In this document: positions 1 to 64,000 of the stretch, piece after piece
Numbering within the stretch: the stretch's first letter is position 1
Layout of the letters: each line of letters starts with the position of its first letter
DNA from: Candidatus Bathyarchaeota archaeon
GTDB taxonomy: Archaea > Thermoproteota > Bathyarchaeia > Bathyarchaeales > Bathycorpusculaceae
DNA: 64,000 nt
Assembly (NCBI GenBank): GCA_963782525.1
Contig: CAWAKC010000007.1
Coordinates: 348,165-412,164, forward strand
Direction of reading: 5' to 3'
Translations under genes and position numbers: made by a program
Notes under the pieces: generated by a model
Database searches by the model: none
Seen by the model: the letters and a program-made list of their open reading frames with translations, nothing else
Told to the model about the DNA's origin: nothing

Positions 1-541
1 AATCTGGAATTAGGTACTCTGCTTCTTTGCCCGTTTGTTTCGCGAGTGCTTTGCCTAGTAGCCGTCCGAATTCATGTTTTATGCTTTCGCCATAACCGAT
101 GTTGAGTGCAGCTTTAAACTCGTCTTCTCTCTCCTCAATTTTTGTTGGCAACTCAATTCCGACAAGGAAAGTGGTGAACTCGTAGTCTGCAATTAGTTCT
201 AGAGCCGTCTGGGTTAAAACGTCAACTAACTCGAACTTGCCTTCGCATAGACTACATTTGAGGTCTGCTTCAGTTTTCGGCAGGCGTTTTTTGAGGTGTT
301 TTAGGGTTTCCTGGGCTTCCCGTGAAAACCCGTTATATGCCAAAACCTTAAGTCGCTTTATTCCATCGGCGTTTTTTTCTTGTACAAGGTCGTTGGCTTG
401 CATAGTTAAACTGACTTTTAGTGCTTTGCCGCGCACGTTGTTTTCCATGCTGTAACCAAGCAACGCAAATTGTCTGCCCAAGCAGTGGTCACAAAGCGGG
501 TATTTACTCAGTAACTCGAAGGCTTTTTCTAAAACATCCAT
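1..541 (-). CDS. pus10: tRNA pseudouridine 54/55 synthase Pus10, N-terminal part (runs off window start)
   Basis: Not in the ORF track. Manual translation from ATG 541: MDVLEKAFELLSKYPLCDHCLGRQFALLG...CSLCEGKF...FTTFLVG...ESIKHEFGRLLGK, the Pus10 N-terminal zinc/THUMP region. Lies directly after srp54. Confidence 0.88.
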   Translation of the reverse strand, partial: MDVLEKAFELLSKYPLCDHCLGRQFALLGYSMENNVRGKALKVSLTMQANDLVQEKNADGIKRLKVLAYNGFSREAQETLKHLKKRLPKTEADLKCSLCEGKFELVDVLTQTALELIADYEFTTFLVGIELPTKIEEREDEFKAALNIGYGESIKHEFGRLLGKALAKQTGKEAEYLIPD

Positions 542-551
542 CGAACGTAGC

Positions 552-1904
552 CTACTTCATGCCCGGTGGCATACCCATTCCTTTACCGCCGAGTCCAAAC
601 GGCAGCTTCTTTTTGTTATGCTTAAACATCTTCAGCATCTTACGCATCATAACGTATTGCTTGAGAAGCTCCTTGACTTCTTTTTCTGTGCTTCCTGAAC
701 CCCGCGCGATGCGTCTTGCCCTCGATGAGTTGAGCAGTTTAGGGTTCTCTTTCTCGGCAGGTGTCATGGATTGGATGATTACACCCCATTTTTCTAAGCG
801 ACCTTCAGCAGAGTTCAGCATTTCGTCAGGAACATCGGCAGACGAGAGCCCAGGAATCATTTTCATTACTTTGCCAAAGGGACCCATTTTCTTGACGGCT
901 TGGAACTGCTCATACATATCAGTTAAGGTAAAGTTGCCACTCATGATTTCCTTAGCTTTCTTCTGGGGCACCTTGATTTCGGCATCATGAACTTTTTCGA
1001 GAAGGGTTTCTAAGTCGCCCATGCCTAAGAGGCGCCCAACGAATCGAGAGGGGATGAATGCTTCGAGGTCTTCTATTTTTTCGCCTGTGCCGATGAATTT
1101 TATGGGTGCGCCGGTTGCCGCGACCGCTGATAATGCACCACCTCCGCGTGAGGAGCCGTCGAGTTTAGTTACTATGATTGCGCCGATCGGGGTAGCTTCA
1201 TGGAAGGTTTTAGCTTGAGCAAGGGCTTGCTGCCCGATAGTGCCGTCGATAACCATGATAACTTCGTCGGGGTGAATGCTCTTTTCAAGGTCCTTCATTT
1301 CCTTGATTAAATCCTTCTCTTCCTTATGCCGACCGGCCGTGTCAACGATAATCAAATCTTTATCGGCAAATAGCTTTAGGCCTTCCCTGACGACTTTAAC
1401 GGGGTCTTTTTGTTTTAAGTCACCGAAAAAAGGTGCGTTTATGCGGGTTGCCAGTTGTTGAAGCTGGTTGTAGGCGCCTGGTCGAAAAGTATCCGCACAA
1501 ATCAAGCCTACTTTCATGCCTCTTTTCTGGAAGTATCTTGCCAGTTTGGCGGCGTGGGTGGTTTTTCCTGAACCTTGAATACCAACGAGCATGATGATTT
1601 TCTTTTTGCCGGGCTCCACTTTGAGGGGAACAGGTTTGTCGCCCACGAATCGGGTTAATTCTTCATAGACTACTTTTATGACGTGTTCACGTCTGGAAAC
1701 TCCCGGAGGCACTTTCTCTTTTAACGCCCGTTCTTCGATGCGTTTGGAGATTTCGAGGACAAGTTGGACGTTGACGTCTGCTTGAAGCAGGGCACGTTGG
1801 ATGTCGCGGACCAGTTCCTTCACTGCCGCTTCGTCCACGGCGCCAGCTTTAAACAGCTTCTTTATGGCGTCGGTCAAGGAGGAACCTAACTTGTCTAGTG
1901 CCAT
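552..1904 (-). CDS. srp54: signal recognition particle protein SRP54
   Basis: GIQGSGKTT, DTAGRH and TKLDG GTPase motifs; Met-rich M domain with SRARRIARGSG. Confidence 0.98.
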   Translation of the reverse strand: MALDKLGSSLTDAIKKLFKAGAVDEAAVKELVRDIQRALLQADVNVQLVLEISKRIEERALKEKVPPGVSRREHVIKVVYEELTRFVGDKPVPLKVEPGKKKIIMLVGIQGSGKTTHAAKLARYFQKRGMKVGLICADTFRPGAYNQLQQLATRINAPFFGDLKQKDPVKVVREGLKLFADKDLIIVDTAGRHKEEKDLIKEMKDLEKSIHPDEVIMVIDGTIGQQALAQAKTFHEATPIGAIIVTKLDGSSRGGGALSAVAATGAPIKFIGTGEKIEDLEAFIPSRFVGRLLGMGDLETLLEKVHDAEIKVPQKKAKEIMSGNFTLTDMYEQFQAVKKMGPFGKVMKMIPGLSSADVPDEMLNSAEGRLEKWGVIIQSMTPAEKENPKLLNSSRARRIARGSGSTEKEVKELLKQYVMMRKMLKMFKHNKKKLPFGLGGKGMGMPPGMK

Positions 1905-2131
1905 ATGAGTCTCCAGCCTAACATTCTATTGTCCTTTTAAATAAAGATTACAGCGTAAAACCGCCACAATACAGGTTAATTTCTGTTTGATTGTTCTTTG
2001 AAGCCTCAGTTTCCCCATTAAACATATTCTTCACAATTCAGACGGCTCTTCATGCATCATTGGCTTCAAAGCAAAAAGCTCCGTGCTAGAACATAAACTT
2101 TGACGGAAAAGATTAAGAAAATAAATTGTGA

Positions 2132-2524
2132 TTATTTTACTCGAACAATCTTTACTTTGCCAAGTATGGCCCAATACTCAATTTCTGCGCCAGCTACGAG
2201 CTTTTCTTTAAGTTCAGGCTCATCTGGGAACGGTGCATCGATGTACTCGTAGGTTTCAAGGTCCATAATTTGGACGCCGTTAGGGTTAATAGCGAAGACT
2301 TGGCCCGTTCTTTTATCGATGATAGGAACTTCTGCCCCGAGGTCAACAGGTTTTACGAACTGACGTTTTTGGCCATCGAAGACGCCGATTGCAACAATTC
2401 TTGCTTTTGCGGAACCATGTTTTCCAGGTTTAGATTTAGCAATGTCAACTATGCGGCAGGGTTCACCCTCAATCATCATGTAGCCGCCAACGCGTAATTC
2501 TCCAACATCAACTGGTTTACTCAT
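2132..2524 (-). CDS. eif5a: translation factor aIF5A
   Basis: Hypusine motif SKPGKHGSAK; ATG 2524 chosen over upstream GTG 2530. Confidence 0.97.
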   Translation of the reverse strand: MSKPVDVGELRVGGYMMIEGEPCRIVDIAKSKPGKHGSAKARIVAIGVFDGQKRQFVKPVDLGAEVPIIDKRTGQVFAINPNGVQIMDLETYEYIDAPFPDEPELKEKLVAGAEIEYWAILGKVKIVRVK

Positions 2525-2614
2525 ACGCACACCACAGATTAGTTCTATTTAATGCAATTCAGAACAACACCCATATATAGATTAAGGTTTACGCTAATTA
2601 CTGAGCGGTGGAAA

Positions 2615-3454
2615 ATGTTCAAAACCGTAGGTTTAGTTGCCCGCTATGACCAAAAAGCAGCTTTGAAGCTCACTGAAAAACTTGCGAACTACCTAAACAA
2701 GAAAGGCTTGAAGGTTTACATAGAAAATAGCCTTAGCGACAAAATAATCTCTCATCATGAGTTTGTTCCACTCTCAGAGATGAAAACTGACTTCATAATC
2801 ACCATAGGCGGCGATGGAACCATACTGCGAACTGCGATAGCGGTACCCAAACCTGAACCACCAATCTTAGCCGTCAACATGGGCGTGAGAGGGTTTTTAA
2901 CAGAAGTCGAGCCTGAGAACGCCTTTGAAGCTATAGACAGAATTCTAAGCGGCGACTACAAGGTTGAAAAATGTACCAAGCTTTGTGTAACAGCAGGTGA
3001 AGAGATAATACCTGACGCATTAAACGACGTAGTAGTTTCGGCTGGCGAACCGTCGAAGATTCTTTACGCAGAAATACGTAAGGAAGATAAACCAATTTTG
3101 AAGTGCCAGGCTGACGGGTTGATAATTGCGACTCCGACGGGCTCCACAGGCTACAACCTTTCAGCAGGCGGACCAGTCTTGGATAGCGAAGTAAACGCTT
3201 TCGTAATAACCCCAATCTGTTCGCTGACAGTGTTCCATTCACTCGTGCTTCCTGCAGACTGCGCCATAACACTCAACGCACTAAGGCCAAACAACATGTT
3301 TGTTTTGATCGATGGAAACTACCGAAAGCTCCTAACTGAAGATGAGCCTTCAGTGAAGATTACAAAATCAAAGAACGTAACCTCGTTCATACGTTTTGAA
3401 ACCGGCTTCTACGATAGGCTGCGGAACAGGCTACTTTTCAAGGGAACGGAATGA
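2615..3454 (+). CDS. nadK: NAD(+) kinase
   Basis: GGDGT, ALND and DGLIIATPTGSTGYNLSAGGP motifs; likely start MFKTVG at 2615. Confidence 0.95.
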   Translation: MFKTVGLVARYDQKAALKLTEKLANYLNKKGLKVYIENSLSDKIISHHEFVPLSEMKTDFIITIGGDGTILRTAIAVPKPEPPILAVNMGVRGFLTEVEPENAFEAIDRILSGDYKVEKCTKLCVTAGEEIIPDALNDVVVSAGEPSKILYAEIRKEDKPILKCQADGLIIATPTGSTGYNLSAGGPVLDSEVNAFVITPICSLTVFHSLVLPADCAITLNALRPNNMFVLIDGNYRKLLTEDEPSVKITKSKNVTSFIRFETGFYDRLRNRLLFKGTE

Positions 3455-4023
3455 GCGCCCAACCGGACAAACCTTGCAAGCGCGCGGTTGTTTTGGATAC
3501 TTCTGCGTTTGTCGCGGGGTTTGACTCTTTCTCCTCGAGCGATGAACAGTTCACGGTGCCTAAGGTTGAAGAGGAAATCCGTCGAAACTCGATGATAAAG
3601 ATGCGTTTAGAAATGGCCATCGAAGGCGGCAAACTTAAAGTTAAAGCTCCCGCACAGGAATTCGCAGCTAAAGCAGACTTATCCGCCGCCAAGGTGGGCG
3701 ACTCCTTCAAGCTGTCCGAAACTGACAAGCAGCTTTTGGCTTTAGCTCTGGAGCTCAAAGCGGCGGGATATGCGCCTCAAATTGTCACCGACGACTACTC
3801 CATCCAGAACGTAGCCAAGCAAATGGACGTCGAATTTCTATCCCTCGCAACCGTTGGTATCAAACGCCTTTTGGAGTGGGTACGCTACTGCCCAGCCTGC
3901 TACAAAGAGTACGCGGCTGACTTCAAATTTAAAGAATGCTTGGTCTGCGGTACTGAACTGAAGAGAAAACCCAAAAGGTCAAGTTCAGGCTCAAAAAAGC
4001 AGAAGAAGCAGAATAAGAAGTAA
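3451..4023 (+). CDS. nob1: Nob1-like PIN-domain rRNA maturation endonuclease with zinc ribbon
   Basis: VLDTSAF, LSETD and TDDYSIQNVA motifs; CPAC...CLVCG ribbon. Confidence 0.93.
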   Translation: MSAQPDKPCKRAVVLDTSAFVAGFDSFSSSDEQFTVPKVEEEIRRNSMIKMRLEMAIEGGKLKVKAPAQEFAAKADLSAAKVGDSFKLSETDKQLLALALELKAAGYAPQIVTDDYSIQNVAKQMDVEFLSLATVGIKRLLEWVRYCPACYKEYAADFKFKECLVCGTELKRKPKRSSSGSKKQKKQNKK

Positions 4024-5799
4024 TCCTTCCATTCCAAAAATGGGAAAGACCACTTGCTTAGCTTTTACGATTGCCTTATCCACCAGCGTAGTCACCGACT
4101 TTAAACGTTCCTCGCCGATAACCCTGACCTGCGGCACTGTTAAATGCAAATAACCTGCAGTGGATACCTCAAGGTTTGCCTCTGCCTTCTTCGCCGCCAC
4201 ACTGATGTAGTTGAGTAGCAGTTTGTGGTCCATGACTTCGCCGACGGAGCGGTAGCCACGTCGCCCCGTCACCGATGCAGTCACAGCATGAGTATCCGTT
4301 GTGAAAACCTCACTTGATTCAAAGCCCAATCCAGCTAAAGATTCAAGAATCGTTTCTCGAAGTCCAGGAATCATGTTGTTGCCGTCGATGACTATGTAGG
4401 CGGTTTTCTGTTTTTCCACCTCAACAAGGATGGCGGTGATTCCGCCTGGACCCATGCCGCCCTTAAGGGTAAACTCTGTTGGGAACACGGTGGCTGAACC
4501 GACGCTGAATGGTGCCTTCGGCGACGCAAAGGCTTTTTGGAGACACTTGGATGCCGCCGTCTTCAGTTCGTCAAGGTGTTCTGCGGTGTCAATGACAGAG
4601 GTTAAACAGTTGTGAGTGTTCACGACCACTGTATTCTGTAGTCCAAGCGTTTTTGCTTCGTCGCTAACTATGCGTCCTAACTCTTGCGGCAAGTCTTCCG
4701 TCGTGTTGGGAGCTAACGTGAAAGAGAGGAAAGCGGTGTCGCCGAAAACCTGGCAAGAGGCCGTAGCTGCACCTTCTTTGAGGCGGACAAGAGGAGACGC
4801 TAAAGAATTTTTTGCTTCAAACCTGGCGGATTCCACTGTTTGAGCGATTATTTTGTTGTTCTGAACTTGTGAAGCCAAGTCTAGTTCATGCCCCAAAATG
4901 CCTAAAGGAACACAGGCGTTGCAGCCGAATTCACGTTCATAGCCTTTCTTCATCAGGGAAGGCAAAAGGCTGCTTCCGATGTTCTTGAATGGTCCTGGAT
5001 GCACTTGTGGAACGATGATTGCAGCCTTGGGTTTGGAGGTATCAAACTTTAGCAGAGTCACTTCAACGTCGGCATCTACACCCATATCTTCGAGGTGTTT
5101 TTCGAGGGGTTCGTTTTGGTCGGTGACCCAGTTGAGCAGAAATGCCCTAAAGAGGGGCAGCGCCGGAAGAAAGTAGATTTTTTTGCCTAATCGGTCGATG
5201 GATGAAAGCAACAAGTAAACTGCAATGTAGCCAAGTATTGGAGCTAAAAACATGAAGGGCAAGACCTGCAGGACGATAGTTATTGAGATAGTTGCCCAAA
5301 AAACCAAAAAAGCTACGGCACTTAAAATGGGTTCAAGCAGAACAGACAAGAGTTGCCGCCATTTAGCTGCTGAAGAGGTCGCGTTAAACACCAAAAACCT
5401 AAGCGTCAAAACCGTAGCGAATCCTAAGATTGACAGTTTTACCCAAATTAACCAGCCGAACCAGAAGCTTAAGGCGACGCCTAAGATGATAAAGATGAGC
5501 CATATTCCCCAGCAAACAGCCGATACCACTAGGGTTCTTCGCATTGAGAATATTGGGTCTTTTTTCAGCAGAGATTTGCTAACGATCGTGCTGGTCACGA
5601 AGGATATCGCAAAAAGGGAAATGCCTAAATATAAATTGACGAACGAGGGAAAGATAAGGAAGACGCAGAGGTTGACTGCGATGGCGCAGATAGCGGCGAC
5701 TGCTAAGAGAGCAGTTCGGTATGATGGGAGAAAAAACATTGAGGAATAGTGTTTGGTTGCACTGTCCATTGAGTGACTAAGAGAACTGTCTGGCGCCAT
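3991..5799 (-). CDS. DUF2070-family membrane protein
   Basis: N-terminal multi-TM region; VHPGPF, NTHN, DGNN and TTDTH motifs. Confidence 0.85.
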   Translation of the reverse strand: MAPDSSLSHSMDSATKHYSSMFFLPSYRTALLAVAAICAIAVNLCVFLIFPSFVNLYLGISLFAISFVTSTIVSKSLLKKDPIFSMRRTLVVSAVCWGIWLIFIILGVALSFWFGWLIWVKLSILGFATVLTLRFLVFNATSSAAKWRQLLSVLLEPILSAVAFLVFWATISITIVLQVLPFMFLAPILGYIAVYLLLSSIDRLGKKIYFLPALPLFRAFLLNWVTDQNEPLEKHLEDMGVDADVEVTLLKFDTSKPKAAIIVPQVHPGPFKNIGSSLLPSLMKKGYEREFGCNACVPLGILGHELDLASQVQNNKIIAQTVESARFEAKNSLASPLVRLKEGAATASCQVFGDTAFLSFTLAPNTTEDLPQELGRIVSDEAKTLGLQNTVVVNTHNCLTSVIDTAEHLDELKTAASKCLQKAFASPKAPFSVGSATVFPTEFTLKGGMGPGGITAILVEVEKQKTAYIVIDGNNMIPGLRETILESLAGLGFESSEVFTTDTHAVTASVTGRRGYRSVGEVMDHKLLLNYISVAAKKAEANLEVSTAGYLHLTVPQVRVIGEERLKSVTTLVDKAIVKAKQVVFPIFGMEGLLLILLLLLF

Positions 5800-6044
5800 T
5801 TTTCTCTCTCCTAAGGAATCAGGTAGCCTTATTAATATTTAGCTAAGTTTTAAGGTCTTGCTTTAAGGCAATAAATACACTTTTTTTTATAACTCACAGC
5901 CAACATCGTCTTGTTTTGTCATGAAGTAATCAAAAGGATCGTTAGAGAAACGTTATTTAGCTGTGTAAACGCAAAAAAACAACATACCAAATAGAGGCAA
6001 TTGTTTTATCCTTAGTTCTACAATTATACCAATTTGCGAAGCTT

Positions 6045-6335
6045 ATGCCAGATCAAGACTTGCCCCCATCAATCTTCCACATGCTTGAGAGAAATGTGGG
6101 CAAAAAAATCAGAGTCATTTTAGACCCCGCTTACGGTTTCGAAGGAACCTTAACAGCGGTTACTCATGAACCGTCAGGAATCTGGCTATCCGACGCAGAA
6201 GCAATCGTTTTAAGATCAACTATCGCTCAGCCGATTCCGCAGGTTGCTAGCAGAGAAGAAAGAAGCGAACTATTTTTGCACCTTAACTCAGTTCAAAGAA
6301 TAGAAGTCTTGCACCCAACAGCGCCAAGACGATAA
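6045..6335 (+). CDS. divergent Sm/LSm-like protein
   Basis: Sm1-like MLERNVGKKIRVIL...FEGTL...IWLSDAE and Sm2-like LFLHLNSVQRIE. Confidence 0.65.
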   Translation: MPDQDLPPSIFHMLERNVGKKIRVILDPAYGFEGTLTAVTHEPSGIWLSDAEAIVLRSTIAQPIPQVASREERSELFLHLNSVQRIEVLHPTAPRR

Positions 6336-6340
6336 AAAGT

Positions 6341-6517
6341 TTAAGCTGGGAAGAAAACTTTAGCTAAAACTGAAATAACTATTAGTGTAACTGCAAAGAC
6401 CACGAGCAGTTCAGGTCGGATTTTTACGCCTTCAGTCTCTTCCTCAAAGAACCTAAGCAACCCTGCACTTGCAGCAGGCATTGGACCTGTATCTTTCTTT
6501 TTCCTTCTTCCACTCAT
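6341..6517 (-). CDS. secG: preprotein translocase subunit Sec61beta/SecG
   Basis: Not in the ORF track (58 aa). Manual translation MSGRRKKKDTGPMPAASAGLLRFFEEETEGVKIRPELLVVFAVTLIVISVLAKVFFPA, with the SAGLLRFF motif and a C-terminal TM helix. Confidence 0.93.
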   Translation of the reverse strand: MSGRRKKKDTGPMPAASAGLLRFFEEETEGVKIRPELLVVFAVTLIVISVLAKVFFPA

Positions 6518-6610
6518 CAAACATTCCTACCGAAGCTAATGTGATACATGCCTAATATTTGCTTGCACTAATTAATCTTACGCCAACCCAGGATGCTCGA
6601 AATCCAAAAA

Positions 6611-6676
6611 GGTGGCATGCAACCCCGTTCTTCTGCTTTACGTAAGAGAGGAGTCATCGGGGGTTGCGAAAGCACC
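6611..6676 (+). ncRNA. candidate structured RNA (long irregular hairpin), family unknown
   Basis: Nested pairings GGTG/CACC, GCAACCCC/GGGGTTGC and TTCTTCT/AGAGGAG (G-U pairs favour the + strand) in the secG-mazG spacer. Confidence 0.35.
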
Positions 6677-6777
6677 TGCTTTTCTGTATACAAAAGCATC
6701 AACCAAACACACAAAATTGCTAATTTGAGTTTAATCTTTATTACCGCCCAAAATTAAATCCTCTGAAGTGAGCTCTA

Positions 6778-7065
6778 ATGGAAATTCATGAGTTTCAGAA
6801 AATGATGAAGCATCTTTACTTCGAAAGAGATTCCGCACGCGGAGTACAAGGCACTTTCAATTGGCTAGTAGATGAAGTTGCTGAATTAGGCGAAGAGTTG
6901 AAGGGAACCGACAAAGAAGCCACCGAAAAAGAGTTCGCCGATGTCATCGCTTGGCTCGCATCCCTAGCTAACATTATGGGAATCAACCTTGAGAAGGCAG
7001 CACTTAACAAGTATAACCACAAGTGCCCAAAATGTCAAAGCTCACCGTGTCGATGCACTTTCTAA
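6778..7065 (+). CDS. MazG-like nucleotide pyrophosphohydrolase
   Basis: DEVAELGEE...KEFADVIAWLASLAN all-alpha motif; C-terminal CPKC..PCRC. Confidence 0.88.
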   Translation: MEIHEFQKMMKHLYFERDSARGVQGTFNWLVDEVAELGEELKGTDKEATEKEFADVIAWLASLANIMGINLEKAALNKYNHKCPKCQSSPCRCTF

Positions 7066-7310
7066 TCGAGACGTTTCTGTCCTAAACCAGTCGTCAACCA
7101 AACATACCGCACACTGCCCTTTCGCTCAACAGTTCCTTCATCCTTCAACAGCTTTAGGTGGTACATAACAACACCATAAGTCAAGGCGGATCCTTTTGCA
7201 AGGTTAGAAGCACTAAAACCTTGTTTCTCAAGCGAACACAAAATTTTTGTTCGAGCCACAAGACCGCAATGTACGTTTCTTATGTTTTTTAAGTAAGCGT
7301 TCGGATGCAT
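7062..7310 (-). CDS. small winged-HTH protein (ArsR-like)
   Basis: RTKIL...SASNLAKGSALTYGVVMYHLKLLKDEGTVERKG wHTH pattern; follows polC on the same strand. Confidence 0.75.
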   Translation of the reverse strand: MHPNAYLKNIRNVHCGLVARTKILCSLEKQGFSASNLAKGSALTYGVVMYHLKLLKDEGTVERKGSVRYVWLTTGLGQKRLD

Positions 7311-7373
7311 AGTTTCTTTGATGATCTCTCCCCACGAGATACATCTGCAGACTATATTGAAAAGGTTTAGCTA

Positions 7374-10300
7374 CTAAAAATCAAAAAGCTTAGCTTGCTT
7401 TGGCTTTTTGTTGTCAAACATGGTGGCTATCTCTTCCTTGATTAAATCCATGCGCTGCGTATAGTATTTTGGCAAGCCATACTTGTCGACCAATTCTTGT
7501 GCGGCAAAAAGGTACTTCTCTATGCCGCCGCGGTAGACGGTGAGGGTTAGTTTTCCGCCGCAATAGGAACATTTGCCTTTAAGGGGTAATCGCCGGAATT
7601 TTTTGTTGCAAGACTTGCACCTGAAACCTTGCGTTGAGAAGGCACGCATGTTACCTGCGATATCACGCATGAAGTGGGTATTCAAAACCTTCAATGCCAC
7701 TCGCCTAGCATCGACGGCATCGATTTTTTCGCCCAGCTCCAATTGCATGTGCAACTTATCTATCATGGATTTGAATTCTTTGTAGGAACTGTTGGCGTTG
7801 CCGAGATTAATGTTTGTGCAGGGGGTGGTGTATTGGAAGCCTTCAAACTGCGCTTCCGTGCCCAGTCGGTGGCTGATGACATCCATCATGGCGCTTGCGG
7901 GTCTAGCGTCAAACTTCTCCAAGGTTTTCCTGTAGAACTCGATTGGGTAAGTTGCGCTAACGTCGAAGTCGTGTGCTTGGCGCTGAACCTCTTTTGTGTT
8001 TACAAAGGGGATGAGTAGGATAGGAGCATCCATTATTCCGCCGATCTGCGCAGGAAGAAAGACCCGAGAGAAGTTAAGAAGCGTGTCCAAAGCAAGCATG
8101 ATAGCATCTTCGTCGCCGTCGCAGTCTCGACGTTTAGCCGAATGCCAAACGGGATGAGCATAAATCACGTTGCGGTCAGTGAAACCAACCACTCTGCCTA
8201 GGATGCAGGCACACGTGTGAGGCGCCAACCCAAAGAGCAGGTGCCCAACCATATCCTCAGCTTTCTTAACGTTATAGTAAGCGGGTTGCTTGTAGACGCG
8301 AACTAAAAGGTCGTCGATGAAAGCGGCGATTTGAACAAAGTACTCGCCTGCACGCCAGGGAATCACAACATCTTGGATTTTAAGTTCGCAGACTTGATTA
8401 GAATCCGTTAGGGGCAAGCCATGGGTGTCTGAGAGATAGTCCATTTGACGCATCTTTTCGACTGAGACGCCAACTTCAGCAGGAGTGATGTGTGTTAATG
8501 GAGCGTTTGTGGCGTCGAAGCGGATGGTGCCATCCTTGTAAACTGATAGCCCGTGTTTTGCCCGCAAGATACCTTTCTCAATGTTCTCAGGTGTTTTATC
8601 AAGGTTTGTTAAACCCTTAACACCGCGAAGCATCTTTGGCGCAGGATATCCGAGGTTTGAACTGGCAATGGCGATTAATTCTTTAAAGTTCACGGGTTGA
8701 CGCTGATACATAACCCCATCGGTCTTGCATGTTGAGCATCCTGTGTCCTTTACTGTTTTACCACACCTTGGACAAATCTTCTCTGAGATGGTTTCGCAGT
8801 TGCATGAAGGACATTTTATTTTTAAGGTGTAGCTTTTGCAGTTTGGGCACTTACGCTTAGCCAGCTCGACAAAGACCGGCCCTTGTCGTGAAGCTTCCAT
8901 AAGGTCACGGTGTGTTCCTCCCTTTAATCCGACAGGGAAGAGGAGATGGACGAGAGGTTTCATTTCGCGGTGCTTAGCTTTTTCTGGTCTACCCATGCGC
9001 CCGCCTACATATGTTGGGGCTTTATCTTTGATTTGCACACTTGACAACAAGCTCAGCATTTCCAACGGGGAATTTGCTTGAACAACCTGTGTTTTACCGT
9101 AGCCAAGAGAGAAACCAAAAGAAGCAGCGTCTTCGCCAACCAGCACTATTTTGCCGTCAAAGATTTTATGCTGTACAAAGATTTTTCGAAGAGACTCTAT
9201 TACGGCCTCACTGACGTCACCCACAATTTTGCTCGCAAAGCTTTCGTTCAATGTTACTTCACAATTTGTTAACCACCGCCTCAGCAACTCGATTTCAGTT
9301 AGATTTGATATGCTGCCCCAAAACAAGAGACAATTAGGGGCAAGAGGGATGTCAAAGCAAAAACTTAATGCAGCAGCTTCTTTAACGGTTGGCTTGCATG
9401 CAAATGGGTCCGCAACAAAAGCCTCAAGCTTCACTATAGAAAGATTTGTCGCTTGAGCAGCCTTCTGAAAATCAGAACCGAATTTTTCCATAATAGCCCT
9501 TTGAAGGTCTTTTGCCCACCATTCCTCAACGTATCCCGAGGGTGGAAGCGCTTTGTTACAATATAGAAAATCGCCGAAGTCTATGAGCATGTCACCTAAG
9601 AAGAGGATTTTTTGAACCTTACCCTTAATATCAGGATAGTTTTCGAGCGAAACCCGCACAACGGAATTGTCTTTGAGCAAAACTACAGGTTGCTCAATGC
9701 TGTCCACGGGCATAGTGACGCCGCCTTTACCGGGCAACTCCAGACGCATCTGTGTGCCTGCAGCGAGAAAATTTTCAACTACAGCCATTGTAGCAGGATG
9801 AATACCCACTGCTGAGAGCCCCGTATTACGGGACCTTCCGTATCTGAGGCGAAAACCACCGCGAGTGGAAGGAAACGCAAAGATAGGGCGACCGGCAATG
9901 ACATCGTCCATGAAACCGCCTGATTTCTTCTCAGATTTCTTCTTGAAATTCTTGAGCCATTCCCAACCCTGAAAACCTAGCTTATCAATTATCACATAAA
10001 CTTTCTGAGCGCGCCCAACGATGCCGTCGTTTACGACACGAAGGGCTCCGCCTCTGACCCGATTGGTTTCGACTCTCTCCAGGTTACGATATGACGAGAC
10101 CTCTACGGGATCGGATTCGGTTCCTGTGCATTCGACTGGGATGAGGTTAAGCGCTTTTTTTAGTTCCTCATCGGGAATGTGGTATTGGAAACGTCCCACT
10201 GAGCGTTCGTAGAGTCTTAGTTCTTCGACGAAGCGGGAGACTTCTTCCTCAGTTGGCTTGTACTTGTCAAGGTCCAGTTCCCGACGTACGTAATCGCCCA

Positions 10301-10796
10301 CAACTAACGTTAACGCTTGATCGGTGCCGCCAGCTGAACGAATGGGCCCAGCAAAGTACACAGCGAGATAACGTGACTTGTCGGCGTTTGTTTTTATTTT
10401 AACTTGGGCTATACCCTGAATCGGTGCTGCAGTTAGGCCTTCAGTAAAGATTGCAAGGGCAGTTCGAATCGCTTGTTCCGCCAATTGTTCTGGTCTCTGT
10501 TCCGTCTTAGCGAATTTTCCTTGGGCAATTTGTTGGGCTACTTTAAACGCTACTTCTTCTCTCGGCATCTTTGTGTTTAATTCACGGATGCTAACAGCTA
10601 CATCTTTGGGGCCAACTAACCCTTCCACCAAGTCCGCGATGTCCTGTGCAACGATGCACTCGGTTTTTAGGGCTGGATCTAAGCCTTTGGATCTGGCGCT
10701 GTCACTTATGGCGTACAGTCGTTTAAGCTCGTTATCCATTGTTTGGACATAGTTTTGATAGCCCTTGCTAATATTCAATCGACAGCTCACCCGCAA
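7374..10796 (-). CDS. polC: DNA polymerase D large subunit DP2
   Basis: AGPIRSAGGT, GGFRLRYGRSRNTG, catalytic KRRDCDGDED and zinc-finger clusters; 1140 aa with no intein. Confidence 0.98.
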   Translation of the reverse strand: MRVSCRLNISKGYQNYVQTMDNELKRLYAISDSARSKGLDPALKTECIVAQDIADLVEGLVGPKDVAVSIRELNTKMPREEVAFKVAQQIAQGKFAKTEQRPEQLAEQAIRTALAIFTEGLTAAPIQGIAQVKIKTNADKSRYLAVYFAGPIRSAGGTDQALTLVVGDYVRRELDLDKYKPTEEEVSRFVEELRLYERSVGRFQYHIPDEELKKALNLIPVECTGTESDPVEVSSYRNLERVETNRVRGGALRVVNDGIVGRAQKVYVIIDKLGFQGWEWLKNFKKKSEKKSGGFMDDVIAGRPIFAFPSTRGGFRLRYGRSRNTGLSAVGIHPATMAVVENFLAAGTQMRLELPGKGGVTMPVDSIEQPVVLLKDNSVVRVSLENYPDIKGKVQKILFLGDMLIDFGDFLYCNKALPPSGYVEEWWAKDLQRAIMEKFGSDFQKAAQATNLSIVKLEAFVADPFACKPTVKEAAALSFCFDIPLAPNCLLFWGSISNLTEIELLRRWLTNCEVTLNESFASKIVGDVSEAVIESLRKIFVQHKIFDGKIVLVGEDAASFGFSLGYGKTQVVQANSPLEMLSLLSSVQIKDKAPTYVGGRMGRPEKAKHREMKPLVHLLFPVGLKGGTHRDLMEASRQGPVFVELAKRKCPNCKSYTLKIKCPSCNCETISEKICPRCGKTVKDTGCSTCKTDGVMYQRQPVNFKELIAIASSNLGYPAPKMLRGVKGLTNLDKTPENIEKGILRAKHGLSVYKDGTIRFDATNAPLTHITPAEVGVSVEKMRQMDYLSDTHGLPLTDSNQVCELKIQDVVIPWRAGEYFVQIAAFIDDLLVRVYKQPAYYNVKKAEDMVGHLLFGLAPHTCACILGRVVGFTDRNVIYAHPVWHSAKRRDCDGDEDAIMLALDTLLNFSRVFLPAQIGGIMDAPILLIPFVNTKEVQRQAHDFDVSATYPIEFYRKTLEKFDARPASAMMDVISHRLGTEAQFEGFQYTTPCTNINLGNANSSYKEFKSMIDKLHMQLELGEKIDAVDARRVALKVLNTHFMRDIAGNMRAFSTQGFRCKSCNKKFRRLPLKGKCSYCGGKLTLTVYRGGIEKYLFAAQELVDKYGLPKYYTQRMDLIKEEIATMFDNKKPKQAKLFDF

Positions 10797-10858
10797 GATA
10801 TGCTGAGATAGGTTATTTTGGCTTTCTAAAGAATACCGAAAAATCTAACAATAAAAAA

Positions 10859-11617
10859 TTAGGATTTAATGTTTTGTATTGCTTTTATTATTTCTGAAAT
10901 CCGTTTTGCTGCATCACTTGATTCAGTCACGTTTCCAGTAACGATTACGTCTGCACCTGCAGAAGCTGCGGCTAAAGCCTGCTCCTTTAATCGAATTCCT
11001 CCGCCGACGATAAGCGGAATGTCGATTAAGTGCTTGACGGCACGAATCATTTCTGGTGGCACAGGGTGTGCTGCTCCGGAGCCGCCTTCAAGATAGATGA
11101 AGCGCATGCCGAGGTATTGCCCGGCCAAAGCGTGGGCAGCTGCGAGTTCAGGCTTGTTGTATGGTACGGTGATTGCTTTTCCAACAATGCCAGCTGTTCC
11201 TCCATCGCCTACGATTATGTAACCCATGGAAATGGGTTCCAACCCATATTTTTTGACGAGTGGAGCTCCCAAGATTTGAGCGCCAATAAGGAAGTATGGA
11301 TCCACTGAATTGAGCAAGGACATGAACCAAATTGCATCGGCATGACAGCTTATTCCCGTGACGTTGTTTGGAAAAAGAATCGTGGGAATGTCTACTTTGG
11401 ATTTGATTGCTTTGACTACGTCGTTTAGGTGGTTTTCAGAGACAAAAGTTGAACCGCCAATCATTATCGCGGTTGTTCCGCTCTTCTTAGAGCTTTCAGC
11501 AATATTTGAAGCTCCTTCTACCGTGACTTTTTCTGGGTCTATTAGAGTTATGTGAATTGAACCGCCATTTTTTATTTTTTCGAGCAAGTACCGTTCAATA
11601 GGCCCTAGCATGGTCAT
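10859..11617 (-). CDS. geranylgeranylglyceryl phosphate synthase (GGGPS)
   Basis: HITLIDPEK, MIGGST, IYLEGGSGA, LIVGGGIR and VTGN motifs. Confidence 0.95.
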   Translation of the reverse strand: MTMLGPIERYLLEKIKNGGSIHITLIDPEKVTVEGASNIAESSKKSGTTAIMIGGSTFVSENHLNDVVKAIKSKVDIPTILFPNNVTGISCHADAIWFMSLLNSVDPYFLIGAQILGAPLVKKYGLEPISMGYIIVGDGGTAGIVGKAITVPYNKPELAAAHALAGQYLGMRFIYLEGGSGAAHPVPPEMIRAVKHLIDIPLIVGGGIRLKEQALAAASAGADVIVTGNVTESSDAAKRISEIIKAIQNIKS

Positions 11618-11624
11618 CCTTCAA

Positions 11625-11894
11625 TTACTCTTTTTTAACGCTCGTTATAGGCGTCCTTTTTTGGGTGCCGTAAACTCGGTCAGTTAACATGCAGTAGACG
11701 TCAACTTCGCCCTGTGCTAATTTAACGGGGAACTCTTCTTTGAGACCACAACTACTGCATTGTGCAACCGCGTGTCCACCCTCGTCACGTGTAATTTCTA
11801 CTTTAACTGTTTCTTTTCCGCATTTAGGGCAAGAATAGAATTTCGGTAACCGTTTCTTTGGAATATGAACAACTTTTTTCCTTCTTCGCCCCAT
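11625..11894 (-). CDS. elf1: transcription elongation factor Elf1
   Basis: MGRRRKK N-terminus, CPKC/CSSC zinc ribbon, VDVYC. Confidence 0.9.
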   Translation of the reverse strand: MGRRRKKVVHIPKKRLPKFYSCPKCGKETVKVEITRDEGGHAVAQCSSCGLKEEFPVKLAQGEVDVYCMLTDRVYGTQKRTPITSVKKE

Positions 11895-11974
11895 ACAATA
11901 ACCTTCTAAATCGTCTGGTAATGTTCATTAATATTTATGCTTGTCCTTAAATACTTGCCTACTAACCATCAATA

Positions 11975-12835
11975 GTGAGGCTGCATCGGCACTTGAAGTT
12001 AACACCGTCCGTGTTAGAGATGGATTTTTCAGAGACCCAAAAAAGAATCTGCCGTTTCATTGAAGAATACGTTGAAAATGCCGGAGCTAGAGGAATTGTA
12101 CTCGGGCTCTCGGGAGGAATCGACAGCGGAACTATAGCGGCGCTATCAAGTCTTGCCATTGGCGGCGAAAATGTCTTGGCGCTGATGTTGCCAGAGAAAG
12201 AGAATTTTAACCAAAAAGACATCGACGACGCGAGGGCTATTGCTAAAAAGTTTCATGTGGAAACGCAGGTCTGCGACATGTCAAAGGCACTAAACGGGAT
12301 TTACCATGCCATTCCAGTGTTTGACCAGTCCAACAGACTTTGCAAGGGAAACATCAAAGCTAGATATAGGATGATCTTCCTCTATTATTATGCCAATAAC
12401 CAAAACCGAATCGTCTGCGGTAGCTCCGATAAGTCCGAAACGATGATGGGGTACTTCACCAAATGGGGAGACGCCGCTGCAGATATAGCACCAATCATGG
12501 ACCTGTACAAGACTCAAGTCCGCAAACTCGCGTTGCATTTAGGAATCCCAAAGGAACTCGCCTTAAAACCATCCACACCAGCGCTCTGGCCTAACCAGCT
12601 GGCGGAATCTGAGCTCGGAATCAAGTACGAAACATTGGATCTTATCCTCTACGGGCTCGAACGATTCGTTTCTCCAGAAGAAATCGCAAAGGAACTCGCC
12701 GTTGAAAAGGTTCTTGTGGATAAAGTAAAGAGCAAATGGCTAGCTAATGAGCACAAGAGAAGAATGCCCTTGGCCCCAAAGATTAGTTACCGAACCGTAG
12801 GAAACGATTTTAGGCTTCCAAGACACACATACTAA
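11975..12835 (+). CDS. nadE: NH3-dependent NAD+ synthetase
   Basis: GLSGGIDS, GNIKAR, GYFTKWGD and LYKTQV motifs. Confidence 0.96.
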   Translation: MRLHRHLKLTPSVLEMDFSETQKRICRFIEEYVENAGARGIVLGLSGGIDSGTIAALSSLAIGGENVLALMLPEKENFNQKDIDDARAIAKKFHVETQVCDMSKALNGIYHAIPVFDQSNRLCKGNIKARYRMIFLYYYANNQNRIVCGSSDKSETMMGYFTKWGDAAADIAPIMDLYKTQVRKLALHLGIPKELALKPSTPALWPNQLAESELGIKYETLDLILYGLERFVSPEEIAKELAVEKVLVDKVKSKWLANEHKRRMPLAPKISYRTVGNDFRLPRHTY

Positions 12836-12849
12836 AAAGTGGAACCCAA

Positions 12850-13683
12850 ATGAAAGACAAGATTAGACTTGCACTTGCTCAAATCAGCAGTAAACGTGAA
12901 AACAAAAGCGAGAATCTGAGGAAGATAGAAGAGCTAACCATAAAAGCCAAAGAGCAAGGCGCAGACCTAATTATCTTTCCAGAGATGTCTTTAACAGGTT
13001 ACGTTATTTTAGATCAGGTTTACGAGCTTGCCGAGACGATACCTGGACCGTCAACCGATAAAGTTGAGACTTTGGCGAAGAAAACAGGAATGCACATCGT
13101 TTTTGGGATGCCGGAGTTGAGCGAAAAAACCCAAGCAACAATCTTTAATACCGCTGTCCTTGTTGGTCCCAAAGGCCTAATCGGTAAATACCGCAAGATG
13201 TACCTGCCAACTCACAGCGTCTTTGAAGAGAAAAGATATTTCCGCCCAGGGTATGAGCCAGCGGCATTCGAAACAGGTATAGGCAACATCGGATTATCCA
13301 TATGCTATGACGTTTTCTTTCCTGAAGTGTTTAGGCTATCACGCCTCAAGGGTGCGCAACTGATAATTTGCATTTCCGCGTCCCCAGCCGTGCGGAGAGG
13401 CTACTTTGAAATTTTAACGTGTGCTCGAGCACTTGAAAATACGGCGTTTATTGCATACGTTAACCTTGCTGGTGTTGAGGATGGATTGCAGTTTTGGGGT
13501 GGAAGCCGACTTGTTTGCCCAACGGGCGAGGTTGTTGCTAAGGCAAAGTACGATGAAGAAGATTTTGTCGTCTGCGACGTTAATTTTGGCGATTTGAGGG
13601 CTGCTGAAACGTTCATTCCGACCTTGAGAGATTTGCGGCCTGAACTTTTCGATAAATTGAAGGAGTTTTCAGAGCAAATCTGA
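12850..13683 (+). CDS. carbon-nitrogen hydrolase (nitrilase/amidase family)
   Basis: FPEM, YRK and ICYD triad (Glu-Lys-Cys); 14 bp after nadE. Confidence 0.92.
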   Translation: MKDKIRLALAQISSKRENKSENLRKIEELTIKAKEQGADLIIFPEMSLTGYVILDQVYELAETIPGPSTDKVETLAKKTGMHIVFGMPELSEKTQATIFNTAVLVGPKGLIGKYRKMYLPTHSVFEEKRYFRPGYEPAAFETGIGNIGLSICYDVFFPEVFRLSRLKGAQLIICISASPAVRRGYFEILTCARALENTAFIAYVNLAGVEDGLQFWGGSRLVCPTGEVVAKAKYDEEDFVVCDVNFGDLRAAETFIPTLRDLRPELFDKLKEFSEQI

Positions 13684-13825
13684 GATGTCACAGTTACATA
13701 AATTCCTTGGAGTGCAGCATCACAGGGGTATCACAAGGCTGTGATGTGAGGTAATTTGTGGTAAAATCACGTATTTCGGGTGATGTCACGGTGTTTTTTG
13801 TATGATGCCACGAATAAGTTGTGGC
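13681..13825. repeat. array A1 of TGTGAYGTCACA-like palindromic and half sites
   Basis: TGAGATGTCACA 13681, GCATCACAG 13717, GTATCACAA 13728, TGTGATGTG 13740, AATCACG 13765, GGTGATGTCACG 13779, TATGATGCCACG 13801. Confidence 0.8.
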
Positions 13826-14159
13826 CTGAAAACTATGTTTTAGTGTAAGATTGACCTAGAAAAAGTGTGGATATATCGTCGGAAATGCTAAAAATAAGGA
13901 GTTTAGGTTTGAGGGCGTTTGCAAAAGAGCATTTTTCGTGTAAAGTTCAGGCGCATTGGAGTAAAAAATTAACGAGAATTTAGGCTTTATTATGTCAACT
14001 GCACTTATTCTCGCACCAATTACTAAACAAGTCAAAATTGCGATCTAGATTAATAAATGGACGTTAATTCGAGCTTTTAATATTTCTGTAATGAGGGGTT
14101 AGGGCGGGTGCAAAGGTTAAAAACAAGGGTTAGTATACAAAACCGTATCCATTCAGACT

Positions 14160-14657
14160 ATGGAGGAACGCGGAGATTTGAAGTTAAAAGACGGCGTAAC
14201 AGCATGGTTAAGCGGGGCATTAAACGACCCCATTGTGCAAGTACTGGCTAAAAACAGCCAATTAACTAAAATACAGCTTGAAACATTGCTTATTGATGTT
14301 TTAGCTGAAAATATTTCCGATAAACAGCTAAACTACGATGAAAAATCTGCTTTACGGCTAACGAAGTCCAAAATAAGCCGCGGTTCGTTTAACAGGACGT
14401 TAAAACAGTCCAAAGAAAACGTCATAAAATCGATCTACACGGTACTACTTTTGGGTTATCTGGGTGTGTTTGAGAGCTCAACTCTTGACCCTTATCTCGA
14501 AATAGCCAATAAACTGCATGATTATGTAGAGGCTCACCAAGAAATGCCGGGCAAGGAAGAGGAACTAAAAGACCATCTAAAAGTGATAGAAATCATCCGA
14601 AATGAGCTCGAAACGAGCCTAAAACGGCTTTCTAGCCCATCACAAGACCAATTGTGA
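14160..14657 (+). CDS. uncharacterised origin-proximal HTH protein
   Basis: LTKIQLETL...LNYDEKSAL...ISRGSFNRTLKQSKENV resembles an HTH-10/sigma-r4-like recognition helix; helical C-terminus. Confidence 0.7.
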   Translation: MEERGDLKLKDGVTAWLSGALNDPIVQVLAKNSQLTKIQLETLLIDVLAENISDKQLNYDEKSALRLTKSKISRGSFNRTLKQSKENVIKSIYTVLLLGYLGVFESSTLDPYLEIANKLHDYVEAHQEMPGKEEELKDHLKVIEIIRNELETSLKRLSSPSQDQL

Positions 14658-14937
14658 CGTCACAAATCACAGATTTTTCAGTCATTTTTTTGCATTTTAG
14701 ATGAAGTAAATCATTTATCTGAATAGGCTTTAGTTAAGCATTAATTAACAAAATAAGCCTAATAATCGATTTTAAATGTATGGATACAGCTTCAAAATGA
14801 TGCACTGTGATGTGTGATGTCATACTTTACTAGGCATGATGTCACCGATAACCTTATTACTCCATGGAAATACTGTGATGTGTGATGCAACATTTGAAAA
14901 CACGGCGAATCACGGTTGAGTCACAAATAAATCACGA
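14638..14937. repeat. array A2 of TGTGAYGTCACA sites with a perfect palindrome, a 16-bp direct repeat and phased half sites
   Basis: TTGTGACGTCACAA 14652-14665; ACTGTGATGTGTGATG at 14804 and 14872; CATGATGTCACC 14835; CAC cores at 14901, 14911, 14922 and 14933. Confidence 0.85.
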
Positions 14938-14948
14938 GGGAAAACATC

Positions 14949-15731
14949 ATGATTGACCTCACACCAGTAATCGTAGGCATTTTAGTAACTATGACAGCAT
15001 TAGCTGGATACGAATACTATAAGCAAGTCCGCAAGGCATACAAAGAATACGAGAAAGCCAAAGATTTCATCGAAGATATCGTGCTCAGTTTTGATCGTGA
15101 GCTTAAACGTGAATCGGATAAGTTTGACACGATGGTTTCTAAAGTTGAAGGAAGCTACAACACAGCAAACGTGAGTTATAGAAAAGCAGATAACGTCGAA
15201 AGTAAAATAGAACCATTAGAGCAACAACTCGTTGCACTCAGCCAATCATACCAAGCGATGTCACAAACAATCTCACAGAATATAGGTGAAAACACTCAAA
15301 ATAGCACCAGCATCCTTACTGGGTTAACGGGGTTTGAAACAAAGATAAAAGATATTGAAGTCACACAGGAAACCTTGAGAAACAGAATATTAGCCTTTGA
15401 AGACCAAATTCAGAAGCTTTCTGTTTCTCCTCCTGTAGAAGCTAAAAACGAAATTGTTTTGCCTTCCATAGTAATCAAACGGGACAAAGCCATGTCCGCT
15501 CTTACTGACACCGAAATCGCAGTTCTTGAAATGTTGTCTAAAGAAGGGGCCAAGACGGCGCCTGAAATCAAAGAGAGGGTAAAGCTTAGTCGGGAGCATA
15601 CGGCAAGGTTGATGAAGAAACTCTATGAAGAAGGGTACCTTGAGCGGGAAGCAGGTAAAATTCCCTTTAGGTATAGCATTAAGAAGGAAATGGAAGCATT
15701 ACTGCAGAAATCTGAGAGCACAGCGGTTTAA
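14949..15731 (+). CDS. membrane-anchored coiled-coil protein with C-terminal winged-HTH
   Basis: N-terminal TM (LTPVIVGILVTMTALAGY), about 130 aa heptad-rich region, then LTDTEIAVLEML...TAPEIKERVKLSREHTARLMKKLYEEGYLER wHTH. Confidence 0.85.
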   Translation: MIDLTPVIVGILVTMTALAGYEYYKQVRKAYKEYEKAKDFIEDIVLSFDRELKRESDKFDTMVSKVEGSYNTANVSYRKADNVESKIEPLEQQLVALSQSYQAMSQTISQNIGENTQNSTSILTGLTGFETKIKDIEVTQETLRNRILAFEDQIQKLSVSPPVEAKNEIVLPSIVIKRDKAMSALTDTEIAVLEMLSKEGAKTAPEIKERVKLSREHTARLMKKLYEEGYLEREAGKIPFRYSIKKEMEALLQKSESTAV

Positions 15732-15749
15732 GGCAAAATTGTAACTTGA

Positions 15750-15782
15750 GTTCACAGGTTGTTCACAGTTGTGTTTTGTGAA
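15750..15782. repeat. TTCACA motif cluster B1 between convergent genes
   Basis: GTTCACAG at 15750 and 15761 (11 bp apart) plus inverted TTGTGAA at 15776. Confidence 0.7.
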
Positions 15783-15786
15783 GGGA

Positions 15787-16218
15787 TTACTTTATGCGTT
15801 GTTTGATTGTCGCTTGTGGTAGGCTTGGGGCTGTCTTATACTTTAAGCTGTTTGGTCCACCCGTCCTAAGCAGCATCCCTTTGGCTGCCATCCTTGAAAG
15901 ATAAGTTGAAACTGTACTGAGGCCCACAGGTTCTTTGAGTTCCTGTTCGTAGATAGACTGGATTTCTTTGGATGAGAACCAAATCAAGGGGAAATTTTTC
16001 TGGATAACCAACTGAACCTTCTCAAAACGTGACAAAATCTTATTCGGTAAAGCATTCCCTGCAATTGCAGTTGGACCTTCGCCTGATGCTCCACCTAGCA
16101 GCTCCACAAGATCCAAAAGGCGCAGAGCTTTATCTCGGGTCACTTGGCCCTCAAAAGCAATGGTATATCGATTACCATCGCTATCGAACAGCTCAACGCG
16201 CATTTTACGAGCCGGCAT
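15787..16218 (-). CDS. uncharacterised origin-proximal protein: small N-terminal beta/alpha domain plus winged-HTH
   Basis: N-terminal KMRVELFDSDGNRYTIAFEGQVTRDKALRLLDLVELL, linker, then FSSKEIQSIYEQELKEPVGLSTVSTYLSRMAAKGMLLRTG wHTH. Confidence 0.8.
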   Translation of the reverse strand: MPARKMRVELFDSDGNRYTIAFEGQVTRDKALRLLDLVELLGGASGEGPTAIAGNALPNKILSRFEKVQLVIQKNFPLIWFSSKEIQSIYEQELKEPVGLSTVSTYLSRMAAKGMLLRTGGPNSLKYKTAPSLPQATIKQRIK

Positions 16219-16234
16219 CTGGTTACACCTTAAG

Positions 16235-16539
16235 GTTGTTCACAACTTTATGCTTCACAACATATAGCTGTTATGGTGAAGCCGATGAATAGGAAAAAGA
16301 ATATTTGAGCTTATACATCTGTTTTGGATGTAATTTGAAGTGATTTGGCTATAACCAGCTTCACAAATAAACGAAACTGCTAAAAATATTCAGTTAAGGC
16401 TTAGTTCTGCTTTTCCAGTAGAAGCGTAGGGGTGCCTTGTTCACTTGTAAGAGACAAGAAAAGGGTAATTTACCAGCAAATAACCCAAATAAAGCGACAA
16501 ATAAATTGTTATTTCACATGTATTCACAGTTTTGTGAAC
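16235..16539. repeat. TTCACA motif cluster B2 extending into oriC
   Basis: GTTCACAA 16238, CTTCACAA 16253, CTTCACAA 16359, GTTCACTT 16439, TTTCACAT 16512, ATTCACAG 16522, inverted TTGTGAAC 16532. Confidence 0.7.
16413..16434 (+). promoter_or_regulatory. ORB1 (Orc1/Cdc6 binding site)
   Basis: TTCCAGTAGAAGCGTAGGGGTG matches the archaeal ORB pattern TCCAG-GAAA-G-string. Confidence 0.9.
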
Positions 16540-16669
16540 ATAAAAACAAAGAAAAATTAGCAAAAAAAATATAGGCAAACTTAGCGATATCTACAAACAA
16601 AAAATTACAGAAACAAAGTACTCACCGCCACCATCAAGGAAATTTACCATAGAAAATTAGTTGTAGCCA

Positions 16670-16691
16670 CACCCCTATGTTTCCGCTCGAA
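16670..16691 (-). promoter_or_regulatory. ORB2 (inverted)
   Basis: Reverse complement reads TTCGAGCGGAAACATAGGGGTG. Confidence 0.88.
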
Positions 16692-16854
16692 GTATTTGGG
16701 AGAAAAAGAAGTCAGAAAAGCCTGAACAAACTTTTGCAGAAGATTTGTCTAAAAACTTTGATGACAAATATTAATATATAAAAAAATAACTTACCTATTA
16801 CAGTATATTACTGTATATATAATAAATAGTAGTTTTCTTTTAACCAACATTATT

Positions 16855-16876
16855 CTCCAGTAGAAACTTTGGGGTG
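16855..16876 (+). promoter_or_regulatory. ORB3
   Basis: CTCCAGTAGAAACTTTGGGGTG. Confidence 0.92.
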
Positions 16877-16975
16877 TGTGTGCTCTCGCTTTGTTTGGTT
16901 GTTATCGGCTATTTTCTTTGTTTTTTAGGATTGTTGTGCTCTAAAACTATTTTTTTGTAGTGTATACTTTATCTG

Positions 16976-16996
16976 TTCCACACGAAATAACGGTGT
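16976..16996 (+). promoter_or_regulatory. mini-ORB in the cdc6 promoter region (possible autoregulation)
   Basis: TTCCACACGAAATAACGGTGT, ending about 30 bp before the cdc6 start. Confidence 0.6.
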
Positions 16997-17027
16997 TGCC
17001 TCTGAAGAATGATGAGAGGGATGCCTG

Positions 17028-18269
17028 ATGGGAAATTCAAGCGTATTAGATGATGTATTCGAAAACTTCGTGAACGGAGTTAAATTGTTCAAAGACCGAG
17101 AGGTCTTAAGGCACGATTATCTTCCGGAGAAACTTCCACACCGAGAAGACCAGATTCGCCTGTTAGGTGCAACCGTTGCCCCAGTTTTGAGGAATTCAAG
17201 ATGCTCAAACATTTTCATCTATGGAAAAACGGGGACTGGAAAAACGGCCGTAACTAAATACGTTTTAAGTCACTTGGAGTCTAAAGCAAAGGAATATGGT
17301 GCACAAGTAAAATTCTGCTACATCAACTGCCGAATGACTGGGTCTGAATACCGCGTTTTCGCAAGCCTTAGCCAAAGCGTGGGGTTATCAATACCCTTTA
17401 CAGGTCTATCTGCAGGAGAAGTTTTTGACCGTTTTCGTCAAGGATTAGATCAATCCAGAATAATATTTATCATCATTTTAGATGAAGTTGACGCCCTGAT
17501 CAAGGAACACGGCGACTCATTCATGTACGAGTTAACCAGGATAAACGAAACTTTAACCAAAAGCAAAGTTGCACTAATCGGCATATCCAACGACCTGCGG
17601 CTAAAAGAATTCCTCGACCCAAGAGTCTTCAGTTCTCTGAGCGAAGAAGAATTGGTCTTCAGACCTTATGATGCAGGTGAACTTCGAAATATATTGCTTG
17701 AACGGTCGAAGCTCTCCTTCCAAGATGGCGTTCTCACTGATTCAGCATTGAGCATTTGCTCGGCTTTAGCTGCAGCCGAACATGGAGACGCGCGGCGAGC
17801 TTTGGATTTGTTGCGCGTTGCTGGGGAAGTTGCTGAGCGGTTGGGAGCGAAAACGATCACAGAAGAACACGTGCGCCAAGCTGAAAAACACATCGAGCAT
17901 AACCGCGTTGTAGATGCCCTCAACAACTTAACGTTGCATTCCAAGCTCGTATTACTAAGCGTTTATCACTTAAACAAATCAAGCGCAACTACCGGAGAAA
18001 TCTATGATATCTACAATGAATTGTGCGGTGAAATGGGCGCTGGGCTTCTAACTCAACGTCGTTTAGGTACTTTGGTTAATGAGCTTGATTCAATGGGGCT
18101 TGTGAATGCAAAAGTAGTAAGCATGGGCCGATACGGCAGAACCAAAAAAATCCGTTTGGAGATTTCTCGCAGCTTAATTCGCGACGTCTTCAGCAGCGAT
18201 AACCGTTTTAGTCACTTACTTGAGTACTCGCCCCAAGTTTCCAACAAAAAGCCAAACAACAGTACATAG
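17028..18269 (+). CDS. cdc6: Orc1/Cdc6 replication initiator
   Basis: LPHRE, GKTGTGKT Walker A, ILDEVD Walker B, HGDARRALDLLR, C-terminal wHTH with GRYGRTK. Confidence 0.98.
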   Translation: MGNSSVLDDVFENFVNGVKLFKDREVLRHDYLPEKLPHREDQIRLLGATVAPVLRNSRCSNIFIYGKTGTGKTAVTKYVLSHLESKAKEYGAQVKFCYINCRMTGSEYRVFASLSQSVGLSIPFTGLSAGEVFDRFRQGLDQSRIIFIIILDEVDALIKEHGDSFMYELTRINETLTKSKVALIGISNDLRLKEFLDPRVFSSLSEEELVFRPYDAGELRNILLERSKLSFQDGVLTDSALSICSALAAAEHGDARRALDLLRVAGEVAERLGAKTITEEHVRQAEKHIEHNRVVDALNNLTLHSKLVLLSVYHLNKSSATTGEIYDIYNELCGEMGAGLLTQRRLGTLVNELDSMGLVNAKVVSMGRYGRTKKIRLEISRSLIRDVFSSDNRFSHLLEYSPQVSNKKPNNST

Positions 18270-19847
18270 TTAATTGAACGAAAGGACTGTAGTCTGTAAG
18301 GTTTGTAGGTTCACAACCGGTACCATACCAGGTGTAGGAACCAACCCTAATTTTTCCATATAGTCTGTTTGGTCTTGCCAACCGCCAGAATTAACAACCA
18401 ATACGCCACGGTAGTTGCAGTAACCTATCACGTGTATGTGTCCTGCATGAAAAATGTCAGGAATTCTATCCACGACGAGGTAGTCTCGGTTTTCTGGGGA
18501 CAACATGGTTTTCCCACCGTACACAGGCGCTAAATGTCGACTCTGCATAAGAAGCCGCATCGCTTTCTCAGGATGCGCATGATCCATTCCAGGTATAACA
18601 GCGATTATGTCGTCTAAGCTTCGGCCATGGTACATTAAAACATCAACGCCATGCAGACTTAGAAGGCATGGGCTTCCGACAGAATGAATGTTGTTCATTC
18701 CCTTTATGCCCGTTAAATAACCTTCTGGTATGGCTGGTTGTGGTAAGGATTTGCGTGCTGCGTCATGGTTTCCTGGTGACAGAAAAATCTCGATGTAGCT
18801 GGGAATTTTTTCAAGGTACTTGGCGGCGTAATTGTATTGTTTGTGCACATCCCGTATGGTTAACTCGTTCTGTTGACCGGGGTAGATTCCTACTCCGTCC
18901 ACGATGTCTCCCGCAACGAGGAGGTATTTTACTCGACTTGCGATTTCCTTCATCTCTGGCGTTCCATACTTGCCCCTAAGCCACAGAATAAATCTCCTGA
19001 ATGATTCTTTGGTGAATTTTGTGCTGCCTATGTGGATGTCCGACGTGAGGACTGCGTAAACTGGTTCTTGGGCTCTTTGCTGCTGTTTTCTTCCGATGTC
19101 TGGAAAGATTATATCTTCAGCCATGAACAGGTTGGTCCGCGTTTTGATGACTGCTAAACAGATTACTTGGTCAGGTAACAGCATAAGTGCTTTTTTCTTG
19201 ACTTCTTCGGGGGCTTTTTGAGGCACAAGAACAGTTGCGCTTCCGTCCAAGTCCTCGACCGAGAGGATAGTGTGGTTTTTTGAATCCCGCTTCTCGGTTA
19301 ACATGCAGATTATTTTGAGTTTGGTTTTGGCCGGTGACTTGAGTGCCTCTGTTATAGGCGTTGCTGCTTTAACATCCATTCTTTGCCGAAGCAAGCGTTC
19401 GATGCGCTTGAAGCGGTCTTGGAAGTACGCGACATACTCGTCTAGGGTTCCGTTTGAGGTCAATTTGCCTGTGGCATCATCGAGGATTTTGATGTCTGCG
19501 GGTATGTCTTTGGCATATGGATAGAACTCGACTTCATCTAAACCTTCAGTTGTTATTGGACGATCAAATTTTATGGGTGGTTCAGGCATAGTTTGTGTCT
19601 TTGATATAGGCTCTTCTGTTATGGTAATTGTTGGCTGATGTATTAGTGCTTCCAAAAAAACCCGTTCAATAAACATTGGCTTATCTTGTAACAAATCTAT
19701 TTTTTCAAGCGCCAGATTCGTTATGGTGATTGGATCATTTGTTTCTGCGTTCTGTATTAGGAACTCAAAGGCTTCGCTGTTAAGTTGGTATCCCGCAGCC
19801 ATTATCGCTTGAATAGCTCGTTGCAGTTTTTCTTGTGCACTCATCAA
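18270..19847 (-). CDS. polB: DNA polymerase D small (proofreading) subunit DP1
   Basis: SDIHIGS, AGDIVDGVGIYPGQ, PGNHD, YHGRS and HAGHIH phosphoesterase motifs. Confidence 0.97.
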   Translation of the reverse strand: MMSAQEKLQRAIQAIMAAGYQLNSEAFEFLIQNAETNDPITITNLALEKIDLLQDKPMFIERVFLEALIHQPTITITEEPISKTQTMPEPPIKFDRPITTEGLDEVEFYPYAKDIPADIKILDDATGKLTSNGTLDEYVAYFQDRFKRIERLLRQRMDVKAATPITEALKSPAKTKLKIICMLTEKRDSKNHTILSVEDLDGSATVLVPQKAPEEVKKKALMLLPDQVICLAVIKTRTNLFMAEDIIFPDIGRKQQQRAQEPVYAVLTSDIHIGSTKFTKESFRRFILWLRGKYGTPEMKEIASRVKYLLVAGDIVDGVGIYPGQQNELTIRDVHKQYNYAAKYLEKIPSYIEIFLSPGNHDAARKSLPQPAIPEGYLTGIKGMNNIHSVGSPCLLSLHGVDVLMYHGRSLDDIIAVIPGMDHAHPEKAMRLLMQSRHLAPVYGGKTMLSPENRDYLVVDRIPDIFHAGHIHVIGYCNYRGVLVVNSGGWQDQTDYMEKLGLVPTPGMVPVVNLQTLQTTVLSFN

Positions 19848-20078
19848 TTCTGCCCTTGCCCATGGTTAAATGCGTTTTTTTATGTTACGCAGTTACGCTG
19901 TTGAGTTATTTACTGTTTTTCGTTTGCCGACTATTTTTTTGGAATAAAGTTTGGCATGACATTTTTGTCTCTTAACATTGGTTTGATTGTTTTTCTAAAT
20001 TAAAGTTATGAAAAATCAACTCAATTTATATAAGCTGATTCTAGTTTAGATAGGTTGTAACTTTCGGAGAGATATCGT

Positions 20079-21053
20079 TTGGGTGAATCACGGAAAATTC
20101 AGCAGACACCAACGGGCACTTTCTTTGTTTGCTTGCCGAGAGATTGGGCAAATGAATCTGGCTTAAAGAAGGGTATTCAAGTAAATTTGGAAGTTACCAG
20201 CGATGGGAAACTTCTTGTTGATCCCAAAAATGCTGTTGAACCTGAACCCAAAGTAGCTACTTTAGGAGTTGGTCCATTTTTGGGACGTGAAATAGTCGGC
20301 AGATACCTGTTGGGCTATGATACTATTAACATTGAGGCAAAGGGCCGCATAGATGCAGCGGCTAGGAATATTGTTAAGTCGACTGCTAGTTCGCTGGCTG
20401 GTTTAGAGATAGTTGAGGAAACAAGTTGCAGGATTTCATTACAGAGTATTGCTCAGCAACCGTTTGGTTTTTTGCCTCAAAAGATCCTGCAGCGAAATCA
20501 TGGTTTAGTGGCTGGAATGATTCGTGACGTTTCTAATTCGTTCATTACGAGCGATTTAGAATTAGCAAAAAGTGTTGTTTCCCGAGATAATGAAAGCAAC
20601 CGACTTTATTTCTTGTTGGTTAGAACTCTGCGTACCATTATCCAGAACCCACAGTTAAGTGAGAAACTGGGGATTACTCCTATTGAATGCTTGGACTACC
20701 GTTTAGCGGCAAGCCTAATCGAAGGCATCGGCGACGCATGCGTGCAAGTAGCCTCAAACACCATGGCGCTTAATGGAGCAAAACTATCAGAAGAACTGCG
20801 GAAGCTACTGATTGAATTGCAGTCAACCTGTTGCGAAGCCAATGAACGGGCACTCAAAGCATTCCTGACCAAAGACATCTCGGTCGCAGAAAACGTGCGT
20901 AGTTTGAACAAAAAAGTCGAAGATACGTACGTTAGAATTGAACAAGCCGCAAAAGAATCCTCGGTGGACCTGATGCCTCAGATTTTGGCAGCAGTGTCTT
21001 TTCTTAGGCAGATTTACGAGCGCAGCGTTGACATGGCTGACCTAGTTGTCTAA
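20079..21053 (+). CDS. PhoU-family phosphate uptake regulator with N-terminal AbrB domain
   Basis: RKIQQTPTGTFFVCLPRDWA AbrB motif, YLLGYDTI, two PhoU repeats. Confidence 0.9.
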   Translation: MGESRKIQQTPTGTFFVCLPRDWANESGLKKGIQVNLEVTSDGKLLVDPKNAVEPEPKVATLGVGPFLGREIVGRYLLGYDTINIEAKGRIDAAARNIVKSTASSLAGLEIVEETSCRISLQSIAQQPFGFLPQKILQRNHGLVAGMIRDVSNSFITSDLELAKSVVSRDNESNRLYFLLVRTLRTIIQNPQLSEKLGITPIECLDYRLAASLIEGIGDACVQVASNTMALNGAKLSEELRKLLIELQSTCCEANERALKAFLTKDISVAENVRSLNKKVEDTYVRIEQAAKESSVDLMPQILAAVSFLRQIYERSVDMADLVV

Positions 21054-21174
21054 CCCCTATTCTTACTTGGCACACCTTATTGGTTGCAAAAAATTCCAAT
21101 ACGACCTCCCCCCCAATAGGTTTCTGCATAGAACTGCTTGGGGAACCAAATATGTTGGTTAACACTCAAGACGG

Positions 21175-21660
21175 TTATTGTCTGTCGTATTTTTCAAATT
21201 CATTATTCACTATGGCAAGATCGATTCCCGCTTGTTTGAACATCTCGATTGTATCGGCGTCAGCGTGATAGCGTTTCTCACAGACTACGCGTTTGATTCC
21301 AGCGTTTATTATCATCATTGCGCAGGTTCGGCATGGAGTCATCTTGCAAAAAAGTGTTGCTCCCTCAAGTGGAATTCCAAACCTAGCTGCTTGGATGATG
21401 GCGTTCTGCTCAGCATGCAGCGTGCGGACGCAATGCTGAGTGACTTCTCCGTTTGAGTTGAATACTTTACGCATGTCATGTCCCGCTTCGTCACAGTGGG
21501 GCAGCCCCGCTGGAGCACCGACGTAACCAGTGGTCATGATTCGTTTATCCTTGACAATGACGCAGCCGCTTCTGCCTCGATCGCATGTTGCGCGTCTAGC
21601 CACGGCTTCACACATATCTAAGAAGTACCTGTCCCAATTTGGTCTGGTGTTAGTGCTCAT
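21175..21660 (-). CDS. dCMP deaminase (ComEB family)
   Basis: RPNWDRYF, HAEQNAI and PCRTC motifs. Confidence 0.93.
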   Translation of the reverse strand: MSTNTRPNWDRYFLDMCEAVARRATCDRGRSGCVIVKDKRIMTTGYVGAPAGLPHCDEAGHDMRKVFNSNGEVTQHCVRTLHAEQNAIIQAARFGIPLEGATLFCKMTPCRTCAMMIINAGIKRVVCEKRYHADADTIEMFKQAGIDLAIVNNEFEKYDRQ

Positions 21661-21733
21661 TATTTTTATGCCTCGATAGTTTTAGAAACATAGTTCACAC
21701 AACGAATTAATAAATTGTATCTGCATAGAACCA

Positions 21734-23047
21734 TTATTTTTCGAGGATGTGGATTTCTCTGCCAATCATATGGCGTTCATCCATTTCCACTAAAGAGGCT
21801 GCATGAAGGAGATTGTCGAGTCCGCCTGCGTTCTGCGAGAACATTTCTTTTGAGAAAGCATAAACCCTCCTGAACCCAAGTTCATCAAGCTTTTCGTTGA
21901 TCGGCATGGTTATAGATTGTCTTATACGTGTTTTAATGTACGGCGTTACCATCACCAAGCGACCGCTTGGCTTTAGTGTCATGTATGCTTGTTCCAAAAA
22001 ACCAATGTACAGCGGTTCAAGCTTCTGGATGATTTTTTCGGCATAAGGACCCGTGGGCACTTGCCGTAGGGCTGGACCCAAATCAGGTTCACAAACGATG
22101 CAATCCATTGTTTCCTGTCCAACCTTCTCCACTAGCTTGTTAACGTTTCCTTGCAGAACTCGAAAATCCGCACCCTCAAGCCCATACTCGCGTACTAACC
22201 ACTCGAGATTCTCGGTTGCAGCTTTAACGCACCAGGGGTTAACATCCATGCCCACTACCATTGCCTTCTCCTGCAGAGCTTCTTGGAGAATTGTGCCGAC
22301 TCCGCAGAATGGATCAAGCAGGACCTTTCCAATTTTACATGCGGACAAATTAACCATCATCCTCGCCAACCTTGGTGGCATCCCAAAGATTTTGCGTTGG
22401 TTAGGTTTGTAAATGTCCCTTTTCTGAAATTCAAACGGGTTATGCACAGCAACCGTGGTTGCAACCCACGTTTCAGATCTGCCAATGCAGAATAGTACTT
22501 CGGCTTTGCTAGCAACTAAGTTCTTCTTTAACACTTCAACATGGCTTAGCTGGGCAAGTTTTCTATCGCTACCGAACCCCATGAAATTCGCTTTCTTGCC
22601 CAAGAGAGCCAAAGTATCCTTAACAGTACTTCCGACGAACCTTTGAATGGCACTTGACGACGAGCGAAGAGTGCTTTCAGTGCAGTATACACTAACTCCA
22701 AACAGCTCCTTCTCAGGCGATTTAGCCATCCCCTCGACTAAACTGCCTGCCGCTAATGATTCAGTCATTTCTATTTTGGCTTGTTTGTTTTTTTTAAGGA
22801 ACGCTTCCTTCACAGTTTCAGTTGAAAACTTGGTTTTTACTTCAGCTATTTTTATCGTGCCGCCCAGATCAGCCATGACAGCGGGGGCTGCAAAATCTTC
22901 CTTAAAGGACAGGACGAAGAATTCTCCAGAAAACAATTGGATTTCAAAATCGATTTCTCTGGCTTTAAAGTAAGAGGTGAGCTCCGCTAAAGAGAGCATC
23001 CAGTTTTTTCCTGAAATAAACAGTTTTGCTGGCATTCTGAAAATCAA
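21734..23047 (-). CDS. Trm11/TrmG10-like tRNA (guanine-N2) methyltransferase
   Basis: MPPRLARMMVNL and LDPFCGVGTILQEA SAM motif; THUMP-like N-terminal region. Confidence 0.8.
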   Translation of the reverse strand: MIFRMPAKLFISGKNWMLSLAELTSYFKAREIDFEIQLFSGEFFVLSFKEDFAAPAVMADLGGTIKIAEVKTKFSTETVKEAFLKKNKQAKIEMTESLAAGSLVEGMAKSPEKELFGVSVYCTESTLRSSSSAIQRFVGSTVKDTLALLGKKANFMGFGSDRKLAQLSHVEVLKKNLVASKAEVLFCIGRSETWVATTVAVHNPFEFQKRDIYKPNQRKIFGMPPRLARMMVNLSACKIGKVLLDPFCGVGTILQEALQEKAMVVGMDVNPWCVKAATENLEWLVREYGLEGADFRVLQGNVNKLVEKVGQETMDCIVCEPDLGPALRQVPTGPYAEKIIQKLEPLYIGFLEQAYMTLKPSGRLVMVTPYIKTRIRQSITMPINEKLDELGFRRVYAFSKEMFSQNAGGLDNLLHAASLVEMDERHMIGREIHILEK

Positions 23048-23201
23048 AAGTAAACTAACTATATAAGTAAGTTACCTTTAAACTCTCAAATATTGCTTGT
23101 TTAGTAAATATCTGGAAGTTAGAAAATGCACGGAATTATCGTCGCAGATTTACAAATCGTTTAAATACCGCTGGAATGTGTAGGTTAAAAAGGGACGTTG
23201 T

Positions 23202-23759
23202 ATGCAAGCACGAAACTATAGGCACGTAAAGAATCGCGCCTACACACGAAAGAAATATGCAAGAGGTTTTCCACCACCAAAAATAGTAAAGTTTACTATG
23301 GGCGATACCAAGGGTAGCTTTGCACTCGAAGGCAGGCTTATCGCCTTACAACGCGCACAAATCCGCCACAGCGCGTTAGAAGCAGCACGTGTAGCTACAA
23401 ACCGTATCCTAATGGATAAACTCATAAACGAATACCTCATGGTCGTTAACCTGTATCCTCACATTATTCTAAGAGAAAACAAAATGATTTTCGGCGCTCA
23501 CGCTGACCGACTTCAACAGGGAATGAGACGTTCCTTCGGAACAGCAATTGGCACAGCAGCAAAAGTTGAGGTAGACCAAACCATCATTACAGTCAAAGTT
23601 AAAGCAGGCCAAGAAGCAGTTGCCAAAGAGTCACTTAAAAGAGGAAGCGCAAAACTTCCAATCCCCTGCAAAATAGTCATCTCCAAAATTCAAGTTTCTC
23701 CAACAATAATGGAAACAGCCGAATCCGAAGCGCTTGAAGCGGAGACGGAGACGACTTGA
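23202..23759 (+). CDS. rpl10e: 50S ribosomal protein uL16 (L10e)
   Basis: QIRHSALEAAR, YPHIILRENK, GAHADRLQQGMRRSFG. Confidence 0.97.
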   Translation: MQARNYRHVKNRAYTRKKYARGFPPPKIVKFTMGDTKGSFALEGRLIALQRAQIRHSALEAARVATNRILMDKLINEYLMVVNLYPHIILRENKMIFGAHADRLQQGMRRSFGTAIGTAAKVEVDQTIITVKVKAGQEAVAKESLKRGSAKLPIPCKIVISKIQVSPTIMETAESEALEAETETT

Positions 23760-26185
23760 CCGTAAGAGAGAAAGAGCTCGTTTTATGGTTTGAAGATGTA
23801 AGAAATGTTGATGTTTCCATTGTTGGCGGCAAAAATGCCAGCCTTGGAGAAATGATTAATTCGGGACTTCCTGTCCCTCCTGGTTTTGCAATAACTGCTT
23901 TTTCGTATGAACGTTATATTCAAGAGAAAAAAATTGCTGAGCAAATTTACAAAGTCATAAAGGAAACAGTCACAGACCCAAACGACCCCAAACAGTACGA
24001 TGTTGCATCCAAAAAAATCCGTGAGCTCATCGAAAAAACACCTATGCCCAAAGACATAGAAGACGCTATTAGAACAGCCTATAAGGACTTAAATAAGCGG
24101 CTTGAACTCAAGGATACTTTTGTTGCAGTGCGGTCAAGCGCGACAGCCGAAGATTTACCTGACGCATCATTTGCGGGTCAACAGGAAACTTACCTTAACG
24201 TTAAAGGCGCAGATGACCTTATCGACAAGGTGAGAAAATGCTGGTCCAGCCTTTTCACTCCACGCGCAATATTTTACCGCAACGAAAAAGGATTCCCACA
24301 CGAAAAAGTCTTCATAAGCGTCGGCGTCCAAAAAATGGTTAACTCTGGATGCGCCGGAGTTATGTTCACCATAAACCCGGTAACTGGAAACCGCGATGAG
24401 ATTGTCATCGAAGGCAACTACGGGTTAGGAGAAACGGTTGTTTCAGGTGCCGTTAACCCAGACGACTTTGTCGTTGACAAAGCTACAACTACAATTAAGG
24501 AACGACGAATTGCTCGCAAGACGGTAGAGTACATCCGTGACCCCAAGACAGGAAAAACAGTACACTTAGAAATTCCACCGGAAAAGCAGAAAATAACCTG
24601 CATAGAAGACCGCGAACTCTTAGCGCTCGCAGAACTTGCAAAACGAATCGAGAAGCACTACGGCAAACCCATGGATATTGAATGGGCAATCGACCAAGAC
24701 CTGTCTTATCCACAGAACATGTTTATCGTTCAAGCTAGGCCAGAAACAGTTTTTGGTACAAAAGAAATGGAAGCACCTAAAATGGAAGACACAAGAGCTC
24801 AAGAACAACTAAAAGTTGTAGTGAGAGGAATCTCTGCTGGACGAAGGGGCTACGGCATAGGAAAAGCAACAGTCGTTTTAAATCCTGACGATGCAAACAG
24901 AGACATGAAAAAAGGCGACATTCTTGTTACAGGAATGACGGATCCTGATTTTGTACCCTTTATGAAAATGGCCAGTGCGATCGTTACCGATAAAGGCGGA
25001 ATCACATCTCACGCAGCTATCGTGAGCCGAGAACTCAACATTCCATGCGTCGTGGGCACCGAAACCGCAACCCAAGTAATGAAGACAAGTAAAGAATACA
25101 CTGTAGATTCAAGGAACGGCGTTATCTACGAAGGCATATTGGCGCAGGCAATTCAGCCAGCCACACCAAACAACGACTGCGGAATCATGCAGGTTGCCGA
25201 GGCAGCCCCCGTAACAGCTACAAAGATTTACATGAACCTCGGAACGCCCGAGATGATTGAACAATACAAGAACTTACCCTTCGAAGGCATCGGGCTCATG
25301 CGCACTGAATTCATCTTAGCCAGCGCTATCGGCAAGCACCCCATGGCGTTTGTAGATGAAGGCAAAAGCCAAGAATTCGTCGATAAACTCGCAGACGGCA
25401 TAGCCACTGTTGCCCGCGCAATCCAGCCTAAACCAGTCGTGGTACGTTTAAGCGACTTTAAAACTAACGAATACCGCGGCTTAAAAGGCGGCGAAAAATA
25501 CGAAATCATAGAAGAAAACCCTATGTTGGGTTGGAGAGGGTGCAGCCGCTACATAAGCAAATGGTACGACAAAGCCTTCCGTCTGGAATGCCAAGCTATC
25601 AAGAAATGTCGCACCGAATGGGCGCTCAAAAACGTCTACGTCATGCTGCCCATGGTCCGAACTCTCTGGGAAGCAAAAGCGGTCCTTCAAATCATGAAGG
25701 AAGAAGGCTTAGAACGCAACAAAGACTTCAAGGTATGGTTCATGGCTGAAACACCCTCCATCGGAATCATGGCAGACGAATTCAGCAAACTCGTCGACGG
25801 CTTCAGCATAGGCTCAAACGACATGACCCAAGGAGTTCTCATGATTGATCGCGACTCTGAACGGTTAGGACAAATGGGGTACTTCGACGAACGTGACCCA
25901 GCAGTCAAACGCATCATCGCCCACCTTATCAAAGCTGCACACGAAAACGGCTGCACAGTTAGCATTTGCGGCGAAGGGCCTTCAAATATGCCTGACTTCG
26001 CAGAGTTCCTCGTTCGAGTAGGCATCGACAGCATATCTGTCAACAACGACGCCGTTGTCGCAACACGCAAACACGTTGCAAGCGTAGAACAAAAAATAAT
26101 CCTTGAACGCCTCGCAGAACAAGCAGCATTAGCACGTGGACAACCGCTCAAGAAGCCAAAGCAAGACTGGGAATGGCAACTCTAA
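23756..26185 (+). CDS. ppsA: phosphoenolpyruvate synthase
   Basis: VGGKNASLGEM, VAVRSSATAEDLPDASFAGQQET, GGITSHAAIVSRE, FSIGSNDMTQ. Confidence 0.97.
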   Translation: MTVREKELVLWFEDVRNVDVSIVGGKNASLGEMINSGLPVPPGFAITAFSYERYIQEKKIAEQIYKVIKETVTDPNDPKQYDVASKKIRELIEKTPMPKDIEDAIRTAYKDLNKRLELKDTFVAVRSSATAEDLPDASFAGQQETYLNVKGADDLIDKVRKCWSSLFTPRAIFYRNEKGFPHEKVFISVGVQKMVNSGCAGVMFTINPVTGNRDEIVIEGNYGLGETVVSGAVNPDDFVVDKATTTIKERRIARKTVEYIRDPKTGKTVHLEIPPEKQKITCIEDRELLALAELAKRIEKHYGKPMDIEWAIDQDLSYPQNMFIVQARPETVFGTKEMEAPKMEDTRAQEQLKVVVRGISAGRRGYGIGKATVVLNPDDANRDMKKGDILVTGMTDPDFVPFMKMASAIVTDKGGITSHAAIVSRELNIPCVVGTETATQVMKTSKEYTVDSRNGVIYEGILAQAIQPATPNNDCGIMQVAEAAPVTATKIYMNLGTPEMIEQYKNLPFEGIGLMRTEFILASAIGKHPMAFVDEGKSQEFVDKLADGIATVARAIQPKPVVVRLSDFKTNEYRGLKGGEKYEIIEENPMLGWRGCSRYISKWYDKAFRLECQAIKKCRTEWALKNVYVMLPMVRTLWEAKAVLQIMKEEGLERNKDFKVWFMAETPSIGIMADEFSKLVDGFSIGSNDMTQGVLMIDRDSERLGQMGYFDERDPAVKRIIAHLIKAAHENGCTVSICGEGPSNMPDFAEFLVRVGIDSISVNNDAVVATRKHVASVEQKIILERLAEQAALARGQPLKKPKQDWEWQL

Positions 26186-26262
26186 GCCGAACTCACCCCA
26201 TCCGTGCAATCTTCAGTTTTTTATTTCCTTTCTTCTCCTAATCTTAAAAGTGAGGGCAGCGT

Positions 26263-27264
26263 ATGATAGGGTTTGATTTTGAAGAAGAACGTATAAAACA
26301 AGAGATCACCAAACTCGATGCCAAACGTGTTCTACTTCAGATGCCTGAGGGATTAAAGCCTGAAGCTCCAAAATTAGCCAAAATCGTTGAGAAAAGTGGT
26401 GCAGTCGCGATAATTTCTGCTGACCCCTGCTACGGCGCCTGCGACATAGCCGTCTCTGAAGCGGAGGGTTTCGGCGTGGATTTGATTGTGCATTTTGGCC
26501 ACTCAAAGATGGTTAAGGACGAGGCAGTACCAACGATTTACGTGGAAGCCCGAGCAACCGTAACGGTCGATGAGGCAGTGGAAAAATCCCTGCCACTCTT
26601 GAAAGATTACACCACTGTTGGTTTAGCAACTTCGGTGCAGCACCTGCAAGCGTTAAACCAAGCCAGAGAAATCCTGACCCGCGCAGGAAAAACCGTCATA
26701 GTCGGGGACACAGGGCAAATCGCCTATCCGGGGCAAGTGAGCGGCTGCAACTACAGCAATGCCAAATCCATAGCAGACGAAGTTGAAGCATTCCTCTTTG
26801 TAGGCGGCGGCATGTTTCACGCGTTGGGCATCGCACTGAATACTTCGAAGCCAACTATCATAGCTGACCCTTACGATAACCGAGCTTACCCCATCAACGC
26901 AGAAGCACAAACGATACTAAAACAACGCTTCGCAAGCATCCAAGAAGCCAAAAACGCAAAAAAGTTTGGGATTTTTGTGGGGTTAAAGCCTGGGCAGAAA
27001 CATTTGGAAAACGCGTTGCATGTGAAGGCGGTGGCTGAGAAAAATGGCAAAGCAGCTTATTTGTTGGCGGCTAGAGAAATCACTCCAGAAACCCTCTTAG
27101 AATTCCCATCAATCGATGCCTACGTGAACACGGCTTGCCCAAGGGTTTCTCTTGAAGTCACGGGGAAGTTCCAAAAGCCTGTTTTGACGGTTAACGAGTT
27201 TATGGTGGTTTGCGGCGAATCTTCATGGGAGAACATGCTCAAAAAAGGCTTATTCGAAAACTAG
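26263..27264 (+). CDS. dph2: diphthamide biosynthesis enzyme Dph2
   Basis: LQMPEGLK, PCYGACD, HFGHS, GQVSGC and TACPR motifs. Confidence 0.95.
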   Translation: MIGFDFEEERIKQEITKLDAKRVLLQMPEGLKPEAPKLAKIVEKSGAVAIISADPCYGACDIAVSEAEGFGVDLIVHFGHSKMVKDEAVPTIYVEARATVTVDEAVEKSLPLLKDYTTVGLATSVQHLQALNQAREILTRAGKTVIVGDTGQIAYPGQVSGCNYSNAKSIADEVEAFLFVGGGMFHALGIALNTSKPTIIADPYDNRAYPINAEAQTILKQRFASIQEAKNAKKFGIFVGLKPGQKHLENALHVKAVAEKNGKAAYLLAAREITPETLLEFPSIDAYVNTACPRVSLEVTGKFQKPVLTVNEFMVVCGESSWENMLKKGLFEN

Positions 27265-27938
27265 ATTTAGAGCGGTTCCTCTCCACTATTGCTCCCCAAT
27301 CTAACCCTAAAGCTCATCTTGAACAGTACACGTCCTCTGAGCAGCTTGCTGCAAACATGCTCTATATCGCTGCCTACGCAAACGACGATATCTTTGGTAG
27401 GTCAATTCTGGATTTGGGCTGTGGCACAGGCAGACTTGCTTTAGGTGCATTGTGTCTTGGCGCCAAGGAAGTAGTCGGTATAGACATTGATAGATCAGCA
27501 ATCAACACGGCTTCTGCCAACTCTAAGAAAACCGATTTAGCAAACGGCGTGCAGTGGGTTCTTGGCGACATAAGCGCTGTCGTCGGAAGGTTTGATACGA
27601 TTTTGCAGAATCCGCCGTTTGGTGTGCAGACGCGTGGGGCTGATCGTGCGTTCTTGGTTAAGGCTCTTGAAGTTGGCAACTCAATCTATTCGTTGCATAA
27701 TCACCCGGAAGTTGATGCCCGATTGATAAAGCAGCTTAAAGCTAGCCAAGGGTTCTTGCAGGTTCAGGCTTCGCCTTTTCTTGAAAGGTTCATTTGCCAA
27801 TATGGCGGCTCTATACAGGGGGTGTATGGTATGCTTATGACGATTCCTCGGATGTTTGATTTTCACACTAAACTAAAATATGATTTCGTCATCGACTTGT
27901 ATGTTATAAAAAAGCAAAGTTCTAATCAGGTTCTTTGA
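27210..27938 (+). CDS. METTL5-family RNA N6-adenine methyltransferase
   Basis: LEQYT, DLGCGTG, NPPFG and YSLH motifs. Confidence 0.9.
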   Translation: MRRIFMGEHAQKRLIRKLDLERFLSTIAPQSNPKAHLEQYTSSEQLAANMLYIAAYANDDIFGRSILDLGCGTGRLALGALCLGAKEVVGIDIDRSAINTASANSKKTDLANGVQWVLGDISAVVGRFDTILQNPPFGVQTRGADRAFLVKALEVGNSIYSLHNHPEVDARLIKQLKASQGFLQVQASPFLERFICQYGGSIQGVYGMLMTIPRMFDFHTKLKYDFVIDLYVIKKQSSNQVL

Positions 27939-28050
27939 TTGCCAAGGAAAACTGTTTTTTGTTTATTAATCAAAAGGTTTATTGCGTGGATTGGAAACTA
28001 AGCATATGCATTTATCAAAATAAGTTTATTTACAGGTTAAGGGAACCATC

Positions 28051-28632
28051 ATGAGTTTAAAATCTCCAGAACAAAAAAGCGGTCATTTAGTATTGCCTGG
28101 CGAACGCTTAGGCGTTATTGAAGAATTTATTCCCGATGCGGGAACATACGTTAAAGACGGTGTTATTTTCTCAAAGGTTGTTGGTCGCTCACTGATGGAC
28201 CTGCAAACCAGACGCGTGTCTGTTTACCCTGTAGTTGATGGTGTGGTTGTTCCTAAAGTTGGGACTGTCGTTATCGGCCAAATCGGCAACGCCCAATCAG
28301 ACAACGTTCTAGTCAAAATATTCAGGATTGGAAACAAGAAACTCTCAGGAAATTTCGGTGGCATCCTCCACGTTTCCGACGTCTCTGACAGGTACGTTGA
28401 CCAAATAAGCGATGTTTGCAAGCCAGGCGACATCATCAGAGCTAAAGTCATCAGCGATAAGAATCAAGTTTTCCACTTATCAATGAACGATAAAGGATTG
28501 GGTGTTCTGTACGGTTTCTGCTCCAGATGTGGTACCTTGCTTGAGCAGCATGGCTATGACCTTAAATGCCCCAAAGATGGTAACGTAGAAACACGGAAAA
28601 TATCTCCAGATTACAGCAAAGAACAAATCTAA
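28051..28632 (+). CDS. csl4: exosome RNA-binding subunit Csl4
   Basis: VLPGERLGVIEEF, S1 domain, C-terminal zinc ribbon ending ETRKIS. Confidence 0.95.
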   Translation: MSLKSPEQKSGHLVLPGERLGVIEEFIPDAGTYVKDGVIFSKVVGRSLMDLQTRRVSVYPVVDGVVVPKVGTVVIGQIGNAQSDNVLVKIFRIGNKKLSGNFGGILHVSDVSDRYVDQISDVCKPGDIIRAKVISDKNQVFHLSMNDKGLGVLYGFCSRCGTLLEQHGYDLKCPKDGNVETRKISPDYSKEQI

Positions 28633-28644
28633 AAGGCGAAATAG

Positions 28645-28926
28645 ATGAAAGTTAAAGTACTCAAAAAATCAGAAAACGAACTAAAAATCGAAATCGAAGG
28701 CTCAAGCCACGGGCTCTGTAACCTGTTAGCCAAGAGACTTTTAGAAGACAAAAAAGTAGAGTTTGCGGGCTACGATATCCCTCATCCTTTAGCTTCAAGC
28801 CCCATCATCTACCTCCGCATGAAAGGCGCAAACAAGCCAGAAGATGCGTTGATTGAGGCTACCGAGAAGGTTCGGGAAGCAAACGATGCTTTTGGCAAAG
28901 AGCTTACACGCGTTCTCAAAGCATGA
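28645..28926 (+). CDS. rpoL: RNA polymerase subunit Rpo11 (L)
   Basis: EGSSHGLCNLL and FAGYDIPHPL motifs. Confidence 0.95.
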   Translation: MKVKVLKKSENELKIEIEGSSHGLCNLLAKRLLEDKKVEFAGYDIPHPLASSPIIYLRMKGANKPEDALIEATEKVREANDAFGKELTRVLKA

Positions 28927-28933
28927 TCCAAAC

Positions 28934-28951
28934 TTTTTTAATTTTTTTTTT
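28934..28951 (+). terminator. oligo-T tract after rpoL (possible archaeal terminator)
   Basis: TTTTTTAATTTTTTTTTT shortly after the stop codon. Confidence 0.45.
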
Positions 28952-29019
28952 CGAGATGGTTCTTTCAACCTTTAGAGTGCCTTTAAATTGAATCCCAGTG
29001 TATTAATTTAGGGAAGAAT

Positions 29020-29625
29020 TTGAGTAAGACAAAGAGTTTCCGTGTCATAAAGCCAGAAATCAGAGTGCTCGGAATAGATGACGGAAAATTTGTTCCACAC
29101 ACCAAAGGTTCAGCTATGATTGTGGGTGTTGTTTTTCGGGGAGGATACTCAATTGATGGCATAATGCATACCGAAATCTCAATTGACGGTTTAGATGCAA
29201 CTGAAAAGTTGGTTTCAATGATTAACAGTTCTCCTCACCGTAGGCAGTTGCGGTTGGTGATGCTGAATGGGGTAACGTATGCAGGTTTTAACGTTGTTGA
29301 TTTAAAAAAACTGAATTTGCTAACGGGCCTTCCAGTTATTGCCTTAACGCATGATAAGCCAAATTTGGACGCCATTAGTTCAGCGCTCAAGAACTTGCCT
29401 GAATGCGAGGAGCGGCGAAGCTTGGTGCTTGAAGCAGGGCCAATTTATGAGGTAACCAACCACGGCACCACAGTTTACATGGTGTTAGCAGGAATATCAC
29501 TTGGTGATGCTGAGAAAATAATAAAGTTAACGTCAACTCGGAGTTGTATGCCTGAACCTCTCCGTGTTGCACATCTAATCGCGTCGGGCATTACCTCAGA
29601 TTTTGGGGAAATGGAAAAAGTTTAA
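29020..29625 (+). CDS. DUF99/UPF0215 protein (endonuclease V-like fold)
   Basis: IKPEIRVLGIDDG, DGLDAT, AGFNVVD and PEPLRVAHLIA motifs. Confidence 0.9.
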   Translation: MSKTKSFRVIKPEIRVLGIDDGKFVPHTKGSAMIVGVVFRGGYSIDGIMHTEISIDGLDATEKLVSMINSSPHRRQLRLVMLNGVTYAGFNVVDLKKLNLLTGLPVIALTHDKPNLDAISSALKNLPECEERRSLVLEAGPIYEVTNHGTTVYMVLAGISLGDAEKIIKLTSTRSCMPEPLRVAHLIASGITSDFGEMEKV

Positions 29626-29663
29626 AAGGTACAAAGCTAAGGGAATCCCAAAACGGATAAGGA

Positions 29664-30026
29664 TTGAGGTATATGGAATTCTGCCCTAAATGCGGTTCGC
29701 GTCTTGAGCCAAAGAAATCAAAGAGCGGTAAAGATGCAACTTTGGTTCTTGCCTGCCCAAAATGTGGCTACAAAAAGCCTGAAGCAGACAAAAAAATCGA
29801 GCGAGTGGCACCCAAAGTTATCCAGCATTCTCCTCAACAATTTGTAGCTGTCATCGGCAAAGAGGAGCAGAAGCTGAGCACGTTGCCCACTGTGCGGATC
29901 GAGTGTCCAAGGTGTGGAAACAACACGGCTTATGTTTGGCAAGTACAGACACGCGGAGCAGACGAATCATCCACCCAGTTCTTACGCTGCACTAAATGCA
30001 ACTACACCTACAGAGAATACAGCTAA
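29664..30026 (+). CDS. tfs: transcription factor S (TFS)
   Basis: MEFCPKCG and CPRCG...QTRGADESSTQFLRCTKC. Confidence 0.95.
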   Translation: MRYMEFCPKCGSRLEPKKSKSGKDATLVLACPKCGYKKPEADKKIERVAPKVIQHSPQQFVAVIGKEEQKLSTLPTVRIECPRCGNNTAYVWQVQTRGADESSTQFLRCTKCNYTYREYS

Positions 30027-30123
30027 CAAGCCGAATTCTTAACTTCGCGCTAAGTCTCTTTCTAAGGAAGACAAGTGCTTGAAATTTACCAGAGTATTGA
30101 AAAGCGCGAGCCTCCCATAGTTT

Positions 30124-30152
30124 TGATGTGAGGGTTGGATTTGAACCCATGA
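30124..30152 (-). pseudogene. degenerate tRNA 3-prime fragment (T-arm plus acceptor strand, Leu-like)
   Basis: Reverse complement TCATGGGTTCAAATCCAACCCTCACATCA; no D or anticodon arm upstream. Confidence 0.55.
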
Positions 30153-30637
30153 TATTTGTTTTTTCTCAAAATAGTTTCTGCTAAGAGCTATCGTTTCTTT
30201 GTTTTTTGTGGGGATGGGTTGCGCTGGAAATTCCCCATCCCACGTTGGGTTGAGGGGGCGGTTGGTTTTTTGATTTAGGCTGTTTTTCTGGTTGCCTTGG
30301 GATGGGGAAAGCGGTTTTTTTTGCCCACGTTCTATGTTGCGCCATGTTGATGTGGATGGGATGAGGAAGGGGAAGCATATTGGCGACTCAATTTCTATGC
30401 CAAGCAGGAACTACTGATCTTCATAATGGGTATTGGGCTCAGGATAGTGATCGTAATTGGTGGTGGAGCATAATGCCTGTTTATGTAACTCTAGCAATAG
30501 CTTCAAGTGTAGTAGTTATCAGAAAAGGAAAGCGATAAAATCATTCTTCTCTTTTCTTTTCCTTTCTTAATTGCGATGGATTACATACCCTTTTTTAACA
30601 TTAAAACTACCATATCATATTCGTTTACAGGTATGGA

Positions 30638-31696
30638 TTGCTGATGCAGGATCTTCTCGCAAAAATTAAGGAATACTTAATCAAGCTTTTGCCGCTCATC
30701 GCGTTTGCCACACCCCTGGCCTTACTGTACCTTCTAAACCCTGTCGATTCGGCGCTGAAGATTTCGCCGCAGAATTCTTTCCAAACAATGTGGAAAGGTA
30801 GAACTTTTGAGTTGTTCTTCATCTGGCTTGTTTCGCTTGAATATATTCTAAGTTGGGAAACCATCCAATCAAAAATAACTATGCAAAAAAAGGCAAGAAC
30901 GTTGTTGTTTGCTGTGGTTTTGTTGCTTCCTAGCTTGTTTGTGTTCTTAGAGTATTCTGGGTTGAATATGGCTGTGGCTTCTTGGGCTACGCAGGATGGG
31001 TTGGTTTTTGCGGGCACATTGCCGATCGCAATCGAATACTTGGTATTTTCGCTTCTGTTTTGTTTAGCGGTGTTTGTGCCTTTTGGCAAAAAGGGGTTGA
31101 CTGGTTTTGCTTTGCCAGTCTTGTTTGTTGGCCTAATCGGCGTTATCTACGCTATCGACACCATTTTTCCCCACGGACAATTTACGCCATTTCAGTTGCT
31201 TGTTCCCACGACTGCCTCGTTTGCAGGGGACATTTTGAGTTTGATGGGAAACACCGTTGTTGTGGGCACGGACCTTGGGACTACGATGCCGACTCTGCAG
31301 GTTACTGGTGCTTTGGGAACCGCAAAGTTTGCGGTAGCTTGGCCCTGCGCAGGCATAGAGAGCCTGCTTATTTTCACGGCTGTGGCTCTGCTGTTCTTGA
31401 AGCGCATGCCCATTTCTATGAGAGCCAAAGTTGGGTACTTAGCGTTTGGAGCAGCCATCACTTACCTCATCAACATCTTTAGAATAGTCTCTATCTTCAT
31501 GATTGGGATGCAGTTTGGTGTGGACTCATCTCAAGTGGAAGCATTCCACGCTTACTACGGTCCATTATACGCGGTGGCATGGATAATTTCGTATCCGCTG
31601 CTTATTCTCATAAGCCAAATGGCTTGGCAAAAATACAGGAGCCATAAACCTTCGGAAGTTAAGACGTTTCAACCAAAACCGCTAAGCCTTGCTTAA
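30638..31696 (+). CDS. exosortase/archaeosortase-family membrane transpeptidase (thaumarchaeosortase-like)
   Basis: Multi-TM protein with Cys (WPCAGIES), Arg (NIFRI) and His (FHAYYG) triad. Confidence 0.88.
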   Translation: MLMQDLLAKIKEYLIKLLPLIAFATPLALLYLLNPVDSALKISPQNSFQTMWKGRTFELFFIWLVSLEYILSWETIQSKITMQKKARTLLFAVVLLLPSLFVFLEYSGLNMAVASWATQDGLVFAGTLPIAIEYLVFSLLFCLAVFVPFGKKGLTGFALPVLFVGLIGVIYAIDTIFPHGQFTPFQLLVPTTASFAGDILSLMGNTVVVGTDLGTTMPTLQVTGALGTAKFAVAWPCAGIESLLIFTAVALLFLKRMPISMRAKVGYLAFGAAITYLINIFRIVSIFMIGMQFGVDSSQVEAFHAYYGPLYAVAWIISYPLLILISQMAWQKYRSHKPSEVKTFQPKPLSLA

Positions 31697-32246
31697 CCAA
31701 AATTTGCGCGTTCTGAGGAGGCAGTGAAGCAACATCCTCCGCCACGAACGGTCCATAGGATTTCATGTCTGCACCCATAATCGCAGGTATACTCTTCAGG
31801 AACCTTACAGTTGACCGATGGGCTCGCGTCGGTTCTGCAGGGTCTGTTGATTCAACTTTAATTATGACTTTAATCGGCTCCGACACTAATTGCCCTTGCA
31901 TTAAGCCGCCGGCAAATTTTTTGTAGGATTTTGAGAAATCGGCGAAGGTTTCGCACATCTTGGCTTCTTCAAACGTCAAGAGTTCAACGGGCAGCTTTTG
32001 GCTTTTAGTTACAGTTTTGATGATTTTTCTGTACCTGACCTCGAGCAGTTCCTCAAGCATTCGCTCAACGTTCTGCGCTTCATGGGTAAGCAGGTTCATT
32101 TTGACAGATTTTTTGTCGAGAATTTTGTCTTCTTCTTTTATCCGCTTTAGGTACTCGCCGATTTTGCGGTAAAAATCCGTTTGCAGTGCCCCAAGCGTTG
32201 GGTCGTCGATTTCCCGTTGCCAGGCCGCATAGAGTTCATTGTACAT
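31659..32246 (-). CDS. GINS complex subunit Gins15
   Basis: Helical A domain then B domain VRFLKSIPAIMGADMKSYGPF...LPPQNAQILVKQG; coupled to priS. Confidence 0.88.
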   Translation of the reverse strand: MYNELYAAWQREIDDPTLGALQTDFYRKIGEYLKRIKEEDKILDKKSVKMNLLTHEAQNVERMLEELLEVRYRKIIKTVTKSQKLPVELLTFEEAKMCETFADFSKSYKKFAGGLMQGQLVSEPIKVIIKVESTDPAEPTRAHRSTVRFLKSIPAIMGADMKSYGPFVAEDVASLPPQNAQILVKQGLAVLVETS

Positions 32247-33472
32247 TACTTTGCCACCTCAGCTCTTCTCTTACAGATAAGCATAACCGCCGCAGCAACC
32301 GGCAACTCAACAGTTTGATTTTTGTATGGACCCAACGTTTCCCCACTCAACTTAAACTCTGGTGCATCAAACACCAACACCTTCACCTTGCCCTTTTTAA
32401 AAGCTACCGCTCCAGTGAATGGGTCAAAATCCTGCAGGTCTTTGGCGGGGAATTCGATTTTTTTTAAGCCTGTTTTGCCGTGTAGAGTGCCGTTCATGCG
32501 GATTAGGCGGTGGATGTCGGTGGTGACTACGGTGTCAATCTTTGAGGACTGCTGGTCTTTGACGTATTCGGCTAGTTTTAGCCACGTTTGTACACTTACG
32601 CCGTTAATGCTTTCCCATCTGCCCTCTTTGATAGCTCGATTAACTATTGTGTCCCTGTTTTCTAGCAATGCCTTGTTCTTTAGGCCGACAGCTCTGAGAT
32701 CTTCTTTAGTAGCTTTAACAAGAAACTCCTGCATCCCAATTTTTAAGAGCCTATTCCAGCCGAAATTGTGCAGACTAAACTTTTTAGTTGCTGACCTTTT
32801 CCCACGTTTCTTCTCTTGCTTCTTGTCGAGAATGCTAATGCCCAAACCCGTAACGTAATCGACGATTTCTTTTCTCGCCATCGCATCAAGTGACCGCACA
32901 ATTTCATTTTCAATGTGAACGTGGTAACCGCGGTGACCAGAAAAATAAACGTGCATCTCATCTTGGGAGAAGCCGAAGTCGTTTCCTAACATGTCGAGGA
33001 GTTTGGCGGTTTCTTCTCGGGCAGATTGAATACACAAGTCACAGGCCCATATCTTGGTTTCAAACTTGGATGCTTCACAGCAGGGGCAGATTTCGGGGGT
33101 GATTCCTCTGCCTTCAAAGCCGCATTTTACGCATCTGAATTCGTCGTGGATTTTGTTGCATGTGGTTGGGATGTGGTCGGCGTCTATGTCGAAGACTAAG
33201 TCGGCGCCTATCCAGCCTTTTTTGTCCATGTCAAAGTCGGGGTTTTCGTAGTAAGCGCAGGAATGATAAACATCCGACGGCACCGTTTCAGCCAGCATTG
33301 ACCTAAACGTTTTGAATTCCGTGAACCTTCGGTGTCTAACCATGAATCGTTCTTTGAACATAAGGTAAGCGAATTCTCGCTGCTCGGGAAGGGTTGTTGC
33401 AGGAATCACTGTCGAGGGGTCGCGGTAGTAATCGGTGAACTTTTGGTAAACGAATTCTCGAGAAGCCTCCAT
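32246..33472 (-). CDS. priS: DNA primase small subunit PriS
   Basis: QREF, DLVFDIDAD, FSGHRGYHVH and IDTVVTTDIHRLIR motifs. Confidence 0.96.
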   Translation of the reverse strand: MEASREFVYQKFTDYYRDPSTVIPATTLPEQREFAYLMFKERFMVRHRRFTEFKTFRSMLAETVPSDVYHSCAYYENPDFDMDKKGWIGADLVFDIDADHIPTTCNKIHDEFRCVKCGFEGRGITPEICPCCEASKFETKIWACDLCIQSAREETAKLLDMLGNDFGFSQDEMHVYFSGHRGYHVHIENEIVRSLDAMARKEIVDYVTGLGISILDKKQEKKRGKRSATKKFSLHNFGWNRLLKIGMQEFLVKATKEDLRAVGLKNKALLENRDTIVNRAIKEGRWESINGVSVQTWLKLAEYVKDQQSSKIDTVVTTDIHRLIRMNGTLHGKTGLKKIEFPAKDLQDFDPFTGAVAFKKGKVKVLVFDAPEFKLSGETLGPYKNQTVELPVAAAVMLICKRRAEVAK

Positions 33473-33649
33473 AACCCCACCCTCTTGTTAACGATATGAT
33501 TATCCGGCTTGCCTAAATTTAACTTTAGCCGAAAAAACCCGTTTAACCAAACATTGGATTTGAGGAAGTTATTGAGGTTGGTTAGCGTTAATATGATAGC
33601 AAAAATTTTTATTTTCGATACATAAATGCAGTTTTGAGGAAAAAATAAA

Positions 33650-34302
33650 ATGAGTAGCTTAGAATCTAACAAGAACTTAGCTGGCATCGGCTCCATGTTA
33701 CTGTTGTTTCCAGTCGTCAGCATCGTCGGAATAATCTACTTTACTTAAGCATCAAAGGACTATCAGAGTACTACAAGGATGAAAGCATCTACAGAGATGC
33801 CCTCCGCGGCGTAATCTACGCAATCATCGCATTAGTCGCCATCGCAGTTGCAGTGCCACTATTCATAATCGGCGGCATGTTCAGTGTCTTCACTTTAGGT
33901 CCATTCGGCATAGGACTCGGATTAATCTCTCTGCTCCTGTTAGTTGTCATTGTTTTCATATTCTACGTTCTTGCAGCTATGCAATTACAAAAAGCCTTCA
34001 ACAACCTCGCACAGAAAACAGGCGAACACATTTTTGAAACCGCTGGAATGCTCTTATTCATAGGTGCCATACTGACGATAGTGTTCTTTATCGGCTTAAT
34101 TTTGATTTTTATCGCTTGGATAATCGCGACTATAGCGTTCTTCAGCATAAAAGTTCCAACGCAATCATACGCTTACGCTCAGCCAACAGCATCAACAGCT
34201 CCAACGACACAACCAAGCCGATATTGCCCAAACTGCGGTGCACCCCAAGACCCAAACGCAACCTTCTGCTCCTACTGCGGAAAACAGTTGCCCCCAGCCT
34301 AA
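33650..34302 (+). pseudogene. DUF996 membrane protein with C-terminal zinc ribbon, interrupted by a 1-bp frameshift near 33736
   Basis: ATG 33650 reads MSSLESNKNLAGIGSMLLLFPVVSIVGII then stops at 33746; the -1 frame continues LLYLSIKGLSEYYKDESIY into ORF 33853-34302 (CPNCG..CSYCG). Confidence 0.8.
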
Positions 34303-34392
34303 ACCTACCCATTTTTTACTTTTCTTGTGGCTGCCGAATGTAACCACATACGTTTAAGAGATAAACCAACTCGCTTTATTTGGGGGCGTTTC

Positions 34393-34593
34393 ATGGAAAG
34401 AAAACCACCTTACGGCAAAAGAATTAAGGACTTATCCAAAATACCTAAAGCACCACCGCTGCATGAAGAACCTCTACGTGGAATAAACCCGGGCAAGATA
34501 GTCTGTACGATTTGTGGAAAAACATTTTCAAACAAAAGTCAATTGGATCGGCACATGATAACTGAGCATGAATTGGACGAAGAAAAAGAGTAG
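34393..34593 (+). CDS. small C2H2 zinc-finger protein
   Basis: CTICGKTFSNKSQLDRHMITEH. Confidence 0.75.
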   Translation: MERKPPYGKRIKDLSKIPKAPPLHEEPLRGINPGKIVCTICGKTFSNKSQLDRHMITEHELDEEKE

Positions 34594-34812
34594 CATTGAA
34601 GACTTTAGGTTGTTTTTCGATTTTGAAATTTTTGGCTGCTTGTTTTGTGCTCTGTCGGCTAATCGTAAATGTAATATGGTAATTTGGGGACAAAGTGTCT
34701 TCTGAAATGCCATTTTACTTGAAGGATAAATCTGACGATGAAAGGTTTGTTCCTGTCCGAATTCATCTTCAACTGGTACCATTCAATAACAGAATAAAAT
34801 TTAATGATTAGT

Positions 34813-34890
34813 TGGTGCTCCGGCCGGGATTTGGACCCGGGTCGCCGACTCGAAAGGCCAGTATACTTGACCGGACTATACTACCGGAGC
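34813..34890 (-). tRNA. tRNA-Glu(UUC), encoded CCA, no intron, atypical T-loop
   Basis: GCTCCGG TA GTAT AGTCCGGTCAA GTAT A CTGGC CTTTCGA GTCGG CGAC CCGGG TCCAAAT CCCGG CCGGAGC A CCA folds as a full cloverleaf. Confidence 0.92.
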
Positions 34891-34952
34891 GCTTTACAAC
34901 AAAGCATCAACCAGAATGCTTTTTCCCTCGAATAAACCTTACCCTTCCAGAA

Positions 34953-35477
34953 TTATACTTTAACTAACTGGCTTGTCGGCTTTGGTTTTTTTGGGGCAAA
35001 TAAATGAGCCGTTATTTGCTCAACAAGTTTAGCTTGGGTTGCACTGGTTTTTTCGAGTTCTTGGATTCTTTTTTCAAGATCGTTGGACATGATTTTGCCC
35101 TCGATGCGGTTTGAGCTGCGGAACATGAGTAGCATCTTGAACACTTCATCGATTGCTCTCCGTTGTTCTTCTGAGGATGCAGGTTTTATTCCTGCAACTA
35201 TCGAAAGGAGGTCCACATAGTGTTCTTTGATTTTTAACTCCGCATTAACTGAAGGGTCGGTTGGGAACGCGATGCTAAGCGGCGTCTTCTTAGCTAATTC
35301 AGCGGCAGTTGGGAAACGGATGATTATATCTCCTCTTATCCAGGAAGACACAAACTCTAAAACAAAGCGTTGAATATCTTCTTGTGAGTAAAGCAAGGAT
35401 GACTCTGGCTTTGGCTCAGGTTTTCTTTTGATTCGGACACTTATGATTTTTTTGTCGTCTGCATTATCCTTCGACAT
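34953..35477 (-). CDS. hypothetical protein with C-terminal coiled coil
   Basis: 174-aa ORF filling the gap between the HD gene and the tRNA; no recognisable motif. Confidence 0.65.
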   Translation of the reverse strand: MSKDNADDKKIISVRIKRKPEPKPESSLLYSQEDIQRFVLEFVSSWIRGDIIIRFPTAAELAKKTPLSIAFPTDPSVNAELKIKEHYVDLLSIVAGIKPASSEEQRRAIDEVFKMLLMFRSSNRIEGKIMSNDLEKRIQELEKTSATQAKLVEQITAHLFAPKKPKPTSQLVKV

Positions 35478-35551
35478 AAAGTTCCCTTCTAAGCGTTCTC
35501 CGTGTTGTTTTCTTAAGCAACACCTAGTATTTAAGAAAAAGCGTCTGCGGC

Positions 35552-36832
35552 CTAGAAAGAAATTTTGGCGGCTGAAGGAATCTTGCCCAAGATCTTCGCT
35601 GTTGCCTTCTCAACCCTTGCTCTATCTGCTTCTGAGGTGTAGACGCGCAGGATATTCATGAAGCCTTTGAGGGTTTCAAAAATCTTCGAACTCTCGCTTA
35701 GCCGCTGAAGTTTCTTTTCTCCCCCTGGACTTCTCGTAAACACTGGAATCTCGGTTGACTCCATGAGCACCGCATGGTGGTAGGGAACAGATGGTACGGT
35801 TGGCACATCGATAATAACGGAATCTAATTCCACGCCTGCCTCCCTGGCGATTTCACTCTGCACCTGCCGCCGATACGACTCACGACCAAACAAATTAGAT
35901 ATCATGGCATCCTTCTCATAGAAAGTCCGTTCGTAAGCGCATTTGAGCATGCGCCGATTTTCTAAGTTGCTAATGATTTCGTTGGATGCTTTGCATTTTC
36001 TGAGGGCTGCCCAAACAGTGTAATCGTCCAGCGCCATGTATTCTTCAGGCGTTTTGAAGGCTGTTAACCCCAGTTCTTTGTTGGCTTTGTCCATGGCTGT
36101 TGCCAGCATAATCTGCGCGGCTCGCCCGACACGGTGGAAATAGATGCTCTTGAAAGATTCAATGCGGGCAATAACGAACGCTTCCAAAGCCGACAATGCC
36201 CCTAATTCGACGGCTAAGTTTTCGCCCAAAACGTCGAGTGCATGTATGAGTCGGTAGACATCGATGAAGCCGTATTCGGCGCCTGTATGGTAAGTATCTC
36301 GTACGATGAAGTCCTGTTTGTCAACGTCTACAGCGCTGCTAATTATCTGGTCGAGGAACGCTCGGTCTTTTTTATGTAGCTTCCCCACTGCTAGCCCTGC
36401 AACTTCTTTTGCGTTGAAGCCCATATTGGATAGTTTGTCGCTTACTTCGCTTTTTTCTATAATCCAGGAGGTGATGTCTTCGTGGGTTTTCTCAAGGTCT
36501 TTGATTAGCAAATGCTCAAAGACGTGGGAGAAAGGGCCGTGTCCACAATCATGCAGAAGAGCTGAGATGCGACACATGTCCACTTCTTCGTCGTTGACGA
36601 TGCGCGAAATGTTGGGGTTTTCTAAAACATGTCCAGCGAGGTACATAACTCCCAGGCTGTGTTCGAAGCGTGTGTGGTTAGCGCCTGGATAAACGTACTC
36701 AGATCCCGCCAACTGCCTGAGTCTTCGGAGCCGCTGCATAGGATAAGTGTCTATTACGTTTTTTTCTGCTTCAGTAATGTACACGTAGCCATGTACGGGA
36801 TCCTTGATTTCTCCCCAGTAAGCTTTAGGCAC
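35552..36832 (-). CDS. HD-domain dNTP triphosphohydrolase (SAMHD1-like)
   Basis: IKDPVHGY, QRLRRLRQL, HTRFEHSLG, LLHDCGHGPFSH and DVDKQDF motifs; likely GTG start at 36832. Confidence 0.93.
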   Translation of the reverse strand: MPKAYWGEIKDPVHGYVYITEAEKNVIDTYPMQRLRRLRQLAGSEYVYPGANHTRFEHSLGVMYLAGHVLENPNISRIVNDEEVDMCRISALLHDCGHGPFSHVFEHLLIKDLEKTHEDITSWIIEKSEVSDKLSNMGFNAKEVAGLAVGKLHKKDRAFLDQIISSAVDVDKQDFIVRDTYHTGAEYGFIDVYRLIHALDVLGENLAVELGALSALEAFVIARIESFKSIYFHRVGRAAQIMLATAMDKANKELGLTAFKTPEEYMALDDYTVWAALRKCKASNEIISNLENRRMLKCAYERTFYEKDAMISNLFGRESYRRQVQSEIAREAGVELDSVIIDVPTVPSVPYHHAVLMESTEIPVFTRSPGGEKKLQRLSESSKIFETLKGFMNILRVYTSEADRARVEKATAKILGKIPSAAKISF

Positions 36833-36909
36833 AAGCGCAGCCTCACAGTTGTAAGCTATATTTAGGTAACTTCCATTAATGTGTAACGTATACCGGTCGA
36901 GGGTCAAAT

Positions 36910-37521
36910 ATGGGTAAAAAGGGCATCTTCATCGTTATCGAAGGCTTAGACGGAAGCGGAAAAACCACCCAAGCAATCCTGCTCGCAAAAAAACTGTCTG
37001 AAAACCACAAAATTTTTTTGACTGCTGAACCCAGCCGTGGCAAAACCGGCGTCTTCATCCGCGAGAGTTGCCTCTACGAAGACAAACGTCTCCCAACCGA
37101 AGCAGAAGCCCTACTCTTCGCCGCCGACCGCATAGAACACATGTACAGCGAAGTAAAGCCTGCCTTAGATGAGGGCAAACTGGTGATTTGTGACCGCTAC
37201 ATCTACTCGTCCCTTGCCTACCAGGGCAGCGCAGGCCTTAGCCTTGAATGGATAAAAACAATCAATGCCCGCTCATTGCAACCAGATTTCAGTATTTTCA
37301 TCGATGTAGCCCCCGAACGGGTGATTGAGCGCCTGCAACGAAAGAAGTCGGTAATGGAAACTTTGGAGACTCAGACGAAAGTCCGTGAAGTTTACCTCAA
37401 ATACGTGGCAAAGGGCGAACTTATAAGGATTGACGGAGATAAGCCAAAAGACGCTGTAGCAGAGGCGATATATGCTAAAGTTTCGGGTCTGCTTAGGGCT
37501 TGCGAGGGCTTTGTCTCTTAA
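36910..37521 (+). CDS. tmk: thymidylate kinase
   Basis: EGLDGSGKTTQ, LLFAADR and DRYIYSSLAYQG motifs. Confidence 0.96.
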   Translation: MGKKGIFIVIEGLDGSGKTTQAILLAKKLSENHKIFLTAEPSRGKTGVFIRESCLYEDKRLPTEAEALLFAADRIEHMYSEVKPALDEGKLVICDRYIYSSLAYQGSAGLSLEWIKTINARSLQPDFSIFIDVAPERVIERLQRKKSVMETLETQTKVREVYLKYVAKGELIRIDGDKPKDAVAEAIYAKVSGLLRACEGFVS

Positions 37522-37657
37522 CTACCGTTTTTCAACAGTTAATGACGCTGAAAACACCAATACAGACCTGCTCTCACTTGAGAAAAAAATCCTACCCCCT
37601 CTACCGTTTCTGCAATGATAAACTATTAGCTTCAAATATTTGGCGAAAATTTGGTGT

Positions 37658-38386
37658 TCACATTTTTTCGACAATCAGTTCTTTTGCAAAGCCAGCAAGA
37701 AACTCAACGTTCAATTTTGTCAAGTACCAAAAAGTTGATGCACTTAAGTTACTAAGCGCCGCAAACGGTGTAAAAATGAACCTTGCAGCCATTCTCCTAG
37801 CCAATTTGTATAGCCCGAAATGACCATACCGTCTATACGATATACCGATGGTAACGTAGTTTTTTGATGTGCCTAAATGTGTAGCTCCGAGAAACGGCAG
37901 AACTTTCCAGATGTAGCCTGTTTTCTGGACATAGCGTTTGAAGTACTGGTCTTCGCCAAAAAACAGTTTTGGCGGGTTATAGTTTTCCATGAGTTTGCGG
38001 CGTATGATGATGTTGTTGATGTGTGGGTTTGTATCGAGTTTGCTCAGGTTGTATACTGTGCCAACTACACGCTCGTATGCTGCGACATGCTTGTTCTTGT
38101 GGACTGCAACGGTGCCGATGGCGCCGACTTTGGGTGAAATTGCTTTGGTGACCACTTGGAGCCAGTTTTCGGGTAGAAGCATGTCGTCGTCAACCATCGC
38201 CACCCACTCGGTACTTGCCTGCAGGACTCCATGTTTCCGAGCGGTACTGAGAGGTTTTTCGTGTGTGTTTATGACTTGCCCCGTGCATGGCATGCGCCTA
38301 AGTTGATGCATAAGTGTTAGGTTAGCCTTGTCTCTTGAGGGCACCACAAAATCGACTTTCATGTCACTCTCGGAGCAGGATGGCAT
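37658..38386 (-). CDS. glycosyltransferase family 2
   Basis: VDFVVPS, ARKHG, MVDDD and GED motifs. Confidence 0.8.
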   Translation of the reverse strand: MPSCSESDMKVDFVVPSRDKANLTLMHQLRRMPCTGQVINTHEKPLSTARKHGVLQASTEWVAMVDDDMLLPENWLQVVTKAISPKVGAIGTVAVHKNKHVAAYERVVGTVYNLSKLDTNPHINNIIIRRKLMENYNPPKLFFGEDQYFKRYVQKTGYIWKVLPFLGATHLGTSKNYVTIGISYRRYGHFGLYKLARRMAARFIFTPFAALSNLSASTFWYLTKLNVEFLAGFAKELIVEKM

Positions 38387-38460
38387 AGAGGCATAATGTT
38401 CATGTTTAAGTTAAATAGTTTACCGCAACCAAAAAACCCCTAATCTGGGCAGAGAATAGG

Positions 38461-39876
38461 TTACATGTTAAGGATTTTGACGGCTTTTTGGGCGGCACGC
38501 CTGTAGCTCTTCTTTGTTATCATACCCTTCTGGATTCCATTGAGTAGTTGCAGAATCATGCCCTGCTTAACATGCTCCACCATCTGTTGCTCGCTGATGC
38601 CTGGTAGACGCATGCAGTTGCCGATTTTAACGTTGTATGCGGCGATGTCGAATTTTTTGGCTATGTTGTAGAGTTTGGAGCCTATGATGGGGTTGGTTAT
38701 GGACCAGGAAATGTACTCGATTAGGTTGTCTCTTAGACAGGCTTTTGCGAATTCTAAGGTGTTGTTGACTTCTTCGGGGGTCTCGTACTCGAGTTTGCCG
38801 TTGGTTTCCCACGCATTGTAAAGCATGAGGAAACCGTAGACTTTAATTTGGTATTTCTTGAGCAGCTCAAGCGTTCGAACGTTGTCAGCTTGTGTCGCAT
38901 TTTTGCCGATGCCCTTAAGCACACGGTCGTTGGCGGATTCAAGACCAATGTGGACAAGCCAAACATGGATTTCGCTTAGTTTCTTTGCTAATTCATCATT
39001 TAGTTTGTCTGCCCGCAGGTTACATTGGAACGTCATGCCCTTGAGGTGCAGTTTTTCGATTTCGCTGCAGACTTCCAGGCACCATTTTATCTCAACGTTG
39101 AAGGTGTCGGAGCGTAAGTAGATTTCTCGGATGCCCCTGTCGTAGAGGTAGTTGACTTCTTCGGCGATGTTTTTTGGGGAACGCTGCCGTATCCAGGGCT
39201 TTTCAAGTTTCCAAACGGGGTTGCTGCAGTAGGTGCAGTAGTTGGGGCAGCCACGAATTGGCAGCATGTATGCCATGCGCTTCTTCTTGCTTACGGCTAC
39301 GTCGTAGTTTTCAAAGTCTATTAGTTCCCATGCTGGGAAGAAATCGATATCTTTTAGGAGTGGTCGGACGCCGTTGTTTTTCTGTTTGTTGATTGTTCCC
39401 ACGATGTCGTTTATTGGCTCTTTGGCTTGGACTTTTCTGATTAGTTCAGTGGTGGTTTCTTCGCCTTCGCCGATTATGCAGACTTCGATCGGGGTGTTTT
39501 TGAGGACGTCTTGGGGGTCGATGGTTGGGTGTGGACCGCCTGCAACCATGAGCATCGGCAAACCCATCTCTTTGACTTTGGTTATGGTTTCAAAGGAGAG
39601 ATCTCTTCGGGGAGTAGTGAAAGATATGGCATAAACATCCGGTTTTATTTCTTTGACTTTTTGTAGGTGTTCCTCCAGGGAGAGGAACGGTTCAAGATAA
39701 GTAAACTTAACCTTCGGCAAGCGTCGTTTAGCGTAGCCAATTATGTAGAGGATTCCAAGGTTCGGTGACTCAGTCACGGCTTCCCCTTTGCCTTCACGAC
39801 CAAATGGGGGGTCAGCAAAAACAACTTTAAGCTTTTTTTGGGGCGCCATATTTTGTTTTGTCACCGAAACTGCCAT
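38461..39876 (-). CDS. B12-binding radical SAM protein
   Basis: N-terminal cobalamin domain (GGPHPT, IGEGE), RGCPNYCTYC, GLES. Confidence 0.92.
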   Translation of the reverse strand: MAVSVTKQNMAPQKKLKVVFADPPFGREGKGEAVTESPNLGILYIIGYAKRRLPKVKFTYLEPFLSLEEHLQKVKEIKPDVYAISFTTPRRDLSFETITKVKEMGLPMLMVAGGPHPTIDPQDVLKNTPIEVCIIGEGEETTTELIRKVQAKEPINDIVGTINKQKNNGVRPLLKDIDFFPAWELIDFENYDVAVSKKKRMAYMLPIRGCPNYCTYCSNPVWKLEKPWIRQRSPKNIAEEVNYLYDRGIREIYLRSDTFNVEIKWCLEVCSEIEKLHLKGMTFQCNLRADKLNDELAKKLSEIHVWLVHIGLESANDRVLKGIGKNATQADNVRTLELLKKYQIKVYGFLMLYNAWETNGKLEYETPEEVNNTLEFAKACLRDNLIEYISWSITNPIIGSKLYNIAKKFDIAAYNVKIGNCMRLPGISEQQMVEHVKQGMILQLLNGIQKGMITKKSYRRAAQKAVKILNM

Positions 39877-39988
39877 CCACTACTCACTTTTCCATGCAGG
39901 CGTATATATTTTGCTACTTAGGGGCTTCAAGTAAACTACTTAAACTCCAAGCGGGAAATGTTACGCACACACTTGAGGCATAACTGAG

Positions 39989-41125
39989 TTGGCAACTTTC
40001 CTTGTAGTTCACCCATACCTCGACATCTACGGCGGCGGCGAACGTGTCTGCCACAACGTAATCAAAACCTTAGTGTTGCATGGGCAGAAGGTGGAGTTGT
40101 TAACTTTCGATTTTGACGCTAACCGCTACAGGGATATTGTGGGTGAAGATTTCCCAAAGGACGTTGCTGTTCATTCTCTGGGCAAGCGGATCGAGGTTGA
40201 GCCACCCTTTACAATCTATAAGAGGCACCGCAACTTCGTCAAGTTGCTAAAGAAGTACCATAACCAGTTGGAATACGATTACCTGTTCTCGACACAATCA
40301 TCCTCGCCCTTTGAACCCGTGTTCCTCAACAAAGCAAAAAAGAATATAGCCTACGTTCATTTCCCAGAAATACATTACGATTACGCCCGAGGCGCGTTCA
40401 AACGCAAACTGTACCTTTGGCTTTTCAAGCATTGGGTTGAGCAGGGCATCGATAAGCTGGACATGATTTTCTGCAATAGCAATTACACCAAAGAAGCCAT
40501 ACAGCGCTACTGGAAGAGCCATGGCGTAAAAGAACCCATAATCGTTTATCCTGCAGTTAACTTGGAAAAATTCTGGTCTGACAAACCCCTTTCAAAGAGG
40601 AAAAAACGGGTAGTCTATGTTGCTCGTTTCATCCCAGTGAAAAGGCATGAAATCATGAAAAGGTTAGCTGCTGAACTCCCAGACTATGAATTCGTTAGTG
40701 TCGGCGGATTAATAGATGCAGAGAAAGCTTGGTTTAATCGGTTTTCACAAAATCTGCCCTCGAACTACACCCTAAAAACCAATCTGCCCGGATCCGAACT
40801 ACTAAACATTCTCCATGACTCTCGAATTTACATTCACCTCATGGAAGGAGAACACTTTGGCATTGCACCCGTGGAGGGCTTAGCAAGCGGCTGCGTCACT
40901 ATAGTACATAACAGCGGCGGCATGAAAGAGTTCATCCCCGAAGAATTCCGATGGGAAACCTATGATGATTTGAAAGCAAAAATCGTCAATTACATGGATG
41001 AGGAAGCAAGCGCAAGCTGGGACACAATTCGTTTACAGCTATGGAGTAATATTTCATTGCTGACTCCAGAGAACTTCCAAAACCACATATGGTCCCACGT
41101 TAAAATTTTAATCGAACAAAAATAA
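39989..41125 (+). CDS. glycosyltransferase family 4 (Alg11-like)
   Basis: HPYLDIYGGGERV, YVHFP, NSNYT and EHFGIAPVEGLASG motifs. Confidence 0.92.
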   Translation: MATFLVVHPYLDIYGGGERVCHNVIKTLVLHGQKVELLTFDFDANRYRDIVGEDFPKDVAVHSLGKRIEVEPPFTIYKRHRNFVKLLKKYHNQLEYDYLFSTQSSSPFEPVFLNKAKKNIAYVHFPEIHYDYARGAFKRKLYLWLFKHWVEQGIDKLDMIFCNSNYTKEAIQRYWKSHGVKEPIIVYPAVNLEKFWSDKPLSKRKKRVVYVARFIPVKRHEIMKRLAAELPDYEFVSVGGLIDAEKAWFNRFSQNLPSNYTLKTNLPGSELLNILHDSRIYIHLMEGEHFGIAPVEGLASGCVTIVHNSGGMKEFIPEEFRWETYDDLKAKIVNYMDEEASASWDTIRLQLWSNISLLTPENFQNHIWSHVKILIEQK

Positions 41126-41875
41126 ATGCTACCCATACCTGCTGGTTAGAACTATAACCTCCTATTTCAGCCCATTTCTGGTCCTGTTTCTCAATAATTT
41201 CGAGGTTGCGGTAGCTGGGTTTTATTTCATTCCAGAATTTGTCTTCCTCGCAACCAGATGTATGGTCATGTGTAGCAATATCGTGGAATGCAACCAATCC
41301 GCCTTTTCGGACTCGAGGGGAATACATTTGAAAATCTTGCTTGACACCTTGATATGTGTGGTCTCCGTCAATAAACATGAAATCACCTTTCTCGTCCTTA
41401 GAAACGCCCTATTTTCCAAGTGCTTCTGCGTTGTGGGAGTCTGCTCGATTAACTAGATAACCTTTTTCCTAAACAAAGAATTGAAAGGCGGAATTTACCA
41501 ATAATCATAGCCCCCTCCAAAGGATCCAACGGGTAAATCAACGCTTAGTATTTTTCAGGATTGACAGTGTGCGTAAAAAGAAAAGCGCTCCGCCACTTTC
41601 TGACCCAATTTCGACGATTATCTTGGGATTTAATTCTTTGACAGTTTGTACAGGTCAGCAATTTCCGACTTTATCTGCAAGGGTTTAAAACTTCCAATCC
41701 AAGACTTATGGATTTTTGGTTATTCTCAAAACTAAAAACAGGGTCAACCAGTTTACTGATGTCTCTGTTCGCAGCCATCTGCGAGAGTATTCATTTTGCG
41801 ATCTGCGATTCTTGACCCATAAAGGTGCATATAAACTTCAAAAAAGGGCTTGACGATTTTTCGAGCAATTTCCAT
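41100..41875 (-). pseudogene. class I SAM-dependent methyltransferase (Methyltransf_24-like), multiply disrupted
   Basis: Fragments in different frames with stops: KELNPKIIVEIGSESGG, SVDLPVGSFGGGY and FIDGDHTYQGVKQDF..GGLVAFHDI. Confidence 0.85.
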
Positions 41876-41959
41876 GGTTTTCCTTTTGTAACTAACTTTT
41901 TTGGTCCTTTTAACGCATACGAAAAGGTTTTGTAATCATTTGGATCTAATAATTGTCTT

Positions 41960-43150
41960 CTAACTTGCCTTTGCTAGGTTCTCGATGTCTTTAGCAACAG
42001 ATTTGCGGTTTAAGATTGGTCTCCAAAACTCTGCTATTTTCTGCCGATCGTACATTCCATTATCCCATTTTATAGAGTCTTGAAGAAGCGCAGCAAAAAT
42101 TGCTTTCTTTTCAAATAAAGGCGCTGTTGTCCCTGAGAACCCCTGCATCGAAAGAAAATGCAAACTCTCCAATGGTGTTCCTGCAATCGAGCATCCTGTA
42201 CAGAGAGCTTCAGCTGAAGCAATTGAGAAGCTTTCCCATCTTGATGGCACAAAAAATATCTTAGACTTCATCAGAAGAGACTTTATCTTTTTGCGTTCAA
42301 CGAAACCCAAAATTTCAACTCGAGCTTTAACATTTTCAGGTGCATCTCCCATTAATTTCTTCAACTGCTCGGTGCCATTTCCAAAAACAATAACCCTGTA
42401 GTCTTTCCTCTCTTTTAAGAAGTCCACAACAGTTTCTACCATAATCCGAGTGTTCTTCTGCCTGTAATCATCCCATCGACCGTAGGAAACGACGATATTT
42501 TCTTTTTTGCCAATTTCGCCCTCAACAAACTCTGGGGTGACAGGGTTAGGTACAAAGTGGGTTTTTTTTATCAGGTCGCTTCTGTTCCATGCTGCCAAAA
42601 AGTAATTGAGGTTATCGAGGGCTTCTGGGCTTTCGATAATTGCGCCGTCGCTGAGTTCTATTTGCTTGATTGTTTCAGCCGCTGCTTTAGCATGTCGGTT
42701 GAGCTTTGCAGATTTGGAAGCAAGATGCCACCAAACATCGCTTGCGAGGTTGCGAATAGTTAAGCGTTCGTTTAGGGGAACTCTAAACGAGTGTCTTTCG
42801 AGTGGGTATGCGATTCTACCGTCGCTGTCAAATTTGAGAAAAACCTTCTTTTTCCCTAACTTCATTTTCTTTATAAGCGGCGAGTAGTAAGCGCCTTGCA
42901 GTGGGTAAGCGATTATTGTGTTTCCATTGTTTTTTAGCCAAAATTGCTCGTCATAGAATTCTTTTAAAGGGTGCTGGTCTAGTTGAAATTTTGGGTTATA
43001 GTTTTCTAAGTCTTTTTTTACAGTTGTAATGACGCCAGAGTTTACTCCAATATCAAGTAATCCTAAGGGAATCTGGCCAGGATCTTTGAGTTCATGAAAG
43101 GGACAGTATAAATCAAAAAACACGGATATTTTCATAGTGTCTCTTTCCAT
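41960..43150 (-). CDS. glycosyltransferase family 4
   Basis: GRWDDYRQKN and PSRWESFSIASAEALCTG motifs. Confidence 0.88.
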   Translation of the reverse strand: MERDTMKISVFFDLYCPFHELKDPGQIPLGLLDIGVNSGVITTVKKDLENYNPKFQLDQHPLKEFYDEQFWLKNNGNTIIAYPLQGAYYSPLIKKMKLGKKKVFLKFDSDGRIAYPLERHSFRVPLNERLTIRNLASDVWWHLASKSAKLNRHAKAAAETIKQIELSDGAIIESPEALDNLNYFLAAWNRSDLIKKTHFVPNPVTPEFVEGEIGKKENIVVSYGRWDDYRQKNTRIMVETVVDFLKERKDYRVIVFGNGTEQLKKLMGDAPENVKARVEILGFVERKKIKSLLMKSKIFFVPSRWESFSIASAEALCTGCSIAGTPLESLHFLSMQGFSGTTAPLFEKKAIFAALLQDSIKWDNGMYDRQKIAEFWRPILNRKSVAKDIENLAKAS

Positions 43151-43236
43151 TCTTTAAGAATTATTCTATGACGGATTTAACTATTTATTATTTCAGCGCT
43201 TAACGATTCGACAATAAATCTTTTGTATGTAGGCAA

Positions 43237-43848
43237 ATGCTAAATATACAAAGGAACCATGTAAATCAAAAGGGGTTTTACCAAAAAGTGAAGTTGCCGT
43301 TCAGTCGAACCTTCCAAAACTACTTCATCGAGAAGCAGGAAAAAAAAAGGTTAGCCATAACTTTGGCTGGCTGGAGTTTTAGCCCTTTTAGGATTGGCAT
43401 GATTAAGTATGAAATTGTCGATTGGGAAAAACATTATTTACCGATTGATTTTCGAGGCAAAGTCATTTTGGATGTTGGCGCTGGCGAAGGTGAGACAGCG
43501 ATGTTTTTCCTAAAGCATGGCGCTTCCAAAGTTGTGTGTATTGAGTCTTGCACAGATGCCTACAAGTTTCTTGCTATTAACGCACATATTCATCCTGATC
43601 AAATAACCGCGATTAACGATAAATTCCAGCTTAGCCAGCTCAAGATTCCGCATCACTTTCTCAAAATGGATATCGAGGGGTACGAAGAAGCTTTGCTTGC
43701 GGTAAAACTTGAAACTCCCGCTGCCGTAGAAGTTCATGGCTTGCAGTTATGTGACAAGTTTGAGGCTGAGGGTTGGCGAATTAAAGCTTTAAATGAAGAA
43801 TGCGCAAAAGGGTACGGCTGCACTAAATACGCTTATTGGCGATGCTAA
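43237..43848 (+). CDS. FkbM-like SAM-dependent methyltransferase
   Basis: ILDVGAGEG, LKMDIEGYE and EVH motifs. Confidence 0.85.
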   Translation: MLNIQRNHVNQKGFYQKVKLPFSRTFQNYFIEKQEKKRLAITLAGWSFSPFRIGMIKYEIVDWEKHYLPIDFRGKVILDVGAGEGETAMFFLKHGASKVVCIESCTDAYKFLAINAHIHPDQITAINDKFQLSQLKIPHHFLKMDIEGYEEALLAVKLETPAAVEVHGLQLCDKFEAEGWRIKALNEECAKGYGCTKYAYWRC

Positions 43849-43882
43849 GAAGTTTGTGTTACCCACTGAAAAAGGCATCTGA

Positions 43883-45094
43883 ATGTTGATGTTGAAAATT
43901 GCATCAAAAAAATTAGGAAATATAGTTGAAAGAGAATTTTATAAAAAACTTAATGAGCGCCACAGATATTTCCCGAAGGCTCGGGGCCAACTTGAAATTA
44001 ATTTAGTAACTTCATTGAACGAGCAATGTGGAATTGCAACATATTCGGCTTTCTTAGCCGAAGAACTCCAAAAGAAAGTTAAATTGTACATTACAAGTTT
44101 ACCAACCAAAAATGCGATAAACCCTTGCTTCAAAATTTTAGGTTACAGCGTTGGCAATTCGCATGATTTAGTTCATGTACAATTTGAGTACGGTTTATTT
44201 CCAAGCTTAAAGCTGGGAAAACGGACTTTAACAGCTTTTTCTGCTCTACCTTTCTATTTTGGACTCGCAATGGGAAACCGACGCGTGGTAACAACTGTTC
44301 ATGAACCCAGAAAAGCTGGGTCAGCAGGTGTTCGAAGTGGGCATTTCTATACAAATTTGCTCGATAAAGTCATTTTTGCTGTTTCCGATATCATAATTGT
44401 ACATACAAGGGAAAGCAAGCAATTGATGAAAACTTTCTATGGCGTAGAAGAATCTAAATTGAGCATAATTCCACATGGAAGTTACCAGAAACCTGACTTC
44501 AAAAACAAAGATGAATGTAAACGCAGACTCAACTTACAAGATAGAGTTGTGATAACTATTCTGGGGTTTGTAACCCCAAAAAAAGGGCACGATATAGTAA
44601 TTCCTCTTCTTCCAAAAATAGATAGAAACGTTCAGCTTGTAATTGCAGGTGGACCCCAAAATGCCCAAGATGAACAATACATAAGCAAACTAAAGAAACT
44701 CGCCGAACAAAATCACTGCGCAGAGAGGGTAACGTTCACGGGGTACCTTTCTGATTTTACGGATGTTCTTAATGCAACTGACGTAGCTTTGCTTCCATAT
44801 AGAAATGTCACTGATAGTGGCGTGCTGCATCTGCTAACAGCCTACGGCGTGCCAATAATAGCTTCAGATTTAGAGGCTTTCAGAGAAGTCTACGATGAAT
44901 ACGGCTGTCTGATACTTTTCAAAAGTGGAGACTCCCAAGACCTTCTTGCAAAAACGCAAGAGTTACTCGGGAATCAACATCAAAGAGATTTGTTAAAGTC
45001 AAATTGTTTGGCAATGTGGAACGCAACTAATTGGAGTAACATCGCCCAAAAGCATGTTCAGCTATACCGTGAAGTTCTTTCAAAAACTAGTTAA
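43883..45094 (+). CDS. glycosyltransferase family 4
   Basis: CGIATY, HVQFEYGLF, GFVTPKKG and LPY..SGVL motifs. Confidence 0.9.
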   Translation: MLMLKIASKKLGNIVEREFYKKLNERHRYFPKARGQLEINLVTSLNEQCGIATYSAFLAEELQKKVKLYITSLPTKNAINPCFKILGYSVGNSHDLVHVQFEYGLFPSLKLGKRTLTAFSALPFYFGLAMGNRRVVTTVHEPRKAGSAGVRSGHFYTNLLDKVIFAVSDIIIVHTRESKQLMKTFYGVEESKLSIIPHGSYQKPDFKNKDECKRRLNLQDRVVITILGFVTPKKGHDIVIPLLPKIDRNVQLVIAGGPQNAQDEQYISKLKKLAEQNHCAERVTFTGYLSDFTDVLNATDVALLPYRNVTDSGVLHLLTAYGVPIIASDLEAFREVYDEYGCLILFKSGDSQDLLAKTQELLGNQHQRDLLKSNCLAMWNATNWSNIAQKHVQLYREVLSKTS

Positions 45095-46131
45095 GCTTGG
45101 TTTCTTGGATCCAAAAAAAGAATCAACCCATCAAAGCCCGCCCGCAAATATGTGAGCGCACCTACAAGAGTATGGTGCTTGAGCTCCACGGCGGTCTTAA
45201 GCCACAATTCAAAACCGAAAAAATAAACCAAAAACTTCGCTTGATCCCCTAATGTGAGGTTTCGTTTTGCAAACAAGAGTCGATTACGATTAAGGTAATA
45301 TTGACGTTTAAGGTTATTTTCGCCTCCGATTGAGCAAGCTACTTTGTGCCAAACCTTAGATTCAGGGATGTAGACGACTTTAAAACCAGCTTTTTTTGCT
45401 CTAAAACAAAGGTCAGTTTCTTCCCAATACGCCCAATACTTTGTATATAGTAGTCCAACTTTGTCTAAAACGGTCCTTCTGATAAGCATGCATGAACCTT
45501 CGATTTTGTCAACCTCACGTGGTCGCTTTGACACCGAACAGAATTCTTTTCCTTTCACTCGCCACAATGTGAGGTTTTCTCCAGCAAAGTCAACGGTTGT
45601 TGGGTCATCATAATAGTAAATGGTTGGACCCGCGACACCAATTTGCGGTGTCCTTTCTGAGTGCGCAATCATTTCAGAGAGAAACTCCTTATCCACCACT
45701 ATATCATTGTTGAGGAGAAGTACATAGTCTGCGCATTGCTTTTGGGCTAACATTATGGCAATGTTTGTGCCCCTTGCAAATCCATAGTTCGTATTATTCT
45801 CAACAAATAGCAATTCTTTGTTAAACTCCCATGGAACCTTTGCTTTTTGGGGCTTGATAAGTTTAAGCGGTTTGTTAACGGGCGAGTATTGAACGAACTT
45901 TGATTCAACAAGTAGTTTCCCTTTTGCGTATTCTCCAATTTTGTTAACTGAGTCATCTTTTGAGCCGTTGTCTACAAGAATTATTTCGTATGAAGAGTAG
46001 TCGATTCGGTAAATGCTTTCAAGGCATTCGATCGTATTTTTCCAGCCATTCCAATTGAGAATGACGATGGCAACTTTCGGGAGAGATTTTTTGTTTGAAC
46101 TTTCCCTTTGACTGCTTGTGTGTTCAGTCAT
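45091..46131 (-). CDS. glycosyltransferase family 2 (rhamnosyltransferase-like)
   Basis: IVILNWNG, VDNGSKD, LLLNND and YWEETDLC motifs. Confidence 0.92.
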   Translation of the reverse strand: MTEHTSSQRESSNKKSLPKVAIVILNWNGWKNTIECLESIYRIDYSSYEIILVDNGSKDDSVNKIGEYAKGKLLVESKFVQYSPVNKPLKLIKPQKAKVPWEFNKELLFVENNTNYGFARGTNIAIMLAQKQCADYVLLLNNDIVVDKEFLSEMIAHSERTPQIGVAGPTIYYYDDPTTVDFAGENLTLWRVKGKEFCSVSKRPREVDKIEGSCMLIRRTVLDKVGLLYTKYWAYWEETDLCFRAKKAGFKVVYIPESKVWHKVACSIGGENNLKRQYYLNRNRLLFAKRNLTLGDQAKFLVYFFGFELWLKTAVELKHHTLVGALTYLRAGFDGLILFLDPRNQA

Positions 46132-46256
46132 TGTTTGCCATCCTTGTTATGCGCATAGATTTTATTATAGTGGACGAGCAGTTAAATTAGCTATCCTTCT
46201 CATTGCAGAGGGTTTATAACTAAAAAAGTATCCCTTAGTTGGCAATTGAGTAAGCG

Positions 46257-47756
46257 ATGATAAAGCTCAGAATCGACGTTGATTACCCCTACCCTTCGAG
46301 GGCAAAAAGTTTCCTGTATGTAGCTTTGAGGATAAAAAACCGAAAAAGCAAAGACTACTTGAAGAACGCGTTTATTATTGCCAGAATGATAAATGAGTCG
46401 CCCAGAGAAGTAAGGGGCTACTGGTTTTTTACACCCTATACCCTCCCTAACAAGGAACTGCTCGAGTTACTGAATCCAGAAAGGCATGAAATCGCGCTTC
46501 ACGTAGCAAACAACCCTGTTGAAGAATTGAAGGTTTTAGAGGAAAAAACCAACCGCAAAGTAACCTACTACACCATTCACGGAACCCAACGCGTATTCGC
46601 TAGGTTGCTTTGGGGTCGCAAACTCAGCCAATCCCAAGCAAGAATTCCCCCTGACTTCTCGTTGACTTCCTTCCACAACTTTACCACGATGAGCTTGGAC
46701 AGGGAACGTTACCGGCTTGGCTTCGAAAAGTCCTTATCGGCTGCTGAAGAATGGATTGACCAAGACGTTGTTTTGTCTTTTCACCCTGAATGGTTGCTAG
46801 AGCAGAATAAGAAGAACCAAAGGGGACCAATTTACGATGTGCTCAAAACAACTCTTAAAGTGGACCCAGAGTTTGACAGCTTAAGCGTTAGGAAAAAATT
46901 GTTTATCAAATTAGGTCATGACACTTACGAATACCAAAAAAACATCACTCCGACACCCATGTTCATTAAAAAATTGATCGAACATAAAGTAGACGTCTAC
47001 ACTTTTCTGGAGCGAACATGGTGCTGTCCCATAACTAATCCGTCAAGCAACTGGATTAAAACTGAAGACAACGTTGGGTTACTGGAACTCAAAAGTTACA
47101 ATGACTGGTGGCAGGAAATCAGCAAAAAAACCCGCAACCTTGTGCGCAAATCAGAGAAAAGCGGAATAAAAGTTTCCATTGTTGAGCCAAGCGACAAGAT
47201 AGCTGAAGGCATCTGGAAAATCTACAATGAAACGCCAATCCGCCAAGGACGCGTATTCACCCACTATGGCGAGTCACTCCAAACCGTTAAAAAAAACATA
47301 CATGATGAAAAAAACAACGCCTTCATAAGCGCATACATAGGCGAAGAGCTCGTTGGCTTCATCCAATTAGCCTACGGCGACCAAATAGCTATAGTCTCCA
47401 ACCTCCTTTCGATGCAGGTGCACTGGAATAAATCAGTCAACAATGCCTTGCTTGCCAAAGCCGTCGAAGTCTGCGTATCCAAGGGGCAAAAATGGTTAAT
47501 GTACGGCAGAATGGGCAATCACCCATCGCTAGACAAGTTTAAAGGAAACAACGGTTTTGCTAAAGTCAAAATTGCACGCTACTACATAGCCCTCTCAAGG
47601 AAGGGCAGGCTGGCTATACGCTTGGGTTTGCAAAAGGAACTGAGGGATTCTTTGATAAACTCACAGAACACACTGAAGGACCCTTTGATTTCAGCTTCAA
47701 ACTGGGCAAGCAGAACAAAAGTTAAACTTAAACTTCAACTTAGAAAACTAAAGTAG
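46257..47756 (+). CDS. fusion of polysaccharide-deacetylase-like and GNAT/FemAB-like domains
   Basis: N-half LRIDVD, EIALH, HG, SFHP; C-half ISKKTRNLVRKSEKSG...LDKFKGNNGF. Confidence 0.65.
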   Translation: MIKLRIDVDYPYPSRAKSFLYVALRIKNRKSKDYLKNAFIIARMINESPREVRGYWFFTPYTLPNKELLELLNPERHEIALHVANNPVEELKVLEEKTNRKVTYYTIHGTQRVFARLLWGRKLSQSQARIPPDFSLTSFHNFTTMSLDRERYRLGFEKSLSAAEEWIDQDVVLSFHPEWLLEQNKKNQRGPIYDVLKTTLKVDPEFDSLSVRKKLFIKLGHDTYEYQKNITPTPMFIKKLIEHKVDVYTFLERTWCCPITNPSSNWIKTEDNVGLLELKSYNDWWQEISKKTRNLVRKSEKSGIKVSIVEPSDKIAEGIWKIYNETPIRQGRVFTHYGESLQTVKKNIHDEKNNAFISAYIGEELVGFIQLAYGDQIAIVSNLLSMQVHWNKSVNNALLAKAVEVCVSKGQKWLMYGRMGNHPSLDKFKGNNGFAKVKIARYYIALSRKGRLAIRLGLQKELRDSLINSQNTLKDPLISASNWASRTKVKLKLQLRKLK

Positions 47757-48017
47757 AAGACCAGCCAAGAGACGGTTTAGTTCTTGCTTGTCTTTGATGC
47801 CTCGAAAAATTGCCTTGCCATTAGCATAGAGACGAAAAGAAGCACCTTGGAAAGTTAACTCAAAAATTATTCCAGCAATTGTGTTTTTAAGGGTGGCTTT
47901 TTTTAGGATGTTGGCTATGGCTTCATCTTTTTTTTCGTACTTGAAAACTACGATGACGTCGCTTTCTGCTCCGCAGGTTCCTTCAATTTGCGAGACATAG
48001 TCGTCGACGGTTGGCAT
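47748..48017 (-). CDS. small protein resembling the C-terminal domain of MoeB/ThiF
   Basis: GTCG and FRLYANGKAIFRGIKDKQEL; coupled to the sufS stop. Confidence 0.6.
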   Translation of the reverse strand: MPTVDDYVSQIEGTCGAESDVIVVFKYEKKDEAIANILKKATLKNTIAGIIFELTFQGASFRLYANGKAIFRGIKDKQELNRLLAGLLL

Positions 48018-49246
48018 TAGAGTTGTTCAATCTCCTTTAAAATTTCCATGAAGCGGTCAACTTCTTGGGTTGTGTTGTAGATGTAGAAGCTTGAGCGCGC
48101 GGAAGAGTGCAGTTTAAAGAATTCGTGCAGTGGCTGAGCACAATGGAAACCGCTACGCATCATTACTCCATAGTTATCGAAGAATAATGCTACGTCATGC
48201 GAAGATAAACCGTCAACACCAAACGGAATTATGCCCAATTTGTCGGAAAGACTATTTGGACCATAAACTGTGACTTTTTTGCATTCTTTCAATCGCTCAA
48301 CTGCATATCTCGTTAAATCTTTCTCGTGGCTAAGGACATTATCCATGCCTAAACCTTCAAGGTATCTTACTGCTTCACCTAACCCGATTGCTCCCGCAAT
48401 GTTAGGGGTGCCTGCCTCAAACTTCCATGGCAACTCATTCCATGAGACGCTGCATTGTCCTTTGCTCTCGTTGATTGAAACTTCCTTGATCATTTCACCG
48501 CCCCCCATGAATGGAGGCATCTTTTCCAAGACTTCTTTCTTGCCATATAGCACTCCGATACCTGTTGGACCGAGCATTTTGTGTCCTGAGAAAGCAAGAA
48601 AATCCATGTTGAGGTCTTGAACGTCAACTTTCATGTGGGGCACCGATTGGGCCCCGTCAACCAGCATCAAAGCGCCGTTGTCGTGAGCTACTTTGCCGAT
48701 GCGTTTAACGTCGTTGATTACGCCAGTGACATTTGAGACATGGCTTAAGCAAGCAATTTTTGTTTTGTTGCAGAGTTTGCTTTCAAAATCATCATAGTCC
48801 AATGTGCCGTCAGGGTGTACTTTGACATATTTTATTGTGAAACCCTTGAGTTTAGCGGTGATTTCCCATGGAACGATGTTGCTATGGTGCTCCATCAACG
48901 ACACAAGCACCTCGTCGCCCTTGCCAAGATTGCTCAATCCCCATGAATACGCGACTAAGTTAATGGCTTCAGTTGTGCCCCGCACAAAGAGGGTTTCGCT
49001 GGGTTTGGCGTTGATGAATTTCGCGATTCTTTCGCGTGCACTCTCGTAGAGGTCGGTTGCTTCCAAAGAAAGCGTGTGGACAGCTCGGTGGACGTTGCCG
49101 TTGTGGTTTTCGTAGAAATCTTTGATGGCTTCGATGACTTGGCGGGGTTTTTGAGTGGTTGCAGCGTTGTCAAAGTAAATTAGGGGGTAGCCGTTGATTT
49201 TTCTGTTTAAGATGGGGAAGTCTTGTCTTAGCGCTTGGGAATCTAT
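48017..49246 (-). CDS. sufS: SufS-type cysteine desulfurase (N-terminus extends beyond the called ORF; no canonical start codon)
   Basis: Frame is open from 49246: IDSQALRQDFPIL...IYFDNAATTQKP...NVHR, then EHHSN, FSGHKMLGPTG and RSGFHCA. Confidence 0.93.
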   Translation of the reverse strand: MDSQALRQDFPILNRKINGYPLIYFDNAATTQKPRQVIEAIKDFYENHNGNVHRAVHTLSLEATDLYESARERIAKFINAKPSETLFVRGTTEAINLVAYSWGLSNLGKGDEVLVSLMEHHSNIVPWEITAKLKGFTIKYVKVHPDGTLDYDDFESKLCNKTKIACLSHVSNVTGVINDVKRIGKVAHDNGALMLVDGAQSVPHMKVDVQDLNMDFLAFSGHKMLGPTGIGVLYGKKEVLEKMPPFMGGGEMIKEVSINESKGQCSVSWNELPWKFEAGTPNIAGAIGLGEAVRYLEGLGMDNVLSHEKDLTRYAVERLKECKKVTVYGPNSLSDKLGIIPFGVDGLSSHDVALFFDNYGVMMRSGFHCAQPLHEFFKLHSSARSSFYIYNTTQEVDRFMEILKEIEQL

Positions 49247-49782
49247 GATTTTTTTTCTGCCTCAGGCTTGAGCCTCTTAGAGAGTGTCTTTGCGAGTTCT
49301 TCTTCTTCTAATGCTTGTTTTTCTTCGAAGGTATGTTCTTTGGGTAACCAGCTTGGTGCTTCAACGCCTTTTTGGGTGAAATACTGTCTTATTGCCCGTT
49401 TGAGGGCGCCCACGGCAAGGACTCCGCAATGGAATTTAACTGCGGGTAAGCCGCCGATTTCTTCCGTGACTTTTTTCCAAGTTATATTATTCCATGCATC
49501 TTCCAACGTTAAGCATTTGACCATTTCCGTGACTATGCTAGAGGTGGCGATGTTTGCGGCGCACCCATAACTTTCGAACTGTGCTTTCTCAATTATTTGT
49601 TTTGCTTCGTCGATTTTTAGGTAAAAAGTGATCATGTCTCCGCAGGCAGGGTTTCCTGCAACTGCCACGACTGTGGCATCTTCCATTTTGCCAAGGTTCT
49701 TTGGGTGTTGAAATAACTCCATAACTTTTGGGTTGTACGGTAAAGGTATACGTGACATACTAATGTACTCCTGTTGAGCCAA
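49243..49782 (-). CDS. iscU: Fe-S cluster scaffold IscU/NifU
   Basis: GNPACGD, GCAA and KFHC motifs. Confidence 0.95.
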   Translation of the reverse strand: MAQQEYISMSRIPLPYNPKVMELFQHPKNLGKMEDATVVAVAGNPACGDMITFYLKIDEAKQIIEKAQFESYGCAANIATSSIVTEMVKCLTLEDAWNNITWKKVTEEIGGLPAVKFHCGVLAVGALKRAIRQYFTQKGVEAPSWLPKEHTFEEKQALEEEELAKTLSKRLKPEAEKKS

Positions 49783-50983
49783 CTATCCCTCTAATACGAT
49801 TGACAGCTGTAGGTAAAACACTAAGAACGTAAGTTATATCCTCTTCTGTATGGTTGCGGGTAACTTTCATAAGGATACTGCCGTGTGCTTCCTCGAATAT
49901 GCGTCCAATAGCGATGAGAACGTGGCTTGGCTGCAAAAGTCTTCTGCTGCATGCGCTACCGCTTGAAACATACACGCCTTTGAGACTGAGTTCGATGGTT
50001 AAGGCTTCGCCTTCAGCGCGGAGGATGCTGATGTTGGCGTTGTCTGGGCTGCGTTTGTCTCCTTTTGGACCGTTAAAGCGCAAGTCTCCGAGTTCACTGA
50101 ATATGCCATCAACAAGCTTGTCACGGAGTGTTCGCATTTTTGTGGTGTTTGCTTCAAAGTTCTCAAAAGCCAACTCAGACGCTTTGGTGAAACCAACGAT
50201 TAATGGTGTGTTCTCTACGCCTGGCCAGAGCTTTTGGGTTCCGATTTGCCCTTCGAGGATACGTTCCATGTTTACTCCATCTCTCAGGTAAATGGCGCCC
50301 ATTCCTCTGGGTCCCTGAATCTTGTAGCTACTTACGGTGGCTAAGTCAACTTTTAGGTTTTGCACGTTGAAGGGGGTCCTGCCATAGGCGTCTGAAGCGT
50401 CGGTATGAAAGAGAGCTTGGGAATTTTGGGCTTTAACGATGTCTACGGCTTCTTTGATGGGCTGGATGGTTCCCAATTCGTTATTGACTGCTGAAATGCT
50501 GACTAATATGGTTTCTTTATCGACTGCTTCTTTAAGTTTTTCTAAATTGATGAAGCCTTCGTGGTCTACTGGGATTTTGGTGGTTGAGAAACCGAATTTC
50601 CCCATCATCTCAGCGACTTGTAGCACATTTATAGGTTCGATTTCTGAAATTACGATTTTTTTGCCCTTGCTTTTCTGCGCAAAGCATGATCCCATTATGG
50701 CGAGGTTGTTGGCTTCGGTTTCGCTGGGGGTGAAGGTGATTTCTTCGAGGATTTTTGCGCCCATGTATTTGCTGATTTTTTGAAAGCTGTTCATGATGAC
50801 TTCGAATGCTTCCCATCCCGGCTTGTGTGTGAGCGTGGGGTTGCCGTAGGCGATTTTGTTGAAGTAGGGCAGCATTGCGTCCACTACCTGTTGGGGAACA
50901 ATGCAGGAGTTTTCGTTGTCTAAGTAAACCTCATGTGTGATGCCTTCATGCAGTTTGAGGAGATCTTTAACGTTTTCAACCAT
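49760..50983 (-). CDS. iscS: IscS/NifS-type cysteine desulfurase
   Basis: NNELGTIQP, FHTDA, SSYKIQGPRG (PLP Lys) and SSGSACS. Confidence 0.92.
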   Translation of the reverse strand: MVENVKDLLKLHEGITHEVYLDNENSCIVPQQVVDAMLPYFNKIAYGNPTLTHKPGWEAFEVIMNSFQKISKYMGAKILEEITFTPSETEANNLAIMGSCFAQKSKGKKIVISEIEPINVLQVAEMMGKFGFSTTKIPVDHEGFINLEKLKEAVDKETILVSISAVNNELGTIQPIKEAVDIVKAQNSQALFHTDASDAYGRTPFNVQNLKVDLATVSSYKIQGPRGMGAIYLRDGVNMERILEGQIGTQKLWPGVENTPLIVGFTKASELAFENFEANTTKMRTLRDKLVDGIFSELGDLRFNGPKGDKRSPDNANISILRAEGEALTIELSLKGVYVSSGSACSRRLLQPSHVLIAIGRIFEEAHGSILMKVTRNHTEEDITYVLSVLPTAVNRIRGIVGSTGVH

Positions 50984-51243
50984 ACAGTATCCTACCTGAT
51001 ATTTTGGGACAGATAAACTCGTTCTACCTTGCTAGTATCTAGTTCAACTAAAAAAACCTAACCACAAATCATCCTCATGACTGTGCCATAATTTCTCTCT
51101 TAAAATGCCTCCTTAAAATTTTGCTTAGTATTTCGCCGTTTCAAAAATTATGATGCAAAGGTTATCAAATTGGCATTAAAACTCCCTGAATTTGCCTAAA
51201 TTTAAATAGCTCTTCTGAAAATAAGGGGCTTGGGGATATTGAG

Positions 51244-51426
51244 TTGGCTGCAATGTTTGAAATAAGAAACACAGTTAACGGAAAATTTTACTGGAGATTC
51301 AAGGCCATAAACGGTGAAATTGTTGCAGTAAGCGAGGTATACGAGTCAAAACAGGGCTGCAAGAACGGCATTGACTGCATAATGAGCAACGCAGTTTTTG
51401 CCGAAATCAAAGATCAATCCCTCTAA
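51244..51426 (+). CDS. DUF1508 (YegP-like) small protein
   Basis: FEI...GKFYWRFKAINGEIVAVSEVYESKQGCKNGI. Confidence 0.85.
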   Translation: MAAMFEIRNTVNGKFYWRFKAINGEIVAVSEVYESKQGCKNGIDCIMSNAVFAEIKDQSL

Positions 51427-51581
51427 ACTAACCGTTTTCTTTTTTTCAAAACATATTTTTAGATTTGACTTATTTTTTACAATTCACCAACTGTAAACGG
51501 GGAAAAAAGCCGTAGAATTACAAAAAAACTCTAATAACCCACCCAAACCCATACTATCCAACAACAGGTTTATGGCGAATC

Positions 51582-53870
51582 ATGTTAAAGATTGCAGAGT
51601 TACCCGTAATCCAACCCGTTAAAGACATTCTCAACGGCTTGGGAATAATGGAGCTGTTTCCACCTCAGGAAGAAACTGTACGGGCAGGAGTGCTGGAAGG
51701 CAGAAACATCGTCCTTGCCAGTCCCACAGCGTCGGGCAAAACTTTAGTTGCGGAACTCTGCGCTCTCAAACATGTTCTCGAAAAAGGCGGCAAAGTTATC
51801 TACCTCTCCCCGCTTAGAGCATTGGCTTCTGAAAAATTTGAAGACTTCTACAAGTACACATCCATCAAAAAAGTGGATGGCAGAAAAATCAGCGTTGGTA
51901 TCAGCACGGGAGATTTTGACAGCGCCGACAACTGGCTTGAACGCTACGACATCATCATCACCACTAACGAAAAAGCCGATTCACTGCTACGGCACCGCGC
52001 TAAATGGATGGATAATATCTCGCTTGCAATCGCCGACGAAATTCACCTTTTAAATGAAGCCGAACGTGGACCGACCCTGGAAATTGTGCTTGCACGCCTT
52101 TTGCAGGTTAACCCCAACATCCAAATCTTAGCTCTAAGCGCCACAATAAACAACGTCGCTGAAATCGCAGGTTGGCTAAACGCCAAGCCAATCGTGACGG
52201 AATGGCGCCCAATCAACCTCAAAGAAGGCATCATACTCAAAGATGAAATTCAATACAAAGATGGGGAAGCACGAAGGATAGAACAGGAAACAAGTCTTCC
52301 TCTGATTAATTTGGTTTTAAATACCTTGAAGAATGGGGGACAAGCGTTGATTTTTGCTTCGACGCGAAGAAACGCAGTTTCAGCCGCGAAGACAGTGGCA
52401 AGCCACATGTATAAAGCGTTGGCTCCTAAATCCGGTTCAAAGCTGGTTAAGCGCTCGATAGAGGAAGAAGCAAAGAAGGTCTTGGAAAAAGAAGCAAAAA
52501 AAATCCTGGATGCAGGCGAACGGACCCAGCTCAGCGAAGAACTCGCTGATTTAGTGCGCTGTGCCACTGCATACCATCATGCTGGGCTGTCTGGAGCTCA
52601 TCGCAAAATCATCGAGGATGACTTCAAAGAAAGAAAAATTAAAGTCTTAAGTGCTACTCCTACGTTGGCATGGGGTGTTAACTTGCCCGCGCGTACAGTC
52701 ATTATCCAAGACTACAGGCGCTTTGAAGCTGGACTCGGTAACTATCCCATAAGTGTGTTGGATTACAAGCAGATGGCTGGCAGGGCTGGGAGACCGAAAT
52801 ACGACAAGTTCGGCGAATCCGTCCTTATCGCCAAAACCGCTGACGAACAAGATTACCTTATGGAAAACTATGTCATGGCTAAGCCCGAACGCATATGGTC
52901 CAGATTGGCAGTGGAGAAAATCATCCGCGCACACGTCCTATCAACCATAGCCTCTGATTTTGCTCACTCTGAAAACGGGATCTACGAATTTTTCGGCAAA
53001 ACCTTCTACGCCTACCAATACGACGTGAAAGCCATAAAAAGTGTCATAAACAAAATCCTCCGGTTTCTCCATGACGAAGAAATGATTGTCGTGGCAGGTG
53101 ACAGAATCTTAGCCACCAAATTTGGCAAACGAATAAGCGAACTCTACATTGACCCCCTCTCAGGCGTCATAATAAGGGATGCATTGCAGAGTAAACCTCC
53201 GCTTTTAACCGAGTTCAGCCTACTCCATCTAATCTCCCACACGCCGGATATGGGTCCAATCATGCGTCCCTACCAACGCGAAATGGACAAATTAGCCGTC
53301 CAAACTGAAGACCACAAACAAGAACTATTCATAGAACCGCCCGACCAATGGAGCGACCACATCGGATACGCCGAATTCTTGGGCGAAGTCAAAACCGCCA
53401 TAGTTATGAACAACTGGATTGAGGAGTTGCCTGAAGAAAAAATCATAGAACGCTTCAATGTTCAACCAGGCGACCTTTACCGCACCATCGAAACGGCCAA
53501 GTGGCTCCTCCACGCCATAGACGAACTATCGCCTGTGGTGGCCAAGAACAAAGATGTTTCCTCCTTAAGTCACGAACTTGTCGAGCGGGTGTCTAAGGGT
53601 ATAAAGAGAGAACTTTTACCCATCGTTCAGCTGGAAGGCGTCGGTAGAGTCCGCGGACGTGTAATATTCAATGCAGGTTACCAAACTATCCCAGACCTCA
53701 AACGAGCATCCATCGAAGAACTGACCAACCTTCCCTCCGTGGGTCCAAGGCTTGCCAAGAAAATTAAGGAGCAAGTCGGTGGCTTCGTCAAGAAAGATGA
53801 GTGGGAAAGTCTTGATAAGGCAGCGGCGGCGTCAGATGAAGCGACGCAGAAAGGACTGTTTGATTTTTAA
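51582..53870 (+). CDS. hel308: Ski2-like DNA helicase Hel308/Hjm
   Basis: PTASGKT, DEIH, LSAT, HHAGL and QMAGRAGRP motifs; C-terminal HhH. Confidence 0.96.
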   Translation: MLKIAELPVIQPVKDILNGLGIMELFPPQEETVRAGVLEGRNIVLASPTASGKTLVAELCALKHVLEKGGKVIYLSPLRALASEKFEDFYKYTSIKKVDGRKISVGISTGDFDSADNWLERYDIIITTNEKADSLLRHRAKWMDNISLAIADEIHLLNEAERGPTLEIVLARLLQVNPNIQILALSATINNVAEIAGWLNAKPIVTEWRPINLKEGIILKDEIQYKDGEARRIEQETSLPLINLVLNTLKNGGQALIFASTRRNAVSAAKTVASHMYKALAPKSGSKLVKRSIEEEAKKVLEKEAKKILDAGERTQLSEELADLVRCATAYHHAGLSGAHRKIIEDDFKERKIKVLSATPTLAWGVNLPARTVIIQDYRRFEAGLGNYPISVLDYKQMAGRAGRPKYDKFGESVLIAKTADEQDYLMENYVMAKPERIWSRLAVEKIIRAHVLSTIASDFAHSENGIYEFFGKTFYAYQYDVKAIKSVINKILRFLHDEEMIVVAGDRILATKFGKRISELYIDPLSGVIIRDALQSKPPLLTEFSLLHLISHTPDMGPIMRPYQREMDKLAVQTEDHKQELFIEPPDQWSDHIGYAEFLGEVKTAIVMNNWIEELPEEKIIERFNVQPGDLYRTIETAKWLLHAIDELSPVVAKNKDVSSLSHELVERVSKGIKRELLPIVQLEGVGRVRGRVIFNAGYQTIPDLKRASIEELTNLPSVGPRLAKKIKEQVGGFVKKDEWESLDKAAAASDEATQKGLFDF

Positions 53871-55204
53871 GCGCTCTTCGCGAACCGGTCTGCCTGCTTT
53901 ATTGCAGTGCCCAAGTAGTTTTTGGGGTTGAGGGCTTGGTCGATTTCTTTTTCGCTCAGTTTGCTACTTATTAGTTTGTCTTCAAGGATCGCTTGTTTGA
54001 ATGTTTTCTTTGCGACTGCACTTTGGATGGTTAATTTCCGCAGCATCTCATGTGCCTCCTGCCGATTCACACCTTTCTTTGTTAGCGCCATCATTACTGA
54101 TTCCGACATTGCTCGTCCCTGAGTCAACGACAGGTTCTGAAGCATCCGTTCACTGTCCACTCGCAAGTTAGCTACGATGTTGCAGGTCAGGTTAAGGATG
54201 TAGTCGAGCAGGATATTCGATTCGGGGAGGATAAAGCGTTCAGCGGACGACTGCGTTAAGTCGCGTTCATGCCAAGTCACCATGTCTTCTAACGCGGGTG
54301 TAACTAGGCTTCGGACGATTCGGGCTAAGCCGCAAACGCGCTCGCATGTCTCCGGGTTTTGCTTGTGGGGCATGGTGGAGCTGCCGACTTGTTTTTTTGC
54401 TTCAAAAGATTCGAAGAGTTCAGCGATTTCTGGGCGTTGGAGTTCGCGGATTTCGGTTGCAAAATTCTCGAGTGAAGAAGCCATTGCTGCGTAGATGCAT
54501 ACGAGTTCGGCGTAGCGGTCGCGTTGCACGATTTGGGTTGAAATCTCAGCTGCCTGCAAACCAAGCTGTTTCATGACAAGCTCTTGAATCTTCTCGGCGT
54601 GCTCGCCTAAACCAGCTTGTGTGCCGACGGCGCCGCTTATTTTTCCAACCAGAACGCGTTTCTTGCACTCTTCTAAACGGTCTATGTGCCTGTTAATTTC
54701 GTATCCCCAAACAGCGAACTTGAATCCCAAAGTGATAGGTAGGGCATGTTGTCCGTGGGTTCTGCCAATCATAACTGTGTCTTTATGCAGAAGCGCTTGT
54801 TTTTTGAGGATAGTTTTGAAATCAATTAGCCTTTTCTCGATGGCTTCTAACGCGTCTTTTAGTTGTAGGGCGTTGGCTGTGTCGACGATGTCGTAGCTTG
54901 TTGCGCCGAGGTGGACGTATGCGCCGCTTTCTCCGCAAACCTCTGAGAGGGCACGGACTAGCGAGGCGATGTCATGCTTTATCTCCTTCTCTATTGCCTT
55001 CACCCATTCAACCTTAACGTACTTGGTGGATGCCATCTCTGCGATTTTCTCGGCATCCTTCTTTGGGATGTTTCCAACTTCAGCATGAGCCAAAGCCAAC
55101 GCTGCTTCAACGTCAAGCAGTTTCTGAACTCGGGTTTCTTCGTCGAAGATTTTGAGCATTTCTGGCGTTCCATAGCGACCAGTGTCGATTGGCAAGATAG
55201 GCAA
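53867..55204 (-). CDS. purB: adenylosuccinate lyase
   Basis: HLGATSYDIVDTA, GRTHGQHA and GSSTMPHKQNP motifs. Confidence 0.97.
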   Translation of the reverse strand: MPILPIDTGRYGTPEMLKIFDEETRVQKLLDVEAALALAHAEVGNIPKKDAEKIAEMASTKYVKVEWVKAIEKEIKHDIASLVRALSEVCGESGAYVHLGATSYDIVDTANALQLKDALEAIEKRLIDFKTILKKQALLHKDTVMIGRTHGQHALPITLGFKFAVWGYEINRHIDRLEECKKRVLVGKISGAVGTQAGLGEHAEKIQELVMKQLGLQAAEISTQIVQRDRYAELVCIYAAMASSLENFATEIRELQRPEIAELFESFEAKKQVGSSTMPHKQNPETCERVCGLARIVRSLVTPALEDMVTWHERDLTQSSAERFILPESNILLDYILNLTCNIVANLRVDSERMLQNLSLTQGRAMSESVMMALTKKGVNRQEAHEMLRKLTIQSAVAKKTFKQAILEDKLISSKLSEKEIDQALNPKNYLGTAIKQADRFAKSA

Positions 55205-55297
55205 GTATTCGTAACCTCAAGGATAGGGTTATGCAGATTAAACATTAATGTTTTACCAATGCACTAGCACTTTGAAAGCAGATTTGGTGTATACGCC

Positions 55298-56749
55298 TTG
55301 AAAGTAACCATCACAGTTTTGGACAAGAACGGTGACAGCGCCGTTACGAGAGTTCTTGATGTTTTGGATTCATTTAATTTGTGGATGCCCGCACGTTTCG
55401 GCTTAATTACACCAAAGAAGGGACTCTTTGAGAAGAATGTTGAAATCATGAAAAAGCAAGGGTTACAATCCTCGGCGGTGTCTGGTTATGTTACTTCAAA
55501 ACCCAAATCAAACAGCGACTATGAACACTTACAGTTGGATGACGCCGCTTTGCTCTTCGAAGGTAGAGCTTTTGCTCCCACTCCAAAAACCGCTATCACA
55601 GAAGAAGCCGCCAAAAACCCGCAACACTGCGAAGCCACTCTCCAAACATTAATCCAGCAAACCGACGGCGACTTTGCATTCTTTATGCTCAGGGAAGGCT
55701 GGATTGCATCTGGAAGAGACCCCATGGGAGTCCAACCCCTCTATTTTGGCGAAAACAGGGACATATCCGTCTTCTCCACAAACCGCACAGCACTCTGGAA
55801 ACTTGGAATAGAAAACGCGACCTCTTTTCCTCCTGGAAACCTGGCGTTTGTCAACAAGGAAGGCTTCAAATTCAAACCCATCAAAACCCTAACGTACAAA
55901 GAACCCATACAAATAACGATGGATGACGCTGCAAAACAACTTCAGGTTATTTTGGAACAATCTATCCAGAGGCGAGTTAATGGTTTAAAAGAGGTAGCTG
56001 TGGCATTTTCTGGTGGCTTGGACAGTAGTTTGGTGGCTTTTCTGGCAAACAAGTTGGGTGTTACAGTTAATTTGCTCCATGTTAGCTTGGAGAACCAAGA
56101 CGAAACTGAAGAAGCCATCGAAGCGGCGGAAGCGTTGAATTTGCCTTTGCAAGTTGATTTATTCAAAGAATCTGACGTGGAAAGAATACTGCCTAAGGTT
56201 GTCGAGCTCATTGAGGAAGCGGACCCGATTAAGGCAAGCATTGGGGTGCCGTTCTATTGGGTTGCGGAGAAGGCAGCTGAGGCCGGCTTCAGGGTCCTGT
56301 TGGCTGGGCAGGGCGCGGATGAACTCTTCGGAGGCTACCAGCGATATGTGCGCGAATGCTGTAAAGATGGTGGGGCAGCAGCTAGAAAAACCATGTTCAA
56401 TGATGTTGTTAGAATTCATGAGAGTAACCTTGAGCGCGACCTAAAAATCACTAGTTTCCACGACGTTGAGTTGCGTGTGCCGTTTGGCTCCTATGACCTA
56501 GCAGAGTTTGCCCTTAGTTTACCAGTAGAATTGAAAATCGAAAACAAAGCCGACACCTTGCGCAAGCTTGTCCTAAGAAAAGCGGCATTGAACGCAGGGT
56601 TACCAAATACGATAGTTAATAAACCCAAGAAAGCAGTTCAGTACTCCACTGGAATAAACAATGCCATAAAAAGAATCTCAAAAAACAACGAAAAAACAGT
56701 CAATGAATACATAAATGACCTTTTCCAAATATCCAAAAAAGCCGCCTAA
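55298..56749 (+). CDS. asparagine synthetase B-like ATP pyrophosphatase with degenerate glutaminase domain
   Basis: RDPMGVQPLY, FSGGLDSS, GQGADELFGGY and KKAVQYSTG motifs; no N-terminal Cys. Confidence 0.85.
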   Translation: MKVTITVLDKNGDSAVTRVLDVLDSFNLWMPARFGLITPKKGLFEKNVEIMKKQGLQSSAVSGYVTSKPKSNSDYEHLQLDDAALLFEGRAFAPTPKTAITEEAAKNPQHCEATLQTLIQQTDGDFAFFMLREGWIASGRDPMGVQPLYFGENRDISVFSTNRTALWKLGIENATSFPPGNLAFVNKEGFKFKPIKTLTYKEPIQITMDDAAKQLQVILEQSIQRRVNGLKEVAVAFSGGLDSSLVAFLANKLGVTVNLLHVSLENQDETEEAIEAAEALNLPLQVDLFKESDVERILPKVVELIEEADPIKASIGVPFYWVAEKAAEAGFRVLLAGQGADELFGGYQRYVRECCKDGGAAARKTMFNDVVRIHESNLERDLKITSFHDVELRVPFGSYDLAEFALSLPVELKIENKADTLRKLVLRKAALNAGLPNTIVNKPKKAVQYSTGINNAIKRISKNNEKTVNEYINDLFQISKKAA

Positions 56750-56837
56750 GACCTTCCGCGATTTCCAATAGTAGGTGAGCTCAAAAAAAGTTATTAGAGT
56801 TAAAACTTCAATGATAATCATCGGTGGATTTATTTAA

Positions 56838-57701
56838 GTGTCCTTTGAAATTCAAGAGTTGCCTGACGTCATTAGGGTTATTGTTCTTTTAAACCTCAGT
56901 AAGGGTGTTAAAATAAGGAAGGCTACGCTGAAAGCTCGTATTGATCGTGTTTGCGTCAACTACGCCTGCATCGAAATGAACGAGCTTGATAAGGCGCTTA
57001 AAGAAATGTCGATTGAAGGGCTCATCATCGAAAAAGATGATTTGGTGCAGTTGACGGCGCAGGGACAAAAGCTCGGTAAAGAATGGGAAAGCCTTCTGCT
57101 CAAGAAGGAGCCTATCATGGAGATAGTTGCTGGATTAGTAGACGGGTCAATAACAAGTTTAGTTGTGATTCTTTCTGCTTTCATATCTTCCTTGACTGCG
57201 ACCAGAACCTTTCTAGGCGATCCTCGAACCCTAATCTTCGCCGCATTACTAACGTTGAGCGCTGTAGCTATAACTGGATTTTCAAGTTTTTTGCTTGGCG
57301 GAATCACCGCGGATTTAGCCGATATCATGACGCTGCAAAACTTAATGAATTATAGCTTGAGCGACATACCTGACAAGAAAGAACGCGACAAATCCTTACT
57401 TCTTGTCCAAAAACTATTCACATTGCTTAGCAAGCAAATCCACAGATCCAACCTCTATGGTGCAACTATTTCGGGAGTAACCACTTTCGTGGCAGGCATC
57501 ATCCCAATAGCAACCTATCTGATACTTCCACCAATCTACAACATTGCCGTATCACTAGGTGAAGTCATCGTCATATCTGGAGTGTTCTTAGCACGTTACC
57601 GCTCAAAAAAGACAAGGGTAAACTGGAAAATTACACTTGCCGAAACCATCGCCATCGTTATAATTGCAACCATCGTTTCTTTGTTACTTGGGTCGATATA
57701 G
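56838..57701 (+). CDS. winged-HTH fused to a VIT1/CCC1-like membrane domain
   Basis: N-terminal ELDKALKEMSIEGLI...VQLTAQG; then EIVAGLVDGSITSLVVI and about 5 TM helices including SGVTTFVAGIIPIATY. Confidence 0.7.
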   Translation: MSFEIQELPDVIRVIVLLNLSKGVKIRKATLKARIDRVCVNYACIEMNELDKALKEMSIEGLIIEKDDLVQLTAQGQKLGKEWESLLLKKEPIMEIVAGLVDGSITSLVVILSAFISSLTATRTFLGDPRTLIFAALLTLSAVAITGFSSFLLGGITADLADIMTLQNLMNYSLSDIPDKKERDKSLLLVQKLFTLLSKQIHRSNLYGATISGVTTFVAGIIPIATYLILPPIYNIAVSLGEVIVISGVFLARYRSKKTRVNWKITLAETIAIVIIATIVSLLLGSI

Positions 57702-57702
57702 A

Positions 57703-58128
57703 CTAAATTAATCGTTGTTGCTCAATCATCAAGCACTTGTCCATAACAACAATCAACCCAGCATGTATTGCAGCTTTCGTCGCTTGTTCATTAACTATTC
57801 CCAACTGCATCCAAACCACAGAAGGCCTGCCAACAGCGGCTTTTAGCTGGATGGCTTGCTCTACAATTGGTGGCGTATCCTCCGCTTTCCTAAAAATGGC
57901 AACCATGTCGATGGCTCTTTGGGTTTCAATGGGAATATCGAGGAGACTCTTGAAGCTTTTTTCGCCCAAAACCTCATCGATAAACGGGTTCACTGGAATG
58001 ATGCGGTAGCCCTGTTGCTGCATGTAGGTGCTGACTATATGGCTCATTTTTTCGGGGTCTTTGGATAACCCAACTATTGCAATAGTTCTGGTTTTTTCCA
58101 AAATGTCCTTTATTTGATTCTCGCTCAA
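57703..58128 (-). CDS. CoA-binding protein (YccU family)
   Basis: IAIVGLS, IIPVNP, VWMQLG and VMDKC motifs. Confidence 0.93.
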   Translation of the reverse strand: MSENQIKDILEKTRTIAIVGLSKDPEKMSHIVSTYMQQQGYRIIPVNPFIDEVLGEKSFKSLLDIPIETQRAIDMVAIFRKAEDTPPIVEQAIQLKAAVGRPSVVWMQLGIVNEQATKAAIHAGLIVVMDKCLMIEQQRLI

Positions 58129-58322
58129 TATATTGTAGCCCTCTAAAAAACCAGTTATGGAAATTCTCTAAGTTTTATGTTTTGTACTAGTTTTACGTCG
58201 TTTATGTTAACGACGCTTTTGCTGACTTTCTCGACGGTATCTAAAACAGAGCCCTCATAGTGTAACAAAGAGAGCTGCCTCAAACCAATTGAACATCGGT
58301 TTTAATAAATTTTACTTTCTGC

Positions 58323-58712
58323 TTATTCGCGACAGAACTGGCATTTTTCTGCCCATGATTGCGGCATTTCTTTTTGGCAGTTGGGGCACATTAGGCCTTT
58401 TTCTCTTACGGTTTGGCAGGTTTGGCAGAAGAGTTTGAGGAATTCTGTTTTATTGTCTGGTTGTTTTATGATGTGGGTTACCATTTGGTCTATTAGGGTT
58501 AATATTTCGGGGGTGGTTTCGATGTTTAGTAGATTGCCTCTTTCTCGTCCGACGTATCTGCTGACGGCAGATTGTGATAGTCCGAGGAGGTTTGCGGTTT
58601 GTTTTTCGTTGTAGCCGTGTTTTTCGACGATGGATCGTGCCATTATAGCTTTTACTGCTGGCAAGACTGTTTTCACTCCGACTTCGCATGGTAGTATCAA
58701 GTTATGCACCAA
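58323..58712 (-). CDS. archaeal HTH transcriptional regulator (COG2522-like), Cys-rich C-terminus
   Basis: LPCE...VLPAVKA, ANLLGLSQSAVSRY...RG, FCQTC..CPNC..CQFC. Confidence 0.85.
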   Translation of the reverse strand: MVHNLILPCEVGVKTVLPAVKAIMARSIVEKHGYNEKQTANLLGLSQSAVSRYVGRERGNLLNIETTPEILTLIDQMVTHIIKQPDNKTEFLKLFCQTCQTVREKGLMCPNCQKEMPQSWAEKCQFCRE

Positions 58713-58744
58713 TTACCTCTACTTTTCGGGAAAACCTATTTAAA

Positions 58745-58778
58745 TATGTCGCATGTCATAATTTATGACGCATGTCAA
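58745..58778. promoter_or_regulatory. tandem operator ATGWCGCATGTCA between divergent regulators
   Basis: TATGTCGCATGTCAT 58745 and TATGACGCATGTCAA 58764, joined by the palindrome GTCATAA-T-TTATGAC; next to a TTTAAATA box. Confidence 0.7.
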
Positions 58779-58870
58779 GTGGGGTAGCAGTAAAAATAAT
58801 TGCACTATACCACCCTCCCATCACCAACTCCTTTACCCCGCAATGACAAACGTCGAAGGAGACTAAACAA

Positions 58871-59818
58871 ATGGACAATGTCCTATCATCTACCAGAAAC
58901 AGCGAAAACAACCAAGACGTATCCGAAATGCTCAAGTCGCTGGACGCAGAATGCCGAAATTGCGCACCAACCTCACCCTTAGAATGCATAACTCGCTGTC
59001 AGGTATACAAATTAAAAAATGAGCTCAGAAAACTCCGTGAAACAATGGATAACCCAAACTACATAAAAGAATTATTCAACGTCTTAAAAAACCAAACTAG
59101 GCTTCATATTTTAAAAGCAATCGTTAATGGAAGGTACTCCGTTAGCCAACTTCAGCAAGAACTTAAAAAAACAGGCCACTCACATAGCCAAGACACCATA
59201 AACGAAGAATACCTTCAGCCTTTGATGGCAGTTGGCTTGGCAACCGAATCACGGGACGAGTACTATGCAACCACGTTCGGTGGACGCCTAACAAACACAC
59301 TCGGCAGCTTTCCCGAATTTGCAGAGATGCTGCCCGCTCACTCTGAATGCTACGAAGAAAATCTTTTACGAGCATTACTTTCCGGACCCAAAACTTTTGA
59401 AGAAATAGAAACTTTAATTTCATCAAAGATAGCGTCACGCATCCTAAAGCGGTTGCGTTCGGTTGGTTTAATCGACAGTCCTGAAGATCGAGACTACATC
59501 TTCTTCTTCAAATCAAAACGAGATCCAAGCAAAGAAACCTTTGTGGATACAGAACGAAAAGTCTACGATTCAATCTTGGCTGAGGGAATCTCTGCGGGGA
59601 AACTTGCTAAAGAAACTGGATTATCCCTGAGAAGAACCTACAAGTACCTCAGAGGTTTGAAGGGCAAAAAACTCGTGTTCGTAAGAAAAACGCCCAAAGC
59701 CTACGGTTTAACCTGCAAAGGCGAACTGTTAGCCTCGGTATTAACAGAGCTGCAGCAGATAGTTGATGAGACTTGGAGTTTTTCACAACAAGTCATCAAC
59801 AACAACGACAACGCTTAG
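58871..59818 (+). CDS. multi-winged-HTH regulator with N-terminal CX2CX7CX3C motif
   Basis: CRNCAPTSPLECITRC, then an ArsR-like wHTH (LFNVLKNQTRLHIL) and further wHTH units (LAKETGLSLRRTYKYL). Confidence 0.75.
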   Translation: MDNVLSSTRNSENNQDVSEMLKSLDAECRNCAPTSPLECITRCQVYKLKNELRKLRETMDNPNYIKELFNVLKNQTRLHILKAIVNGRYSVSQLQQELKKTGHSHSQDTINEEYLQPLMAVGLATESRDEYYATTFGGRLTNTLGSFPEFAEMLPAHSECYEENLLRALLSGPKTFEEIETLISSKIASRILKRLRSVGLIDSPEDRDYIFFFKSKRDPSKETFVDTERKVYDSILAEGISAGKLAKETGLSLRRTYKYLRGLKGKKLVFVRKTPKAYGLTCKGELLASVLTELQQIVDETWSFSQQVINNNDNA

Positions 59819-59839
59819 CAACTACTTTCCTTTTTTTAT

Positions 59840-60322
59840 TTATCCGCCACCAGGCGCGCCATGGAACGGAACATTTTCCCAAAGCATCTTCCACCAATCA
59901 GCCTCAGTTATGGTTTCGCCATGAACGATAATTTCTAAAACCATCTTCAACATCGCGTGGTGCCTGCATTCATCTTCTAATATGGCTTTAAGCAGGAACA
60001 CTACCTTTTCGTTTTCGATTTCTGGTATTTTTTCCTGAAGCACCTTGATTAATTTTGCTTCAATTTCTATGTGCTTTTTGACCAGTTTTGTTTGCTCATC
60101 AAGGTCATCTTGTGTTAGAGCAGTTGAAGCGCTGGTTAACAAGGTTAAGGCAGACGTATAGAGCTGAGCGTGCTTCATAGAATCCAATGATACACCCTTC
60201 AAAACACCCTTAACCGCTGGGTTCTTCATGTCGACGAGCGCTTTCTCAAGAGAATCAACAATTTCGTTTTCAACAACAATCTGGTTATTTAAAAAGTCTA
60301 GGAGTTTTTTCTTTTTTTCCAT
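59840..60322 (-). CDS. ferritin-like (rubrerythrin-type) di-iron protein
   Basis: Two helix-pair repeats E..DSMKHA and E..DECRHH. Confidence 0.85.
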   Translation of the reverse strand: MEKKKKLLDFLNNQIVVENEIVDSLEKALVDMKNPAVKGVLKGVSLDSMKHAQLYTSALTLLTSASTALTQDDLDEQTKLVKKHIEIEAKLIKVLQEKIPEIENEKVVFLLKAILEDECRHHAMLKMVLEIIVHGETITEADWWKMLWENVPFHGAPGGG

Positions 60323-60346
60323 AATGTTTTCTCCAACCGTTTAGTG

Positions 60347-60791
60347 TTAAGTCCGATTCATCAAGGTTTCGGAAATCTTCTTTCCCAGGTTTCTGCATGA
60401 GTTGAGGATGTTTTGGTCTGGGTTATATTTTGCTAAGAATAGGAGGTTCAATGGTTTGCATCCCAAACTTGTTCTTCATAATTTCCAAGATAAGCTTTGG
60501 TGCTTCACCGCTCCATCCATAAGAACCAAAAGCTGTACCTATCTTGCCCTTTAAATTTTGACCCTTCACAGCAGCTTCCTCAAAAAGGTTCTTGAAGTCA
60601 ACCGGCATGTCATGATGGTAAGTTGGTGCCCCAACGAGTATGGCGTCGTAACTGTTTAGGCTTTCAGCGTCTACATGAAAATTCAGTTCTACTTCAACGT
60701 CGCCGCCGCTCTGGGCTCCCTCAGAAACAGCATTTGCCATTTTCTCAGTGTTCCCCGTTCGACTATAATAGAGAACGAGTACTTTCTTCAT
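60347..60791 (-). pseudogene. flavodoxin, frameshifted near the 3-prime end
   Basis: YYSRTGNTEKMA, GAPTY and FGSYGWSGEA motifs; stop at 60423, while the shifted frame continues LAKYNPDQNILNSCRNLGKKISETLMNRT to 60347. Confidence 0.82.
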
Positions 60792-60844
60792 AGACAAAAC
60801 TTAACCAGTAAGTTATTTCAACATTTTCCTTTTTAAAAATTGAC

Positions 60845-61138
60845 TTACTGCAACAAAAATCGATCTATTAGTTTCTTACAGTTGTATCGATGCCCCAGGT
60901 TTTCTGTCAATTGCCCCTTTGATTTGGGTTGCCCTGGTTTTTTTCCCTTGCTTTCGCCGCCTTTCCTCCGAATTTCTTTGAAGAATTCCGAACTGCGTTC
61001 CTCAGCAACCTTCTCCCCACCTTTCCTACCTATCCGTCTGTAGAATTCTGAACCTCTTTCCCTCGCCACCTTCTCGCCGCCCCTTCTGCCGGCTTCCTGC
61101 CTAGATATCTTTCCTTCCTCTTAACTTTTCACTGACAT
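60845..61138 (-). pseudogene. KGG stress-repeat protein, copy 3, with in-frame TAA at codon 6
   Basis: GGAGGTGA RBS, ATG 61138: MSVKS*EEGKISRQEAGRRGGEKVARERGSEFYRRIGRKGG. Confidence 0.78.
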
Positions 61139-61206
61139 AACCCTTTCACCTCCAACTCGAACTTAAGGAAATTAAAAGAAGAAAACTCAAAAAACCTGTG
61201 AAGCGA

Positions 61207-61392
61207 TTACTCTTCGTGCTCTTTTCCTTCTTGGATAAGTTTGCGGACTCTTTGACCGCCTTTTGGACCACCGATTTTTCCTCCTCTGCGGCCTATTTCA
61301 CTGTAAAATTCCCCGCCGTGAGTTTCAGAAGTCCTTAATCCGCCCCTTCGTCCCGCTTCTTCAACAGTCATTTTACCCTTCTTTTCTTCCAA
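61207..61392 (-). CDS. KGG/GsiB/Em-like stress-repeat protein, copy 2
   Basis: MTVEEAGRRGG..THGGEFYSEIGRRGG; GAGGAGGTGA RBS before TTG 61392. Confidence 0.88.
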   Translation of the reverse strand: MEEKKGKMTVEEAGRRGGLRTSETHGGEFYSEIGRRGGKIGGPKGGQRVRKLIQEGKEHEE

Positions 61393-61478
61393 AAAAATCA
61401 CCTCCTCAACCAATAAAATTAAGCACTAGGACATGAGAAAAAATAAGTTAAACGATAAATGAGTCAGTTTGAAGGTGC

Positions 61479-61796
61479 TTATTCTTCCTCATGTTCCTTT
61501 CCCGCTTGGATTAGTCGTCGGACTCTTTGACCGCCTCTATGACCTGCTTCTTCGAGGCTTGTTTTTCCCTCCGCTTCAGCTGAGCCTTCATGCTGTTTTG
61601 CTCGTTCGGATCCGCCTTTGCTGCCGATTTCACTGTAGAATTCGGGTCCTCGCTCCATCGAGACTTTTTCTCCGCCTTTACGGCCTATCTCTTCATAGAA
61701 TTCGCGTCCGTGGGTTGAAGCGGTTTTTTCTCCGCCTTTCCTGCCTGCCTCAGCAACGGTCATCTTACCTTTTCGTTCTTCGGTTCGTGTACTCAA
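61479..61796 (-). CDS. KGG/GsiB/Em-like stress-repeat protein, copy 1
   Basis: MTVAEAGRKGG..THGREFYEEIGRKGG repeats; GGAGGTGA RBS before TTG 61796. Confidence 0.9.
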   Translation of the reverse strand: MSTRTEERKGKMTVAEAGRKGGEKTASTHGREFYEEIGRKGGEKVSMERGPEFYSEIGSKGGSERAKQHEGSAEAEGKTSLEEAGHRGGQRVRRLIQAGKEHEEE

Positions 61797-62033
61797 AAAA
61801 TTCACCTCCTATTAAACTGCGCAAAAGTTGATAAGAATAGAGCCGAACAACCGCTCATAAAGCTATGTTGTAGTGATATAGCAGTAACATGCCTACTAAA
61901 CATCAAAAAAAATCGGGTTAATATCTATAATTAGACATAAATCAGCTTATGTTATGATTGTTTCCGATAAAATTGTATATATAAATTAATTTATATCTAT
62001 GTCAGGCAAATTAAATAATTACTGGGTCAACCG

Positions 62034-63509
62034 ATGAAAGTGCTTCTTATCAATCCGCCTCAGACGTTTTATCCCGGTTCAGAACAGCCTGCAGGCAATC
62101 TGCCGATTGGTTTAATGTATATAGCAGCGGTTTTGAAGCAGGCGGGTTACGAAGTTGAAATTTTAGATGCTTTCATAGCCGCAACGTTCCAGAAAACTGG
62201 TGAAACAGTGACGGTTGGCTTGCCCTTTGAGCAGATAAAACAGGAAATAAACGCAAGAAAACCCCAAATCATCGGGATATCTGGACCCTTCACCTGCCAG
62301 ATAGAGAACTCCATTAAAGTAAGCAACTTAGCCAAAGAAGTTAACCCCAACATTCTAACAGTAATGGGCGGTCCACACGTAACCTTAGTTCCCAAAGAGT
62401 TTCTTGAAGAAGCCAACAACGTGGATGTTGCGGTTGTGGGCGAGGGTGAACACGCAATGCTTGAGGTTGCTCAAGCGTTTGAAGGTAAAAAACAACTCAG
62501 CGAAATATTGGGCATCGCCTACCGCCAAGCAGGCAAAGTTACAATAAATCCATCTAGACCACTTATTGAGAATCTGGATGATTTGCCCTACCCAGCCTAC
62601 GATTTGGTGGATATGGACCAGTATCTGAATCCTCAAAAGATTGGGTACCGGAGCTTCCAAAACCGAGCTATATCTATGATTACAAGCCGCGGCTGTCCCT
62701 TCAACTGCTGCTTCTGCGCTGTCCATCTGCATATGGGACAGAAATTCAGGGCGCATTCAGCGGAATATGTGTTAAACCACATTCAATATGTCGTTGATAA
62801 GTTTAAAGTCCAAAACATCTTTTTCGAAGACGATAACCTGACATTGGATCTTAAACGGTTTGAAGCCATCTGCGACGGCATAATCCAACGCAAAATTAAG
62901 ATTAGCTGGGAAACCCCCAACGGCGTCCGCGCAGACTGCCTCAACATGGAATTGCTCAAGAAAATGAAGCAATCAGGCGCCAACAGCATCTTTGTCGGCG
63001 TTGAATCTGGCGATCAACAAATCCTCGACACCGTTATCTGCAAAAGTCTTGACCTTAACCGTGTCGTCGAGTTCGCTAAGAACGCCCAGCAAATCGGGTT
63101 AAAAACAGGTGCGTTCTATATCATAGGGTTCCCAGGTGAAACCAAAGCGAATATGCAGCGAACCGTCGATTTTGCTCTCGAACTCAAACGCAAGTATGAT
63201 GTGGGTATGCACCTGTTTGCTGCAACGCCGTCTTATGGTACACGCTTGTATGAAGAATGCAAAGCTAACGGCTACTTGCCAGCAGATCTATCATGGAACA
63301 GCTTCGCTCAGGCACGGCAAGCCAAAGGCATGCCGCTGATTACAACTAACGAGTTTACACCTGCCGAAGTCAAAGAAATAGCAACCAAAGCACTTGCCGA
63401 ATACAAGAAACTATCGCTAATAGGTCACATAAAGCATCCTGGAAAAGCGTTTAAAACCGCATTTGAACAGCCGCAACTCATCCTAAAATACATTAAAAAC
63501 CTGTTTTAA
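62034..63509 (+). CDS. B12-binding radical SAM protein
   Basis: MKVLLINPP, PIGLMYIAA, GGPHVT, GEGE, TSRGCPFNCCFC and GVESG motifs. Confidence 0.93.
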   Translation: MKVLLINPPQTFYPGSEQPAGNLPIGLMYIAAVLKQAGYEVEILDAFIAATFQKTGETVTVGLPFEQIKQEINARKPQIIGISGPFTCQIENSIKVSNLAKEVNPNILTVMGGPHVTLVPKEFLEEANNVDVAVVGEGEHAMLEVAQAFEGKKQLSEILGIAYRQAGKVTINPSRPLIENLDDLPYPAYDLVDMDQYLNPQKIGYRSFQNRAISMITSRGCPFNCCFCAVHLHMGQKFRAHSAEYVLNHIQYVVDKFKVQNIFFEDDNLTLDLKRFEAICDGIIQRKIKISWETPNGVRADCLNMELLKKMKQSGANSIFVGVESGDQQILDTVICKSLDLNRVVEFAKNAQQIGLKTGAFYIIGFPGETKANMQRTVDFALELKRKYDVGMHLFAATPSYGTRLYEECKANGYLPADLSWNSFAQARQAKGMPLITTNEFTPAEVKEIATKALAEYKKLSLIGHIKHPGKAFKTAFEQPQLILKYIKNLF

Positions 63510-64000
63510 TAAGAGTGGGGGCATCGGTTTATTCTTAGGCTCCTATTTTTGCCATTAACGCGTTTTTTTTGCAACCCTATTACTTCGTTTTTTCTCTTGT
63601 GTGGGTGTGGTGTCCTAAAAATTGCACATCACACTTGTGGCTTTGGACATGTTTGCTTTTCTTGGTTTAGGCTTTTTTCTTATTGTGGATTAAGTGTGGC
63701 AGAGGGTTTGCACTATACACAGTTCAACATGGAATCAATGCAAAGTAGTGTGAGTGTGCAAGCATATTAGCAACTCTGTTTCTATGATTTATGGGCTTGT
63801 TCCTAAAAAATCCAAAAAATATGTCTAACTTATGTTTGTGTCCTCCTTTGTAGGGTTAAAGCAAAAGGCGCATAAATGTGCAAATCGATGTTGCTGATTC
63901 AGGCGTTGGGCTAATTTTTACAGAAAATTGTAACAGCGTTACAGATTTTAGTAACGACAATCCAACCGCAAATCAAGGTCTATTACTAAAACAGTGGCGG

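Follow-up and report, generated by a model that had tools for sequence, protein, structure and literature searches.

Three conserved genes and clustered DNA boxes beside a predicted cdc6-ORB origin in a Bathyarchaeota genome

Genes and features of the locus

Genes A, B and C form a block between a CN-hydrolase (nitrilase) gene and the cdc6/orc1 initiator gene in the window, the whole 64,000-nucleotide stretch that was analysed, which belongs to a Candidatus Bathyarchaeota genome of 2.87 Mb (G000; Table 1). The strict ORB pattern is confined to this oriC locus in the whole genome, and the locus is predicted to be an origin from the ORBs and cdc6 alone, GC skew being uninformative. Parts of all three genes and the beginning of cdc6 are covered by contigs from four RNA libraries, with DNA carry-over possible. 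The three ORFs had initially been called orphans, which is wrong, since in 55-56 of the 61 genomes of the order each is present once and in synteny with oriC-cdc6.

Table 1. Genes, boxes and predicted origin elements, in window coordinates
Feature	Position	Strand	Description
CN-hydrolase (nitrilase) gene	12850-13683		Upstream boundary of the three-gene block
Distal ATCACR/TGTGAY array	13681..13812		From nitrilase stop codon to about 350 bp ahead of A
Putative A promoter region	14111..14150	+	TATA-like AAAGGTTAAAAAC, then palindrome GTATACAAAACCGTATCC (14133-14150), 10 nt ahead of start codon
Gene A	14160-14657	+	165 aa, all-alpha, no known family
Sites at A 3' end	14639..14671		ATCACA, perfect palindrome TGTGACGTCACA over stop codon, ATCACA
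Array at B promoter	14806..14936		TGTGATGTGTGATGTCAT, ATGATGTCACC, TATA-like AACCTTATTA (14850-14859), TGTGATGTGTGATGCAAC, leader sites
Gene B	14949-15731	+	260 aa; N-terminal membrane anchor, long helical coiled-coil-like stretch, C-terminal MarR/TrmB-type wHTH
Three TTCACA boxes	15751..15782		Between convergent B and C 3' ends; lineage-specific
Gene C	15787-16218	-	143 aa; N-terminal beta-beta-alpha domain and wHTH
Putative C promoter region	16225..16282	-	GTTCACA (16238), CTTCACA (16253), TTCACC on - strand (16275-16280)
Conserved box	16355..16368	+	CCAGCTTCACAAA; 50 bp ahead of ORB1; tandem pair in other families
ORB1	16412-16434	+	TTCCAGTAGAAGCGTAGGGGTG; box TTCACT 5 nt further on; element 16412..16445
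Three boxes	16510..16540		ATTTCACATGTATTCACAGTTTTGTGAAC; forward, forward, reverse; between ORB1 and ORB2, conservation about 0.9
ORB2	16668-16691	inverted	Part of predicted core origin 16668..16878
AT-rich stretch	about 16770-16845		Presumed unwinding stretch between ORB2 and ORB3
ORB3	16854-16878		End of predicted core origin
cdc6/orc1 initiator gene	17028-18269	+	Cdc6_lid 1.4e-24, Cdc6_C 2.3e-24, AAA

Gene A has no match in Pfam, NCBIfam or PDB, and its predicted structure is all-alpha with a pLDDT of 64, so the HTH first assigned to it is unconfirmed. It is present in 56/61 genomes of the order, 120/151 of the class Bathyarchaeia and 100/201 of the phylum.

Gene B, found in 55/61 order genomes, has the architecture initially described as TM-coiled coil-wHTH. 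This is borne out by a MarR/TrmB/HTH_27 wHTH that scores above the Pfam cut-offs (residues 185-244), a hydrophobic N-terminal 19-mer (mean KD 1.96) with six K/R among the next 21 residues, and the anchor, helical stalk and wHTH in 17/17 aligned homologues. Its recognition-helix region REHTARLMKKLY hardly varies, even in Nitrosopumilus, and Pfam shows neither a ParB nor a MerR domain in the protein.

Gene C is also found in 55/61 order genomes, and its predicted fold is a beta-beta-alpha domain followed by a wHTH. A Foldseek match to AspA (rank 15, E 8e-3) lies among generic wHTH fold matches and is no better than those to BlaI, MecI, RosR or Fur.

Three kinds of boxes

ATCACR has 12 sites in 13600-17030, against 1.86 expected at the genome rate, and the densest 300 bp of the genome lie here (8 sites at 14639). 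The next-densest 300-bp stretches hold four sites; one of them, at 13719, belongs to the same locus, and two others lie outside it and are coding or chance-like. Half-sites number at least 17, in two clusters spanning 1.3 kb, and such clustering is unique in the genome. TGTGATGTGTGATG has two copies genome-wide, both in the locus (14806, 14874), and GTGAYGTCAC has three matches at two places, again both in the locus. The palindrome TGTGAYRTCACA occurs as a perfect copy once in the genome, at the A stop codon (14653); with one mismatch there are 13 copies, two of them in the locus, versus 18 in a reversed-genome control.

The distal array contains six strict half-sites (13687, 13719, 13730, 13740, 13766, 13785) and further degenerate ones at a spacing of 10-11 bp. 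It forms conserved blocks in 80 aligned spacers, with 3-8 sites (median 5) in 79/79 close relatives. In other families it precedes gene X, which G000 lacks, and it is retained in lineages that lost gene X. The initial annotation had correctly placed it over 330 bp from the next start codon (13681-13812 versus 14160), and had correctly seen sites at gene 3' ends (nitrilase stop, 13681; A stop, 14653). A palindrome or near-palindrome with ATCACA lies at or just past the A stop in nearly all of 20 order loci, judged by eye and uncounted. RNA-library contigs of runs X16, X17 and X18 end at 14672-14678, a weak hint of a transcript end near A.

The A-B spacer has 5-13 ATCACR sites (median 8) in 79/79 close relatives. 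TGTGATGTGTGATGCAAC covers the likely start site of B, and ATCACG, GTCACA and ATCACG follow in the leader. De novo 6-mer counts in 77 Nitrosopumilaceae loci give a 10.8-fold enrichment of ATCACA in the same spacer.

TTCACA has nine sites in 13600-17030, against 1.81 expected at the genome rate; the densest 300 bp of the genome hold six sites at 16239 and the next four. Boxes at the putative C promoter surround a TATA-like ATATAG and a GGTG ribosome-binding site, and this region has a conservation of 0.8-0.9 across 63 aligned spacers. The sites first reported between ORB1 and ORB2 are indeed present (16440 and 16513-16538). Within 200 bp of the C-proximal ORB lie 4-10 TT(C/A)ACA boxes, versus 0-1 at the cdc6-proximal ORB, each in 17/18 scored order loci. 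TTCACA clusters had been described on both sides of C; both are present here, but the one on the 3' side is lineage-specific: among 62 close relatives, 11 have at least two sites there and 48 lack them altogether.

In the Nitrosopumilaceae oriC, de novo 6-mer counts show GTTAAC enriched 13-fold and TGTTAA 8-fold. The C helix reads LS(I/V)IST in 80/80 Nitrosopumilaceae, where the boxes are TTAACA (807) versus TTCACA (67); in most Bathyarchaeia loci it reads LST.ST and the boxes are TTCACA. This covariation of helix and box is unclean, since L031 has LST with mostly TTAACA and L231 has LSV with TTCACA.

A third element, the palindrome GTATAC-N6-GTATCC, lies at the start of A in 62/70 loci and probably pairs with A across these 70 loci. 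The looser ATAC-N4-8-GTAT precedes A in 62/70 loci, versus 0.02 per 370 bp elsewhere. The TATA-like sequence and palindrome are nearly invariant within the order, and the strict palindrome has a single occurrence in G000.

Conservation and co-occurrence of genes and boxes

The A-B-C block is kept in 20/20 order loci, together with cdc6 in 19, the 20th locus being cut by a contig end. In another class, 72/80 loci of Nitrosopumilaceae, which include the ammonia-oxidising Nitrosopumilus, have the order cdc6-oriC-C-B-A, accompanied by the same kinds of boxes. The boxes hold their place relative to TATA boxes, start codons and ORB1 in the order loci, judged by eye, and are as conserved as the ORBs in close relatives (63 and 80 aligned spacers). 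Motif frequency elsewhere in the genome, and conservation of motifs or origin linkage in relatives, had been set beforehand as tests that could refute the idea, and neither did: the clusters are unique in the genome, and motifs and linkage hold in 20/20 order loci and 72/80 Nitrosopumilaceae loci. The first observation is confirmed as real and stronger than originally stated. The genomes counted are related, so they are not independent samples. The entire neighbourhood (PolD-L, GGGPS, a zinc-ribbon gene, cdc6 and PolD-S) is conserved between both classes, and synteny alone is thus weak evidence of coupling.

Co-occurrence of genes and boxes extends over 70 phylum loci, scored as the maximum number of sites per 300 bp. 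ATCACR reaches a median of 7 (range 1-13) in 57 loci with B versus 2 (1-6) in 13 without, and the permuted-motif control gives 1-2. TT(C/A)ACA reaches a median of 5 (2-10) in 48 loci with C versus 3 (2-5) in 22 without (control 2), a modest contrast because the box is short and A+T-rich. In the six loci that lack C but have A, B and cdc6, 0-1 boxes lie at the ORBs (L122, L123, L208, L210, L232, L233). These counts suggest that ATCACR arrays go with B and TT(C/A)ACA boxes with C, and the near-invariant B helix matches a near-invariant box across two classes. A single system built on a common TCAC core, which initially linked all motifs, was rejected, as the two box families appear to belong to different proteins and lie at separate places.

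There are exceptions to this pattern. L234 has an array of six sites beside A, B was not found with the profile in that genome (86% complete), and an XRE-CBS gene occupies the usual place of B. L118 and L223 have 3-4 TT(C/A)ACA boxes near the ORBs despite lacking C. Several B loci (e.g. L117, L212, L232, L233, L244) have few ATCACR sites, which may reflect either a diverged box or a wrong pairing. The co-occurrence would also fit with A regulating the B promoter. The sole counterevidence is that arrays are missing from loci where X and A occur without B (L124, L206, L229), which argues against A as the array binder. In five genomes without B beside A, B was sought elsewhere and was not found in any of them (5/5). 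In one large family the surroundings of A, B and their arrays, over about 7 kb, contain neither cdc6 nor an ORB (7/7 fetched loci, L216-L222), so the arrays follow B rather than the origin.

Possible roles and related systems

The three genes probably constitute an ancient, self-contained DNA-binding and autoregulatory module flanking oriC, in which each protein has private cis-elements arrayed only here in the genome; we hold this reading with moderate confidence. The analysis shows directly that the genes and boxes exist, are unique in the genome, are conserved and co-occur across lineages; from these patterns we propose which protein binds which box, that promoters are repressed and DNA looped, and how replication or the position of the DNA might be affected. 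C would bind the TT(C/A)ACA boxes, and since these straddle its promoter, C may repress itself. The boxes around the C-proximal ORB and filling the space between ORB1 and ORB2 suggest that C may also sit beside Cdc6 on origin DNA, modulating origin occupancy or firing. B may be a dimeric wHTH protein held at the membrane by its anchor and long helical stalk, binding ATCACR/TGTGAY half-sites cooperatively in two phased arrays that flank gene A. Its presumed sites comprise the distal array, the A stop codon and the B promoter, which they span from ahead of the TATA box as far as the leader, and B may repress the A-B region, perhaps via looping. As a by-product or a function, B would hold DNA 2-3 kb from oriC at the membrane. 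A would bind the palindrome between its own TATA box and start codon, against which stands that no DNA-binding domain is recognisable in A.

The initial annotation proposed that the arrays are centromere-like and that B serves segregation by linking DNA near the origin to the membrane, either independently of ParA or with an ATPase encoded elsewhere. A membrane-anchored array-binding protein near oriC is a fair reading, since the arrays co-occur with B, but the segregation claim is without direct support and appears unlikely. It would account for the architecture of B, the number and uniqueness of the half-sites, the oriC linkage kept across two classes, and sites without an evident promoter (at the A stop codon and in the distal array, which outlasts the loss of X). 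In the published descriptions, pSM19035 parS arrays overlap promoters and act as centromere sites, and the palindromes bound by SegB and AspA lie upstream of the genes for these proteins. However, most sites here are at classical operator positions around TATA boxes and start sites, and the arrays of L216-L222 lie away from cdc6 and ORBs. Several Bathyarchaeia lineages retain A, C and cdc6 but yielded no B with the profile, so B is no universal segregation device there. A region of about 12 kb on either side contains no ParA/CbiA-type gene, the closest candidate being a weak match of 25 bits at window 1248-1574, and no evidence of spreading, a motor or localisation was seen.

Ordinary autoregulation only, with three unrelated transcription factors each repressing its own promoter and lying near oriC because the origin neighbourhood rearranges slowly, is similarly doubtful. 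Boxes do surround the TATA boxes and start sites of all three genes, the whole neighbourhood from PolD-L to PolD-S is conserved between classes, and A-B lies apart from cdc6 in one family. However, a search of the genome found no further arrays of the boxes, no further palindromes and no candidate targets, and a self-only regulator has no output. The TTCACA boxes continue for 300 bp past the C promoter, on both sides of ORB1 and throughout the ORB1-ORB2 space, with ORB-level conservation, and an ORB stays beside C where C and cdc6 are separated (L225-227, L239-241). The distal ATCACR array and the A-stop site are also away from any recognisable promoter.

It is highly improbable that the TTCACA boxes serve Cdc6 as accessory, mini-ORB-like sites instead of being C sites. 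A box does lie 5 nt past the GGGGTG of ORB1, and published accounts describe shorter ORB variants at archaeal origins. However, boxes and ORB have no sequence in common, and 0-1 box accompanies the cdc6-proximal ORB in 17/18 scored order loci and the ORBs in 6/6 loci that have A, B and cdc6 without C. Boxes are also present, far from any ORB, at the C promoter and, in 11 of 62 relatives, where the 3' ends of B and C meet.

No description of an origin and three genes with putative boxes of their own in this arrangement was found in the literature searched. ParR/parC of plasmid R1 is a plasmid centromere-operator. The membrane-associated chromosome anchors RacA/ram and Noc/NBS of Bacillus, and the membrane-bound archaeal regulators ArnR/ArnR1, resemble B in coupling a site-specific DNA-binding domain to the membrane or pole, with clustered sites. 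There are tens of ram and NBS sites, scattered across large parts of the chromosome, whereas the presumed B sites are confined to 1.3 kb and B lacks homology to these proteins, having no ParB or MerR domain in Pfam. ArnR regulates other genes, whereas no target of B is visible in the genome outside the locus.

The omega/parS system of pSM19035, as published, has short ATCAC-core repeats, direct and inverted, that overlap the system's own promoters; its parS consists of WATCACW heptad arrays, the centromere sites for the RHH protein omega. In contrast, B is a wHTH protein and C has a beta-beta-alpha domain and a wHTH, the repeats here are mostly 10-11 bp apart and not contiguous heptads (the TGTGATGTGTGATG pairs excepted), and there is no adjacent ParA partner. 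The common ATCAC core is a coincidence of letters, not homology.

SegAB of Sulfolobus and AspA-ParB-ParA of pNOB8 are, by description, similar in having dimeric site-specific DNA-binding proteins with palindromes upstream of their own cassette. Their operons include a Walker ATPase, unlike the locus here, and in the published accounts their authors cannot yet tell a centromere from an operator role.

The Sulfolobus oriC3-WhiP pair is described as a winged-helix protein gene that adjoins an origin, its presumed target, with replicator and gene travelling together. WhiP is reported as a Cdt1-related initiator at an ORB-less origin, whereas the locus here has ORBs and cdc6, and the C boxes interleave with the ORBs. 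Compared by description, C also differs in its size of 143 aa and its unrelated N-terminal beta-beta-alpha domain.

The origin neighbourhood and its conservation

The three ORFs A, B and C lie between the nitrilase (CN-hydrolase) gene and cdc6. The site has the features of an archaeal ORB/Cdc6-type oriC, with several origin recognition boxes (ORBs), an inverted pair of them around an AT-rich stretch, and an adjacent cdc6. The strict ORB pattern occurs at this site only in the 2.87-Mb assembly, and in 63 relatives the ORBs are as conserved as coding sequence. Cumulative GC skew along the contig C7 shows no switch at the ORB site, so it is the ORBs, cdc6 and the AT-rich core that identify the site as a presumed origin. 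The replication origin of Nitrosopumilus maritimus has reportedly been mapped in an earlier study.

Features of the origin neighbourhood in window coordinates; CN-hydrolase and cdc6 were named by domain scan, and the remaining neighbourhood genes from their translations
Feature	Position	Strand	Remarks
PolD large subunit (PolD-L)	7374-10796	-	name read from translation
GGGP synthase, small zinc-ribbon gene, NAD synthase			in this order after PolD-L; names read from translations
CN-hydrolase	12850-13683		domain scan
ORF A	14160-14657	+	
ORF B	14949-15731	+	
ORF C	15787-16218	-	
Spacer between C and cdc6			809 bp; three ORB elements and AT-rich stretch
ORB1	16412-16434	+	
ORB2	16668-16691	-	
AT-rich stretch	16770-16845		
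ORB3	16854-16878	+	
cdc6	17028-18269	+	Cdc6_lid and Cdc6_C, E about 1e-24
PolD small subunit (PolD-S)			after cdc6; name read from translation

The initial annotation took the three ORFs for orphans, a description that does not hold: they lie side by side in 55-56 of the 61 genomes of the order (A in 56, B and C in 55 each), mostly as single matches. The A-B-C arrangement is kept in all 20 order loci fetched, with cdc6 next in 19 and a contig end cutting the twentieth. Across the class, A is present in 120 of 151 genomes, or in 87 of 95 when high-quality ones alone are counted; for the phylum the figure is 100 of 201. A complete Nitrosopumilus genome, from another class and with a cdc6 38% identical, has the order PolD-S, cdc6, ORB-bearing spacer, C, B, A, GGGP synthase, PolD-L. 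The run cdc6-C-B-A is kept in 72 of 80 Nitrosopumilaceae loci, and the other eight lack at least one of the four genes within the fetched stretch. An integrated mobile element was rejected in view of the single copy and vertical conservation of all three genes.

Positions 7374-19847 are collinear with the Nitrosopumilus locus L116 over PolD-L, GGGP synthase, A, B, C, oriC, cdc6 and PolD-S. Such collinearity across two Thermoproteota classes makes the neighbourhood an unusually stable origin island.

Three box families and their presumed proteins

The motif clusters first noticed around A and C are real and far above chance. Between 13600 and 17030 the counts are 12 for ATCACR and 9 for TTCACA, where the genome-wide rates predict 1.86 and 1.81, and the densest 300-bp window of each motif in the genome lies here (8 ATCACR at 14639 and 6 TTCACA at 16239, with a maximum of 4 elsewhere). 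The sequence TGTGATGTGTGATG has two copies in the genome, both upstream of B, and the perfect palindrome TGTGAYRTCACA occurs once, on the stop codon of A; one-mismatch copies of the latter number 13 (two at the locus) versus 18 in a reversed-genome control. Other apparent box clusters (contig positions C11:127266, C1:599368, C3:415563, C6:40753 and C2:38999) were rejected as coding or chance-like. With no excess of near-palindromes and no real clusters elsewhere, the boxes appear private to the locus, with no regulon beyond it. An Rfam search of 13500-17100 gave no match at E <= 1, and a scan for sigma-70 promoters and terminators, with models not apt for archaea, gave counts no higher than in shuffled sequence.

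Three long blocks in the cdc6 promoter region (16905-17010), TTTTTTAGGATTGTTGTG, TATTTTTTTGTAG and TATACTTTATCTGTTCCACACGAAATAACGGTG, show a conservation of 0.8-0.9 across 63 relatives. Neither box family lies within them, and a GTATAC there resembles half of the palindrome before A.

Protein B has an N-terminal hydrophobic anchor with a K/R-rich flank behind it, a mostly helical, coiled-coil-like middle of about 135 residues with weak matches to coiled-coil families, and a C-terminal winged helix-turn-helix (wHTH) domain. The wHTH (residues 185-244) matches MarR (30.8 bits, cut-off 24.6), TrmB (28.8, cut-off 25.6) and HTH_27 (26.2, cut-off 22.2), and the Nitrosopumilus homologue matches HTH_27 at 28.2 bits. 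This layout of anchor, helical stretch and wHTH is seen in 17 of 17 aligned homologues, Nitrosopumilus included.

The spacer between A and B carries 5-13 ATCACR sites (median 8) in all 79 close relatives. Among the 20 order loci, a palindrome with ATCACA lies at or just past the stop of A in nearly all (judged by eye, uncounted), a half-site with a palindrome lies about 25 bp upstream of the TATA-like box of B in most, and TGTGATGTGTGATGCAAC or a variant follows that box by about 15-30 bp; the B leader in these loci holds two to four ATCACR sites. The second, distal array starts on the nitrilase stop codon and has a site spacing of 10-11 bp; each of the 79 relatives has 3-8 sites in it. Other families of the order have a small gene, X, behind this array, and another order has X next to A, with both genes on one strand.

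Gene X encodes about 103-119 aa without a Pfam family. It follows the array, after the nitrilase gene, in L017-L019, L022 and L024, and lies directly upstream of A on the same strand in loci of other orders (L124:7807-8115, L206 and L229). It is absent from the present genome (best tblastn E 0.66), though the distal array is kept, and X resembles an optional fourth component of the module. The otherwise variable spacer between the nitrilase gene and A also has two moderately conserved non-coding blocks at 13917-13998, GTTTGCAAAAGAGCATTTTTCGTGTAAAGTT and TTTAGGC...TTATGTCAAC (80 aligned), which have no Rfam match and no cover by RNA contigs.

In the model of protein C (pLDDT 69), two strands and a helix are followed by a disordered linker and then by one wHTH. 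The fold of C matches generic wHTH repressors only (MecI, BlaI, RosR, Fur and AspA; Foldseek E 2e-3 to 1e-2), and it scores below the cut-off of the BlaI/MecI family (Penicillinase_R, 16.9 versus 22.6 bits). Complex prediction of Cdc6 with C (alignments A4 and A2) gave a score of 0.00, which counts neither for nor against binding. Two or three TTCACA boxes straddle the TATA-like box and start site of C, another, replaced in other families by a tandem pair, is found some 50 bp ahead of ORB1, a box of this type follows ORB1 by 5 nt, and three more lie between ORB1 and ORB2. Conservation of these boxes equals that of the ORBs in an alignment of 63 spacers with a median identity of 65%. The C-proximal ORB has 4-10 boxes within 200 bp in 17 of 18 scored order loci, versus 0-1 at the cdc6-proximal ORB, also in 17 of 18. 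In Nitrosopumilaceae the box is TTAACA/GTTAAC (807 TTAACA versus 67 TTCACA in 75 spacers). Of the clusters described on both sides of C, that on the promoter and ORB1 side is conserved, and the trio at the 3' junction of B and C is lineage-specific.

Protein A is modelled as all-alpha (pLDDT 64), and searches of Pfam, NCBIfam, PDB and the fold libraries matched nothing in it but a C-terminal helical hairpin. Foldseek and VIA-align returned generic helical hairpins or bundles alone, over residues 105-165, and a PDB profile search with the A alignment gave nothing under E 0.4. A Pfam scan of 19 homologues found no significant match; DUF134 was touched by one of them at E 0.064, and the protein of the window itself has no Pfam match. 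The homologue search returned 4040 proteins at E <= 0.001, and the 120 matches listed are all unnamed or 'hypothetical' and without a Pfam domain. Atlas searches for A and C gave their own clusters only, plus weak leads, one of which for A (score 0.78) is a cluster with Sigma70_r4 in 14% of its members. On inspection, the conserved stretch of A (LTKTQLETLLID...ISRGAFNRTLxQAK) may be an HTH of the sigma-70 region-4 type, with these weak leads in favour.

A has a palindrome of its own, GTATACAAAACCGTATCC (14133-14150), between a TATA-like box and the start codon, which the initial annotation did not list. ATAC-N4-8-GTAT precedes the start of A in 62 of 70 phylum loci, and its frequency in the remainder of these loci is 0.02 per 370 bp. 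In its strict form the palindrome occurs once in the genome; other A-type palindromes lie in coding sequence (C3:391051) and at the start of a 90-aa ORF (C8:45939).

Contigs of four metatranscriptome libraries cover parts of A, B and C and the start of cdc6, with DNA carry-over possible. Those of three RNA-library runs (X16-X18) end at 14672-14678, past the site on the A stop codon and before the T-rich run TTTTTCAGTCATTTTTTTGC (14672-14695). These ends, as weak evidence, may mark the 3' end of the A transcript directly after the palindrome. No RNA contig covers 13834-14067, a gap that is uninformative as to any transcript arising from the distal array.

Box-protein co-occurrence

Natural gene loss in 70 phylum loci, with A, B, C, X and cdc6 called by profiles, was used to infer which protein binds which box; the counts come from related genomes and are non-independent samples. 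The maximum number of ATCACR sites per 300 bp has a median of 7 in loci with B (range 1-13; n=57), mostly beside A or B, versus 2 in loci without B (range 1-6; n=13) and 1-2 in a permuted control. B was not found elsewhere in five of five genomes that lack it at the locus. The loci with X and A and without B (L124, L206 and L229) have no arrays, which speaks against A as the array binder. As counter-evidence, some B-bearing loci have few ATCACR sites, and L234 is the one clear exception to the rule that arrays follow B, with six ATCACR sites beside A and no B found with the profile.

At 6077-7077 of L234 (genome G134), an XRE-HTH gene (227 aa; XRE-CBS on reading the sequence) takes the usual place of B, and ATCACR sites and a palindrome CGTGATATCACG are kept at the 3' end of A.

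TT(C/A)ACA boxes have a median of 5 in loci with C and 3 in loci without C, versus 2 in the control. The ORBs carry 0-1 boxes in six of six loci that have A, B and cdc6 and lack C, and where C and cdc6 are separated (L225-227 and L239-241) an ORB-like element remains beside C. L118 and L223 are counter-examples, with 3-4 boxes near the ORBs and no C. Covariation between the C helix and the box is suggestive only, with exceptions. L123, which has no C, encodes a small HTH protein (6416-6781; 122 aa; HTH_23 at E 8e-4, under the cut-off) between B and cdc6, in the usual place of C.

A proposed local module beside oriC and the centromere question

The proposed mechanism, towards which the evidence tips slightly when taken as a whole, is a module of three private protein-box pairs. 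C would repress its own gene and occupy the boxes interleaved with the ORBs beside Cdc6, where it would be placed to tune origin occupancy or firing. B would be a membrane-anchored dimer that coats the two phased arrays on either side of gene A. It would act as a repressor of the A-B region, perhaps with a loop joining one array to the other, and such coating would necessarily keep the A-B DNA near the membrane. A would repress itself through its own palindrome. No further clustered or palindromic sites were found across the genome, so the output of the module would be local or would pass through protein contacts. The module is rated as akin to known kinds, namely operator-repressor pairs and origin accessory factors.

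The layout recalls a plasmid centromere-operator. In pSM19035, parS consists of promoter-overlapping arrays of WATCACW heptads, to which the RHH protein omega binds. SegB and AspA, which bind palindromes upstream of their own cassettes, are likewise reminiscent. The folds differ, and the ATPase partner is missing at the locus. WhiP is likened to C only as a winged-helix protein encoded beside an origin; WhiP/Cdt1-like initiators are characterised by tandem winged-helix domains related to Cdt1. C has one wHTH.

The initial observation stands and has been extended; its interpretation as a centromere-like system that tethers and segregates the origin is supported in part and is unlikely overall. 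The architecture of B, the number of sites, their presence outside promoters and the linkage to oriC fit such a system, and as in ParABS and SegAB there are repeated sites near the origin or own operon, a resemblance of layout only. However, there is no ParA-type gene nearby: all 12 matches in the genome to the ParA/SegA-type ATPase family PF01656 lie more than about 12 kb away, and the closest, at window 1248-1574, is weak (25 bits). None of the three proteins shows a ParB or RHH domain in Pfam or NCBIfam; B and C belong to the wHTH type. The A-B arrays also occur without cdc6 or an ORB within about 7 kb in all seven loci fetched from one family (L216-L222), and a profile search found no B in several lineages where A, C and cdc6 are retained.

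It is similarly unlikely, though credible, that A, B and C form an unrecognised origin-organising system, in which C would gate Cdc6 at the C-proximal ORB and B would be a ParA-independent membrane tether. B would then pin origin-proximal DNA through a private centromere-like array, in an arrangement that, on the same improbable reading, would be older than the split of Bathyarchaeia and Nitrososphaeria. If true, this would be a control of replication and origin position unlike ParABS or SegAB, ammonia oxidisers included. Ammonia oxidisers are globally abundant, and relatives of Nitrosopumilus can be cultured. To our knowledge, the control of origin firing and chromosome positioning in archaea outside Sulfolobales and haloarchaea is largely unknown.

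The module of private pairs offers a compact candidate set open to direct test, with three small proteins and as many box families packed into 3.3 kb next to oriC. Its conservation extends from Bathyarchaeia of soil and peat to Nitrosopumilus. If C binds the ORB-interleaved boxes, it would work alongside Cdc6 as a sequence-specific accessory factor of the origin, of a kind for which no description was found in the literature searched. If B binds the arrays, it would be a DNA-binding protein anchored in the membrane and addressed to one chromosomal site close to the origin. More modestly, the locus would provide natural operator-repressor pairs for phyla with almost no characterised regulators, and an origin signature beyond ORBs for the annotation of MAGs. 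No description of the A, B and C genes or of their boxes was found in the literature searched, to which the Nitrosopumilus origin-mapping study does not belong.

An insert of 2.5-2.8 kb lies downstream of C, on the strand of C, in 11 of the 20 order loci (L016-L022, L024-L026 and L034). Where it was read (three loci, e.g. L026:8982-11514), this insert between B and C encodes two proteins, one of about 340 aa that belongs to no Pfam family, the other a P-loop ATPase (about 515 aa) whose central domain is of the HerA type (DUF87, E 5e-8). Neither gene was found in the present genome (tblastn, E <= 1e-3). A HerA/FtsK-superfamily ATPase downstream of C and beside oriC may bear on the question of segregation.

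Follow-up and report, generated by a model that had tools for sequence, protein, structure and literature searches.

In a 64,000-nucleotide stretch of a Candidatus Bathyarchaeota genome (the window), a gene at 14949..15731 encodes a 260-aa protein with an N-terminal membrane anchor, a coiled-coil rod and a C-terminal winged helix-turn-helix (wHTH) head. This architecture is conserved family-wide, the recognition helix of the head is invariant, and the gene lies beside the replication origin (oriC) and the orc1/cdc6 initiator gene. Genome-unique arrays of GTGAY/RTCAC sites travel with the gene across three classes. As a tie between origin-proximal DNA and the membrane the gene product is a good candidate, still unproven, and a simple autoregulator bound to the membrane is almost as probable. 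To our knowledge, little has been established on chromosome placement and separation in archaea outside the Sulfolobales, and we know of no segregation machinery described for Bathyarchaeia or the ammonia-oxidising Nitrosopumilus. The family provides a concrete, testable candidate, with an architecture able to bridge DNA and membrane and a position beside the origin from Bathyarchaeia to Nitrosopumilus.

The protein database contains a 100% match to the 260-aa protein along with 3271 relatives at E<=1e-3; the gene is single-copy in its own Bathyarchaeia genome. The gene and its parts were placed as follows.

14949..15731, + strand: gene of the 260-aa protein (anchor, coiled coil, wHTH), with an ATG start and the stop codon included, from the list of open reading frames
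14958..15014, + strand: predicted N-terminal transmembrane (TM) helix, residues 4-22, an N-out/C-in signal-anchor by hydropathy and flank charges
15015..15419, + strand: coiled-coil rod, residues 23-157, heptad-phased, ~135 residues, from AlphaFold2 (AF2), periodicity and indels
15420..15497, + strand: flexible linker, residues 158-183, Pro-containing, ending in a conserved IPIKRDKA arm, from low pLDDT and free indels
15498..15719, + strand: wHTH domain, putatively DNA-binding, residues 184-257, from Pfam, invariant columns, AF2 and Foldseek

Kyte-Doolittle values of 19-mers across residues 1-22 were 1.5-2.0. The uncharged N-terminal span was at least 17 residues in 40 of 41 aligned orthologues (18 in 35), and in 40 of 41 the N-flank had a net charge of -1 and the 12-residue C-flank one of +1 to +2. 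The hydrophobic N-terminal helix and trailing basic residues described in an earlier sequence-only reading were confirmed by these values. Synonymous codon changes at the conserved G10, T16 and Ala codons show that the anchor segment is translated. Its topology was argued, from charge and composition only, to be N-out/C-in; the flank charges would thus place the rod and head in the cytoplasm, as had been proposed. Just M-I-D stands ahead of the helix, so an outside domain is absent, in agreement with the near-lack of extracellular sequence noted earlier. That the segment is instead a cleaved secretion signal or is not inserted, leaving the protein soluble or exported, was judged highly improbable. 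An uncharged segment of only 18 residues and a topology taken from charge and composition in place of a dedicated predictor leave this reading some room. Sec-type cleaved signal peptides have a positive n-region, a short h-region and a cleavage motif; the anchor segment has the reverse arrangement, an acidic n-region (M/T-x-D) and a basic flank C-terminal of the helix, and a cleaved Sec signal peptide was rejected on the net -1 n-region and the positive charges after the helix in 40/41 sequences. The AF2 helix also runs unbroken from the segment into the rod, Nitrosopumilus members keep the segment, again between acidic residues on its N-terminal side and basic ones on its C-terminal side, and a wHTH outside the cell would meet no DNA.

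The rod was predicted by AF2 (41-row alignment) as part of a single unbroken helix at residues 5-157 with block pLDDT of 80-95, and residues 24-157 showed a hydrophobic period of 3.5 residues (power 12.7 against a shuffle mean of 1.0, reached by 0 of 2000 shuffles); the roughly 130 aa of heptad-like sequence reported earlier were thereby borne out. Among 309 family sequences, indels in the rod cluster at +7/+14/+21, -7 and -11/-18 and so preserve register, and those in the linker are of any length. PDB profile matches of the rod were only tropomyosin and chemoreceptor coiled coils (E about 1e-5). As a canonical coiled coil the rod would be roughly 20 nm long. The proposal that it holds DNA at a set distance from the membrane fared poorly: among Bathyarchaeia the rods differ in length by -18 to +21 residues, the Nitrosopumilus rod is far shorter, and Methanomethylicia relatives are without the anchor. 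The protein may oligomerise in parallel; a homodimer prediction (score 0.15, mark 0.42) speaks neither for nor against a dimer. The Pro-containing linker that had been pointed out was recovered as residues 158-183, with pLDDT below 50; in its arm K180 is invariant and I176, R178, D179 and A181 are conserved at >=90%.

For the head, residues 185-244 scored above the Pfam cut-offs for MarR (PF01047, 30.8 bits, cut-off 24.6), TrmB (28.8, cut-off 25.6) and HTH_27 (26.2, cut-off 22.2), and folded alone by AF2 the head gave helix-helix-helix-beta hairpin-helix with pLDDT of 81-89, which upheld the earlier call of a C-terminal wHTH. The recognition helix SREHTARLMKK (columns S214-K224) is invariant, and R215, E216, H217, T218, R220, L221 and K223 stay so when Nitrosopumilus and remote members are added. 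The wHTH core is thus common to MarR, TrmB, HTH_27 and the 260-aa protein, the MarR match spanning 51 of 59 model positions, that is, the wHTH core alone. In canonical MarR proteins, soluble dimers of about 140-160 aa, helices at both ends of the chain flank the wHTH and build the dimer interface together with the ligand pocket. This layout is not found here: the wHTH makes up the last 75 residues, followed by one short helix, with a disordered linker, a 153-residue helix and a hydrophobic anchor on its N-terminal side. The NCBIfam Lrs14/Sta1 models (NF040939, NF053606) scored far below cut-off (28.3 bits against 90 and 26.1 against 80). ToxR/CadC-type proteins have an N-terminal cytoplasmic DNA-binding domain, one TM helix and a C-terminal extracytoplasmic sensor; these and the archaeal ArnR types are single-pass or membrane-embedded DNA-binding regulators with an outside sensor or extra TM/HAMP modules. 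The 260-aa protein resembles them as a putative DNA-binding protein predicted to lie at the membrane, but differs in its N-terminal anchor, three outside residues and C-terminal head.

The best Foldseek match of the head was AspA (5k5q/4rs8; E 3.7e-4, TM 0.54-0.68, 20-24% identity), the centromere-binding protein of Sulfolobus plasmid pNOB8; MarR proteins scored nearly the same (E about 1e-3), so that the AspA match is no better than the MarR matches. AspA is likewise an archaeal wHTH with a C-terminal helix, binding a private site beside its own operon, but is about 90 aa long, has neither anchor nor rod and works with ParB and ParA encoded alongside; orf165 and orf143, the neighbours of the present gene, gave no ParA/ParB Pfam match. 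PDB sequence searches with family profiles listed generic coiled-coil proteins and a single MarR match (E 6.7e-4), with no close solved relative among the matches listed and AspA absent from the best 60 of 303 matches at E<=1.

The family comprises 352 representatives at E<=1e-10, nearly all of 200-270 aa and full length. Of 301 Bathyarchaeia genomes sampled, 220 carry it (122 of the 152 high-quality ones), as do 37 of the 45 genomes of a second family, Nitrosopumilus. The Nitrosopumilus proteins combine an N-terminal hydrophobic helix (score about 2.6) with a short coiled coil and a linker, and share the REHTxRLMKKL helix. Methanomethylicia-type relatives are anchor-less (hydropathy 0.2-1.1), and the anchor is on that account not essential to the family's core function. 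Database names of family members are all generic, the ESM Atlas clusters, from Bathyarchaeota and Nitrososphaerota, are either unnamed or carry the label MarR, and literature searches returned no paper on the family; its members are uncharacterised, unstudied archaeal proteins.

The gene order is GTGAY/RTCAC array - gene - orf143 - oriC (ORB repeats) - orc1/cdc6 - polD DP1, with these neighbours.

14160..14657, + strand: orf165, upstream neighbour with its own conserved promoter motif GTATACAAAACnGTATCCAT, kept in relatives
15787..16218, - strand: orf143, convergent neighbour with a weak C-terminal wHTH (weak Penicillinase_R match) and TTCACA repeats on its flanks
16411..16878, unstranded: oriC, with ORB-like repeats at 16413-16434, 16668-16691 (inverted) and 16854-16878 and an AT-rich part at about 16770-16840
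17028..18269, + strand: orc1/cdc6 initiator gene (Pfam Cdc6_lid 1.4e-24, Cdc6_C 2.3e-24)

The ORB and DUE labels at 16411..16878 are presumptive; ORB-like repeats between orf143 and orc1 were seen in the 64-kb window and at one Nitrosopumilus locus. An orc1/cdc6 gene was present within 1.3-4.6 kb at 53 of 55 close and 14 of 20 distant Bathyarchaeia loci and at all seven Nitrosopumilus loci (7/7), and the two close loci without it (2/55) are 3-5 kb contigs. Homologues are thus linked to origins and not scattered, scatter being the outcome that the sequence-only reading had named as counting against it. Orf165 was found at 54/55 close and 19/20 distant Bathyarchaeia loci and gave no Pfam or NCBIfam match; orf143, whose Penicillinase_R match (E=0.008) is below cut-off, was found at 53/55 close, 13/20 distant Bathyarchaeia and 7/7 Nitrosopumilus loci. 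Close relatives keep the entire NadE-nitrilase-orf165-gene-orf143-orc1-DP1 block in the same order, so synteny at short range is by itself little evidence. In one large Bathyarchaeia family both orc1 and orf143 are missing within 8 kb of the gene (6/6 loci); the sole Orc1 match lies elsewhere in 5/5 genomes, at 343 and 290 kb from the gene in two single-contig genomes.

Two arrays of sites were delimited around orf165, one between it and the 260-aa protein gene and one upstream of it.

14654..14671, unstranded: palindrome GTGACGTCAC then AAATCAC, at the orf165 stop codon, left edge of the array, kept in relatives
14804..14819, unstranded: box ACTGTGATGTGTGATG, copy 1, an exact 16-nt direct repeat, kept in relatives
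14842..14867, + strand: conserved block TCACCGATAACCTTATTACTCCATGG, with TATA-like CCTTAWWA between the boxes, conserved in aligned upstream regions
14872..14887, unstranded: box ACTGTGATGTGTGATG, copy 2, in the expected transcription-start region, about 15 bp past the TATA-like element
14909..14935, + strand: three RTCAC sites 11 bp apart (ATCACGGTTGAGTCAC, GTCACAAATAAATCAC), placed in the presumed leader ahead of SD-like GAGGG (14936-14940)
13684..13815, unstranded: second RTCAC/GTGAY array, after the nitrilase gene and upstream of orf165, with palindrome GTGATGTCAC at 13780

The TCACCGATAACCTTATTACTCCATGG block is, from its position and sequence, probably the promoter. The GTGACGTCAC palindrome with AAATCAC was kept in 13/13 orthologous upstream regions listed, down to 40% protein identity; the leader RTCAC sites are kept in relatives in 3-4 copies, the last overlapping the start codon as ATCACG; and the second array is conserved block by block in 18 relatives. 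GTGATGTGTGATG occurs twice in the 2.87-Mb genome, both times at this locus, which also holds the two densest RTCAC clusters of the genome (7 and 6 per 150 bp, next best 4), the array at 13684-13815 being the second (6 in 150 bp). Paired-site patterns genome-wide numbered 10, 20 and 31 against 10, 20 and 30 for controls, and within this 5-kb locus 3, 2 and 3 against 0, 0 and 0; a wider regulon was rejected, the patterns elsewhere in the genome being at control level. At 11 of 20 distant Bathyarchaeia loci, the 306 bp preceding the predicted TM helix contained at least five ATCAC/GTGAT sites (expected 0.6-0.8), and arrays were dense in 7/7 Nitrosopumilus upstream regions listed. Sixteen further loci were re-scanned (five of the 20 distant Bathyarchaeia and 11 outside the class), and 12 had at least seven sites per 300 bp (mean about 1) somewhere in the stretch, including three Methanomethylicia-type loci with no orf165 detected.

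Both arrays (14654-14935 and 13684-13815) are 1.5-3 kb from the ORB/DUE origin, the second 1 kb upstream of the gene, and no ATCACR was found in the origin intergenic region (16219-17027). The sequence-only reading had the protein hold the origin region through palindromic sites. Direct repeats proved to predominate among the candidate sites (GTGATGTGTGATG twice, RTCAC at intervals of about 11 bp), with a single 10-bp palindrome. The sites occupy the promoter and leader of the gene itself and a stretch 1 kb upstream, and none is in the ORB/DUE origin, so that origin-proximal DNA could be held but not the origin itself. The second binding region suggested in that reading, 15740-15790, carries another motif, TTCACA, of which the genome's densest cluster begins at 16239.

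The reading favoured here, tentatively and at somewhat below even confidence, is that the protein occupies its private arrays, thereby repressing its own gene and keeping DNA 1.5-3 kb from oriC at the membrane. The 18-residue anchor of a single-pass N-out/C-in protein would run straight into the ~135-residue rod, and the flexible linker would present the wHTH head in the cytoplasm, where it would recognise the GTGAY/RTCAC motifs of both arrays (14654-14935, 13684-13815). Binding would repress transcription of the gene itself, a role proposed from the overlap of the sites with the TATA-like element, the leader and the region where transcription is expected to start, and would fasten the DNA near the origin to the cytoplasmic side of the membrane. 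With specific sites only at its own locus the protein would have little to regulate but itself, which makes a physical role plausible. The array binder would be the 260-aa protein and not a neighbour; orf165 or orf143 could be the binder instead. The tethering may serve origin positioning or segregation.

A serious contender, given only a little less weight, is that the protein is an ordinary local transcription factor bound to the membrane, which represses its own promoter and perhaps orf165 through GTGAY operators, with the proximity to oriC an inherited gene order without function and the anchor serving regulation by sequestration, proteolytic release or sensing of the membrane state. MarR/TrmB/Lrs14-type regulators typically control their own expression from operators at their own promoters, and the wHTH is of MarR/TrmB type. 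The arrays are placed exactly as for an ordinary archaeal repressor, covering the TATA-like element, the leader and the expected start of transcription, with one site overlapping the start codon, and this counts against a tether, as do the lack of ATCACR in the origin intergenic region, the Bathyarchaeia family that retains the gene without an adjacent orc1, the anchor-less relatives and the unconserved rod length; the collinearity of the NadE-to-DP1 block in close relatives likewise robs close synteny of weight. However, sites are not above chance elsewhere in the genome, so that the regulon would be the gene itself and perhaps one neighbour, sensing is hard to see with three outside residues, and the register-preserving 135-residue rod is left unexplained. 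The orf143-oriC-orc1 adjacency also persists between classes at 27-34% protein identity, deeper than ordinary collinearity.

The favoured tether can be extended to an archaeal chromosome-anchoring system made up of the family and its private GTGAY arrays, in which a transmembrane 'centromere-binding' protein would fasten a cis element 1.5-3 kb from oriC and so position or segregate new origins in Bathyarchaeia and Nitrosopumilus; this wider reading is rather unlikely. Co-translational insertion of the anchor during transcription of its own gene would possibly help, and the anchor-less Methanomethylicia forms would rely on a partner.

It is more doubtful still, and improbable, that the working element is the AT-rich stretch between inversely oriented GTGAY sites, acting as a replication-control or centromere-like cis element (for origin sequestration, as a second, non-ORB origin or as a partition site) at which the protein would load or block other machinery, with anchoring secondary. 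Such a stretch lies at 14672-14803 in the window, with RTCAC sites to its left and GTGAT boxes to its right, and a 760-bp version in the family without adjacent orc1; at locus L097 the 760-bp orf165-gene spacer carries AT-rich runs between inverted GTGA-type repeats. The best fold match of the head is a centromere-binding protein, and the GC minimum of the window falls at 14-18 kb (0.40). Against this, no ParA/ParB-like or helicase-loader gene is adjacent by Pfam matches of orf165, orf143 and the neighbours, a canonical ORB/DUE origin already lies 1.5 kb off, the AspA match is marginal, with MarR proteins matching equally well, and unwinding of the AT-rich stretch is a supposition. An Rfam scan of 13500-17100 at E<=1 gave no match, so the long non-coding stretches are not explained by a known RNA.

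RacA-DivIVA and Noc are older bacterial DNA-membrane tethers. The closest comparison for the favoured tether is RicO of S. aureus, in which a sequence-specific DNA-binding domain, a coiled-coil region and a helix that binds the membrane come together and which targets sites near the origin (bioRxiv 10.64898/2026.03.06.710092). In both proteins these elements are joined in one polypeptide, an architectural analogy only; RicO is bacterial. RicO sites, as described there, are confined origin-proximally; the candidate archaeal arrays, which the protein would bind, are genome-unique and 1.5-3 kb from the ORB/DUE. The order is reversed in RicO, with an N-terminal DNA-binding domain and a C-terminal amphipathic helix; its anchor is a peripheral helix in contrast to the predicted transmembrane anchor here, and its nine ricS sites extend over about 700 kb against two arrays within 1.3 kb at the archaeal gene. 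If the tether reading holds, archaea would have their own counterpart to bacterial origin-membrane anchors of the RicO kind, made from unrelated parts. Nitrosopumilus species are in culture, which makes the choice between 'tether' and 'odd autoregulator' decidable. UBP of Sulfolobales origins is another non-initiator DNA-binding protein with a conserved motif, ucm, tied to archaeal origin function; in the portion of the source available it is a 111-aa basic, beta-rich monomer that binds ucm inside oriC and hundreds of other sites and contacts MCM (PMC12141716). A relation to the 260-aa protein was rejected, as fold, anchor and site logic, so far as given in that portion, are all unshared.

Metatranscriptome contigs from four runs, 90-99% alike and derived from relatives, cover parts of the gene, the orf165 3' end and orf143, and one continues upstream of the presumed promoter; such contigs cannot show starts, strand or level and so say nothing usable on the transcription start. 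An SD-like element was found at -14 to -10 in 40/42 loci. At the position of this gene's ATG start, 36 of 42 orthologues have ACG. A literature search on ACG start codons in archaea returned a single unrelated paper, and a conserved ACG would be a rare documented case of archaeal near-cognate initiation. The conserved ACG at this position accounts for many truncated or wrongly extended database entries for the family.

The gene under study lies on contig 7 of a 2.87-Mb Bathyarchaeia genome and encodes a protein whose architecture (membrane anchor, coiled-coil rod and C-terminal winged-helix [wHTH] head) is real, deeply conserved and uncharacterised.

14949-15731, + strand: gene for the anchor-rod-wHTH protein, an ORF of 260 aa with an ATG start

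Close to its N-terminus, at residues 4-21, the protein has an uncharged hydrophobic span (Kyte-Doolittle ~2.0). Of 41 aligned orthologues, 40 carry such a span of 17 residues or more, with an acidic N-terminus of three residues ahead of it and a basic flank behind. This charge distribution argues against a cleaved signal peptide at the N-terminus, which is considered unlikely. AlphaFold2 modelling with a 41-row alignment returned residues 5-157 as a single unbroken helix (pLDDT 80-95), residues 158-183 as a disordered linker and the rest of the chain as a small helical domain. In the family average, residues 24-157 showed a coherent 3.5-residue hydrophobicity period with a power of 12.7 (shuffle mean 1.0; reached by 0 of 2000 shuffles), and across 309 family sequences rod length changes mainly by +7/+14/+21, -7 or -11/-18, the increments that preserve coiled-coil register, while linker length is free to vary. 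The C-terminal domain scored above the Pfam thresholds for MarR, TrmB and HTH_27 and, modelled alone in AlphaFold2, folded as a classic winged helix (pLDDT 81-89). The anatomy proposed in the sequence-only reading (anchor, rod, linker, wHTH) was thus borne out by hydropathy, the helix model, periodicity, register-keeping indels, and the Pfam matches and fold of the head. In some orthologues (L013:6001-6846; P0079, P0092) tandem EYEKANN-type heptad repeats are inserted past the anchor, e.g. +21 residues, the insert lengths being exact multiples of seven.

Membrane-bound wHTH DNA binders and DNA-membrane tethers are both kinds already known. The head is of the same wHTH type as MarR/TrmB. Absence of the flanking dimerisation helices sets the protein apart from canonical MarR proteins, and membership in Lrs14 was ruled out by NCBIfam score. 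Structurally the head matched best to AspA, the centromere-binding protein of archaeal plasmid pNOB8, by a negligible margin over MarR proteins; AspA was absent from the best 60 of 303 PDB-chain matches in a sequence-profile search (E ≤ 1). Closest in logic among the systems compared is RicO of S. aureus, in which a DNA-binding domain is combined with a coiled coil and an amphipathic membrane helix, and which has nine sites around oriC (bioRxiv 10.64898/2026.03.06.710092); its parts are in reversed order relative to the archaeal protein, and no homology between the two is known. UBP/ucm of Sulfolobales (PMC12141716) was rejected as a counterpart, being unrelated in fold and logic.

Start codons were counted in 42 of 55 close orthologous loci, the other 13 being excluded because the alignment fell short of the N-terminus. 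The aligned codon, ATG in the window (14949-14951), is ACG in 36 loci, ATG in 3 and TTG in 2, and one locus has ATG two codons upstream; an SD-like GAGG/GGGG lies 10-14 nt 5' of it in 40 of the 42. Of the 36 ACG loci, 31 have no in-frame canonical start upstream, and in several the first one downstream is codon 44 or later, so that a protein started there would lack both the anchor and the invariant E33/Y34 block. Third positions vary at conserved Gly, Thr and Ala codons of the anchor, which marks this stretch as coding. The ACG looks like conserved near-cognate initiation, and overlap with an ATCACG site may have imposed it. Among the database proteins (P0002-P0120), many public gene calls begin at an internal Met and lose the anchor and others run upstream into a spurious 'MCDATVK...' peptide translated from conserved GTGATG DNA boxes, both a consequence of ACG at the start position without a usable canonical start.

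A word-indexed search returned 3271 relatives (E ≤ 1e-3). When 1.84 billion representatives were searched exhaustively with a profile, the thresholds E ≤ 1e-3, 1e-10 and 1e-30 gave 953, 352 and 117 matches, respectively; almost all of them have 200-270 aa and align along their whole length. By whole-genome searches the gene was found, mostly in single copy, in 220 of the 301 Bathyarchaeia genomes sampled and in 122 of the 152 of high quality. In a sample of 301 genomes from the whole phylum it turned up in 103, among them 37 of 45 from a family with complete genomes of ~1.6 Mb, which the source names show to be Nitrosopumilus. The Nitrosopumilus proteins (~200 aa; database name 'winged helix DNA-binding protein') also start with a hydrophobic helix, flanked by acidic residues on its N-terminal side and basic ones on its C-terminal side; their coiled coil is shorter, their linker is of low complexity and their recognition helix is the same. 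Methanomethylicia/Verstraetearchaeota relatives are without the anchor and keep the coiled coil and head. Residues R215, E216, H217, T218, R220, L221, K223, G229, R233, P239 and Y242 are invariant over all three types of member. Databases held no specific name for any family member, and literature searches found no paper on the family.

Aligned upstream regions showed a fixed layout among relatives, ending at a start codon that in most of them falls within an ATCACG site:

at the stop of orf165 (upstream neighbour, 14160-14657, + strand): left edge of the array, GTGAcgTCAC-aaaTCAC
between this palindrome and the first GTGATGTGTGATG box: AT-rich stretch
either side of a TATA-like CCTTAWWA block: two copies of the GTGATGTGTGATG box
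after the second GTGATGTGTGATG: three or four RTCAC at ~11-bp spacing, then the SD-like element and start codon

With 7 sites per 150 bp this array is the densest RTCAC/GTGAY cluster in the genome; the second, at 13687-13815, has 6, and no other place has more than 4. The 13-mer GTGATGTGTGATG occurs twice in the whole genome, both times upstream of the gene. GTGAT is dense in 7/7 printed Nitrosopumilus upstream regions. At least 5 ATCAC/GTGAT occur in the 306 bp before the predicted TM helix in 11 of 20 distant Bathyarchaeia loci (expected 0.6-0.8), and a re-scan of 16 further loci (5 of those 20 and 11 outside the class) found at least 7 RTCAC/GTGAY per 300 bp (mean ~1) somewhere in the fetched stretch in 12, among them three anchor-less loci in which orf165 was undetected. 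Because the arrays co-occur with the invariant recognition helix across lineages, we infer that they are candidate sites of the anchored wHTH protein. An AT-rich stretch between inversely oriented sites could also be a cis element for replication control or partition, which we regard as improbable.

The reading we favour, tentatively, is that the protein would be inserted in the membrane, its rod and head facing the cytoplasm, that the head would bind its private GTGAY/RTCAC arrays, and that this binding would both repress the gene and hold DNA 1.5-3 kb from oriC (the origin spacer) at the membrane. The main alternative, only somewhat less likely, is an autoregulator bound to the membrane that plays no structural part: the sites occupy classic repressor positions and relatives without an anchor exist, but the long register-preserving rod would be left unexplained and, with an exterior of three residues, a sensing role is hard to envisage. 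Its regulon, moreover, would be nothing but itself; paired-site patterns elsewhere in the genome were at the level of reversed-sequence controls, so a wider regulon was not seen. The origin spacer contains no ATCACR site.

The surroundings of the gene bear on both readings. Its 3' side runs as follows:

15787-16218, - strand: orf143, convergent
809 bp between orf143 and orc1/cdc6: origin spacer, three ORB-like repeats flanking an AT-rich stretch
beyond the spacer: orc1/cdc6, then the DNA polymerase D small-subunit (DP1) gene, convergent

Orc1 is nearby in 53 of the 55 close loci, both misses being contigs of 3-5 kb. In 20 loci of other Bathyarchaeia families (27-39% identity) orf165 was found in 19, DP1 in 19, Orc1 in 14 and orf143 in 13. 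The order gene-orf143-orc1-DP1 recurs in 7/7 Nitrosopumilus loci, with ORB-like repeats seen in the orf143-orc1 interval of a Nitrosopumilus locus, and in 3/3 loci of two further families outside the class; a site beside oriC kept between classes argues against the autoregulator. One Bathyarchaeia family (f19), in which Orc1 and orf143 are missing nearby in 6/6 loci, speaks for it: in five of these genomes the sole Orc1 match is divergent (30-33% identity) and located elsewhere, its distance to the gene being 343 and 290 kb in the two single-contig ones. Of the five anchor-less loci, three had orf143 and none had Orc1 in the stretch of DNA fetched. Linkage of gene and origin therefore persists between classes and is not absolute. 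The earlier proposal that the protein tethers DNA to the membrane is plausible and partly supported, its key steps being predicted.

Several loci depart from this layout. Approximately 2.5-3.5 kb of extra DNA lies between the gene and orf143 in L025, L026, L038, L047, L091 and L093-L095. In f19 locus L097:7063-7821 the orf165-gene spacer is 760 bp and contains AT-rich runs framed by inverted GTGA-type repeats. Where orf165 is not the immediate upstream neighbour (L096, L106, L115-L117, L122), an HTH-CBS-domain gene takes that place, read directly in L122 only and guessed for the others from translated upstream sequence; in most of these loci the densest RTCAC array lies upstream of the gene at a distance of 0.5-4.4 kb.

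Two further motifs were conserved at the locus. The first, TTCACA, has its densest cluster in the genome here (6 per 300 bp, against 4 in the next densest place), around orf143 and in the adjoining part of the origin spacer; these sites are probably the operator set of orf143:

15750-15775, 16233-16265 and 16512-16540: TTCACA (often GTTCACA), on both sides of orf143, continuing into the origin spacer on its left side

Conserved blocks, e.g. TGCAAAAGTGCATTTTT and TTATGTTAACT, also occur in the ~300-bp non-coding interval (13816-14124) that separates the second array from the orf165 promoter; this interval has no Rfam match and no conserved ORF. The orf165 promoter (14125-14159) has a strongly conserved element of its own, GTATACAAAACnGTATCCAT, the third conserved motif. 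An inverted copy, ATGGATAC, lies upstream of the membrane-anchored gene (14777-14792), which suggests that the three small genes (orf165, the anchored gene and orf143) may be cross-regulated.
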